DNA from: Octopus bimaculoides
Taxonomy: Eukaryota
Length of the DNA: 64,000 nucleotides
Assembly: GCF_001194135.2 (NCBI RefSeq)
Contig: NC_068982.1
Location: forward strand, 98,951,021-99,015,020
Direction of reading: 5' to 3'
Numbering within the stretch: the first letter of the stretch is position 1; every line of letters starts with the position of its first letter. The notes under the pieces were generated by a model. The model saw nothing but the letters and a program-made list of their open reading frames with translations. It was not told where the DNA came from and made no database searches. Shown in pieces: positions 1 through 64,000 of the stretch. Made by a program: the position numbers and the translations under genes.

Positions 1-330
1 CGTGGAGGCGCAATGGCCCAGTGGTTAGGGCAGCGTACTCGCGGTCATAGGATCGCGATTTCGATTCCCAGACCGGGCGTTGTGAGTGTTTATTGAGCGA
101 AAACACCTAAAGCTCCACGAGGCTCCGGCAGGGGATGGTGGCGAACCCTGCTGTACTCTTTCACCACAACTTTCTCTCACTCTTACTTCCTGTTTCTGTT
201 GTGCCTGTAATTACACGTGTCTGTGGAGTGCTCAGCCACTTGCACGTTAATTTCACGAGCAGGCTGTTCCGTTGATCGGATCAACTGGAACCCTCGACGT
301 TGTAAGCGATGGAGTGCCAACAACAATAAT
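1..330 (+). mobile_element. tRNA-derived SINE (abundant octopus family), probably with an internal deletion
   Basis: Pol III A-box TGGCCCAGTGG, degenerate B-box (atttcgattcc), CAA/TAA-like tail; body recognised from memory. Confidence 0.8.
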
Positions 331-734
331 ACTTTTCATTAATTTTGCTAAACACTTCTTTCTTTGTTATCTTCCAATGCTATTTTCATTTTATTTTGTC
401 ATCAACCATACCCAGATACACAACTCAAAAAAAAAAAAAGGTTATTACAAAATAATGTTTGAAATAAATTGTATTACAGGTAGAATTTAGAAAAACTTAT
501 TCCTTATGATGATTATGATGATGATGATGATGACTGAATTTATGTGAGCACAGCAAAGGGGTAAACTGTAGTTTGAGCATTTATTTTAAGAACAATCACC
601 GTGGACTCATGATGATTGTTCACTTAACAAATAATACTAACATTTGTTTTCCAATTTATTGGCATTACATTTATTTATTTTTCTATGGTGTCACACTTAG
701 ATAAATGGCAACAGAACAGATGTTAGATACATAC

Positions 735-858
735 CATTCACATATCTTACGATGACAGCGAAGGACAGAATTCTCTATATCAATTGGATGATAGCGCATG
801 CCACGCAACATAATTGTTTCATCAAGACTACCAACCACAAATATAGCATCATGGCGCT
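735..858 (-). CDS. DIP2: DIP2 exon: (E)[40 protein letters not shown]; next (last) exon lies left of the window
   Basis: ttccacag / GTATGT; 124 nt. Confidence 0.97.
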
Positions 859-3800
859 CTGTGGAAAAGAGTAGAATAAAAACTTTGCAATTTGTTGTAA
901 TTCAAAAGGAGAACAGTAATCAGGAAAAAAGCATTGTAGACATTGATTAAAGTTACTAGAAATTATCATGGGGAAATAAATTTTACAGTTAATTTTCATC
1001 CACTTTTCTCTCATAAAATAGATTAAAGATGCAAATATTATTCTTTGGAGAGAAGTTAATGAAAAATTACGTTTGTAATAAGATTATTTTTCATTAGGAA
1101 CAAAGAAGATTTGTGACTTCAAAAATACTACTTGAAAGATACAAACCCAAATTGGTTAATAAATTTATAAAGCAGTATGAGTTGATACTTAGTATATTAG
1201 TCACAATTTATTGATATCAATGGGATACCAAGATATTATTGAAAGTAAATCTGTTTTTACTACACATGATTGAGGAAGTCATTGCTTTTTAACAATGAAT
1301 GGAGTTATTTACTTTTCTTTTAATTCATGGTTACTAAATCAGTCTTAAAGCCTACATATAGAGATCTGTATATTTCCAAGAAGATGGGGCACTAGACAAT
1401 CAAGTGAGGCACTGCATAAGATGTCACTAACTCTACAGCTACTATGGTTGTTAAGTAGTAGCTAAATAAAAATGACAAGTTTTCATTACTTTTGCAGTGC
1501 TGAGTTGAATTCCTTTCATGGAAAATTAACCTGTGCTACACCGAAAACATATCCAGATCTTGTCTTTGCTTTACATTATGGAAATTGAAGTTGTGATTAG
1601 CTTTTTCTTTTTTCTTTTACACTACTTAGAAATTAGTTGAAACAAGCTGGGTTAATAACAAACCAACTCCTATGTGTCTAAGTATGTAGATCTCTATGGA
1701 AAATCAAAAGATTTGAAAAATTTATGAAGTCTAGAATTTTTAGTAGAATTCTCAAAACACAGTAAACTAAATTTAGTTTATTTATGAACTTTGTTTTCTT
1801 TTTTCACCTACTGACAGTCTTACAGCAGGTAAAGCAGAATAAAGCTATATTATAAAATTTTTTTTACATAACATTTATCTAATTTAAGCCAATATATGTT
1901 GTTATTCCAAAATATATTAAATAAGGGAAATGCTGTGAAATAAATGTCAACATAACAGAAAACACAATATATTTCAGTAAAAACAAACTAAACATTGAAG
2001 CTGAAAAATAAAAAAACAAACTATTATAATACATGAAATATGAAAGTAAGAATCCAAGAATTGATTTCCTTCCCAGACTGCAAGCACTGCAGATTTATGA
2101 AAGGGCATCAGTTATTTGGTAACAGTTTTCATCTTGAAGGATGTGAAGATATCTTCTCTACTTAATACAATAGTTTATACAACAGTGTCTTTCAAAAAGA
2201 CAAGAGGTTTATATGTTCAAAGATATAAATATATATTATCATAGCAGTTCTTGGAAGTTTTGAAATAAAATCTCCCTTTGATAAGTTTCCAAATTTTTGT
2301 AGGAAAACACAAGTGACTATATTTATTTTTGTTTGATCTTATCGTGTTGATTAAACATTTCTGATTTGGTAGAAGCTGAAACTTGAACATTTTGTAACAA
2401 TACATTTGACAACATATATAATACCAAACATTACAGCCAGCTAAACATGACATTCAAATATAGATTTGTTCAAGGGAACAGCAATATCCACAACATTCAA
2501 ACTCATTAGAATCTCAAACCAGGAAACCCTTCAATTACCTTCTAAATAATAAAAAGAGATAAAAATTAATCCTGTAATGAAATTATCAGGTCTGTCTTAC
2601 TCATATATATTACAACATCAACAACAACAACATAAGCATATTCCAATGACAATGTTAGTTGATAATTAGTAGGGATGAAAGTTCAATCAAGGCAGATGGA
2701 CACTTGTAAAAGTGGTCAATACATGGAGTGTAGATATTGATTAAGATGAAATAAACCAAACAACACTTAATTAGACAATTTATTCCTATTTGCGCAAGCT
2801 TAAAACCCATTTACTAGACAAAAATATCTTCGAAGCTAGCAAAAGGTTTATTGGTTTCTTGTTGAATTTTGATCTATTTGGTGAAGTATGGTATCCTGGA
2901 GTGGTTCTATTCCAAATGAAACTTTGAAACTTAGATTCATGCTCCTCTGTTACTATAAAACATGGTACCATAGTCTCAAACATATGCATGGTTATAGCTA
3001 TCAAATGAAATGGATTTTAGTTGCTCCGACTAAAATGTAAAAACCTCTTCTTCATCATCTTTCTGCAGGGAAGAGGCAAAATTGTTAAAGAATTGAAATA
3101 AATGTATTTTGACAAAATTTTTTTTTTTTCGGAAGGAAAAAAAATTACCAAAATAGATTACACCTGAAGCAGTATTAAGATAGGAAATTTTAATCTGAAA
3201 TTAACCAATGAAAATAAAAATAAATTTATATATTGCACATATCTTCAGATAAAATATTTTGTTGTTGAGGCCTTCCAGAGAACTAAAAGCCAACAAATAT
3301 TATTGTCAGCATTAAATTGGATTTCAGTTTGTTCATGCTCTTTTTCAATCACTTACTGTATTGGAGATTGGTATAATTCCTGAGATTAGTTTATATTCCT
3401 ACCTAATTTCATGTGTGGGTGAAAGAGTATGGCTACTTAACAGTGGTAGTTTATAAACTGTGACTAAACCAAATTCATCAGAATTACATGCAGTGGTGTG
3501 ATGGAGTCTAAGCTTGCTTTACTTTATATTATCAATGCTTCTCTGATCTGGGCTGAGACAGCTTGGTACCAGGGTTACAGTAGACAATCTAGCCAGAATA
3601 CAAGGAGTTGGAGCAGGTACCTCAAAGTATTGCACCAAACCTTCCAACAGTCCCACTAATCAACTGCCCTGGATTGATACTTTTCTTTATCAATCCCAAA
3701 AGGACGAAAAGAGAAGTTGACATTGACAGGATCTGAACTTAGAGTGTAGAGAATTGGAACAAATACTCCAAGGCATTCTATTCAACCCTCTAATAAGTCT

Positions 3801-6800
3801 GCAATTATACTGCCACAGAGATGGTTTTATAACTGAATTATTGCCTGAGTTACTGAAAAGAGATATACCTTTCCTATTACAGCCACTTGGATGAAAAGTG
3901 GGAATGGAAAATAAAGACAAGCAGACCAGCCCCAGAAGCATTAGGGCTCTAGAGTGGAAGAGAATTTCATAATAAACAGAATTGCATAAATGTATTCACA
4001 AGCATAACATCTACTGAAATGCAGTTAAGGCATTGTTAAAATTACCTGGGCATTTTAATTGCAAGAATATCTTTTGTACATACCATATCATTCACTCAGA
4101 TATTTAAATCAGGGATTATGTTTTATACCTACCCTGCTAATAAAGACTATTTATATTAAATTATTAATATATATTTTAAACTTTACTATATGTAGTGAGC
4201 ATTCTAAAACTCGATTTTTTTGAGAGAGAGAGGGGGGATTTTAGGAGTAGCTAGGATCATTTATCAAATCAATAATATTTTATATATATTGTTTTCTTAA
4301 TCTTATCTATAAAAGTACACACTCACATGCGCAACATGTATACAAACAAACTTATAATTTGTCACATACATACACACAGGATGGCAGGGAAAAGAATGTG
4401 CTACAAATGTTGAGAATAAATTGAATAGATTATTTTTTTGAAATCAAGAGCTGAGCAAGGTGTTTTGGTTCAGATCAACATGCCCAAGGCTTGATGTGAG
4501 TCAACCATTGCATTTGTTGTGTTATCATGCTTTAAAAAAAGAAAACCCAGCCAAAATGATTTGCATGCCAGAGGTAGGTTCAACTATGACATAGTATAAA
4601 TTAATGCAAAATTGATAAAAATAAAATTTCAAAAATTGGTTATTTTTTTCTATAAATATTGAAGTCTTAGCAAACACAAGGTCAGTTGTGGCGAAAGACT
4701 GATATGGTGAACAGAACTGATACTGATATATTGGTGGTACTCAAATTAATTCAAAAGTGATGAAAAGATAACTTGAGTCCTTTGAGATTGGAACCTGACG
4801 CTCAGATGTATGAAACTAATCACTGAAAGGCGTTTAGCACTACACTGTAGAAGACAACCGTTTACATTGACCTGTCTTATTAATATTAAAATCTATATGC
4901 ATGTAGAAGCTTAAAAATTATACTTAGTACAACCATTTTAGCAAATGAAATGTTATTTCATAATTTCAAGTACAAAGATCGTTCTTCTCTAGGTGCACTT
5001 TTGAAGATTCAACTCATATAGGTTATACCCGAAAGTCAAACAGTTCAAAAGATAATATTTGTTAAGCAGATGAGTCACTGCTTAGCTACATCTTTGGTAC
5101 AGGTCTACCCAAGAAAAAACTGACCGATGTTACTTGGAAACACTACAACATCTATATTATGTTTCGTTTTGTTACATGAATAGCAGTATTTCAGTCATTT
5201 CATACTGCAGTTTCTTATACTTCATTTGGTTACAATAGTTTAACTCAGCAGAAAGCCACTCTTAATAGGAACAGTAAAATAAATAACTTAAAGTCTTTAG
5301 TAAAGTTTCTGAAACATACAGATAAATTTTTTAATTTACAGATGGTGTTCTTTGTCTGATGCTGTACCTCTAGCTAAACTCTAAACAAGCATGGCAACAA
5401 TCAACACAAACCACTCATAACATATATATTATCCATCTATCTTCTCCACCCACTATTCCTGAGAGGATCATAGGTGTAGAAATCCTCAGGATCCTATCAG
5501 AGGTAACCATCATTAAACTCACCAGCTGGATCCCCAAGTATAACCAACTGAGATTACGGATATCATCCAATCATCTCATTCTCGGTATACCCCTAGTTCT
5601 CCTGTAAGATCTTATGATTCATTCCTGTGACATTTTAATCACATGTCTGTAGTACTGAACCGGTGATCTCTCAATGCAGAGAGATAGCAGCTTGATCTTG
5701 GAAGACTCCCTGATTTCTGAGCTACACATCTTGTCAAGTAACATTACTCCAGAGATCTCTCAGAGGAACCTCATTTCAGATGCTTGTATTTGCATCTGTA
5801 CCCTTTTGGTCATTACTCGACAATCATGATCATAGGTAAAGATAGGCATGAAAATCAAATCGAAGATAGTGAGTTTGGCTTTTGTGCCAACCTCTTTTAA
5901 AGATCACCTGCAATTCTAGCATCCAATTCAGCCTCCACTCTTTCTTCACTTATCAATACAGCCACAAGATACTTAAACCTCTCCACTTGTCTCAGTCTTC
6001 TCAACATTAATTCTTATGCCTGCCTTGAAGCACTTAGCAGCAAACCTATTTAGTGCAAGGTGAAAATCCTCTTGTTTGGACTTTTCTCTTGTGTTGACAT
6101 ACTGGTATTAAAAGCTGGCTATTTGAATGAAAACTCTTATTTTCCATGACAACCATTCAAATATAAAGGCATTTACGATATCAGTATCACCATATCACCA
6201 TTATTTGTGTTATTTCCATTAATAAAATATTGATTCACGCTACAACTCTGGATCACTGGTTTAAACATGTGCAAAACACATAACAATCAAGGAAATAGGG
6301 CAGAAATAATTTTAACAATGTTATGTTAAAAGAAAAGTTTTTAGCAAAACATGTTAAGTAAGAATTAGAATCCTACTCAAAACCTGTTAGTCAGATAACA
6401 AGATGTGATAAACGATGGGGTATAATCCAAGACTTGGGGCTTATTGATTCAGGGCAGTTAACTTGTTGAACAAACACAATGTAAGCAAATAATTTATAGA
6501 TTTAACAATTATATGAGTATTCCGGACATTAAAACCAAGGTTGAAGCAACTAATTTTGGAAATAAACTTTAAAATAAACACAAAAATAAAGATATAACAT
6601 AAACAAAAATCTATTATGTAGCCAAGAATATTACACTCATTTTGGCAATTATGGTTTTGGATTAGAAAGTAAAATTTCAATATTGAAACTGTTGTAAGAG
6701 ATGACAGCAGCAAGCTTATGGATTCCACTTAAGAAATTTATTTAGCTAGTGAACAGGGATCTATAGTGATATGTTTATTTGGCCAAGTGGTACTACAAAT

Positions 6801-7038
6801 TAACATTTACTAATAACTACATTGTTAAGGACTGAGCTGACATAGGACATGCCACAACAGAAAGACATGACAGGAACAACATAGAGAAATAGTCATATCT
6901 AAGAGAGCTAGGTAACTACAGTCACTAAAGAGAAGTAGACACTGTTATTTTAATCTGCAACTATATCCATATACTGAGTGAGATGACATTTTACATGCCA
7001 CAACATAGAAAACAACATGAACAGCAAGAACAACATGG

Positions 7039-7098
<60 letters not shown>

Positions 7099-7578
7099 TA
7101 TATATATATATATACACACATATATACATATATATATATACATATATATATATATACATATAAATATATATATATACACATATATATATATACATACATA
7201 TATATACATATATATATACATATAAATATATATATATACACATATATATATACATACATATATATACATATAAATATATATATATCCATACATACACATA
7301 TATATATACATACATACATGCACATATATATATATATACATACATATACATATAAATATATATATATACATACATATAAATATAAATATATATATATACA
7401 TACATATACATATAAATATATATATATACATACATATACATAAATATATATATATACATACATACATATACATAAATATATATATATACATACATACATA
7501 AATATATATATATACATACATACATAAATATATATATATACATACATACATACATACATTTATATACATACATACATA

Positions 7579-7609
<31 letters not shown>

Positions 7610-10600
7610 ACATATATACATATACACACACAAATATACATACACACATACATATGTAATATATATATATATATATATATATAGTAAAGAGAGGTAGATA
7701 ACTTCTCTTCTAACTTAAAAAGAAAAGGAATCGTTTGATACCCATCAGGATAAAATATACTAAAAACTGGGAGGAGCAACAAAAGTAATCCTTGACAGAA
7801 AGAAATGTCCTTCCAAAAGAAAGTAAACCAGAAAGAATTGAGAGCCTCGCTATTCTGACATCATAGAGGGAAGAAGAAGTAAAACATTGGACTAACATTT
7901 TATGTAAACTAATGAAATGATCAAGTTACTATCAGACTTAAAGCAAACTTGGGGCAAAGTGTCAATAGAAACCCTCTAAATTTAAGAGAAGAAACAAACT
8001 TAAAGAACAGTCTATGCATTAGAATGATGGGGTGAAATATTCACAGAAATATACACACTATAATTGAACTTTGTGTTTTTGTATTCTTGCCAACTAAAGT
8101 TCATTTCCTTTTAATAACGACAACTCTAAGGAGCTGGTGGGAGGGAATAGTAACAATTGTTAATCCATAAAGAATTGGACCAAATGTTTCAAATCCCATC
8201 AATGTTATTGTTATAAGTCCTCCAGGCACTTATGAAGCTTAAGATTTTTATTTCTTAAAAGCTAACTGGATAGAGATAAATGGATAGAGGTGCAGGAAAT
8301 GGCAAGAGGGCACATGCAGTCAATATGGGGTGGAGGAATTGGATTGAGCATGTGGTGCAGCAGAGAAAATGAAGGGCAATCCATAAAATCAGGGGGCATC
8401 CATTTGTATAGGTAAGGATAAAAAAAAAAACTAAATATAAACAATCAGTAATAAGTAAAAATGAGGGCAGTGTGAAGGCCTATTCCTGATGGGTAGGAAG
8501 TTGTTAAGTTTGATATGGAGAAGACAAGAGTGAGATCTACTAATCATTTCATTATATATACTTAATAGAGAGAAATAAAGATATAAGAAATGGAACAAAT
8601 TGTAATGGTGAACCTGCTGATGATGAAGTCTGTTGTTGGCCAGGATTCTGCTCATGATTAAAAACTAAAAAATACAAACAAATGAAAAACCTAAGCATTT
8701 CACTATAATTTCAAAATGTTGTATAACTAAAGCAAAAGGGAAAAGAAAAGAAAGAAAATAACAAACAAAAAAAAAATCAAAATTTAGAAATATAACAAGA
8801 AAATTCAGTTAAAGAAAACAAAGCAAAAATAACAACAAAAAAAAAACACTACAGTTTAAATAATGTTAAGGGGTGAGGACTACGAGAGATTAGTTGGTTT
8901 AATGAGCAATAAAGATACAGGTAATATTCCTCTATATATTCAAAATATAATTAAAGACCAGGGTTAAATGTTATTTGATTAATGTCATCCACAAAAATAT
9001 ATTTTGATAAAAAAATATTAAATTTCATATTTTTACATTGCAAATTTATATTTTTAGTCTAATTTGCTGAAAAATACTTTTTTGAATAAAATAGAATGTA
9101 ATGAAATTGATCAAGTTGTTTTTTGTAAAGAAACTGATAAAGTCATTTTTCACAGAAATTTTAAATTGATGATAGTCAAAAGGCACTGAGAGATGGAAAT
9201 GAAATTGGAACTAGAATCTTCAAGGCAATGGAAATCATCAGCCTCATCACAAAAAGTAAAGAAATAAAGATGAAAGGTTTTTGTTTTACCACAGAAGCCA
9301 TGCCAATATAAAATGATCCATAAAACAAGAAAGTATAAAATCATATTTAAAAAGTTCATGCTTCTGTACCAAGCAGGAAATTTTCAATTTAAGAATAAGT
9401 GGGAAGTAAACCCAAAGGATAGGTACAGTTTTCAGATCTTTTTCTTTCTAGCTTAAGATTAGAAAAGCTAACTTGTCTTATGTACGACTTAACAGTGATT
9501 GTAGGGTGCATTATAAATATAGCTATGTTTCTTTAGGAGAATTTGCATGAATATTAACTGTTAAGTCTTTTTAGTCAACACAATAAAATATGATGATTCA
9601 GAATGATACATACACAGCAACATAAAGCCAACTGTTTCAAGCATTAGTTAGAAATCAAAATAACAGGAAAATGAGTAAACACAGAATAGGAGTAAATAGG
9701 AAATAATTAAGGAAATAAAGCATATAAAAATGTAAAATAAAATAATTGGTATAGTATAATTTTCTACTTTGTACCAGGTTAGTTGATGACCAAACTGAGC
9801 AGAACTTCATACCTCCTCAAGAGATATAAACCTATAGTCTAAAAAATGGGTGATTAAATCTCTGAAAATACAAAATAATAATCTGAACAATATTTCACAA
9901 CAAACAAACACTGTGACAATCCAACATTGCTTCTGGCAATGTTGGATACCTTTAAAAGACCCATAATAAATTCTACAAATGAACATTCATTCAAAATTCT
10001 TCAAACGTTCACCCAAAATTTGAAGACTAACTTCGTAGTTTAATCTTATTGAAACATATCTACAGAAACATTCTTTTCAATGAATTTAATTATCTTACCT
10101 CCGTCAGATTGTGTTAGCTCAGTACGCCTAATGAAGCCAAGGAAACCAGTCCTGGCATAGGAAGTATGGATGTCTCCAGTAGCAAGTTTTGAATCAAAGT
10201 GATCGTTGTGCAAAGATTCATCCCCGTAGATACTGTAATAACCAGTGGCATTGTGGGGGCTGCTCACCCAAATCTGAAACAACAGAGACAAACTTAATAG
10301 CAGTGTGAAGATGTCTAAGATAAGAAAATATTTACTGAAAACAATCAACAAAGTACAGTAATATGAATCTCCAATTAACTCGAGCTGAAAAAAATCTTAC
10401 CTCTCCAAGGTGTGAGTCAGCACATTGGCCTTTAGTTTCAGGATTGGCTATTACAACTTTTACTCCTGGAAGAAGCTAGAAAGACAAGAGCAATATTTCC
10501 TTATAAGTTGTATCAATATTTGCAATCAGTACATGGAGCAAAACATATGATCCTCTATTTAAAATAAGATACCGCCAGGATACAATATGAATGATAGAAA

Positions 10601-13600
10601 TTGGATGAATCTAAACGAGTTTTTCATGTGCATTCTGCAACACTGCATAAAGTTGAATGGGATTCTTTATAGCTTTGTATGAAAGAAATTTGTGTATATA
10701 TAATTCTATAAAATATGTTACTTTTAAATTTTACCTTGTTTTTTATTTTTTATTTTTTTTTACTTACCTGTAATTTTAATTTACTTGTAAGGTAAATAAC
10801 AAGTTCTGCTTAGTTATATTAGTGAATCATTTCACCACTGCGTGTGCTTTTATGTGCAAATGAATTTATTTTGATGTTTTCTTCATACATTTTTGATAGA
10901 TTTTTCAAACATTTTGATAGATTCATGCAATTTATTTTTATAGTGCATCTGCTTCTTTACCATCAAGTTCAACTAAAATTTAAGTAGTCTTGAGACAAAA
11001 ATTCCATCACAGATTTATACAAGAACCTTTTGTTGTAGTCCATATACCATATTCATATATCAATAAACAAAAAGTGTTTCATGAACTCAATTTTAAGTTT
11101 TTGAATTTAATTTAAACAATGGGTGGACTCTTGTTTGAAATATAGTAACAAAAGGATTCATATAAAAAAAACTTCATAATTCAAAATTAAATCTTGGGTA
11201 CCTTTCCTGATTCCCGCAAACACAAGCTATGAGGACTTCCTTTCTCAACCAAGGTCACTCTGTCATTCCTGAGAGCACGCAAGTCAACATACACTGTAGA
11301 TGGTTCAGGACTTGAAGCACCCTGTAAAGAGCAGAAGCAGGCAAAAAAAGGTTAGATTTATGATTAAATTAAAAATAATTAAATTCTTTGTTGTAGATAA
11401 TGTAAGCCAGTATTCTATGATTAATAACATTGGAAAGATAAATTTGTCAATCAAAAGCAATTGATAAACCCATTATTTTGAAGATGTTAGTCTCGTGTAT
11501 TTCATTATTGAATTGATCTTAACTTATATTATTCTGTTTCTTGATTATAACATTGTTATGCAAATTATTATTACAAACGTTAGTTTACTCAAAATGCTTA
11601 TTTAAGTATTCTATATGCATTTTCCATCTGTATATAAACTACATATTCTGGATATGATTGCAAATAAATTTTAATGTGTTCCTATTTACCAACTTTTCAG
11701 TTTACATATCCAAATTTGAATCTGTAATATGTAAGCCATAGTGAACATTCAGTTTCCCTATGAAATTGAATATTAAGTAATCAGTTGCTGATGGGATGTA
11801 AACAATGCTAATTAACTCAATCTTTTTAAATGAATTATTAGGTAATGTTTTAAATTTCCAAATTTACAGAATTAATGTTGTATACATTAGAATCATCTGG
11901 AATTAATTCTATCAAAAGTGCTGGTACACAAACAAGCAGAAAAAGATTTAGAGGAAAATGTTCAAATGTTAGTGAAGACTATTTTCCTACCTGGAGTGCA
12001 ACTCCAATGCACACTCTGCAACCGAAACTGGTACTAACTGCACGTGGAGCAAGACCAAGGTTGGCAAATAATTTTGTAAATGAAGTGGTTAGTTGAATTC
12101 TTGGTCTTTCCTCAGCAATAACACAACATGTTCTCACACAAGACAGATTGATGCCACGGGCCTGAAAATTTAGAAACAATTATTGTTTTAATGAGAGAAT
12201 ATACAAAATAAGAAGGAAATCAATATGTCAATAGAAAGTAGACATATATGACTAAATAATGATTAAAAAGCATTATAATTATTATTGATAATTTAGAAGA
12301 CAAGAGGAGAAGAGAGACTTACTTTAAGGGCCGCAGTGGATGTTCCCAAACCTTTAGTACAAAGTTCCATAACACCATAGGAACAGAACGTATCACGAGC
12401 TAGAAATAGAGTAGACATTACATATCAGTGCAAAATAGGAAGCTTAAAAGAACGATATAACAAATTAGCCATGTAAATAGGAAAATAATTAAATATAATA
12501 CGTCTAAGGTTCCTGAAGGTCCAAATTTGCGTATTTCAACATCCAGATTGATGGCACATTTACTTTTGTAGCTGGATACACTTCCTACAGCTAACAATTT
12601 TAATGTGGACTAGGAATCGAATGCTTTTAATCATTCCATACACAATAAGACAAACAGGACTACATGCTTTGCTCAGATTCATAATGCAAGTGTTGCTGTA
12701 AGGATTATGCTCAGAACTATAATCAATGGTCCTGCACCTTACACTCAGTCATTGACAAAAAGTTAATGAAGAGAAAACAAGAACTTTTACTGAAAGTTAA
12801 GAGCTAAAGTTTTGTTAAAGATCAAATTTGCCTAAGTAATTTTTCTATATAAAATTTTCTACATCTAATACAGCTATCTGCCTGATATAACACTATGAAA
12901 ACTATTTAATTAAATTTTTGAGTCAACAAGAGAATAGTCATTCATGCTGCTAAATACAGAAGCTAAATATCCTTCAATAATACCCTACTATCTTGCAAAC
13001 AGAGAAGCACAATGGACAACAGAAATACAGATACACCATACCTGAAAATAAAATTAGATAGTTACTGCTAGCATGCTTTTGATAATTAGGTCTACCTAAT
13101 TAGGGATGGTCTAAAGCTTAACATAAATGTTCTGACAGCAACTGCAACTGGACCATTAACTATTACTAATAGAAAAGCTGCTAATAAAACAGCCACACTA
13201 CTTATTGTCACATCGTTATTTGCTATCACATTACTTACTAATATAATAATGCTATTACTTCCTAACAGGACAATCACATGGCATATAGAACAGTCACATT
13301 ACTTGATTTGCTTAATATAACAGTCATATTTTCTTACAGAAATCCAGATTGTGTCAAGAGTAGGAGTTTCATGTGAAACTCTTTATAAGCAAATGATAAA
13401 GTTCAATAAAACTAAACAAAATAAATTCTTACTTTTGTAGTTATGGACAGCAGTTAACCATACTGCTGGGTTGGCTTCCACTTCTGATGGGGGAATCAAT
13501 ATGGAATGGTGGCCAGAATAAATGCTGGGAAAATGAAACAAAGAACATCAAAACAGTGAAGATATACAACTAAGAAAATAACTCAAGATATAACTGTGTG

Positions 13601-16600
13601 TCTATAACATTTGAAAAGGAGCAAATTTACAGATGTTTTATATCTAAGGTAGCAGGAAGAAAATTTGCTGAGATGATGATGATGATGAAAAGGGCAAATA
13701 GCAAATAAATAATTTTCTTCTTCTTTTTTAAGGACTTTCAAGCGAGATCGTTGCCAGTGCCCCTGGACTGGCTCTTGTGCGGGTGGCACATAAAATACAC
13801 CATTTGAGCGTGGCCATTGCCAGTACCGCCTGACTGGCCTTCGTGCCGGTGGCACGTAAAAGCACCCAGCTGTAGAAACTCTGCCAAATCAGATTGGAGC
13901 CTGGTGTAGCCATCTGGTTTCACCAGTCCTCAGTCAAATCGTCCAACTCATGCTAGCATGGAAAGCGGACGTTAAACGATGATGATAATGATGATAAGGA
14001 AATAAAAATTAAAATGTTTATCAATATCACCATTGATTTAGTGACAGCTTTCCCCACACTAACAATAATTTATCAACTGTTAAGTAAAACTTACGCAAGG
14101 CTTATAAAGTGAATTGCACATGTACTTACCTACTCAAACACCATAACACAAAGCCGAGACCACAGTACGGGTCAAGGCAGAGGGCTACGTCTCTGGAGGG
14201 ATACAGCTCACATTGGAGTTTCTGAGATCGACAAAGAGCTGTGGCAGCAGCATGAGACATCTAATATGTAATAAATATAGATAAAACATTATTGATCAGA
14301 GATATAAGTAAATACAAGAAAGTATTCAATTATATTGTAATATTTTATTAACTTTTCCAAGGCTTTACCATCAATTCCTATGAAGTACTCAAATCATATA
14401 AGTTTTACGGTATTTAAAGAATTTCATTCAGTATGTGTAAGTGAGTGTATCATTTTATAAAACCTAGAATTTCTGAGTGAATTTAAATAAAAATACATTA
14501 ATATGTATTTAGAGAAAATTGAATGATATATGAAGCAGAACATTTTGGTGATACTCACCTCAGTACAGCGATTCAAACAGACATGTTATCATTAGGGAAA
14601 ATATATGTCTGCATGCGTGTGTCTGTGTGCACATGCAAAAATTATATTTTTGACATTTATTAAAAGAGAAAATAAGAGTCTTACCTTGACTCCAGCAAGC
14701 ATTCCTGTAGTTGACACACTGAAATCGAGGTAACAGAGCATCTCAGGTGTAGGTGCACGGTAGACAACTGATAATTTCTTCTTGCCAAGGTCATCAGTAT
14801 CTAAGAGCTGAGGCCAAGTCTTGGGATCAACAACAGCACCTGCTTCCTGTTAATGAAACCAAGAACAAACTTTGTCAATAATGACACCACCCTTATATAT
14901 AGCTTGTTAAAAATGGACTTACAACTTCTGAACTATTTTCATTTGTATTAACTAGGAACAGACTATGTATATGGACACCCACTTGCCAATTTTACATATT
15001 ATCTCAGTACATAAGTAAAACAAATGAACAAAGAGATAACTGGTAGAGACAGACACAAACAAAAGCATATGGATGCCAACACAATGTTGGGCTATGTGAA
15101 CAATTTTTAGAGGCAAAGTGTCAAAAATCTATCCAACAAGCTACAAGTATATTAAAGTGAAACAGAGAAAGGATTACTTACTTTACTTTTCAGCAGTTTA
15201 ACAATAGGGTTATTTGTAAGGATTGCCACAGACTTGCTTACTTCAACAATCATTCTAACTGTGGGTAGGGTAGTGGCTACATTCTGTGGGTGTGGTGGTC
15301 TTATTGTAACAGGGACACAACCTGGAAAGAGAACAAGGAATACTTTAGGACTTTTCCTCCAAGGCACATTTGAAAAGAAACTGTGGGATGTGGACTTTTC
15401 TCGAACTGTCTCAATCTCTATATCAAAAGTGTAATGCTAACTTTACAAAATACACTTTTTCTAGACTAAATTCTTTGGAATTTTCACATAATACTGCTCA
15501 CTGAGAATTTATTAAAAAAAAAAAAATTTTTTACATAGACACAAGGTCTTGCATTTTTAGTGTGGTGGTGGTGGTGGAACAGATTGTTGCACTGAAGCTA
15601 GTATTTAACTGGTTCTTTATTTTATAAACTTCAGAAAGATGAAAAACAAAGTAGACTGTAGTAGGAATTGAACTAAAAAAAAAATAAAATAAAGAATCAG
15701 ATCAAATGCTGCAAGGCATTTCTTCCAGCTCTTTACATCTTTAGCTTGACACTCTAATGATTCTGCCAATCCACTACCCTTAATAATTTCTAATTTAGGC
15801 ACAAAGCCAGTAATCTTGAGGACAGAGGTAATTTGATTAAATCAACCACCGATACTTTATTTTATCAACCCTGGAAGGATGAAAGCAAAGTTGACTTTGG
15901 TGGGATTTGAAATTAGAATGTAAAGAGCTAGAATAAATATTACAAGGTATTTTGTTTGATACTTTAACAAACCTGCCAATCCCCCACCAGAATACTGTTT
16001 CTAATTTAGCACAAGGCCAGCAAGTCTGAATTTGATACATGACTAAAAGAATAAAAGGCAAACTTGGCCATGGCAAGATTTGAACTCTGAGTATGAAAAG
16101 CTGTAACTAAATACTGCAAAATATTTCTTCCAATGCTCTAATGATTCTTCCAGCGAAATAACAATAACAATAATAATAATGCTGATAATGATTTCTAACA
16201 TTGGTACAAAGCTCCAAACTTTGAGAAAGGGTTACAATATATTTAAACAACTCCATTACTTAACATCAATAATATGCAAGCCAGTGAGGTAACTTCTATG
16301 CAAGCAATTAACCTGCAAGATATAGAAGATCGGGTGCCTGCAAATTCTGGGTTTACATAGCAACAATACTACAATAACAAGCACAATGTGAACTCTTTAC
16401 TTACCCACAAAAAGGCAGCCATAAAATGCAGTAACTAAGTCCAGCCCTATTTAAAATAAAAGAAAAAATATTAAGAAAAGTATTACTGTAATTAGTGGTT
16501 AATGGTAAACATTTTAGTTGTATATATGGGGTACGCATAATGATTGATAGATTAATGCAATCTTTAAAGATATATATATCAGGCGCAGAAGTAGCTGTGT

Positions 16601-19469
16601 GGTAAGTAGCATGATTACCAACCACATGGTTCCAGGTTCAGTCCCACTGCGTGGCACCTTGGGTAAGTGTCTTCAACTATAGCCTCGGGCCGACCAAAGC
16701 CTTGCAAGTTGATTTGGTAGACAGAAACTGAAAGAAGCCCGTCATGTATATGTATATATATGTGTGTTTGTGTTTGTCCCCCCAACATCGCTTGACAACC
16801 GATGCTGGTGTGTTTACGTCCCCGTAACTTAGTGGTTCAGCAAAAGAGACCAATAGAATAAGTACTAGGCTTACAAAGAATAAGTTCTGGGGTCGATTTG
16901 CTCGACTAAAGGCGGTGCTCCAGCATGGCCACAGTCAAATGATTGAAACAAGTAAAAGAGTAAAGAGAGTATCAGCATTTACTTACCTGGTGGGTAAACC
17001 AAAGCTACATGGTCTCCTGTGTTGAGACGACCCTTCTCCATCAGTAGGCAACCAATACGTTCAGCCTTCTTATGTAATTGCGAGCAAGTCATCACAAGTG
17101 CAGGCTGCACCTAGAAAGAAGAGAGAATAAAAGACTTATAATAGGAGAAAAAGAAGAATTGCAGCTGACTATGGAAAGGCAGTTTGAAATTACACCCTGG
17201 ACTGGCTCCCGTGTAGGAGGCACGTAAAAAACACCTTTTTGAGCGTGGCTGTTGCCAGTACCATGTGACTGGCCCTCGTGCCGGTGGCATGTAAAAGCAC
17301 CCACTACACTCTCGGAGTGGTTGGCGTTAGGAAGGGCATCCAACTGTAGAAACTCTGCCAGATCAGATTGGAGCCTGGTGCAGCCTTCTGGCTTGCCAGT
17401 CCTCAGTCAAATCGTCCAACCCATGCTAGCATGGAAAATGGACGTTAAACGATAATGATGATGATGATGATGATGAACAAAATCTCCATCAACCGGGAAC
17501 AAACTAGGCTGTACAGAAAGAAGTGTACCATATACAAAGTAGCAGATTGAGCATCACAGAGTTGCTAATTCAATGCAGTCTCAATGAAAACACTCAGGAT
17601 CACTGTAGCTGATGGAGTAGGAGAAGTTAAAAAAACAAATGTATAAGCATACATCAGAAGAGATAAGCAAATGTAATAACAGAACTGTATAAAATGCACA
17701 CAAGCTACAGTCCATTGGAACTAAGAGACATGTTGGCACTTCAATATGAAAGATTTCACTGCACAAGGATTAGTATCTTCTCAGCAGTATATGACCTCTT
17801 GATTTCTTACGCTGTGAACCACAAATTGGATAGAAGCTTTTAGTACTAAATCATTTGCTACTATTGGAACCATCTCAAAGAATACAAGGTTCCAAGATCA
17901 GAGGAAACAAACACCCCGTTTCTCTTTGTCCTTTTGAGTTCAAAACATTAAACAATATTTTAAAGGTTTTATTTTAATGTAGAACACTAGTAATGTGCTT
18001 GTACCTTTGAATTGAGCAAAGTGAAAACAATATGATCTGGGTTTGATTGTGACCGCCATCGAAGGATCTCTGTCAGGAATTGATGCTGCAAAAGAAAATA
18101 AATGCACAATTTAGTATATATTAACTATAACTGGTTGTTACAATATATATTCAAATTATCAAAGAGAAAATTGATAAAGTGAGATATGAAAAGAAATACA
18201 TATGCATGGTAATGAGTTAGGAAATGATTAAAAGAAAACAATATCAAATGAAAAGAGAGTACAGACACAAGAAAGTTGAGGTTGTTGCTGTTATTTAACC
18301 TACAGTGCAACCATGATTCAGAACACATATGATTAAAAACATTCTGTCAATAATCATTTCATCTTTTTAGTTATCTAGGACTATATTAGGCTAATGTGCA
18401 TTTCTATATTTATGAATGCAGGGTATGATATGAGGGATATTTCAGTGCTACTTATAGTCAAGTGACCATAAGAGAGACTCATTAGTTGTAAATGAAATGC
18501 CAACAAGCAAATATATCAAACACAATCAAGTCAAGAAATAACCTTCGAATCACACTCTATAATCTTAAATAAGGACAATGAACATTATATAATGTCTTAT
18601 CCTTGCAAAAAATGAGATGGTTATAGTTGGAATTCCTTTGATAATAAGTCTGCTTGATCACAGTTGACAGCAACAAGAAATCAAAAATGAGAAAGCAACA
18701 AAAGACATTAACCCTAAACAGCTACCAACTGTCCAACCCATGCCAGCATGGAAGATGATGATGCAGCACTACCTCACTAAGGAGTATAGTTTTCATATAT
18801 AATGCCTCAGTGACTCCTTTAATCACAATCATCTCAGATTAGATTCAAAAGAAAACCATTCAGCAAATTGCTCAACTTCTCTTAGATGACGGTAAATCAT
18901 TGTACTATATCTTCTCTTTGCCATCTTAGGATTGCTATAATAAATTTTGTTCAACTTGCCAGTTACATTTCCCATCTACTATGCCTGATGTATTTCTCCT
19001 GTTTCTCTGATGCTTGTCACATTATTTTTCTTTCTCCTTTAACCTGGCATTTAAAATGACTAATGCCAAATATATTTATGGTACAGTTATTGCAAGCTGT
19101 TTAAGTCCTATATTAACTTCATACAATTAAAACTTAACCCAATAAAATGTTTAAGAGTAGAGCTTTTGGAGGAATCCATTCTATTTAATGATGGCAATGT
19201 ACACAGCAGTGTAACCTAGGTGTACAGAAGGTAGTGTTTTCTTTATACTGGAGCTAGAGTGAGAAATAAGAAAATATAGATCTCATACTTTAGATGTTGT
19301 GCCATATGAAATGGAGTTATACTCCAGATTTGATGATGTTATTGCTCAAGTCCAAGTCAATAATGATCAAAGTGTTCCAGCTATACCTCTCCCATCTTAT
19401 TTTCAGACAATGTATCTAAGACTATTCTCTAAATTTTATATTTCCTTTCTGAAGATGGTACTTTTGATG

Positions 19470-19520
<51 letters not shown>

Positions 19521-19666
19521 NNNNNNNNNNNNNNNNNNNNNNNNNNNNNNNNNNNNNNNNNNNNNNNNNNNNNNNNNNNNNNNNNNNNNNNNNNNNNNNN
19601 NNNNNNNNNNNNNNNNNNNNNNNNNNNNNNNNNNNNNNNNNNNNNNNNNNNNNNNNNNNNNNNNNN

Positions 19667-19705
<39 letters not shown>

Positions 19706-22700
19706 TCGTTGTCGTTTAATGTCCACTTTCCATGGGTTGGACGGTTTGACTTAGGGCAAGCAAGCCAGAAAGCTACAATAGGCTCCAATCCCATCTGGCA
19801 AAGTTTCTGCAGCTGGATGCCCTTCCCAACGCCAACCACTCTGACAGTGTAGTGGGTGCTTTTTACATGCAACCGGCATGAGGGCCAGTCAGGTGGCACT
19901 GGCAATGACCACACTTGAAAGGTGCTTTTTACGTGCCACAGGCACAGGACCAGTTAGATGGCACTGGCATTGACCATGTTCGAATGGTGCTTTTTACGTG
20001 CCACTGGCAGGGGTGCCAATCAAGTGGTACTGTCATTAGCCATGACAATGACTTCACTTATTTCAACAGGTCTTCGCAAGTGCAGTTTATTCCCCAATGA
20101 TTGAAGGGTACTCTTAAATGGGCTGGTTATGCTGCACTGGCATAGGCCATGGGTTATGGTCTCACTTGGCTTGCTGGGTCTTCTAAAGCACAGCATATCT
20201 CCAAAGGTCTCAGTCACTTGTCATCACCTCGGTGAGGCCCAACGTTTGAAGGTTGTGCTTCACCACCTCATCACGCTAATTTAAATATAAGTTACAACAG
20301 GGATGAAGTGAACATAGTGGGAACATCATCATCATTATTTAACGTCCCTTTTCCATGCTGGCATGGGTTGGATGGTTTGACTGAAAACTGCTAAGCTGGG
20401 GAGCTGCACCAAGTTCCAATCTAATGTCAACCACTCCAAGAGTGTAGTGGGTGCTTTTTACAAGCCAGTTACGCAACACCAGTATTGACCACAACTACGA
20501 TCTCACTTGGCTACACGTAATGTAAACAAACTCTAATGTATGAGAAAGTCTTAAAAGAATTTCAATGAACACTATGTGACAGAACTTCCATAAAATGCCA
20601 TAACTGATCTTGCCAGTCAGAACAGAGTGATTTGAAGACTATAGTATATACCACTGTCTATTAATGGTAGCTTATAAGTCTCCTCAAAGGAGAGTTGGTA
20701 GTCTTAACATAAGTAAAGTATTGCAGCCTTTAAATTGCTGTTTGAAAATCATTGAAAACAAAAGCAGCAAAACTTTAGAATACACCTTTAGGAACACTGA
20801 GGGAAAGGTTATTGGAAAGCAAACTCTCTCTCTCTAATAGTTTCCTTTTAAAAAATAGATGGATATCTATTGAGATTAAATAATTGAATGTAAGATAATA
20901 TATAGAAATTGTTCTTGAAATAGAGCAATCAGATAAGCTGGGAAACTACTAATATGGGATATAGTGATACTATTTAACAAAATTAGTCAACCTGGACTCT
21001 TGAAATGTTAAGATTATGTTGAGATACAATTTAGAATTTTTTTCACACTAAGTGTAAAGGGTGTTTATAGATTGGAGAAAAGAGAGCTGAATGTATTTAA
21101 TGGCCACTTTGTTGTTGTTTGATGTTTGCATGAGGAAATACACAAAATGCACACCTCTCCCACCAGTCTAAGAAGCCCTGTAAAGGGTTATGGACACTGC
21201 CATCCCTTCTAGCTAAAAAATGGGAAAAAAGGAAGGAAAGAATGCAGTTCTGAAAATGAAATGAAGCTTCTTAAATAAATTTACCTTCTTTCCTTGGTCA
21301 CCATCTTCTTCACAGTTGAGAAATTCACGACCTTGGGCCCAGGCTAGCCGCATGCCTTGAACGATATTCCCAACATGAACTGCTGAAGGGGTGACATCTG
21401 CAAGAGAACCTATTATAATTAATGGGACAACTAAAATATAGTTTATTAGTCCAACGAAAAGTCATATTAGTATTACTAATTACAATAAAACAAGGGAGAA
21501 AGACAATTAAAGCAATACAAACACATATATCAAGAAAACATTGTATTCATGAAGCAAACTTATCTAAATATAGAGGGTTAAATTTTATGATATAATAAAG
21601 TCAGTATGATCAAAATGGACAAGGTTGGTTTTGGTTCAGTTCAGAGACTCTTAGAATAATGATAAAAGGGGAATCATTCTTATTTTCTAGCATTTTGTCT
21701 TCTGTGGATTTAGGTAGACTATTTTATATAGGTTAAGCAAGAGCAGTAATGCCCTTCAAGAACCTGTTAGATTGAAGTTACTAATTTATTCCTGAACAAA
21801 TATCAAATAATTCAGATTATATGTTATGGAGGTTATTTTCTTATTAAAAGTTCAATGGCTTTGAAAACATCATACAAGATTATTAGTTTCAGCCTTGTTA
21901 CATTATTGTGTTCTAATTACACCCCTTAAGACAAACTAGCTACAATATAGATACAAGGACAGGTATGTAAGTGTCCAAAGAAACCATGTGTGAAGGGGCA
22001 GTGGTATGTTTCAAAATCCCCATCCTATGGAAGAACTTGAACATCTCCAGGTTATTTAAATCTACATTGCAGACTGCAAGGAGGCAACTGTTAACTGCAA
22101 TGGTCTATATTCGTAGTTTCTAACCAAAGCAGCAACATTCCATTAGATGCATGTAGGAGACACCATGTGTATAGAGAAGTAATTTTCTTAGAGATAAAAT
22201 ATTTAAACCAGCTACAATATTTCTATCATAAACACAATTTCAAAAGATCTTTGCTGAGATTAAAAATATGATGAATAGGACACTGAATTATCAGTAAGCA
22301 AAAGCACAACTGATAAGACACCATGATCCAATATAATTTTATTTTATAAATCCTTGCTTTCTTTAGTAATTTCCATAACATAGAGGTCACTAGTCAAGCA
22401 AACATTCAAAAAGAGGCACATCTGGGATGGGATAATAAACAACCAAAACAAATGAACTTGTGTTTAACCAAAATAATCGGCTTTTTTTTTTTTTTTTTGC
22501 AAAAAGTTGAGAACCACTGGTTAGATAAATAATAAAGATAAACAAAGTTAGAAGAAATAATGCAAATCTTTCTTTAAAAACAACAAAAGCAAAAAATTTG
22601 AAATAAGATACAGATGATTTAAGTAAGGTTAGAGATAAATAAGTGGTGAAAGGCAATACTAGTCTCGTTAGCTGATTTTAGTTTAATAAAATAAGCAAAA

Positions 22701-25700
22701 ATTGAGGTTGAAGTAAGAGCTCATTATGGCATCGAAGTATAGGCTAAAAATATGAAAACACATCACATAATTCACTCAATTATTTTTAAAAATAGAAAAT
22801 GATCTACAAAACAGAAGTAGAATAATTTGTAAAAATAATAACAATAAGTGACAAATTGAAGATAATAATATGTTTTCATTTCTAGCTGTTTTGCACTGTA
22901 TTAGAAAGGATGTCTTTTAATCTTTTGTGTTCTTTTACTATTAATAACTGAATCTATGAGAATGTAAAACAATTGCATATATATTATTGAAGCAAGATGT
23001 TGAACTAAATATTAACTGCTATTTTATGAGATAGGATTTGTATCAATATTGCTATTAGAATTAACTGAGCGAAACAATGTAATACACATCAAACACAATG
23101 GTAATGTAATACTATCAAACTCATGCAAATGATTTTATGAATTGTAATCTCACCTGGATGGTGTTCTCGAGGTTTAGGCAAGTTTGTTACACATGTGTGG
23201 GGACACATTAGTACGTTGGCAGGATGTAAGCAACCATCCAAAAATTTGGCCTTTGTCTCATAAAGATGGATGCCACCAAGTGGGGTCTAAAAGACAAATT
23301 ACATGATTAATATACTTATATTTATATATATTGATACCACTGATATCAATTTTTTTATTTAATGACAAAAAACTGAACAAGATAATGAGAGTATGTAGTC
23401 TCAAATACTGGTTTACTAAATTGTAAAAGTTAATATCCTTTAATGTCATTTAAAAATATTGTTAGAAAAATATTAGACAAAAGTAAATTGTCAATTAAAT
23501 CTTTAAAAAACACTTTTTAAGAATACATTTGCAACTACTTTTATAGGGCAAAAATGAAAAAAACAGTTGACTGAACTCTGATTTCAGTTACTTGTTTTGT
23601 CAACTCTGAGCTGAAGTGAACTTCATGCCGTGAAGTAACCAAGCAATATAGAAAATGAATCCAAAATGTACTCTTCACAGTACTAATCAATAAGAATTAA
23701 GTAACAAATACTAATTAATAAAGACTTTATAAATGTAATATGAAATTGACATTGTTGATAAAATTAGAGGAGATATTGAAGGTTCAAAGAAGTGAAGTTA
23801 TTTACCTTTGGCAGGTAATTAGGGGGCACTAGAGCTAAGCAATACACCCCAACTTGGTGGATGCTATCTACAGCCTGTAGAACACGACTCATCCATTGGA
23901 AACTCTGTGAAAAAAAGAAGGAAATATGAAGAACGTCAAGTATAATATCACTATGAGAGATAAACTAGAAATACTGCACCAATATAACAAAAATCATAAA
24001 GAAGTTAGAAACAAATATAGAGAAATAATTCATAATATTTATGTACACTTATTCACTCTAAACTCATTGAGTACCTAGAGTATATGAATTTTTAATAAAG
24101 AACCAAAGAGTTCAAAGCTGACAAACATTATATTATATTCTCATGTAAATCCCTTAATGCAATAAATTTCCCATTTGATGTTTAAATGATTAATCCTAAA
24201 AATGAATATAAAATTTTTGGAAATATCTGCCCTGAAAATAATGGAAATATATCCATATGTTTACTGAAATTTTAAGATAAAGACATTTAAAAAAGATGTA
24301 GGGAGGTTGGACAAGAAAAGAGCTCATCTAAAAACCTATACAGGGCTTCTTAAAATTGATTGAGTAAAGTTTTGTGCTACATGAGCTTGAATGTAAGGAA
24401 GGGATGCTCAATTCAGAAGATTATGTTCAACTTCACAAATTGATATTATCATCAGTTTTTTTCCAAACAAGAAATGACATTTCTGAAAAATTTCTTATTG
24501 TACCTCTTGTAGCATGTATATGATGCTAGGTATTACATATTTTTATTTAATGTTTACAAAGAAATGAAAAGCTTCAGACAATTATCTTAAGGTTTAGAAT
24601 GAAATGAAATGATTAACATATATATATATTAGTGTTTATGATAAATACTTTTTAAATAAATTATTAACCTCTAAAAAATGGATAAAGTGGGTGCAGGTGG
24701 TGAAAGTGTATCACTTAACCTGCCATTTCATATCACTTAACCCCCCGCCATTTTTCTGTTGAAATACACTACAATGTTTCAAATAATTTTAAAAATAAGA
24801 ATTAGTAAAATAACAGTCAAAATTAAATTGGTGGTTAGGATATGGATTAACATGAAATTTTGGCGAAAAGTTTAAATTTAGATTACTTTAAAGTGTAATA
24901 TTTAAATTACAAAACCAGGGGCAGTCTCAGGAAGGCTCATATTTTTGATATGAACCTTCCTGAGTTAAAGAATTTGCTTACTTCTTCTTCTGAGCAATCA
25001 GGTCTTTGTTCAGCAATAATCACAATTCTTTCATCTTTCAGAACATTTATAGAAAAGACCGCAATTCTAGAATAAAAGACAAATGAAATAATACTTTCAC
25101 ATGGTACAGAGGTGTGTTCATGAAAGATATTACAGTATTCCAACCTTTAACAAGTATTACAAGTAATATTTTAATGTTCTTCTGTTTCATACAAAGTTAT
25201 TCTCTGTCTGTATCTATATAACTGCTCTGACAATAAAAATAGTTGTTTCTTACATAAGTACAAGACTTATAAATTTTAAGTTACGGGAAGAAGTTCCCAT
25301 GTCTAATGGTGGAGGGAGCCTATGGAAGAAGCTGAACCAGGAAGACATAGAACAAAGTGGTGAAGCATGATCTTTGAACGTTGGGCTCATGGAGGCTATG
25401 ACAAGTGACTGAGACCTTTGGTAATATACCGTACTTGAGAAGACCTGTCAAGCTAAGTGAGATCACAGTTGTGGCCGATGCCAGTGTTGTGCTGGTGGCA
25501 CATAGAATGCACCCACTACACTCTTAGGGTGATTGGCATTAGGAAGGGCATTCAACTGTAGAAACCATGCCACAGCAGATTGGAACCTGGTGCAGCTCCC
25601 CAGCTTGCCAGTTTTCAGTCAAAACATCTAACCCATGCCAACATGGGAAATGGATGTTAAATAATGATGATGATGATGAAGATGATTGTTAATATAATGT

Positions 25701-28700
25701 AGTCCTGGCTTACTTTCATTTGTAATGACCATTCCCTATATTATCAACCATAGATGAATAAAAAGTGTAAAGTTTATTGACAGTTTAACAACAGAAAAAG
25801 ATGTAACTAAATATTGCAATGCAAATAATGTGATGTTCTACAGTGTTGGCCAGATCTATTTCTGCCAGATCTCATCAATAATGAATATGAAGCCAATGTA
25901 GAAAAATATAAATATATATTTACCTTCCTCTATAGATAAATTTCATTGGTTCAACAGCTAAAACAGTGGCAATAATATCATCTGTATTATGTCTTCGCCC
26001 AGATACCGTCATTAATCCTTCTTTACTTCCACATACAAAGACTAACCCCCCCTGAAAAAAAAAAAAAAGATATTAAAAATTAGTATTTGAAAAATTACAG
26101 CACTAACTCAGGCAAGCAGAAATAGTTATAAAAGAATTAGCATTCACACTCATAAGACTTCTGATAGAAAACTAATTTTAGAGAATCGTATAACAAAAGT
26201 AAAACAATAGTAATTACAGTATTGTTCAAGAAGTGGATGAGGTGTGTGTGAGAGAGAGAGAGAAAGAAAGAGAGAGAGAGAGGGAGAGAGAGAATGCATG
26301 TAGGGTGGGTATTAGATTTTATTTAAAAAATTGGCTTCCTTACAAACTCATGTAAAAAGACAAGAGTTCTTCATTTTGTTATGCTATTTCTCTTGCAAAT
26401 GTTTGAAACAACATGTTTCTAATTGCATGTTTTCAAATGAGTCCATTAGTCGCTTTTATTTTAGAAAAGCAAGAAAATACCATCTCCAACAAATGATAGG
26501 ATTGAGTGGTACTAGTTGACTATGGTTGAAGGCACTGGTGTCATGCAGGACTCAAGATTGACTTCTATTCTTATACACATTTTGTGTATTGTTGCCTTTC
26601 TTTTCTACACACATGCACCAAACATCATAAATAAATACAAAAAAAAAAAAAATCCACCATAATTTAATGTGTAACTCATGTTGATGGTTTACGATGTTAA
26701 AACAAGCACTTTAATATGATTTAAAGAGATTGTTTCAACTGTTGTTGCAGTATACAAAGTTCACTTTTGGAAAAAGTATCACAAATATACAGAAAAAGGA
26801 TTTCAATCAAAACCAAATACTTACGGGGCCTAAAAATCCTAACAAGCCTGTCCGAACAAACATTTTATCCCCTATCGGTCGGCCATCACTTCGTAGTGGT
26901 TGAACCTACAAGATGATACAACAGCATTAGAAAAGGAGACAATCAACTGAAAAAAATAAATAATATTAACAATAATGTTGACCTTCATTGTGAGACACTA
27001 TCTCTTGAGATCAACCATTACCACATTTTTAGTTTTTCCTCCTCTGCAGGTTCTCTCAATATGGATTACTTGACCTATATATTTATGCAACAATCACTCC
27101 TTCATATGATTTACATGTGTACAGCAGTTCAATCTTCTCTCATGCATGCTATATCTGATTTCTTTTAGTATCAATTTTTCTCTCTAGGCTCATTTGTGCT
27201 CCATGATTCATGTACACCAGCATTATACATTTAGCAAAGCATATCACATTTCCAAATCCTCCACGTTCAATATGCATATTTTTCTATCATGCAACAGTGT
27301 ACTCTACACAAACACTATACAATCTGCCCTGATTTGGAGAAGGAATCCATTTGTTGCCAACTGAGTTAAAAGCTTCTTGAATGTTTACTGCATTTACTCT
27401 GCTTACTATACTTTCACAACACCATAGCAAATAATATTTGATAGAAAATTCAATCATATTCTAAAAGACAGTACAAAAGTACTTCAATACAAAATACGAA
27501 GACCATATTCTTAGCAGCAAGTGTTATAGTAGCAATGTTCAAGATTACATGAACACACAACAGAGATCCGAGAATTGCTATATTACAGATCAATTTAATA
27601 ACTGAAATAGGTTACTCTGAGATAATGGACATTTAAATGTTAAGATAAAAAATTTAAAGATAAAAGTGAAGAAAGCAATACCTCACCTGGAATGTATTAC
27701 TGCTGAGTCCTTGCAGCCCCCAATAGCTACCTCCAGTGTACCCAGCATATACACAGAGTTCACCAACTTCATCTGTTTTACACAAGTAGGGTAGCCCCTC
27801 AGTTTTTATAACCACCATAACAGCTGCAGGAAAGAGAGAAAATAGGTATTTGTTAGCTGTATATTAAGAATATTTCTCTCTAATACAACATAATGAACTA
27901 CTACTTCCATGAATATCAGAAATTACTGAAGAGTTGTAAAATAAACATAAAGGCAATTTCTAATTATTTTATTTAGCATACTTTCTCTAATGTATATCAT
28001 AGTTTCAGTAATGAAATGGAATTTAATTTTGGAGTAATGAATAAAAAAAATAATCTCTGCAAACAGGTGATGATAAGGAGAGGAATTTACTTTTTATAAC
28101 AGGACTATGCTAATACTTAAAACAGATAAAATCATGGAGGAAATGTAAAGGCAACAGCATTATAAAACTAGAGGACCCAGATATACAAAGAGTTAAAGTG
28201 GTTAAAGCTATGTGGATGGATACCTTTTTATCAGATAGCATTTAACATCTTGTTTGAAAAAGTGCACAATTACAAAGGGTGTCAGTTTTTTTTGAGGACA
28301 CATCTTTCAAGAGTTCTAACTTTCTTCTTAAATGGTGTCAGGCATTAGGCTGACTCAGCAAATGAAAAGGCACATTTGTAATCATTGTCTTAAAAGCATA
28401 GCAGAGCGATACAGAGTTAGCTTACTTCCTGAAAGTTGCTTGATCTGTCATTGTCAAAGTTTGAAAGGAGCTGAAAGATGTTGACAGGGACCCAACACCA
28501 GCAGCTAAATGCAAAATGCATGCACAGGATCCCAATACCATTAGAACACATAACTTTGTGCAAAAAGCCCAAGAAATAATTGATGAAAACCCTGGAAAGT
28601 CAATCAGAGCCATTGCAAAGGACCTCGAAGTTTCAGAATGCACCATTAGAAGAGTTGTGTATGAGGTCATCTGGTACAGGTCATATGTGATGCAGAGGGG

Positions 28701-31700
28701 TCAGTTCATGTCAGTTGTGACAAAACAGAATAATTCAGTCCATGCAAAGTGCTTGCTAAACAAGCTAAAACATCAAGAGGCTGGAATACTTCGGTTTTTC
28801 TCTAATGAGAAAAACTTTGATCACAATCAAAAGGTAAGCTGAAGGAACAACAAATGGTTATACAGAGACCCAAATGAGGCTCCAACAGTCATGCATATTA
28901 AGTTCCCAGCAACTGTGAAGGTCCCGGGAGTTGTTAGCAACAAGAGAGATGTCATGACTTGTCCATTTTTTCACAGGGCGTAAGAATCAATATTGCTGTC
29001 TACACAGGAGTTGGAAAAAATTGTGAGGCCCTGGATTGATAGAGTACACAACAGAAAACTGTACATCTTCCAACAAGGACCATCCAAGTGTGGATGCATG
29101 CCTATCTCCTTGATCAAGTTCTCCCAGAAACATGGCCTCCTTTGCTCACTTGACCTCAATCCAGTGGACTATTACACGTAGGGCATAGTCAAGAGAGAGG
29201 TCAATCAACAACCCCATAACACCATACAATCTCTCAAGTCTGCCATAACCAGCATCATGTCAAAAATTGCTAAGATCATCTGATTCAGGCATGTTAATGC
29301 TTCTAACCCTGTATTGAAGCAGCCTTTAATGCTAATGGTGGATTAATTGAATAGGTGTGATAAAAGGATTCTCAAGATTATTTGTATCAATTTGTTTTCA
29401 AATACAGTTTTTCTTCAATGAGTTATGCATTTTTTTCTAAATTCATACAAATGACCTCAAAAAAGTGATGCACCCTTCATTAGCTCAATTCTTTTCATTT
29501 TAGAGTTTAATACAAATGACAGAGATGGTAGTAGCCACAGCTCACTTACTAGAACTAGCTAAAGAGAATTAGTTTGGATGGATTAGAAGGGAGATTAGTT
29601 ATGTAAGAATGAATTAGAAGTATGATATAATTATATCAGATAAGGACTATACAAGAGTAAGATAAAAGAGTATACACTATCAGTAGAAATGGTTAGAACT
29701 TAAGGCAGATGACAAATAAAAGCTTATTTAAACAGAAATAGCAGGAAACTGACAGAGAAAAGAATGGTGATATGAGACAGTATGGAAAATATATGTACGC
29801 TCCTACAGAATGATGTTTACTCTTCAAAATTTCTGTGAATTAGAACAGAAAAAAATAGTCTATGAGAGTTTTCTTTTTCCATTTCATCCATAATACCTAT
29901 TTTTCTCAAGTGCATCCATTTTGAGTTATCCCTGGATTTTCCTTATCCCTCCCTCTATCTCTAAATTAACTAAACTTTATTGAAAACAAAATAAAAACAG
30001 AAAATTTTAAAGTTACTTACCACCAGGCATAACCTGGCCACAGTCCTGTAGTGTAAGAGATGTCAGGCTGTTCTCACTATCAACTCTAACTACTCCAAAA
30101 CTCAGGCCTTGCATTGACAGGATACCTCGGCCAGAAGTAGTGCTTCCTGTTTTTCCAGGTCTACAATAGATAATTGCCGTTTTGTTTTAATCTACTGAAA
30201 CTACAATATTTGTAAAAATTTGTAATATTACATAACATTATCTGTTAGAATAAAATCTCTCTCTGTAAAATCAGGCAAAGGAAATTGAAACACATTTTAA
30301 AGTAAAGAAACTGATTCAAGAGAAGATAGCTAACACTATCAGAGCTGTAAGAAAGAAATGAAATCTAAGACAGATGTTAAACCATAGCTTACCTTCGAAC
30401 TGATACAGTAAGAGCTTCACAAGATCCAGCACATGGACATATACTCTCAGGCTTCAAACCTTTTGATTGGAATACACTCAGGAAAGAATCACAGGAGGTT
30501 AGAGACCCTTTTGGAAGAAAAATTAACTGAGTGTAAGATATGATAAAATAATAATTATTATAATTATTAGAATACAAAAATAATGTAAACTACATTATGT
30601 GAAGAATTTGTGCAAGCAATGGACATCACACTCTCTCGTCCCACTTGAATTTACACACTGCACTCACTTCTCGTTATCACATTTGAGTACAAAACACACT
30701 TGGTCCCAAACTTTTAAACCTAGAAATTAGAGATGTACAGTATATATTAGAAATAAGTGTTATCCATTTACCCAAGAGCAAGTTAATGGCCATATTTAGA
30801 ATGGTATAAATGTTCAAGCTAACTGATATGTAATGAAGACTAAGTCTTTGATAAGGATAAGACATTAAATGTGCATTATACAAGCGGAAGTCAAAAATGA
30901 TCTACACTTTTCCCATAACATATCTTTATTATTGTCACATTGCCTTCTGTGCATGCATGCTTATAGCTGGTACTATTGTGGTCACACAAACAAAATTTGA
31001 GCCTGATCGCGCCATTTTTCTTTCTGGTTTTACAGTGCAAGCATGGCTGTTCCACTAGCAATGTGCACCAAAGAAGAACAAAGAGCAGTGATCTAATTTT
31101 TCTGGTTGGTAGGTGAGTCAGGATGTCTGTCAACCTCCACTACTGATGAGAAGATTCAGCAAGCTCAGGAGATGGTAATGGTGAACCAGTGAGTTATCAT
31201 CAATGAGGTAGCTTGTTCTCTGCAGATTAGACATGGTTCTTATTTCTTTATTGCCCACAAGGGGCTAAACATGGAGGGGACAAACAAGGATAGACAAAGG
31301 GATTAATTCGATTACATTGACCCCAATGCATAACTGGTACTTAATTTATTGACCCTGAAAGGATGAAAGGCAAAGTCGACCTTGGCGGAATTTGAACTCA
31401 GAACGTAACGGCAGACAAAATACCGCTANNNNNNNNNNAGTCGACCTTGGCGGAATTTGAACTCAGAACGTAACGGCAGACAAAATACCGCTAAGCATTT
31501 CGCCCGGCATGCTAACGTTTCTGCCAGCTCGCCGCCTTTTAGACATGTTTCTGCCTATCAAATCATTCACAACAAGCATGACTTCCATAATGTCTGTGCA
31601 AGATGGGTGCCAAGAGAGCTTACTGCAGAGCACAAGCGCAAACATCTTGAGGTCTGCTAATGTTTACTCCATTGCTAAAGGGTGAGGAATTTTTGAGCAG

Positions 31701-34700
31701 AATAGTCATAGAAGATGAAACGTGAGTCCATCATTAGGAGGCAGAATCCAAAGGGCAGATTATGGAGTGGAAACACCCTGGTTCACCCATGACAAAGAAA
31801 TTCAAGACAGTCTTCTGCAGGAAAGATGATGCTAACCCTTTTTTGGGACCCAAAAGGGCCTATACTGGAAGACTACCTGAAAAAAGGGGTGTATGATCAA
31901 CAGTGCACGATACAGTGCTTTGCTGGTCAATTGAAGCCAGCAATTTGCACCAAATGCCGAAGCCTATTGTTGAAGAAAGTTTTGTTGTTGCATGACAATG
32001 CACGCCCACACATGGCTTAACCAATTGGGTTTTGAGGTGCTGGAACACCCTGGCTACAGCCTAGATCTCACTCCTTCCAACTAATATATCTTTGGACTGC
32101 TCAAAGATGGTTTATGATGTTGTCGATTTCCTACAGGTGAAGATGTGAAGGAAGCAGTGCATAAATAGTTGCATGACCAACTGAAAACCTTCTTCTGGGA
32201 GGGAATATGCAAGCTTGTAGACTGCTGGACCAAGTGTATCAAAAACAAAGGAGACTGTATAGAAAAATGTACTTGTGTATCCCTTGTTTTGTGTAAATAC
32301 ATTGAAAAAACAAGTGTGCGTATAATTTTTGACACTCCCTCATATTTCTTAAGTGTATTTATGTAAGAAACAACAGTAATCAAAGTTATATCCTATTTCA
32401 CTAACAGATCGAAAAAATTCATAAGTAATACAGACAGCTCAAAACAGAAACAGCAGAAGGATGAAATGTGCTTAGTTTCTGTTTGTACACAGCAACATAC
32501 TTTACTTTGCGTATATATGCAAGTACATGCTTTAGTTTGTATATATTCTGCTACAAAAATATTACATTCTTAAAATTTTATTCATTTGAATAAACTTATA
32601 AGAAATAACGTAAAGCTGTTCTTGCTGTGACCATCCAGTCAAGTTAGCATTTACTATACATGCAACATATATCATTTAATATATATGCAATTTACATAGA
32701 AATATTTCCTTAAATTTTATAAAATGATTTTCATATGAAGAGATAAATATATTGCATAAAAATAAAATTGCCAAAACCTGAATGTACAATGCATAATCCA
32801 AAGCTATTTAAAACAAAAATTATGCATACTAAAAAATATCAGAAGTATGTGTGTCAAGAACACAAACTACAAATACATTGTTGCCTGTGAACAATATGAA
32901 CTATTCTTCACCCCCATCATAAAACTAAAGAAAAATTAGTGTGTATTATACTTGGTTTGAAGATTTGACAGCCCATACTTAGTGGTACATATACACAACT
33001 ATGTATTATATACAAATAAACATAATAATAACTTTTATTTAAGGCCACTCATTCCTAAAACTGTTTAGCTGTGAATCTCTGTTTCAAGCCTGAACCAAAC
33101 ACTAATTTGAATATTTCTAATAAAGACATTACTAATAAGCCCTGGGTTACTGGATACTGATTCTTCAATATAGTCTTCAGCTGGTACTATGGGTCTTGCA
33201 TCAATATTCCCATCTTTTCTGATAATTAGATCATTCATGACTGTGTAGTTATGAAGTTTGCTTAACAATCATATGATTTCAGGTTCAGTTCCACTACATG
33301 GAACCTTGAGCAAGTCATCCTAGATAAGAATCTTGAGCCAACCAATGCTTTGTTGATGGAATTGCTATGTGGAAACGTGTGTGTGCGTGTGTGCATATAC
33401 AACACAAATGTATGTACACACACACATACACATACAAAATTGTATCAATTCCATGTGTCTTCATTCACACTGTCTGAGTAAAATAAGATGAGTAACTTAA
33501 ATTCCTTGCTTTTTATGTATGAATATATGCTTGTATAATGATTTATGACAATGTCATATAAACAAAAATTGAATTATAGCTTACAAGGATTGGCACCATC
33601 AGCGACCAGCAGCATACGAAGAGTATTAAAGTTTACATCTTTGTGATCTTTTTGGGCTAACAAGCCCCAATGCATATCACGTGATTTCACTACAGCCACA
33701 GCAGCTGAAATAAAGTTCAAAACACATTAAAACTCTTAAAAAAAAGATGATGATGATAAACAAGGTGAAAATAATTTAAAGAAAAAATATTTTGAATAAC
33801 AGTAAATTTGGCATCAGAGCTGCATGTAAAAGTATATGAGTCATTGAGAAATTTTCTATGGAATAACTGTTCAGAACTAGTCTAATAAACTAACTAAAAT
33901 AAAAATATCCTATGAAAATATGTAAGCATAGTTTATTTTCAGCTTTACAAGAAGGGCAGGACAGAAAATATCTTGTCAAGCTTTAGCTAGCAAAAACTAT
34001 GATGATTGACAGATATTGAAAGAGAAGCAATACTGATACAGAACTGAAATTGTAAAATATATGAAAATAGAGTACTTAGATTAAGTTCTAAATTAATAAT
34101 GAAGAAAAAATATAATGCTGATTCTTTAAAAATGTATTAGTAATATACGTTTAATGTTTTACCATTGAATAATATGAAAAGAATAATGGTAAAAAAAAAA
34201 AAAACCCACTTAGAAATTGTCTGGTAAACTGAGAGTATATTCTAAATTGAAACCAAAATATGGTTAGTCTAAAAAAATGTCTATATTGAGTCTGCAATTC
34301 AGTGTTTCATATTAATGTACATACCTTTGTACTTAGTCACCATCTTCATCCAGGATGCTGGGTCAACTTTCATCAAAGAATAAGGAATGAAAATCACATG
34401 CATTCCGTTAAAAACACTCTGGAATAGTTACACAGAAATATAAAGTGTTAGGATGGTAGAAAAAAACACATACGCAATAGCATTCAGTTGAAACTAAATA
34501 CTGCACTTGCTCACAGTGATATCAAATAATGTATGAAATGCTTACATTATTTTTAACATATATGAACAAAAGCAAAGCTAATTTTATTTTTCACAAAAAA
34601 CAGCTTTTCTGTAAACAATTGTACCATTTTAGTTAACAGTTTAAAAAAACAAAAATTCTCAAACAAAATAATACTTACACACAATATGCCATGCCAGAGA

Positions 34701-37700
34701 CCAACATCACGTTTGAAGTCTAATACACAGACCATTACTTCTCCTATTACAAACATAAGAAAAAGAGTCAAGCAAAATATAATACATGTAATCATACACA
34801 CACATATACAACATGCACACACATTTATATACACATACACACACGTGTGTATGTGTGTGTGTGTAAAACTGAGTGCCATATAAAAAACACCCAGTAAAGT
34901 GGCTAGCATTAGGAAGGGCATCCAGCCATAAAAATCATGCTAAAACAGATAGTAGAGACTGGTATGGCCATGGCTTTACCAGCCCATGTCAAACTATCCA
35001 ATCCATACCAGCATGGAAAATGAACATTAAATGATGATGATGAAGGAGTTTCTCATTGGTAGAAGTTCATTTTTATGGGTGGTGGGAATGCTTTATCAGA
35101 TTTGTTTAAAAACCAAAGCACAAGAAAGACTTAGCTTGTACCATGTTTTCTACATGGTTCTGAGCAGACAGACATCTTTCTACCCTTGACACCCGACAGC
35201 TGGAGGGAGAGAAGGCTGCATCAGTACAAGGCTGGTATGCATTTTCAGCTGGTGAACAGATTGGAGCAATATGAAATGAAGTGTATTGCTCAAGAACAAG
35301 ATGCACTGCCTGGTCCAAAAATCCAACCCATAACCTTAGGATTGTGAACCCAACATGCCTTCACCAAATTTGTTTAAATTAAGAACAAATCAGAAAGAAA
35401 CACATGTACAGCACACGACAAACAAACAGACCTAATAAAAGATTCCTCAGCACCCATAGAGGTAGCTTCTTTACTTGACTCACAGCAATAAACTAATAAC
35501 TTAGTATTGAGTACCCTATACTTTCTTGGAAGTAGCTAAATAATGTTATTACTATATATGTTTATCTACATATGCATACAGCAGAAGACATTCATATATT
35601 AAAAATGAGATTATAATACCTTGTAAAAATCAATAAAACCTAAGTAAGAAATCTGAAGTTTTTCTGAAATTCTATATTTGGTACTATCAAATAATAAGCA
35701 TATCCTGGGTTACTATTGGCTATTAAAAAAAATGAAAGTTCCCCTCAAGAATTACATCATGTTCTGACTCATGGGGAACACTATTTGCTACAACAAAACC
35801 TTAGTACCATTTGTATAACATTGTTTCTACAGTGCCAATGAAATATCCAAAACTATTCAATTTATGCCAACAAAGATAATTATATTAAGTTGCTTTAAGT
35901 ATATCTTTTATCCATCTTTCTCTATAATGCTTGAGATTTTTGTCAAACCCCTGCAAAATTACATAACTTTAAAAAGTACAAGATACTTTTAATGTTCATT
36001 AAAGTAAAGTTTTCAAGTATACACTTAAACTAGAAAAAAAGTGTTTGATGTTATCTGAAAAACTAATAATTTAATCACCACATACTGAGTAACATCAGAA
36101 TATTACCATATCTAATTAATATATTATCAAAGCAGATATAAAATATACACTTTTGAAAGGAAAAACATTAACACAACAAGAAGGTTACTAGTTCATTTTG
36201 AGTAGAAAATAAATCATTGGTTTTTAAAATCAGTCAACAAGGTTTTGTTATGTACTAAAGTATTAAAAATATATGGAAATTTTTCTGACAGGTGAAGAAT
36301 AGAGGGTTAGGACATAAGTCTATTATAGGAAAAATTATCTGCAAAATCTTTTGATACCATACTCTTTCTTTTTATATTTTGAAGATATTTTTTGATTTAA
36401 GAAACAATGATACTGAAATACAGAATAATATGTAAGACAATGAATATTGTTGATAATGGAGGAGAAAAAAGTTACTAATTAGTTTAAAATGAAATATTAC
36501 CTTCTGTGTAGTTACATGCGACAGTAAGTGTCCGACAATGACATAGCATAGTACTCTGTGCCACAGTCACACCAACGGTACTCCCATCTTTACTTGTAGT
36601 ATACTGAAACAAACAAAATGAAGAGAAAAAAAATTAGTAAATTTGAAAGCTTGTGGCATCAGCAGACTACAGAAATATTCAACAACATAGGACTGAGACT
36701 GTTGGCAGTTCTCACTTGATACTCATGAAACTTTTACAAATTCTAACTGTGTCTAATAAATTTCACCAATATGTAATGAAGTGCCCCTGGACTGGTTCTT
36801 GTGCGGGTGGCACATGAGATGCACCATTTTGAGCGTGGCCGTTGCCAGTACCGCCTGACTGGCTCCTGTAGGATTTTCGAGCGAGATCGTTGCCAGTGCC
36901 CCTGGACTGGCTTGTGCGGGTGGCACATAAAAGACACCATTTCGAGCGTGGCCGTTTTCGTGCGGGTGACACGTAAAAGCACCCACTACACTCTCTGAGT
37001 GGTTGGCGTTAGGAAGGGCATCCAGCTGTAGAAACTCTGCCAAATCAGACTGGAGCCTGGTGTTGCCATCCGGTTTCACCAGTCCTCAGTCAAATCGTCC
37101 AACCCATGCTAGCATGGAAAGCGGACGTTAAACGATGATGATGATGATGATGAGATGAGGCTATTAGCATGAGATTGTAAATTCAGAAACAATGCACTCT
37201 AAATTGTTGTTTCTTTTGTACCTTATTGCACTGTCACATTTACATGACATTAAGAAATGTGATGTGTTTTATCTGCATGACAAAAATCCATTACTTAATG
37301 ATGTATTGTATGAAAAGTTGTAAAATCTACTATTCATGCTAAAGATACTCAACAACTATTTGGTGGTACAGTGACATAATACAAGATTTCTCCAAGTTTG
37401 TCAAATTATATTAAAAATGATAAAAAAATTTAGTATTTTAAAGGCAAAGTTGTGTAAAAAGTTAGATAACAAAAAGCTTTTTCACAGAAGGATAAAAAAA
37501 AAAAAGTGTAATTCAGATGGCAAGCTGGTCATTTAGTGAATGCATTACATGAGATCAAATGAAAATTATATGTAGCAATTTCAAATATCTATTGAGCTTA
37601 ACAGAAAAATTATAATTGTCATGAAAATAATTCTGTCAGTAGTACATACCAATCAAATGAATTAAAAAATTGAAGCTAATGTGATATATTAAAAAATTTG

Positions 37701-40700
37701 TAAGAAGAAATCAGAAAAAAATGTTATATTTCAACATAAATCAATAACAAATTGATTAATCAGAATTAAATACCAGTGCCATTAGATCTTTGATTTAAGT
37801 ACATATAAAATATTGGATCTCTACCATTAGAACTTGTATTGATAAAATTAAAAGTTTATTGCAATAAAAATATTGCAGTTAAATGAAAATGCCTATTGAA
37901 TATAGAAATTAGAAATAAATAACCACAAAATTTAAGAAGCTTTTGCTATAGATTCTGAAATAGATTAAAATTTATTCAGAATATTGGTTAAAAGTATTTA
38001 ATATGTCTTGCTATGTGTACTCATAACTATTAGTACCAAAGATAAAATCAATGATTTATGCACTAAATATTCGGATATATTTTCACCTAACTTAGATCAC
38101 TGTATAAAAATGCACAATTTGACTGAGTCCAAATGAAAAATTGAGTTATTGACAGGCCAGCCAGACCATTTCTATTGTCAAAAGTCAAAATTGGTAAAAG
38201 AATTGGAATGTGAAGTACAGAATTATACACTGGAACTGAATGATCTACAATCATTGCCTTTTGGAAGCTGAATGTCAAAGCTCACATTTGTGGAGATTTT
38301 AAAGTCACTATCAACAAATCAAACAACAACACTTAATGCTTGTACATGAACTATTTCATAAATTGGAGAATTGGAAGACAAAAAAAAAAAAAAAAAAAAA
38401 AAGACATGTTTATAGGTGAAGTTAACAGAAAAATCACAGCAATTTCTTATGACAAATACCCCTTTCAGTTTTTATAAGTACAAACAAATGCCACTAAAAA
38501 ATTCTAGTAGTCTTGCTATACTTCTATATTTCAATGTCTTGCCAATCAAACGTTATCAAGAATAAAACATTGTGCAGCATATCTGAATGATACCATTGTC
38601 ACCATATGATGGATGAAATATTAGCATTTCTTTCAGAATGAATATTATTACAAATTCATTAAGAACCTTATGCTAGTGTCAATGTCAATGAAATAGAATA
38701 TACCATTCAAATGGCCAAGTGATTAAGGTCATAGAGCTCATGCATTTCGATGAACATTTGCCATTAATTGTGGTAGTAAATGTATCTATCACCAGTTGGA
38801 ACTGGAATATTTTTGTTTCAGTGTGAAAATGGAATTGATCATCCTTTAGCCCATGCATCTAAAATACTTAATACATATCAACAATGATATTTGCAAATAG
38901 AGAAAAAGGGATTATTTACTATATTTGATTTTCATAACTTTATATGATTCCCTCAGAGAAGACATTTTGAATTAATCCCTAATTACAAGCTGCTAGTACC
39001 CGAATTATCACCTGATTATTGGTTTTTATGTGCCAATGACTATAACATTTGGGTAATTCTATTGCCCTCATATAAATATTCAGTTTAATACATAAAACTT
39101 TGAAGTAACATGAACATACTGCAGCATTATAAAAACAGATTACAATTTTGAAGAAATCATATTCTGTCTAAATTTGAAATACATCAAATTATCGAAGGTT
39201 TTCAAGGTTTGCTAGTTAGTACAAAAGAAACAGAATCACATATGAAGCCATGTATCTATATTATTCAAATAGCCAGAAAAACTAAAAATTTAAGAGAGTA
39301 TTTGTAAAATGAGAAGTGTTAGTTATCATAGGAATTCATTAATTTTGTAGTCCAATTTTCCCAAACTAATTCTGAAAATATTACAAAGTAAAATTTTGAC
39401 TCAACTGCATGAAAATAATTGGGGAATGGCTCCATATGAAACAAATGTGTTACCTAAACTGCTACTGGTTGAAATTGCAATCTGATATGAATTTATAATA
39501 GCTAAATCATGTCTGATATTTAAATCAGTTACATGAGAATGGTCAGAAACCTCTGAATTATGACAATAAATACATAATCAACCACACTGGACCATTTTCT
39601 GATAAAGTATGGCTTACTGCCAATGATTAATTCTCAGAATGTCCTAAAATTCAATGATCTAGGCTTGTTATTATATTATGTCATATTAATTTGGGCTGAA
39701 AATTAAGTTTAGTGAACACAAGCCTATAAGATACTCAGCTACTTAAACGAGTAGGTTGTTCAGTTTAATGAACAACCAAATGCTCATTGTGAAAACTGAC
39801 AGTGGATCTGGCTTCATCATATATATACCAGGCAATGTGGTAATGACATGATTAAGTTACTCTGGGAGACAAAGTTGCAACAAACTGCTAATATATAATC
39901 AAAGGCAAAGAGGAATCATTATTATGATTATTATTACCACCGACTCTAAAAGAGTTGGTATTTGGATTTCTTGCACTTTATGTTGGTTAATTCCTACTAT
40001 ACTTTTAATGGTAAAGTCTTCTATATTGAAGTTTTTCTGTTAGAACTACTAATGATTTGTACACTGCAAAAGTATTCAAACTTAGATTTTAATCCAAAGT
40101 CCTGGTTACTGCTAGTTTGAAGAACTGTATAAAATACTCACTTCTACATAGGCAGCAATATTATCTGCAACTCTTGGAGGGGGTTGCCAATCCTTTGGTG
40201 GTTTACCCATGTTTTCAGTAACAAACCAATTGAGTTTGGGCCATCCTAGAAAAGAATAACAATATAAAACATGAAATTCAGATGACAGCTAACAATAATT
40301 AAGAGGTACATTACAGATGGTTTCAAATGTTATAGTAATGTATGGAAAATTAAGTGATGAGAGAAAACAAGAAGTTGAGATGATTGTCATTTTCTAGAGT
40401 TGGAGATTATCATTCTGTAATGTACAACCAGTAAATCCTGGTTCAAAGAAACTAATCTTTAGTCATAGTCCTGTACGTTATTCTGAATGGCCGTTCTCTC
40501 TCTTCCTCTTCCTGTCGAATGTGCATGCTCTTTATATCAACGTTATTTGCATAACACATTCAATTGATATAAATTTGGCGAAATTATTCTCAAAATGCTG
40601 ATGATAATGAAAGAAATAGTGTACAAAACTATAGTTGATAAATTATCTTACCTTTGAAAATAATTACTTCCCCATTAGGCGTTTTAGGTAATGCTTTATT

Positions 40701-43700
40701 ACAAGCTTCTGATGTAAGGGCCCAGTTAACATTAAGGTTACCCAAAAGGAATCCAATTCCTAACCCACCAGCATCCTGAAATGAAATGACAGAGTATTAA
40801 GTAGAAAATAAAGGAAAACATGAAAATATCATTAAAGGACTAAATCTGTAAAAATTATACACCTGTGAAATAAGTAACAAAAAATATAATGAAGAGTGAA
40901 AGTCTTTTTTTTTTAAAGGGACACTTAATTGTAGATGTTATTTTACATATATAACTGGTACTCAATCATGTTACAAGCAAATCAGAGAATTTTAACAGCA
41001 TTATGTAGTCAGCTGGTTTCCATAAGACATTTTTGTTTTTTACCAACAATACTGAAATATTATATAAAATTAAATGGAAGTAAGAACCATATTTTAAATA
41101 GCAGCGGTGTAAAGGAGAATATTCAGAGATCTTCGAAGTTTATAAAAAAAAGGATCTCTGTGACAATGAATAAAGTAAATTTAGTAACATAATTAGTATC
41201 CTTTAACCCCTTAACATTTAGACCTCTCTGTTATATGTAATGCTTATTTATTTACATTGTTTCTAATTAATCAGACATTATCTTGTAGCTTCGAAATTTT
41301 GAGTATGTGATTAAATATTTTTAGAATGACATTGAAAGGAAAGTGTTATAGATAGAATATTTGGGTTGCATATCGCCATTTTAAATGTTAAAGGGTTTGA
41401 AAGAAATTAATAGACTGTAAAGGATTTTTAAAAAAATGGAAACAAGGATATGCAGCATAACAATCAAATAAACACTCAAACATTTATTAAAACCTTTCAT
41501 AATAAAATATTACCCAAGAATTGTCATGAAACTGAATTGAAGGACAAAGGCTATTATTGTGTATACTTAAGTATAGCTCTGTGTTTAAGAAGTTTCCTTC
41601 ACAACTATGTGGATTTTGGTTCCATGCTGTCAAATGACACCTTGGGAAAATGCCTTCTACTATAACCTCTGGCTGATTAATGCTTTGCAAGTGTAATTTG
41701 ATTGGTAGAAACTGTACAAAAGCCTGTCATATACATGGCTATGTATTCTTTCTGTATCTCTTCTCATCAATACTGTTTTTGCAGTAGTAGTTTTGCTTAT
41801 GTTTTCCAGTAGTGGTTTGACATTCAAAGGTGCAAAGTAAAGTTCTTCACTTAAAAAACCTGAAAGAGGTGAGGTCAGTAAAGGCACCTGACCATAGAAT
41901 ACTGCCTCAAAAAGTTGCAACCAACTTATACCAGTATGGTAACAAAAAGAAACCTATGAAAATGATGATTAAGCATAACATTATGAACAAAATACTGAAA
42001 AACACAGTACTCTGCACTGAAAGTATTTCAACCACTTTAAAAGTAAATAAATACAATAAAAAAGAATTATATTTTATAAATGTAATGAATGATCAAAAAT
42101 ATCACCAAAGAAAATCTTTCTAAGAAACTAAATTAGAAAGGATCATAAGTGCGAGTTTAATATGGATGATGAAAAGAGAATCATTTGGAAATTATTTGGC
42201 TACGGCATCTTTTTTTTTTTTATACACTTATTACTGCAAAATAAATAGAAAAATAATTTTAAAAATTTTCGATTTTAAAAATATTTTCTTAAATAACTGA
42301 GTATAACCTAAAAACAAAAGCATTTATCATTTTAGTTATGATTGGTAAAATTTATTTTATATATCAGAGACAAAAGGTAATTAAAAAAATATAGAATGGG
42401 TATGTTTATATATGTTGCTGAATTTCAGAATTGAACTATTGAATTTTAAATCAATGTAAAATTCTATTTTGGTAAGATACATTTGGATACTATCACTAAT
42501 ACTTGCAGACTGTTCCTTTCATCTTTATGTCAAGACAATCACAATCAATTCACTTTCTGTCTGGTTCTATAAGCAAATGTATTGATTATAGAAAACCCCC
42601 AAATTTTGGAGCATTTTACAGAAAACTTCTTTTTAATTTTTACTTGTTTCAGTCATTGGACTACAGCCATGCTGGGGCACCACCTTGAAGAATTGTTAGT
42701 TGAATTGACTCCATTACCTGTTTTTTTTAAAGCCCGTTACTTATTCTTTCAGTCTCTTTTACTAAACTGCTAAGTTATGGGGTCATAAAGACACCAACAA
42801 GTGTTGGGGTTTGACAAACACACACACAGATATATGTATATCTTTCAGTTTCTATTTATCAAATTCACTCGTAAAGCTTTGGTCAGTCTGAGGCTATAGT
42901 AGAAGACACTTGCTCAAGGTTCCATGCAGTGAGAATGAATCTGCAACCATGTGGCTGGAAAGCAAGCTTCTCACCACACAGCCATGCCTGTGCCTATTTT
43001 TTTTGCTTTTTTTTTTATTTTTTGGAATTTTATTCCTGATATACTTAGTTTGGTTGCCCCTTATATCAGCCATATCTTTCAAAATTTACAGCATAAAAAA
43101 AAACAAAACAAAAAACAAAACTGAAAATCTATTTGTAGTTACATTATGTCTGAAACCAAGATAAGCATAGAACACTTAACCATAGATCTGCTGGATCAGA
43201 GCTGATCTGCGATTAAACATTAACATATCTGTTGTGAATATATAGTAAGAGACATTTATTGTGTGACTGTGTGTATTCAAACTCACACACTGGTTTGTAG
43301 TACAATAAAAATTTAATAAAAACTTTTCTACATACACTCCACATCATCTCTTTATTTCTTATCTGCTTATGGTTTTAATATATTGTTGCTCTCCTCTCCA
43401 ACTTTTTAATGTACTGCCACTTATCACCTCCTCCTCCCTGACCCACACCTTTATTCATTTACCTTACCCCAAACTGAGATTCACTACTGACCACATTGCC
43501 ACCCATGTTCACCATTCACTGCATTTACCTCTGTCCTTATCTTAATCAGCTGTCATTCTTTCCACATTTTTACAAACCTACCCACCCAGTCATCCTCAAT
43601 TCTGTCACTTTTCAATTTTTATCCACTTTCTTGTGTCTTGAGAGTATGCACTTTTTTTCATCGTTCCTCACTTTTCTACTGAGATAGCCATGTATCTCCT

Positions 43701-46700
43701 CCACAGCGAGACACCTGTTCCTGTCTCTATATCATACTTTAGCTTCTCAACACCTGGCACAAAGCCATCTCCCTCAATTCTGTACTCCAGTCAACCAAAG
43801 GGTCTTGTTAATGACCTCACTAGTACTGGTGCCAAAAAAAAAAAAAAAAAGCACCTAGTACAGTCTGTAAAGCATTTGGCATCAGGAAGGGCATCCAGCC
43901 ATAGAAACTTTGTCAAAGCAGACATCGGAGCCCAATTTAACCTCTGACCCATCACAGCCTGCCAAACTATCTGACCTATGTCTACTTGGTAGAATCTGTT
44001 AAATCAGTTTTAGCAGATGTCCTTATTCAGTGACTGGAAACTGTAATCAGGCTATAACTTTATTTTTGTGTATTTTGTTTTTTAATATTTTGTACCTGGC
44101 ATATTTTATGATAGAAAAACAAACAGTACTTCTAAAGTGAAGTCAGATATAGCCCACAAAAGTAACACAGTAATATAACATGAGGGTTGCAAAAGGAGGA
44201 AGTGATGTTATATGATATTTAATAAGTATGTGGTTGTTATATCGAGTAATCTATCTTCTCTTATTACACTCAGCTTTTTACCATTCACTACTGCACATAA
44301 ACCAGATAAACAAGTTGCATAAAAGGATGCACATTAGCTACCCTTTGATGCTTGTATGTCTTACATGGAGACATGACAAAACTTGTCTATAAACAGTAAA
44401 AATAATCTATATAGAGTCTGCTTTAAGGCAGATACTAGATGTAATTCACTGGCAGAATTGACATTTTACAAAAACTGAGAAACACAACATAAGAACAGTT
44501 TGGTTGTATTTCATAAAATGAAGAGCAAAATGACAATAATACTGTTAACAGAAAGGTCACCCAAGAGTTTATGTTAGCACATTTTACTAACATACAAACA
44601 AATTATCTTCATCAGGATATTAAAAATAAAACAAAAACAAGCTTGTTAAGCTAAATGTTATATTTTCTTGAATAACAAAGTTCACATTAACTTGGCCAAT
44701 CATTAACCTCTTATGGGCCAAGTTGCTGTTAATGGAAATAGAATGTCTAAGTAATTATGCCAGTCTAAATGGTGTAATCATGTGGTGAACTAATCTTGAA
44801 ATATTGTGAAATACGCAAAATTGAGTTGACAACAGTATGCACAAGCATGTATACAATTTAACGTATATTGTATGAGATTGTGAAAAAATGTAGTACAATA
44901 GAGGTGAACCAGATCTAGAAGTATTCCAAAAATTACGAAATATAAAAACATTAATAACAACCAAGAAATGAGAAAATATGTAGCCTTGTAACATTTCCTT
45001 TCAGTTCAAGTTGAACACTCTAAACTCATTCAAAAGCTTACAAATAATCTGATCTATGTCTTTCTCCTCTTGAACAATGATGGTGAGAAGAAGGAAACAA
45101 AAACTTTACAGAAGAGGGGTGGGGAGTATGATAATTTTGCAAATTATTAAGATTTAAAAATACAAATAATGCAGACTTATTGCTTAAATCACAACATATA
45201 ATTTCTTTTGTGTTGAGTTAGTGAACTTTTAGGATTTCAGATAGAATGAGAGAAGCAAATACAAAACAAAGAGAAGTCACACTTTGAAACAGCTAAAATA
45301 ATTCCTACAAAATAAATTTCAGGAAGTTGATGGTTTTATCTTTTAACATTTACAGCTTATTCCTGGCCTGCTTTGCTTACTGCTATATTCTGTCTATGAA
45401 AGATCATTCCAAAAATATGAAATGGGCAAACCTAGTCAAAATGAGAAGATTTCAATTAACAGCAATGGATTTCAATTACTTTATGGTAAGGGAAATAAAA
45501 AAAAAAAGACCATCAGAAAGTCTGAGATAATTACTGAATGGAATATAAAAGGTGAAATGTCTTTCATCAATGACAAGAACAAAGATGCACCATCAACTGA
45601 CCAGAGAGAGAGAGAGAGAGGGAGAAAGGATAGTGTAAATTTAACTGAGGGAGAAAAGCTGCAGTTGTCAGTTCACCGATGGAGACTGACTGCAGTGTTA
45701 GTCTTTTCTTTTTTCATAGTGAGGTCCACAACATAGTGCTGAAAGGATTAGTAGATCACAATGTGAACATTCTTTTCTTGATCTCTTGAAGGTAACTGAG
45801 TAATTAATTGCCTGGGAGACAGTGAGGAAGTAGTCGAGTACTTGGTTAACACTGACCCTAAAATGATAAAAGGCAAAGTTGGACTCACAGCACAGAGAGT
45901 TGGGATAAATACCAATTTGCTGCCTTAGAGAAACGTTATAGTGCCAGTTGACTTCAAAGAAAGACTTCTGTGTCTGCTGAGCTGTTAGAGATAGGCTGTA
46001 ATGTCAACTGATCTGAGACAGACAAGTTGCAGCACCAGTTGACTTAAAAACAGCTGACCCACATAACAATGAATGCAGTCACCTACATTTTATTGTGATC
46101 CTATAAAAAGAGATCTATGATCTTGAAATAATAGAGTCTTTCGACCCTTTTGATACCAAACCGTCTGAAACTGCCCCTAGCTCTGTAGTACAAATGTCTT
46201 GTTTTCAAAAGTCCTGAATTAAAATCTTCCACCAAAACTTAGTCACAATTTATGTTCCAAACACTAGCTTAATGATAACTAAGTTATTTTACTAAATTCT
46301 TTGTTACATTTAAAATTAATTGAAAAAACACAGAGTATCTCAACAGAGATATGGTAACAAAAGGGTTAAACAGGATAGAAAATTCATCCATATACAGCTT
46401 TACTAATGGCATTTAGATATGTTACAAGGAAAAATGTTCTAGAAATACAGACTAAATTCTTTCCAACAAAGATGATATCAGCTATTGCTGAATAATGTAT
46501 TAACATATCGCAATAGGGATAACAATCATTATATATGCAATTACTTTGGTTTTCAAAGGATTTTGAAGTTATGGATAAAGTGATAGAAATAAAAATATAG
46601 GCACTTGTTAGGGACAGGAGTCAAATAATGGTATTAAATGGTTATTGTTATCAAAATTAGTGGATGCAAAAATTTAAAAGTATAAAAATTATCTGCTATT

Positions 46701-47228
46701 TAGAAACAAAACTCTAGATACTGATATCAAAATATCTACTCAAGTCACAACACAGTGACTCTAATTATTACAGAAATCCAAAGAAAAGTGCACTAGCTAT
46801 AGAGACCATAGTAGGTGTATGGTCATAGCAGTTGTGATAGTGGATGCTGACTGTGCTGGTGGTATTGTATGCTGATACTGAAAATGAAGATGATACTGAG
46901 GTATATGTTTGTGATTGTATGTAAATGAGTGTGTGTGTGTGTGTGTGTGATATACATATTCACAAAGGAAGCCATTTATGGTAATCAAAGAAGTTATCAA
47001 AATCACTGGGTCATAAACTTAATTCAAAATTCATATCAAATTATCTGTTTATTAGGATGAAGATCTAGATGATGTTACATACTATGCTTAATGTAATCAA
47101 CCAGTTACTGTTAATGAAGGCTTCATCAAAGTTGAAAATGTTAACACTTCAAGAAATAGATAAAAAAGTGAATTTGAATGTTTTTGTGTATTCTTTAAAT
47201 GAGTAAATTGGCTCTTGTACCATTTAAT

Positions 47229-47283
<55 letters not shown>

Positions 47284-49803
47284 GTTCATCTATACTGTAC
47301 CTGATTATCTGATATATATATATCGGGTAATCAGGTACAGTATAGATGAACACACAGAAATTCATTAAGATAATAGTATATAACAAAATAATGGCAGGTA
47401 AGAAATAACAAAATGAAATAAAGCATTGCAAAACAAAGTTTTAAAATATATCATGAAGAAATAAATACTGTAATGTAGAAATTTTAAAATACTTCAGTGA
47501 AAACATTTCTCACTAGGGGTCTAAATCTGGATAATAAAACAGTAGCAACATCAATATCATAACATACAAGTTGTTATTGAGTAGGTAGCTGAAGCAATAC
47601 TAAGAACAGACTATATCACTACAATAAAAAAAAAGGACATAATAAAGTACTGGTGATATACACAAGAAGGAGATAGAGTACTGAAGAAAGTTTTTGGAAG
47701 ACGGATATATATACACATCTATCATGCAAAAACATCTAGTTTTCACAGACAACTATAATAAGCTACTATGTGGGTGTTCATACTACACTATTAGTATTGC
47801 ACCCCAGCCGGGAACAGCAAGCATCTTCAAGAATGTTCTAAACTAAATGCTACTGTAGTTGTATTACTGAGATAAAAAGATGTAAAGACAAATTAGTTTA
47901 CCAGAAACAATACAAATACACACATACACACACAGTGATTATAATTTCTAATTATGCTTTCTCAAGGTTGAAAAAAGAGGTAACTTCTAAAGATAGAAAC
48001 TTAAATTTTCAACCTATAAAGATGTAGTAAGACAGAATATTTTCTAACTACTACTCAAAATCCTTTGATAATAAAATCAATTTCTTTAAGATAGTATATA
48101 ACTAAATGACAAGTGCGTTACTTGCTTGGCTGTATTTTTACAGACACTAGTGAGACAAAAAAACTCAACAAGAAGCTGAATTAAATTTCTTGATGCTATA
48201 TTTAAAGTCACAGCAATAAAAAATTATTGTGGCTTGATGTTGCAAACAAAAGTTTAGACAGAGCAGGATAGTTGGTGTATGATAGGCCAATATGGGTTAG
48301 GCAGGCCTAACCACAATGACTACAAGGGAAATTTTGCTCTGGGTTTGGCACTGCTGTGTAATGGATTTTTCTTTATTCTCCTTCTGTCTTTGAAGGAGAA
48401 AACAGCAAAAGATATGTAGGCAGGCTTCATTGTGAGAGGCTACAGTACAACAATGGCAATGGTCAATATGACAGGAACCAAGAGATTTCTCTAGAGAGCA
48501 GCAGTACCTATTCTTTGGTTCTTCTTATGTCATAGTGGTCAGTGGCAACTTAGCAAAACAGTACAATACTGAGTAGGCAATAATCTGCCATCCTGAAAAT
48601 ATGCCCTGACCAACAATGTCCTAATGCTGGTGATGTCTGCCTATTTCCACAACTTCAATATTAGTAAAAAAAAATGCCAATCTAGATACTGAGAATAATA
48701 TTTTAAAGTTAAAATAATAGACAGGGAACAACACTGGAAAATACGAAAACTAAAAGAAGCAGCACATATGCTAGGACACAACAACCTCCTAAGCAGACCG
48801 AGTGCAGATATGAATAGCATATGGGAACCGGTATTGAGGAAGGATAGAAAAATAATAGATTTATAAGCCCTAAAATTCACTCCATAATTGCCCACGGGCA
48901 TATGGCGTAGTGGTTAAGAGCGGGGGCTACTAACCCCAAGATTCCGAGTTCGATTCACGGCAGCGACCTGATTAATAATAGTAATAATAATAATAATATA
49001 ATAATAGTAACATCGTTAGGAATGNNNNNNNNNNNNNNNNNNNNNNNNNNNNNNNNNNNNNNNNNNNNNNNNNNNNNNNNNNNNNNNNNNNNNNNNNNNN
49101 NNNNNNNNNNNNNNNNNNNNNNNNNNNNNNNNNNNNNNNNNNNNNNNNNNNNNNNNNNNNNNNNNNNNNNNNNNNNNNNNNNNNNNNNNNNNNNNNNNNN
49201 NNNNNNNNNNNNNNNNNNNNNNNNNNNNNNNNNNNNNNNNNNNNNNNNNNNNNNNNNNNNNNNNNNNNNNNNNNNNNNNNNNNNNNNNNNNNNNNNNNNN
49301 NNNNNNNNNNNNNNNNNNNNNNNNNNNNNNNNNNNNNNNNNNNNNNNNNNNNNNNNNNNNNNNNNNNNNNNNNNNNNNNNNNNNNNNNNNNNNNNNNNNN
49401 NNNNNNNNNNNNNNNNNNNNNNNNNNNNNNNNNNNNNNNNNNNNNNNNNNNNNNNNNNNNNNNNNNNNNNNNNNNNNNNNNNNNNNNNNNNNNNNNNNNN
49501 NNNNNNNNNNNNNNNNNNNNNNNNNNNNNNNNNNNNNNNNNNNNNNNNNNNNNNNNNNNNNNNNNNNNNNNNNNNNNNNNNNNNNNNNNNNNNNNNNNNN
49601 NNNNNNNNNNNNNNNNNNNNNNNNNNNNNNNNNNNNNNNNNNNNNNNNNNNNNNNNNNNNNNNNNNNNNNNNNNNNNNNNNNNNNNNNNNNNNNNNNNNN
49701 NNNNNNNNNNNNNNNNNNNNNNNNNNNNNNNNNNNNNNNNNNNNNNNNNNNNNNNNNNNNNNNNNNNNNNNNNNNNNNNNNNNNNNNNNNNNNNNNNNNN
49801 NNN

Positions 49804-49838
<35 letters not shown>

Positions 49839-51872
49839 GATATATATATATATATCAGTTACTTAATAACCAGTAGGTAGGACACTCCAACTGATGTTAA
49901 TCCAATCTAGCATTTTAAATGTGACTCCACTGCTGCAGCCTCCACCATCATTTTAAGTCCACTTTCTATGCTAGCATTGGTTAGACAGTTTGACAGGATT
50001 TGACAGGTTAGTGGACACTATCTTGCTCCAATGTGTTAGTTTTATCATGGTTTCTATGGCTGAATGCCAATTGCTCTATAGAGTGCACTTTTTATTTTGT
50101 GGAACCAGCACTGGTGAGGTCACCAGCAAGTCTTCACTATGTCAAGAGGAAGAGTATATTATGCACTCATCTTCAATCAGCAGTACACAATCGATGACAA
50201 TGGTTTATGTATAACATTTTGAATGATTCCTTTTAAAAGCCTTTGCTCCTCTTTAAAAGTATATTTAAGTTAGCTTTGCCCCAATATAGTATGAGTTTTG
50301 GTATATGAATGTTGTGTATTCATGGCAAGTAAATCTGAGACAATCCAATGCTTTTGGAGCTGTGCCCAGGGAGAATTTGAACTCAACACCAATGAAACAC
50401 TCATCAGTTAAACAGTTCTACTACTGCTTCCCACATTAAGTTGTATAATCACTTGGTATGTACATATAGCTACTTATTCATTTGTAAGTGTTTTGGCAAT
50501 AGTGCACAGCACTGGAAGCAGAAAAGCAAACAAACCTTTCAGCCAATATGCTGACATACTACCAAATTGGACACTGATTTTCAAATATGTGTACACACGT
50601 CTGCATCTGCATGCACATATGCATTTTTGTGAGCATAAAAGGTGCATTATAAGTTTCTGATTCATTCAAATCTATATTTTCATTTAATACTAAGTAGCTA
50701 AACTATGATTAAGCTGTGAATATGTTATTTATGGGAGGATGTGTTATGCAAAAATGAAATAAGAAAGCAAAGCTAATTTATTATACAAAACTCTTAATCA
50801 GTCTGGGAAGATTAGACAAAATTATAATTCAATTATTTAACAGGAAGTGAAATTCTATACTATTCTCAAAAGGAAATCAAATACAATTTTCACAAAATTC
50901 AAAAATTAATGCAAATGAGCTAATCTAGTTTGAAGATGAACTAATTTAGCCATAACATAAGTGAAAAATTGAGACAATATCAATCAAGGGTTAGTAAATG
51001 AAACAAAATCTGTCATGATTATAGCTGAGAAAATATCACTGACTAAAGAAACTAAAGCATAAGTTTATTCATGTTAAAAGTACTGGCAACAGAATGGAAA
51101 AACAGACAAGCAAGCACACAGTCGTATTGATGAAATATTTTAATGTAGTAGAGGGAAAAAAAAACCTGATAGACAACAAGTACATGGATATGATATTGAG
51201 CAACTATGGTGACAGGCAAGAGAATAATGTGAGGAGGATATTAAAAATAGATGATATTAATGACGAGAATGATAATAGCATATAAAAGAAAAGCAGGCAA
51301 GAATGAAAATATGAATTTATATACAGATAGGGCATAACATAAAAATAAAAAAAATAAAACATCAGCATGCTTGGAAGGAAATAATTTTATACGTACACAT
51401 ACATACACATGGACGGAGAGATGGATGGACATATAGACAGACAGACAGACAGACTGACAATTGTGAGCAGATAGCAATGGCAAAGACATGGTTGCAACCA
51501 CTGGGTGTCCATGCCAAATTTTGAAACTCACCTGTACTTTGCTTTTAGTGGAATCATTATAGACCTTCTCTTCAAACTGTACAAATGGAGAAAAGCAGAA
51601 GGGCAAGCCCCAATTCAGAAAGGACACACATTTAGAGATGATATCTTACACAGCCACTGCATACCTGCTAGCTTTTGACATACAGATGTAAACACATATG
51701 ATTGCAGTGAATGGAAATGGCAGAGAAAGAAGAAAAGCAGTTGCAAATCAAGGAGCAGAGGCAGACATAATGATAAATAATCTTCGTAAGTAAGTTGTAA
51801 GTTGTTGATTACATAAATAAATAAAGGTTTATGTTGCTTTCATGTCAACAGTCCCCTTAAAGCTATATGAGA

Positions 51873-51916
<44 letters not shown>

Positions 51917-54900
51917 ATTATATGTATTNNNNNNNNNNNNNNNNNNNNNNNNNNNNNNNNNNNNNNNNNNNNNNNNNNNNNNNNNNNNNNNNNNNNNNNN
52001 NNNNNNNNNNNNNNNNNNNNNNNNNNNNNNNNNNNNNNNNNNNNNNNNNNNNNNNNNNNNNNNNNNNNNNNNNNNNNNNNNNNNNNNNNNNNNNNNNNNN
52101 NNNNNNNNNNNNNNNNNNNNNNNNNNNNNNNNNNNNNNNNNNNNNNNNNNNNNNNNNNNNNNNNNNNNNNNNNNNNNNNNNNNNNNNNNNNNNNNNNNNN
52201 NNNNNNNNNNNNNNNNNNNNNNNNNNNNNNNNNNNNNNNNNNNNNNNNNNNNNNNNNNNNNNNNNNNNNNNNNNNNNNNNNNNNNNNNNNNNNNNNNNNN
52301 NNNNNNNNNNNNNNNNNNNNNNNNNNNNNNNNNNNNNNNNNNNNNNNNNNNNNNNNNNNNNNNNNNNNNNNNNNNNNNNNNNNNNNNNNNNNNNNNNNNN
52401 NNNNNNNNNNNNNNNNNNNNNNNNNNNNNNNNNNNNNNNNNNNNNNNNNNNNNNNNNNNNNNNNNNNNNNNNNNNNNNNNNNNNNNNNNNNNNNNNNNNN
52501 NNNNNNNNNNNNNNNNNNNNNNNNNNNNNNNNNNNNNNNNNNNNNNNNNNNNNNNNNNNNNNNNNNNNNNNNNNNNNNNNNNNNNNNNNNNNNNNNNNNN
52601 NNNNNNNNNNNNNNNNNNNNNNNNNNNNNNNNNNNNNNNNNNNNNNNNNNNNNNNNNNNNNNNNNNNNNNNNNNNNNNNNNNNNNNNNNNNNNNNNNNNN
52701 TATTTGTCTGATAATTAGAGTGGAAAAAATGTATTTGCATATTTGTAAGAGGATTTATGAAAGTAAATTGAATATTTGCTGCAGTTATTTGTTGTATTTC
52801 GCAAATCTGCTCATACACTCTCTCTGAGATGGGTTACCTAATGAATAATAAAAATGGTGGTGGTTATGTAATATACCCATCATTAAAGTTTTTATTTTAA
52901 AGCAATGATGAAAATACTCTGCCTAAAGACATTCATTTAAATAACACAAGATATTTGTTGTAAGTGCAGTGGTGTATTAATTCTACATTTAGCACTAGTA
53001 TCTCACTGGATCTTAAGAACCCTGGAGAAATAAAAAAGCAAATTTAATTCTGTGCAAGACTTAAACTTGGATTCAAGAAGGGATACTGAGACATGTTGTA
53101 AAGTATTAGGTTGACTCTGTCAACTGTACCATAGTTTACATAATGACAAAAAGGTTTTCTATGCTTTGGCATAAAACTCTCAAATTTGGTGCAAGGGTTG
53201 TAGCCAATATAATTAAACCCAAAATTCAACTCAGCCATAAATATTTTACTAACCTAGATGGATGAATGAAAACCCAACACCAGTGAGATATGAAGTCAGG
53301 ATGTAGAAAGATAAATCCACAAGATGTTTTATCTGCAGACTTCCAATTCAGCCATCCTACCCTGATATTAGCTAATTTCTGGATATTGTTTCTCATAATG
53401 AATTCTTCACTTTTCAATTTTTTCACAATAAATATATTATGAAGACACTGAGGTTTTTTTTATAATTAAAAAAAATATGGAATATTAAGCTAGCCTTTTC
53501 AGAACATTTAAACATTTATGGTAAAATAAATTATTGAAATAAATAGAAAAAAATATGGTTAATTTTCTTGATGTTAGATCAAAAACATTCAGAAGAAATT
53601 TTAATTTTGTTGAAGCATATTCTCTGGAGTGTATTCATAAACTAGATATTTCATTTGATATTACTGAAACAACTCTGATGACTATCTCAAGAGAAGTAAA
53701 ATGAAGATGCTCCTTTCATTTGGTTTCAAAGATGATAGTTCATGCTTTTGTTATATGCAAGCATATGAAAGGTGAAAATTAATTTAAATTCATATTTAAA
53801 TAAACAAGGCAATTGTTTTGAAAATACATTCATAATTAGTATATGACAATGACGAAGCAGTATTTTGATAATGTTATTGATGAGAACATTTTTGCTTCTT
53901 ATTGTCTCATATTTCAAAATAAAAACTAAACACAACTATTTCTAGAAATACTAAATAAAGAAAAATGTATAGTGAAAACATATGGATACACGAAACACAC
54001 AAAGGTGATATTTCTATGATGTATAGACATTCATTGAACATTTTACTTTTGCCAACAGTGGCAGTTTAATAAATTTCTTGATAACAAATTGCGATTAAGT
54101 GAAAAATGGTAAAAGTTGAGATCTTTTACACACATTACAGTAAGAATGAAACTCTTGTTATAATGAATATCATACTATGTTCTGAGTGTCAAAAAGTGTC
54201 CATTTTTTAAATAAACATTTTACAATGGCCATGTCAGCTTTATTCATAAAAGCTTCATCAACATTGTTCATGAGTACGAAGAAAATAGTACAGGTATGAA
54301 TTTATATTTAATTCTTTATTGCTTACAAGGGGCTAAACATAGAGGGGACAAACAAGGACAGACAAAGGGACTAAGTCGATTACATCGACCCCAGTGCATA
54401 ACTGGTACTTATTTAATCAACCCCGAAAGGATGAAAGGCAAAGTCGACCTCGGGGAAATTTGAACTCAGAATGTAGCGGCAGACGAAATACCGCTAAGCA
54501 TTTCACCTGGTGTGCTAACAATACTGCCAGCTCACCACACGAATTTATATTACCGTCATCAACATCACCATCATTAAATTTATTTATTAATTCAAGCTGT
54601 GTGTTCTCAACAGCATCATATTGCAATGGTGTGAAATCTGAGATCTTAAGAAGTTTTATTTTCAAGATGATCAAATAATAAAATGCCACCTGCACCCACT
54701 GCCATAAGGTGAGGCTAAAGGAATGTCAAGGATCAAAATCTATTTGATTATAGGACTTATATACATTATGAAGAAATCAAAGATGAGAGTATAAAATGAA
54801 AATTTCCAAACAGGATAGACATTTTGGAGCTGTAAAAGTCAGATGAAAGTAGCTGGCAGCTTCATTTTATTCCATGCTATTTTATATTCTACATGAAACA

Positions 54901-55539
54901 AACCATAGTTACTATATGAAGAATTCATATATAATTTATAAGATTACTGCTCATATATTCCTTCTACAAAGAAACTAGTAAATTAGTATCATAAATTAGT
55001 TGGGTTTTCAAAATGACACAAAAATAAGCTATTTGATAGAAATGTAAGAATTTTATATTGTAAAAGGACTCAAACTTAATTTTTAATCCACTTTCAGTAA
55101 AGGTCTATATTTGTATAGTTTCATGATTTCCTTAGCCATTAAAGAAAAAGTAAAAGTAAAGTGTGTTGTCTTGTTAACTTAAGTAAAATCAGAACTGAAG
55201 AGAAAGTAGTGAATGGTTAGCAACTGACTGAAGGGCCTAGTTGCAATTAAGGTATTTAATTATGTGCCTATGCCACCTTTCCTCTTTATGACTGTGTTAA
55301 TGTTCACTTTTCTGTCTTTTAGTGTTTTATTTTGTTTACTGTGCATGTACTTTCATTGGTGTCTTTTTTTTTTTCTTGACATATTTCTGCATCTGCCCCA
55401 TTTTTAACCTTTTCTGACGAGTTGTAGCGCAACTGGGCACTGTATACAATAAGCTCATTATTATTTATATTCACCTCTCCAAAAACACTTTTAGTATAAA
55501 TAGGCTGTCATATATATATGTATATATTTATGACAGCCC

Positions 55540-55589
<50 letters not shown>

Positions 55590-56360
55590 NNNNNNNNNNN
55601 NNNNNNNNNNNNNNNNNNNNNNNNNNNNNNNNNNNNNNNNNNNNNNNNNNNNNNNNNNNNNNNNNNNNNNNNNNNNNNNNNNNNNNNNNNNNNNNNNNNN
55701 NNNNNNNNNNNNNNNNNNNNNNNNNNNNNNNNNNNNNNNNNNNNNNNNNNNNNNNNNNNNNNNNNNNNNNNNNNNNNNNNNNNNNNNNNNNNNNNNNNNN
55801 NNNNNNNNNNNNNNNNNNNNNNNNNNNNNNNNNNNNNNNNNNNNNNNNNNNNNNNNNNNNNNNNNNNNNNNNNNNNNNNNNNNNNNNNNNNNNNNNNNNN
55901 NNNNNNNNNNNNNNNNNNNNNNNNNNNNNNNNNNNNNNNNNNNNNNNNNNNNNNNNNNNNNNNNNNNNNNNNNNNNNNNNNNNNNNNNNNNNNNNNNNNN
56001 NNNNNNNNNNNNNNNNNNNNNNNNNNNNNNNNNNNNNNNNNNNNNNNNNNNNNNNNNNNNNNNNNNNNNNNNNNNNNNNNNNNNNNNNNNNNNNNNNNNN
56101 NNNNNNNNNNNNNNNNNNNNNNNNNNNNNNNNNNNNNNNNNNNNNNNNNNNNNNNNNNNNNNNNNNNNNNNNNNNNNNNNNNNNNNNNNNNNNNNNNNNN
56201 NNNNNNNNNNNNNNNNNNNNNNNNNNNNNNNNNNNNNNNNNNNNNNNNNNNNNNNNNNNNNNNNNNNNNNNNNNNNNNNNNNNNNNNNNNNNNNNNNNNN
56301 NNNNNNNNNNNNNNNNNNNNNNNNNNNNNNNNNNNNNNNNNNNNNNNNNNNNNNNNNNNN

Positions 56361-56410
<50 letters not shown>

Positions 56411-57236
56411 CACATATATACAGCAATAAGAAAATGGAGGGGATCAAGAGGTGGTATTCATCAACTTTTAGACATTATATTTTGTCTATTTAGTTATTTA
56501 AAAAAAAACAATTATAACAATATACATACATGTATAACATATTATGCTTTATATATATATAAAAATACCAGTAATTATTCGAACCAAATTCGATGACTGG
56601 CACCCAAGCCAACCTTTCTGGACACTAAACTCTGCTTGCGCAGACCTGTTTGGGCAAGTAGAATATTTTACTTTCTATGTTCGACATTATATATTTTAAT
56701 AATTACTGGTATTTTTATATATGTAAAGCATATTAACTAAATAGACATAATATGTCTAAAAGTTGATGAATACCACCTCTTGATCTCCTCCATTCTCTTA
56801 TTGCCGTATGAATTAAGGATAAAACAGCTTTTTACCCTCACCCATTTATTACATTCAGTAGTGTAATTGCTATGCAATGAAAAAACACTTGTGTATTAAT
56901 AATTGGGTATTCTACCAGCAGTATATTGGATAGATATTATCCCTTAGTTGGTTGGATTCACAACCTCTAACTCGCTTGGAATTTTATATATATATATATC
57001 AATTTAAATAAGAGCTATAACGTGATCCATTGTATAGCTCTTATTTAAATTGATATGCACACAAAATTGTATGATTAACAACCTTTCATATGAGAATTTT
57101 GCTATGTTGATAACAGGTAAAAATATTTTTACCAAATTTTTGGTAGTGATCTATAAATACAAATCATCATCATCATCATCATCGTTCAACGTCCGCTTTC
57201 CATGCTAGCATGGGTTGGACGATTTGACTGAGGCAA

Positions 57237-57271
<35 letters not shown>

Positions 57272-60200
57272 AATATATTAATGCGAGTTCAGAGGGATAT
57301 ATTATCCCGGCGAATACCATGGTAGCTCTCAGTTATGTTCCAGGTTATGGCTAGCCACAAAGGAAATAAATTTTGAGAATGTACCAGTCTCTGTATTCTC
57401 TATCATTATAATTGTTGCATATATTCAAATATATATACAAGTGTACACACACACACACGCGCGCGTGCGTGCATGAAATCCTGAATTTTCAACTTTTTTT
57501 ATACCTTGCAAAAGTAATTATTTGTTTTTGCTTTTCAAGGTATTTCCTTCTGATTTTCAGTGTTTTCTTTTTCTGTTTTTTAAAATTTGTTTCTTCCTCC
57601 AAAATAAGGGTATTGCTAAACTTTTGTGCATTGTAAATATAAAAGAAAGGTCCTTGAAATAAAATCAAAAGAAATAAAAGTAAATAAAATTAATATTTGT
57701 AAATGAAGGAAACCAATTAATACATACTCGTTTTGTGAGAGGGACCTCTACTGGCACTGGTACAACACCAGCAAGAATGCATCCATAAAAAGCACAGCTG
57801 AATGAGATGGGATCATTGTTGGGATACACAAGTGCAACCTAAAAGAATTTAGAAAACATGAAAGATTATTAAATGTTACTACAATGTAAGAAGGAGAGAG
57901 TATCGATTGTGATTCTGATGAAATTCATTATAAGTCTTACATTAGTAGAGGTAATGAATGGGAAATTATAAAAATATTGATTTAATTTCCACTATTGGAA
58001 GATGTTTAGAGTGTATCTGATTAACATAACAGTTAACTCTTCACAAATGAAATAAATAATGTTTGAATATCAAACATTGAAAGAAATATAACAAATCCTT
58101 CTATCATTATATACTTTTTCAGATGTTTAGAAGCTGAAAAAAAAAAAAAAAAAAAAAAGAGTTCAGTGATGAATTGAGTTAGATACCAATATTATAAAGC
58201 CCCTTGGTATCAAATGCCATATTTAGTGTCATGATGACAGTATTACTAGCATCTTTATGACTATTTATCATTACAGCGCCAACAAGGAATTGCTCTGATA
58301 ACTTAGGTGACACAATTTAGAGGGGATGGTTTAGCCCTGACAGAAAATGGCAGAGATAACTTTTTGCAAATCCACATTTACATCGCAAACAATGGCCGTC
58401 TTTGATATCTTAGATGATACAGTGTAAAAGGAACACTTTAGACCTAGCAGACAGCACAAGATGTCATGTCCATTTAACATTACATCCCACACAAAGAAAT
58501 AGTCTAGTTGGGGACACTTTAGTCTTGAGAGTCAAGATCCTTAATGTTCATGGCAATGTGAAATGCACCCAGTCAAAAATGAAGGAAATGAAGAGATGTG
58601 GATGCTGCATGCAGGTAACTTGTTTTGGAGAGCGGATATTCCAAATAACTGATACAAGGTAAAAGTTCAATCAGAGACAACCTTAATTAGGCCAGTGATA
58701 TAATAAATGGCACTCAGTACACATTGCAAAGTGAGTGGTAGTAAGAGAGTATCCATCAGTAGAAACTGTACCAAAAACTGGGATGTATGAACAAGACATA
58801 CAGTCTACCTAAAAAGACTAACTCTAACTAAAAACTGAAATAGTGTAGAGACTAATTCCTCAAGTGATGGAATTCTTCATAGTTAAAAAGTGCTTGTGGA
58901 GAGGGGAAAAATGATGTTTGATGTTACCACAAAATTATTTGAAATAGCTACAAACAGTAAAACATGCTCACTCTATCACCGCTTTTGATTCCGATTTCTC
59001 CACTCTTTTGACCAACTTTGTTCAATAAATTGTAGGCTATTTTATAAGTTCTGCTTAATAGTTTTCCTGTAAAAATTGAAATAAATTATATGAAACTCAC
59101 ATAAACAGAGAAAATTATTACAAAATCTTTAAGAGATTGAAAGTACATTATCATTTAATTAACTAAAATCATTTTTCAAACTGAATCAATTTATCAGACA
59201 GAGTGACATGTAATAAGAATAAGAAAACATAAAAATACAAGGATTAAAATTTGCAATACTCGTAAATTGTTTGTGAAATTCATCAAGAAAAAATGCTCTA
59301 ATTTCAATTAATCATTCCAAGTTCCAATCAAAAATTAAAAGATGTATTTCATATAGTATAGTTGCAGTAAAGTCAAATGATTTAAACACATTATCTCATA
59401 GTACTCCTTTCATTCAACCTCCTACTGTCCCCCTATTGTACCACTCCTTTGTACATCGGTGCAGTGTGCTTTTTACTTTTGATTTAAGTCTTTTTTACTT
59501 TACTTCTTTTCATACAAAAGAACTGTATTTCCTCAAGCTATGATGAAGGCAATTTATCTTGAAGAATGGATTTCCAAAAGTGGAGCTCTCTATTAATTGC
59601 TGGCAGTATGATAAACATATCTGACTCTGTCAATTGGGGCTTGCAGCACTAAGAAAATAGTTGCTAAACAAAAGATCTGTTTACTCCAAGCCAAATAGAA
59701 ACAATTGTTAAACAAATGGCAATAAGTAGATACAGCTCTGTAGCAAGTTAGTCACAGTCAATGGTGATCATATTTTCCAGTTGAATCCTCTTTGTTTGCT
59801 AATAATCAACATCACTGCAAAGGTGCATAAATATTTACAGGAAACTTCAGATATGAGAAGAACAAAACTAAAAATAATAACGGTTCATTGTGACAGTTAT
59901 CAACAATTAACCAAACATGGTAACTTTAAATGTTAATAACAAATTGTCACAAGAATAAAGTTAGATTAGCTACAATGCAAACAATAAAGATCTTCAATAT
60001 CTAAATTCTTACCATAAGTCAAATTATATGTGGGCTTGCCATTTTGGTCAAGTACTGTAATTGCATTGGCCTTATAAGTAGATGAACCATATCTCTGAAC
60101 AGCAGCTTCTAAACTCTTTGGTAAACCCGAAGGAATCTGTAAGACATCAAAAAATATGGGACTGAATTATAGATACGTTTTAATTTAACCCTTTTGTTAC

Positions 60201-62241
60201 TAATCTGGTAACATAAAACAGAAATTTTCTTGCTTATGTAAACCAACCCAGCTAAAAATGGCTGAAAGCTAGTCATATTTAAATGAGAATTTCAGCGCAA
60301 ATTTCAGTACATTTGTGAAAATGTGATTTCACTATGTAAACAATTGACATTATTTTACATGATATCTGAGTGCTGTGAAGTTTTGGAGATTTTTTCTTCA
60401 CTTTTTTTTTCCGCTTTGATTTTCTAAACTGTTTCACTTTGGGTGAAAACTGGACACCAGTTTCATGTTGTGAAACAGCAAATTTCAATTCAAAATATTT
60501 TTGAAAGAAGACAGAAAAGTTTGAGAAAATGTGCAGCAAACATGAAAACCATGTGTAATTATGAATGTACAGTTATATTTATATACACGAAGAGGGAAAA
60601 TTCTTCATAGATCTAAAATAACTATAATAATGAAATTTCCCAATCCTGACTTCAGCTGAAATGATAATTTAATGTATAAAGTAGATCTAAATGAGTGTAA
60701 TTTGAAATATATTTTAGTCAGAAGAGAAGCAATACTCATGACCTTTGTAGGCCATCCCAGACCTGTAAGACTTGTGTAGTTAACTTTGAGACTGCTGAAA
60801 TAATAGCCTACAACCTAATTGTACTAAGAAATAACAGGACATGAGGGCTGGACTCGATCTTACATTTACACCCAAATTCTGAAATGAGATTTTTATTTTG
60901 TTTTACTTTAAGAAACCATTGCTTATGAAATACATGATAATAAAAACAATTAAATCACTTTCTTTCTGATGTAAGAAAAAAAATCTCACAAAAATTGCTT
61001 TAATAAACAGCAAATACTAAGTATATTAACTATATTATCCTAAATATAGATTCAGATCCTTACACAGGGATAATTCATTGAATAGCTTTGATAAATATGA
61101 TCAAATGGTACAAAATTGTGCACAGATTTATATATTTTCCTTTGATTCCCTTTTTCTATAGTAGCAAGTTAGGTTTGCAGTTCTCTCAGTTCATAACATT
61201 AATAATAATGTTGACATTTGATAGCTGACACAACCTACTATTAACATGCTAATTGATGGTGCTACCTTTGAAAATTGCCACCCCACCAGCCACACACATC
61301 ACACGAAGAGATAAAAATTACTGTGAATAGCTAATTCAGTATGGAAATTTAAGAAATTTCATTTCCTTATTTACATTATCTTGTTTGAAATCTGTAAGTG
61401 TTGTTGTTTATTTCTTAGTGATCTGTATATTACAATAGACACTTTCTACTAATACAGCTCATTAAAACAGCAAGCAGGCAGAATCATTAAAGTGTTGGAA
61501 GAAATGCCTTGTGGTATTTCATTTGACTCATTATGTTCTGGATTCATATCCGGGTGAGGTTAATTTTACCTTTCATCCCTCTGGGGTCAATGAAATAAAG
61601 TACCAGTCAAGTACTAAGGTTAATTGTAGTGACTGACCCCTCACCTCAAAAATTGCTGTCCTTGTACCTCAATTAGAAATCATTAATACAAGTCGTTAAT
61701 TTGTAGTTAATAAGAGGTATCAAATGTATCTCACTTTAATTTAACTGCTTTTTCTAGCTTCTGAGACATCTCAGTAGGTCATTATAACACTCTTCAAAAT
61801 TCTCTTACTTTTAAAATCATCACATGTTAAAAACCGATACATTTAATGATACACATCAAAAGAAAACAGTTTTTAAAAATTTATTGCAATCAATATATAA
61901 ATCACTAATTACTATAGCTAATCATAATAGCAGAATAGTGTAGGCACTTCAACTTGATGATTATGTAAGAGGTTACATGCAAAAGATACTGATTCATCAT
62001 CTGAAGCAAGTTTATCCATAATTACAAAACAGTAACAATTTTTATTTCAGTTTTCAGACTACAGCTATGTTGGGGCACCATTTTGAAGGTTTTTAGCTGA
62101 TTAAATAAACCACAAATGTTATATTAAATCTGATTTATTCTATCACTCTCTTTTTGTCAAACTGTTAAGTTATGAGAACATAAACAAATTGACACAGGCT
62201 GTCAACTGCCAAGTAGTGAGAGACAAAGTCACTCTCACTCA

Positions 62242-62273
<32 letters not shown>

Positions 62274-62791
62274 GCCTTATATTCATACATTGGACTTAGA
62301 CTATTTCCATCAACCAGATTCACTCACAAAATATTCGTCAACCAATGGACAGATGAAAACACATATCCAAGGTGCCACACAGAGGAACTGAATCCCAAAT
62401 CATGTTGTTGTAAAGTGAACTTCTTAAACCATACAACCATACCTGCATCCAGTTGCTATTCTAACTGCAAAACTAGGCATCCAAATCAAATCAAATCAAA
62501 TAAATAAAATGAAAATTAGAAAATAGTTAATACAAACACAGAGTTGTTCTCCTGCGACTGGAGTCAGTTCAGCTCCTTCAGGTTTGGGTGCATTTGGATC
62601 TATGGGAGGTGCTGAAAGACAAATATACATTATATTATGATATGCTTTAGCTTTGTCTGTTAATTGCCAAGGCACTCATGTGCACATATAAAGATATAGA
62701 CATATGTATGTACAGGAAATAAAATCAGTTTTTATTTACAATATGAAAGGGATCCTAGCACTTAGTTACTTTTGACTATTAATAACTTCTA

Positions 62792-62841
<50 letters not shown>

Positions 62842-64000
62842 TGAGTTAGAACCAGTGGAGAGCTACAGATACCTAGGGGTATTGTAAGGGGAGGGAATCA
62901 AACATTCAGTGATGAGGGAAAGGATCAGAAGAGAGTGTTATCGCAGGGTAAGAGCAATAATCAAAACAGAGCTGATTGCAAGAAACAGGATCGAAGTGAC
63001 CAATACTTTAGCCATACCAGTTGTGACTAACACAACATAGTTTCTCTCTCGCTTTTTTATTTTGAGAGAGAGTGTGAGAGACAGAGTGTGAGAGACAGAG
63101 TGTGTGTGTGTGCGCATACATCTTCAGATGTTCTCACAAGTCACATTGTTTATTTTTATCTTCATTTATATATATTTATATATATATATTTGGAGAGAAG
63201 ATTTTTTCTCAAGGAGTTAAGATTAAGAAAAAAAACCTTTTAGAAAGTCGAAAGACACTATCAAACCTTGAACCATTCTTTTACTTTTGCTAAATATTAA
63301 TAAAAACATACATGTACTCATATTTTGAGTTCTATTTTTCCTATTTGTACCAACAGGCCTATATAAATATATATAAAGTTACAGTTATATCTGTGATAAA
63401 ACAAATGATTATGACTAAAGAAACACATTTGCAGGCAGAAATTTTAAGAACAGTTTTATATGGGAAAGGTAAGGTTTCAATTAGTAATCTGATTTGGTGG
63501 AGTATAGATTGAGCTTATGAAACAGAAAATGAGAATATATTAATAAACGAATTATAGTGTTAGTTGAAAAAGATGGGTGGAATGTATTTCCAAAATATTT
63601 ATCAATAAAAGTATAACATCTGCATGTAGCATATGTAGATAAATCAAATGACATCCCTTTGTAAGCAAGAGATTGTCTTATTATACTGTGCAAGAAGGAA
63701 TGGAAATATGTTTTCCAGTTAATAAATTTAAATGAGTTGTTTTTAAAGAACCAAGTTCAAGGAAAATACTCCCAAACCATTTATAAAGTTTATGTTTAAC
63801 ATGACATAATGTTGGAGAAAAGAACAGTGTGAAAATGTTTAGTTTACAAAAAAACTAGTTAGCAAAATAAAATTATCAATAAAATAGCTCTAATGGTAAC
63901 TTTAAATTGATAATTAATGCTAATTTAACTGCTAAATAAATGAAAGAAAAATCAACTTACTTTCTAAAGCTTCATCTTCATCAATGAAGAATTCCCTCAA
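735..64000 (-). CDS. DIP2: Disco-interacting protein 2 homolog (DIP2 family; two FAAL-like adenylate-forming domains), partial at both ends; 33 exons
   Basis: Manual splicing: complement(join(735..858,10099..10273,10401..10475,11202..11321,11991..12161,12323..12399,13433..13524,14130..14260,14685..14846,15182..15321,16405..16446,16987..17110,18005..18085,21285..21397,23154..23286,23806..23904,24982..25066,25924..26051,26825..26905,27687..27823,30021..30160,30393..30507,33585..33704,34325..34418,34679..34743,36501..36603,40142..40245,40652..40775,57728..57838,58972..59066,60013..60136,62538..62611,63961..64000)). All introns are GT-AG, phases are consistent and there are no stops. Hallmark DIP2 motifs recalled from fly/human: [77 protein letters not shown]. 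Confidence 0.97.
5420..6010 (-). mobile_element. Decayed RTE-clade LINE reverse-transcriptase fragment
   Basis: Minus-strand translation with stops: ..[15 protein letters not shown].. and [60 protein letters not shown], typical of the RTE ORF2 C-terminal part; ends approximate. Confidence 0.8.
7038..7683. repeat. Compound (CA)n/(TA)n/(TACA)n microsatellite with a higher-order unit
   Basis: Direct reading; source of the spurious YIYI ORFs at 6945-7782. Confidence 0.97.
10099..10273 (-). CDS. DIP2: DIP2 exon: [30 protein letters not shown]...[18 protein letters not shown]
   Basis: gtttcag / GTAAGA; 175 nt. Confidence 0.97.
10401..10475 (-). CDS. DIP2: DIP2 exon: [25 protein letters not shown]
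   Basis: tttctag / GTAAGA; 75 nt. Confidence 0.97.
11202..11321 (-). CDS. DIP2: DIP2 exon: [40 protein letters not shown]
   Basis: tttacag / GTACCC; 120 nt. Confidence 0.96.
11991..12161 (-). CDS. DIP2: DIP2 exon: [57 protein letters not shown]
   Basis: ttttcag / GTAGGA; 171 nt. Confidence 0.97.
12323..12399 (-). CDS. DIP2: DIP2 exon: (T)[25 protein letters not shown]
   Basis: tttctag / GTAAGT; 77 nt. Confidence 0.96.
13433..13524 (-). CDS. DIP2: DIP2 exon: (S)[30 protein letters not shown]
   Basis: ttcccag / GTAAGA; 92 nt. Confidence 0.96.
13738..13996 (+). mobile_element. RTE-type LINE 3' end with (GAT)n tail
   Basis: Closely resembles the copies at 17193-17476 and 36781-37152; ends catgctagcatggaaagcggacgttaaacgatgatg. 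Confidence 0.85.
14130..14260 (-). CDS. DIP2: DIP2 exon: [43 protein letters not shown]
   Basis: attag / GTAAGT; 131 nt. Confidence 0.97.
14685..14846 (-). CDS. DIP2: DIP2 exon: [19 protein letters not shown]...[16 protein letters not shown]
   Basis: taacag / GTAAGA; 162 nt. Confidence 0.97.
15182..15321 (-). CDS. DIP2: DIP2 exon: (G)[46 protein letters not shown]
   Basis: ttccag / GTAAGT; 140 nt. Confidence 0.97.
16405..16446 (-). CDS. DIP2: DIP2 42-nt exon: (G)[13 protein letters not shown](G)
   Basis: aaatag / GTAAGT; supplies the conserved G.DL..AFYGCL..G segment absent from the neighbouring exons. Confidence 0.94.
16581..16969 (+). mobile_element. tRNA-derived SINE, apparently full length, second family (central TA/TG microsatellite)
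   Basis: tRNA-like head with B-box-like ggttcagtccc; diverged inverted copies at 42638-42992 and 62037-62447. Confidence 0.85.
16987..17110 (-). CDS. DIP2: DIP2 exon: [41 protein letters not shown]
   Basis: tttctag / GTAAGT; 124 nt. Confidence 0.96.
17193..17476 (+). mobile_element. RTE-type LINE 3' end with (GAT)n tail
   Basis: Same family as 13738 and 36781. Confidence 0.85.
18005..18085 (-). CDS. DIP2: DIP2 exon: [27 protein letters not shown]
   Basis: tttgcag / GTACAA; 81 nt; phase 0-0. Confidence 0.96.
19521..19666. other. Assembly gap inside a (TA)n array
   Basis: N run. Confidence 0.99.
19703..20275 (-). mobile_element. 5'-truncated RTE-type LINE (ORF2 C-terminus + 3' UTR)
   Basis: Minus translation [34 protein letters not shown], then the same 3' UTR as the plus-strand copies. 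Confidence 0.85.
20324..20515 (-). mobile_element. RTE-type LINE 3' end (diverged)
   Basis: catcatcat tail + ccatgctggcatgggttgga core. Confidence 0.7.
21285..21397 (-). CDS. DIP2: DIP2 exon: (D)[37 protein letters not shown] (inter-domain linker)
   Basis: cttgcag / GTAAAT; 113 nt. Confidence 0.95.
23154..23286 (-). CDS. DIP2: DIP2 exon: [44 protein letters not shown]
   Basis: ttttag / GTGAGA; 133 nt. Confidence 0.97.
23806..23904 (-). CDS. DIP2: DIP2 exon: [33 protein letters not shown]
   Basis: ttcacag / GTAAAT; 99 nt. Confidence 0.97.
24741..24936. mobile_element. Partial TTAA-type (piggyBac-like) MITE
   Basis: Begins TTAA|CCC; reverse-orientation similarity to 46145-46365. Confidence 0.6.
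24982..25066 (-). CDS. DIP2: DIP2 exon: (R)[28 protein letters not shown]
   Basis: ttctag / GTAAGC; 85 nt. Confidence 0.97.
25290..25684 (+). mobile_element. 5'-truncated RTE-type LINE (ORF2 C-terminus + 3' UTR + (GAT)n)
   Basis: ..VVKHDL*TLG..AMTSD*DLW.. remnants followed by the family 3' UTR. Confidence 0.8.
25924..26051 (-). CDS. DIP2: DIP2 exon: [42 protein letters not shown]
   Basis: poly-T tract + cag / GTAAAT; 128 nt. Confidence 0.97.
26825..26905 (-). CDS. DIP2: DIP2 exon: [27 protein letters not shown]
   Basis: ttgtag / GTAAGT; 81 nt. Confidence 0.96.
27687..27823 (-). CDS. DIP2: DIP2 exon: (A)[45 protein letters not shown]
   Basis: cctgcag / GTGAGG; 137 nt. Confidence 0.96.
28273..29479 (+). 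mobile_element. Decayed Tc1/mariner-superfamily transposon (maT/DD37D-like), transposase pseudogene
   Basis: Degenerate TIRs (aagggtgtcagttttttttgagg vs reverse complement aagggtgcatcacttttttgagg), left TA; fragments [50 protein letters not shown] with frameshifts. Confidence 0.85.
30021..30160 (-). CDS. DIP2: DIP2 exon: (R)[46 protein letters not shown]
   Basis: ttgtag / GTAAGT; 140 nt. Confidence 0.96.
30393..30507 (-). CDS. DIP2: DIP2 exon: (W)[37 protein letters not shown]
   Basis: ttccaaaag (AAG) acceptor reconstitutes the conserved GANP-W codon; GTAAGC donor; 115 nt. Confidence 0.93.
31241..31538 (-). mobile_element. tRNA-derived SINE (third family) inserted in the mariner, 14-bp TSD
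   Basis: B-box GAGTTCAAATTCC; TSD ttagacatggttct (31227-31240) / ttagacatgtttct (31539-31552); related copy at 54311-54538. Confidence 0.9.
31429..31438. other. 10-N assembly gap with duplicated flanks
   Basis: N run; about 55 nt repeated on both sides. Confidence 0.95.
33240..33420 (+). mobile_element. Diverged SINE 5' part (family of 16581)
   Basis: caggttcagttccactacatggaaccttgagcaagt resembles the head of 16581. Confidence 0.6.
33585..33704 (-). CDS. DIP2: DIP2 exon: (A)[39 protein letters not shown]
   Basis: tttcag / GTAAGC; 120 nt. Confidence 0.96.
34325..34418 (-). CDS. DIP2: DIP2 exon: [31 protein letters not shown]
   Basis: ttccag / GTATGT; 94 nt. Confidence 0.96.
34679..34743 (-). 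CDS. DIP2: DIP2 exon: (G)[21 protein letters not shown]
   Basis: aatag / GTAAGT; 65 nt. Confidence 0.95.
34885..35044 (+). mobile_element. RTE-type LINE 3' end (diverged)
   Basis: ttaggaagggcatccagc...ccagcatggaaaatgaacattaaatgatgatg. Confidence 0.75.
36501..36603 (-). CDS. DIP2: DIP2 exon: [34 protein letters not shown]
   Basis: tttcag / GTAATA; 103 nt. Confidence 0.96.
36781..37152 (+). mobile_element. RTE-type LINE 3' end with internal tandem units and (GAT)n tail
   Basis: Closely similar to 13738 and to the short inverted copy at 57163-57234. Confidence 0.88.
40142..40245 (-). CDS. DIP2: DIP2 exon: (G)[34 protein letters not shown]
   Basis: ttttctag / GTGAGT; 104 nt. Confidence 0.96.
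40652..40775 (-). CDS. DIP2: DIP2 exon: [41 protein letters not shown]
   Basis: tttcag / GTAAGA; 124 nt. Confidence 0.96.
41207..41395. mobile_element. TTAA-type (piggyBac-like) MITE, family 2
   Basis: TIRs ccccttaacattta / taaatgttaaaggg; left TTAA, right TTTG. Confidence 0.65.
42638..42992 (-). mobile_element. Diverged SINE (family of 16581)
   Basis: Reverse-complement similarity over most of its length. Confidence 0.75.
46145..46365. mobile_element. TTAA-type (piggyBac-like) MITE, about 221 bp
   Basis: TIRs cccttttgatacca / tggtaacaaaaggg; right TTAA, left TCGA. Confidence 0.75.
47232..47281. repeat. (TA)n microsatellite
   Basis: Direct reading. Confidence 0.98.
47283..47352. repeat. 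70-bp near-perfect palindrome centred on (AT)n
   Basis: 25-bp perfect outer arms (47283-47307 / 47328-47352). Confidence 0.97.
48896..49010 (+). mobile_element. tRNA(Arg)-like SINE head with (AAT)n, running into an assembly gap
   Basis: A-box TGGCGTAGTGG, B-box GAGTTCGATTC; resembles tRNA-Arg(ACG) but the acceptor stem does not pair. Confidence 0.75.
49025..49803. other. Assembly gap
   Basis: N run. Confidence 0.99.
51532..51576 (-). CDS. Candidate 45-nt alternative cassette exon of DIP2: [15 protein letters not shown]
   Basis: Long pyrimidine tract + tacag acceptor, perfect CAG|GTGAGT donor, 15 codons, no stop, phase 0-0 matching the host intron; no homology or transcript support available. 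Confidence 0.5.
51929..52700. other. Assembly gap
   Basis: N run. Confidence 0.99.
54311..54538 (-). mobile_element. tRNA-derived SINE (family of 31241)
   Basis: Close similarity to 31241-31538. Confidence 0.85.
55503..55538. repeat. 36-bp near-perfect palindrome centred on (TA)n
   Basis: ggctgtcata / tatgacagcc arms. Confidence 0.9.
55590..56360. other. Assembly gap between (TA)n and (TG)n
   Basis: N run. Confidence 0.99.
56996..57056. repeat. Inverted repeat: 24-bp perfect stem, 13-nt loop
   Basis: atatcaatttaaataagagctata / tatagctcttatttaaattgatat. Confidence 0.97.
57163..57234 (-). mobile_element. Short RTE-type LINE 3' tip
   Basis: Reverse complement matches the last ~70 nt of 36781-37152. 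Confidence 0.8.
57728..57838 (-). CDS. DIP2: DIP2 exon: [37 protein letters not shown]
   Basis: ttttag / GTATGT; 111 nt; phase 0-0. Confidence 0.97.
58972..59066 (-). CDS. DIP2: DIP2 exon: (G)[18 protein letters not shown]...KSGDR
   Basis: tttttacag / GTGAGC; 95 nt; phases fit. Confidence 0.95.
60013..60136 (-). CDS. DIP2: DIP2 exon: [19 protein letters not shown]...GKPTYNLTY
   Basis: ttacag / GTAAGA; 124 nt; resembles fly 'PSGLPRTLECALQRYG'. Confidence 0.95.
61465..61680 (+). mobile_element. Diverged SINE (family of 31241)
   Basis: ttacctttcatccctctggggtcaatgaaataaagtaccagt core. Confidence 0.6.
62037..62447 (-). mobile_element. Diverged SINE (family of 16581)
   Basis: Reverse-complement similarity; central (CT)n. 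Confidence 0.65.
62538..62611 (-). CDS. DIP2: DIP2 exon: (T)[24 protein letters not shown]
   Basis: ctttcag acceptor; weak GTTTGT donor chosen because it alone gives phase 0 into the next exon. Confidence 0.85.
62792..62838. repeat. (AAT)n microsatellite
   Basis: Direct reading. Confidence 0.98.
62843..63030 (+). mobile_element. Dong/R4-like non-LTR retrotransposon RT fragment
   Basis: [61 protein letters not shown], like the R4/Dong YKYLG..GI.H..MKEKI.KEY.RR.R.IL motif (recalled). Confidence 0.7.
63961..64000 (-). CDS. DIP2: DIP2 exon (5'-truncated by window): [13 protein letters not shown]
   Basis: Followed by GTAAGT donor; phase 1; resembles DIP2 'LREFFVDD.EE' segment. Confidence 0.9.

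What the first reader, a model, noticed from the sequence alone, without database searches (positions are those of the whole stretch)
51532..51576. Candidate lineage-specific 45-nt in-frame microexon hidden in the 17-kb DIP2 intron
Seen: on the gene strand, ...cttgcccttctgcttttctccatttgtacag|TTTGAAGAGAAGGTCTATAATGATTCCACTAAAAGCAAAGTACAG|GTGAGT. It has a 21-nt pyrimidine tract, a perfect CAG|GTGAGT donor, 15 codons without a stop, and phase 0-0, the phase of the host intron (TKR|DAG). Inclusion would insert [15 protein letters not shown] into the first FAAL-like domain, where human and fly DIP2 as I recall them have no insertion. UGC motifs lie at -21 and -29 of the acceptor and a GCAUG just downstream of the donor. 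Established: UGC near the 3' splice site marks SRRM4/Srrm234 (eMIC)-driven neural microexons, and (U)GCAUG is the Rbfox motif. Inference: a neural-regulated, possibly cephalopod-specific DIP2 isoform.
Basis: partly seen in the sequence, partly recalled or inferred. Interest (0 to 1): 0.7.

Follow-up and report, generated by a model that had tools for sequence, protein, structure and literature searches.

The report
Unverified candidate microexon in DIP2 intron
A 45-base stretch inside a long intron of the DIP2 gene looks like a small, nerve-cell-type alternative exon more than chance predicts, but no RNA or related-genome data were available, so whether it is ever used is about an even bet.

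Summary
The sequence is exactly as described. On the minus strand, ...ttctccatttgtacag|45 nt|gtgagt lies at 51576..51532. It is in phase 0-0 inside the 16,952-nt intron between DIP2 exons ending PLTKR (57728) and starting DAGGLG (40775).

For the exon:
- It is the best in-frame pseudo-exon of 60 nt or less on either strand of the window. Its splice-site score beats 26 of 29 real DIP2 exons here.
- 3% of simulated introns, or 7.5% of simulated whole intron sets, reach that score. None of 200 simulated sets also carried two of its three regulatory features: two UGC, a 68-nt AG-free zone, and GCAUG at +18.

Against:
- Its composition is intron-like: GC 33%, and a codon score in the bottom 5% of real coding windows.
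- The frame is open for 128 codons, so "no stop" means little.
- There is no branch-point consensus.
- About 100 other DIP2 proteins and four other mollusc loci, whose introns are only 0.2-1.5 kb, have nothing like it.

No cephalopod protein, transcript or genome could be reached, so expression and conservation remain untested.

The insertion point is a disordered surface loop. Gastropods carry a 5-residue insertion in the same loop.

Verdict: a plausible lineage-specific cassette exon (about 0.45), barely ahead of an inert pseudoexon (about 0.42).

The parts
51532..51576 (-). Candidate 45-nt cassette exon, phase 0-0, encoding [15 protein letters not shown]. It begins with a 10-nt purine run, GAAGAGAAGG.
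   Evidence: Sequence read. It occurs once in the window. It has the best splice-site pair in the window. A mixed purine run of 10 or more is found in 2.5% of intronic and 5.4% of coding 45-mers. GC is 33% and the codon log-likelihood is -0.35, which is intron-like.
51577..51644 (-). 3' splice region: a 68-nt AG-free zone, a 19/21 pyrimidine tract (51583..51603), UGC at 51595-51597 and 51603-51605, and acceptor cag. No CUAAY or YUNAY branch-point match was seen by eye in the zone. The best are cuaaA and cugaA.
   Evidence: Acceptor weight-matrix score is 3.05 bits, against a median of 2.77 for 30 real acceptors.
51526..51531 (-). 5' splice site gtgagt after exon-terminal CAG (CAG|GUGAGU).
   Evidence: It scores 9.68 bits, the best donor-like site in the 17-kb intron, and only 1 of 30 real donors scores higher.
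51510..51514 (-). GCAUG (Rbfox-type core) at intron positions +18..+22, in the context ugGCAUGga.
   Evidence: GCAUG lies within 30 nt of 3.2% of intronic GT sites and of 1 of 30 real donors.
57728..57838 (-). Upstream constitutive DIP2 exon ([10 protein letters not shown]...[10 protein letters not shown]). Its donor CGA|gtatgt is weak (0.45 bits).
40652..40775 (-). Downstream constitutive DIP2 exon ([25 protein letters not shown]...IIFKG), with acceptor ...tttcatttcag (5.6 bits).
40776..57727 (-). Host intron, 16,952 nt, phase 0. It is the longest intron of the gene in this window and contains three assembly gaps.
   Evidence: The orthologous intron is about 0.2-1.5 kb in four other molluscs.
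51929..52700 (.). Run of N (assembly gap) 353 nt upstream of the acceptor, bordered by an (AT)n tract at 51864-51928. The sequence context further upstream of the candidate is therefore unknown.

Best explanation
The 45 nt are a splice-competent, frame-preserving cassette exon. It arose inside an expanded intron in this animal's lineage and is included in a fraction of DIP2 mRNAs.

Proposed mechanism (inferred, not shown):
- A consensus 5' splice site (CAG|GUGAGU) recruits U1 strongly.
- An average acceptor sits behind a long AG-free, pyrimidine-rich zone with two UGC. This makes 3' site use depend on an activator of the Srrm234/SRRM4 (eMIC) type.
- A GCAUG 18 nt into the downstream intron can add Rbfox-type enhancement.
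- Inclusion would therefore be highest in neurons.

The product would carry 15 hydrophilic residues ([15 protein letters not shown]) in the flexible surface loop between a beta-strand (VPVPVEVP) and the following helix (GxGIGFLLG) of the first FAAL-like domain of DIP2. The catalytic core would probably be untouched. The likely effect is a change to a surface or interaction site, not to the fold.

What is shown: sequence anatomy, rarity against local nulls, and loop location in a homologue model. What is inferred: actual splicing, tissue specificity, and the factors involved.
For: - Its splice-site pair is the best on both strands of the window and beats 26 of 29 real exons of the same gene.
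- Its donor is the best in the intron.
- A real constitutive 42-nt exon of this gene (16446..16405) has much weaker sites, 5.9 against 12.7 bits. Small exons are therefore spliced in this gene.
- Joint null: 7.5% of simulated intron sets reach the score, and 0 of 200 do so with at least 2 of 3 motif features.
- The UGC, long AG-exclusion-zone and pyrimidine-tract features match the published cis-code of eMIC-dependent exons (PMC8797185, read).
- It preserves the frame, has no stop, and carries a purine-rich enhancer-like run.
- The insertion point is a loop with pLDDT below 50 between strand 360-364 and helix 380-389 in an AlphaFold model of the Elysia homologue.
- Other molluscs tolerate insertions at exactly this junction. 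Elysia has GGGSN and Bulinus has SGSSN. A metatranscriptome DIP2 contig whose sequence resembles mollusc DIP2 has VSSASW.
Against: - No transcript, junction read, annotation or orthologous sequence supports inclusion. None could be reached.
- Composition is that of the intron. GC is 33%, against 44% for coding sequence. The codon log-likelihood sits at about the 70th percentile of random open intronic 45-mers and in the bottom 5% of real coding windows.
- The open frame is not special to the exon.
- No branch-point consensus was seen in the AG-free zone (read by eye).
- Both flanking introns are long (6.1 and 10.7 kb), and exon definition is hard for a 45-nt exon.
- Well-scoring pseudoexons are common in long introns. 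The splice score alone has a window-level chance of about 7.5%.
- The motif arguments are partly post hoc.
- The weight matrix is approximate.
Confidence: 0.45

Rival explanations
1. Inert pseudoexon. A consensus-like donor happens to lie 45 nt downstream of a decent pyrimidine-AG in a long, T-rich, AT-rich intron. It is never spliced, or only at noise level, and the UGC and GCAUG motifs are coincidental.
For: - The splice score alone is reached in 3.25% of simulated introns and 7.5% of simulated intron sets.
- Composition and codon usage are intron-like.
- The frame is open for 128 codons because this strand is poor in A, so stop-freeness carries no weight.
- No branch-point consensus was seen by eye in the AG-free zone.
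- The peptide has no relative, and no DIP2 surveyed has an insertion resembling it at the site.
- Four mollusc orthologous introns lack it.
Against: - The joint occurrence of the top-ranked site pair with two UGC, a 68-nt AG-free zone and GCAUG at +18 was not seen in 200 simulated intron sets.
- Only 3 of about 4200 real pseudo-exon pairs in the window have all three motif features, counting the candidate itself. The candidate is the only pair that combines a score of 6 or more with at least two of them.
- A consensus 5' site with a usable acceptor is expected to be used at least sometimes.
Confidence: 0.42
2. Constitutive lineage-specific exon. In this animal the 45 nt are always included, and the homology-based junction TKR|DAG is simply wrong for this species.
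For: Its splice sites are stronger than those of most constitutive exons of the gene. The upstream exon's own donor is weak at 0.45 bits.
Against: GC content and codon usage are intron-like, unlike nearly all of the 31 constitutive exons. The motif architecture is that of regulated exons, not constitutive ones; real acceptors and donors here almost never carry these motifs. Nothing similar is present in any other DIP2.
Confidence: 0.04
3. The sites belong to something else. Possibilities are an exon of a nested or overlapping transcript, an exonised fragment of a mobile element, or a recursive-splicing stepping stone for removing the 17-kb intron.
For: The intron is long and carries repeats and gaps. 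Long introns in other animals use intermediate splice sites.
Against: - There is no second copy of the region in the window.
- The ORF has no Pfam hit and no protein relative.
- There is no Rfam hit.
- Recursive splicing needs a 5' site regenerated at the junction. CGA|UUUGAA regenerates none.
Confidence: 0.05

Closest known systems
eMIC-domain (Srrm234 / SRRM3 / SRRM4)-dependent neural microexons
   Same: It is short, frame-preserving and encodes a hydrophilic surface insert in a neuronally important gene. It has UGC motifs within 30 nt of the 3' splice site, a long AG-exclusion zone, a pyrimidine-rich tract and a strong 5' site as in mammalian targets (feature list from PMC8797185).
   Different: It is 45 nt, above the strict limit of 27 nt. 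It has only one UCUC and no CUAAY branch point. It has no conservation evidence, whereas classic neural microexons are highly conserved. Neural inclusion and factor dependence are untested.
Rbfox-enhanced cassette exons ((U)GCAUG in the downstream intron)
   Same: A GCAUG lies at +18..+22 of the downstream intron. That is the position from which Rbfox proteins activate inclusion, according to established knowledge.
   Different: The motif is GGCAUG, not the preferred UGCAUG. There is a single copy. Its conservation is unknown. Chance occurrence is 3% within 30 nt.
Intronic pseudoexons (decoy splice-site pairs in long introns)
   Same: It lies deep in a long intron, has intron-like base composition, has no homologue, and is supported by splice-site consensus only.
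   Different: It is better than every other pair on either strand of the window (128 kb in all), and it combines three regulatory features that pseudo-exon pairs here almost never share.
Exon-extension insertions at the same DIP2 junction in other molluscs (found here)
   Same: They add residues at exactly the KR|DAG junction of FAAL-like domain 1. Elysia chlorotica adds GGGSN and Bulinus truncatus adds SGSSN. An unnamed metatranscriptome contig adds VSSASW. The loop is modelled as disordered.
   Different: In the two gastropod loci the insertion comes from a 5' splice site 15 nt further downstream in the upstream exon. In the transcript contig the 18 inserted nt start with a donor-like gttagt, which suggests the same. 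None is a separate exon. They are 5-6 residues long and unrelated in sequence to [15 protein letters not shown].

Membership tests
eMIC/SRRM4-type neural microexon | Length of 3-27 nt (strict) or up to 51 nt (broad), multiple of three | tested here: met
   45 nt, phase 0-0. This meets the broad definition only.
eMIC/SRRM4-type neural microexon | UGC motif(s) close upstream of the 3' splice site | tested here: met
   UGC at -21 and -29. Two or more UGC occur at 8-11% of background AGs and at 1 of 30 real acceptors.
eMIC/SRRM4-type neural microexon | Long AG-exclusion zone and long pyrimidine tract with UCUC repeats | tested here: inconclusive
   The AG-free zone is 68 nt; background is 4-12% at 66 nt or more. 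The tract is 19/21 pyrimidines but has only one UCUC.
eMIC/SRRM4-type neural microexon | Strong branch-point sequence (CUAAY) upstream | tested here: not met
   No CUAAY or YUNAY was seen within the AG-free zone, read by eye. The best are cuaaA and cugaA.
eMIC/SRRM4-type neural microexon | Neural-specific inclusion that depends on the eMIC factor | not testable with these tools
   No RNA-seq or transcripts of this or related species were reachable.
eMIC/SRRM4-type neural microexon | Conservation of the exon and flanking intron among related species | not testable with these tools
   No cephalopod sequence is available. The exon is absent from four non-cephalopod mollusc loci, whose introns are 0.2-1.5 kb.
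Rbfox-activated exon | (U)GCAUG in the proximal downstream intron | tested here: met
   GCAUG at +18..+22, preceded by G and not U. The chance of this is 3.2%.
Rbfox-activated exon | Rbfox-dependent inclusion and motif conservation | not testable with these tools
   No expression or comparative data.
Genuine protein-coding cassette exon (any regulation) | Usable splice sites and frame preservation | tested here: met
   Score 12.73 bits, above 26 of 29 real exons. Phase 0-0, no stop.
Genuine protein-coding cassette exon (any regulation) | Coding-like composition or codon usage | tested here: not met
   Codon log-likelihood is -0.35, in the bottom 5% of real coding windows and about the 70th percentile of the intronic null. 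GC is 33% against 44%. Young exons can fail this test.
Genuine protein-coding cassette exon (any regulation) | Junction-spanning transcripts | not testable with these tools
   Spliced-junction pattern scan of metagenome and metatranscriptome contigs found 0 hits. No hit in the protein searches carries the peptide.
DIP2 (host gene) | Tandem FAAL-like adenylate-forming domains homologous to DIP2 proteins | tested here: met
   The 1163-aa model is 64% identical to a 1603-aa vertebrate DIP2 across both domains. The nearest solved structures are FAALs such as 7r7g, 3kxw and FadD23/32. Domain nomenclature follows PMC9342972.
DIP2 (host gene) | N-terminal DMAP1-binding domain | not tested
   The N-terminal part of the gene lies outside the window. 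The model starts at about residue 340 of the protein.

The most novel reading that the evidence does not exclude
The most novel reading is this. A neuron-enriched microexon was born de novo inside an intron that expanded from about 1 kb to 17 kb in this lineage. It is controlled by the ancient eMIC and Rbfox systems. It remodels the same flexible loop of DIP2's first FAAL-like domain that gastropods lengthened independently by shifting a 5' splice site. That would be convergent tinkering with one surface of a lipid-regulating neuronal protein.
Probability: 0.25. Interest if true: 0.45.

Novelty: new member of a known kind. Interest (0 to 1): 0.3.

Why it matters
DIP2 proteins regulate diacylglycerol lipid pools and neuron morphology (PMC9342972, PMC11100700).

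If the exon is real and neural, it would show three things:
- How the conserved microexon machinery captures new sequence in expanded introns of a large-brained invertebrate.
- That a particular DIP2 surface loop is a regulatory or interaction site.
- That lineage-specific microexons can be predicted from sequence alone.

If it is a pseudoexon, it is an ordinary decoy with no further interest. Either way it concerns one exon in one gene, so its importance is modest until expression is shown.

Tried and rejected
1. Protein search with the spliced 94-aa junction peptide returned only short ORF-type hits of 164 aa or less, none with the insert.
2. Protein search with the 134-aa read-through ORF across the candidate found no relative. 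There is thus no evidence of a coding repeat family or of orthologous ORFs.
3. An exhaustive search of protein cluster representatives found that every full-length DIP2 lacks the 15 residues. Apparent inserts in P0147, P0158, P0006 and P0008 are intron read-through ORFs that begin with V from the GT.
4. A long 656-aa query to catch cephalopod isoforms listed only proteins of about 1144 aa or less. The best was a gastropod at 80%, and no cephalopod appeared.
5. A degenerate codon pattern of the exon, and a pattern matching either spliced junction, both gave 0 hits in JGI metagenome and metatranscriptome contigs.
6. tblastn of the peptide and blastn of the region against other mollusc loci gave noise only. 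tblastn covered L001, L002, L004, L005 and L006; blastn covered L004-L006.
7. A search for a repeat or mobile-element origin found no other copy in the window apart from the adjacent (AT)n tract. There was no Pfam hit and no Rfam hit.
8. Recursive splicing was rejected because the junction would not regenerate a GU.
The Elysia homologue was modelled instead.
10. Literature searches found no paper linking DIP2 to microexons in a relevant way, and none on cephalopod microexons.

Full report
**What is there.**
Read on the minus strand, the window shows ...ggggcttgcccttctgcttttctccatttgtacag|TTTGAAGAGAAGGTCTATAATGATTCCACTAAAAGCAAAGTACAG|gtgagtttcaaaatttggcatgg. The exon runs from 51576 to 51532. 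The 45-mer occurs once in the window. One ends ...CTC ACA AAA CGA|gtatgt at 57728. The next starts ...tttcatttcag|GAT GCT GGT at 40775. The intron is therefore 16,952 nt and phase 0.

**The host gene.**
tblastn with three DIP2 proteins maps about 31 exons on the minus strand across the whole window. I refined their boundaries. The joined 1163-residue product is 64% identical to a 1603-residue vertebrate DIP2 over 1183 columns. The nearest solved structures are fatty-acyl-AMP ligases. This matches DIP2's two FAAL-like domains (PMC9342972). The organism was not identified. The closest available protein is a partial gastropod DIP2, 80% identical in the search and 82% in the alignment.

**Corrections to the observation.**
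- The pyrimidine tract is 19 of 21, not pure.
- The Fox-type motif is GGCAUG, not UGCAUG.
- The reading frame containing the exon is open for at least 128 codons (51627..51241), through what is plainly intron. This strand is poor in A. '15 codons without a stop' therefore carries no weight.

**Is it more than chance?**
I scored splice sites with a simple log-odds weight matrix.
- The candidate scores 3.05 bits (acceptor) and 9.68 bits (donor).
- It is the best of 497 stop-free, phase-0-0 AG..GT pairs of 60 nt or less in the intron. It is also the best of 764 pairs when exon lengths up to about 400 nt are allowed, and of about 4200 pairs on both strands of the window.
- Its donor is the best donor-like site in the intron. 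Its acceptor ranks 21st of 762.
- Thirty real introns of the same gene have a median acceptor of 2.77 and a median donor of 3.87. The candidate's sum exceeds 26 of 29 real internal exons.
- A real, conserved 42-nt exon that I found in passing (16446..16405, [15 protein letters not shown]) scores only 5.9.
- Third-order Markov copies reach the candidate's sum in 3.25% of 400 copies of the intron, and in 7.5% of 200 copies of the whole intron set.

Splice sites alone are therefore suggestive but not compelling.

**Regulatory motifs.**
Against this window's own introns:
- GCAUG lies within 30 nt of 3.2% of GT sites, and of 1 of 30 real donors.
- Two or more UGC in -40..-4 occur at 8% of AGs, at 11% of pyrimidine-rich AGs, and at 1 of 30 real acceptors.
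- An AG-free zone of 66 nt or more occurs at 4% of AGs and at 12% of pyrimidine-rich AGs.

The candidate has all three. None of 200 simulated intron sets had a pair with the candidate's score plus even two of these features. Among the roughly 4200 real pseudo-exon pairs, only the candidate combines a sum of 6 or more with two features.

UGC near the 3' site, a long AG-exclusion zone and a long pyrimidine tract are part of the published cis-code of eMIC-dependent exons. That code also includes UCUC repeats and a strong CUAAY branch point, which are weak or absent here (PMC8797185; sequence).

The exon also starts with a 10-nt GAR-type purine run. Such runs are found in 2.5% of intronic and 5.4% of coding 45-mers.

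Some of this is post hoc. I therefore discount the joint rarity heavily.

**Evidence against.**
- The 45 nt look like intron. GC is 33%, against 32% for introns, 44% for coding sequence, and 33-51% for individual real exons.
- A codon log-likelihood trained on this gene's exons against its introns gives -0.35. That is about the 70th percentile of random open intronic 45-mers and the bottom 5% of real coding windows.
- The flanking introns are 6.1 and 10.7 kb. A 45-nt exon would need exon definition, which is hard at that size.
- No branch-point consensus is present.
- The peptide and its read-through ORF have no relatives, and no Pfam or Rfam family matches.

**Comparative evidence.**
Neither the word-indexed search nor the exhaustive search of cluster representatives found a protein with the 15 residues. 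Full-length DIP2s align the 94-residue query to 79 residues. In 95 of 100 DIP2 sequences the spacing from PVPxEVP to GFLLG is invariant.

The exceptions are informative:
- Elysia chlorotica has KR-GGGSN-DAG and Bulinus truncatus has KR-SGSSN-GRG. In both genomes these 5 residues are a 15-nt extension of the upstream exon, with donor AAT|gtgagt in Elysia.
- A JGI metatranscriptome contig with mollusc-like DIP2 sequence has KR-VSSASW-DAG. Its insertion starts gttagt, which suggests a downstream alternative 5' site.
- One bird model has a 34-residue insert, which is probably a gene-model artefact.

The junction is thus a place where mollusc DIP2 tolerates extra residues, but by a different route and with unrelated sequence.

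The orthologous intron is about 1.2 kb in Elysia and about 0.2 kb in Bulinus. It is about 1.5 and 1.3 kb in two further mollusc-like assemblies, L004 and L005. None contains anything like the exon. The 17-kb intron and anything inside it are therefore specific to the window's lineage.

No cephalopod protein, transcript or genome could be reached. The long-query search listed nothing above 80% identity and no protein longer than about 1144 residues. Pattern scans for the exon and for either spliced junction in metagenome and metatranscriptome contigs returned nothing. Expression and within-clade conservation, the two decisive tests, are untested.

**Where the insert would sit.**
The junction residues 370-379 (KRGGGSNDAG) form a loop with pLDDT below 50, between strand 360-364 and helix 380-389. 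In the alignment to a solved FAAL, the stretch after the conserved 'AGVVxVPxxPP' strand is likewise variable. A 15-residue hydrophilic insert there should loop out at the surface without disturbing the fold. This is inference from a homologue model.

**Verdict.**

Weighing the evidence:
- The window-level chance of the splice score is about 7.5%.
- The motif likelihood ratio is discounted to roughly 3-30.
- The prior for a hidden in-frame microexon in such a gene is modest.
- The intron-like composition counts against it.

I put about 0.45 on a genuine, alternatively included cassette exon. About 0.25-0.3 of that is specifically neural-regulated. I put about 0.42 on an inert pseudoexon, and the rest on a constitutive exon or an element of another transcript.

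If real, it is a new, lineage-specific member of a well-known class, not a new kind of thing.

Noticed in passing
window 16405-16446 (minus strand): A real, conserved 42-nt exon (phase 1-1) encodes [15 protein letters not shown], matching vertebrate GIDLIATFYGCLYAG. tblastn missed it. Its splice sites are weak (0.9 + 5.0 bits), yet the conserved sequence requires its inclusion, so this gene does splice microexon-sized exons.
   Followed up: yes
L001 12117-12263 (Elysia chlorotica RQTK01001388.1); L002 1001-1069 (Bulinus truncatus JAGDYQ010000231.1); L003 (JGI 3300031114 contig): Other mollusc DIP2s carry 5-6 extra residues at exactly the KR|DAG junction (GGGSN, SGSSN, VSSASW). In the two gastropod genomes the upstream exon is 15 nt longer. 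In the transcript contig the 18 inserted nt begin with a donor-like gttagt, suggesting a downstream 5' splice site. This is a lineage-variable loop in FAAL-like domain 1.
   Followed up: partly
L001 12783-13377: The Elysia intron between these two exons contains about five tandem partial copies of the start of the downstream exon (DAGGAGVGFLLG), upstream of the real exon at 13467. This is a tandem duplication of the acceptor and exon start that could offer alternative 3' sites.
   Followed up: no
window 19521-19666, 31429-31438, 49025-49803, 51929-52700, 55590-56360: Five runs of N (assembly gaps), three of about 770 nt. Most are bordered by (AT)n/(TA)n or (CA)n/(TG)n microsatellites. Three lie inside the 17-kb host intron, so 2.3 kb of that intron is unknown sequence.
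   Followed up: partly
window 57722-57727: The 5' splice site of the 17-kb host intron itself is weak (CGA|gtatgt, 0.45 bits), while its acceptor at 40776 is good (5.6 bits). The candidate's donor is far stronger than the site it would compete with.
   Followed up: partly
window 13731-13998 and 36870-37154: Two introns share a 287-nt alignment at 83% identity. ORFs on the minus strand share [10 protein letters not shown], with no Pfam hit. This is probably an interspersed repeat.
   Followed up: partly
window 28516-28842 (plus strand): A 108-aa ORF antisense to DIP2 has weak helix-turn-helix matches (HTH_23 and HTH_38, E about 0.01, below the curated cut-offs). It may be the remnant of a DNA-transposon transposase N-terminus inside an intron.
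   Followed up: partly
window 6945-7782: About 0.8 kb of degenerate TA/CA-rich simple repeat reads as long 'YIYIYVCMY' ORFs in several frames. These spurious ORFs of 200-240 aa are not genes.
   Followed up: no
protein searches: The word-indexed protein search returned only proteins of about 1144 aa or less, and no cephalopod sequence at all. Full-length DIP2 is about 1500-1600 aa. Absence of the insert from these searches says nothing about cephalopod isoforms.
   Followed up: partly
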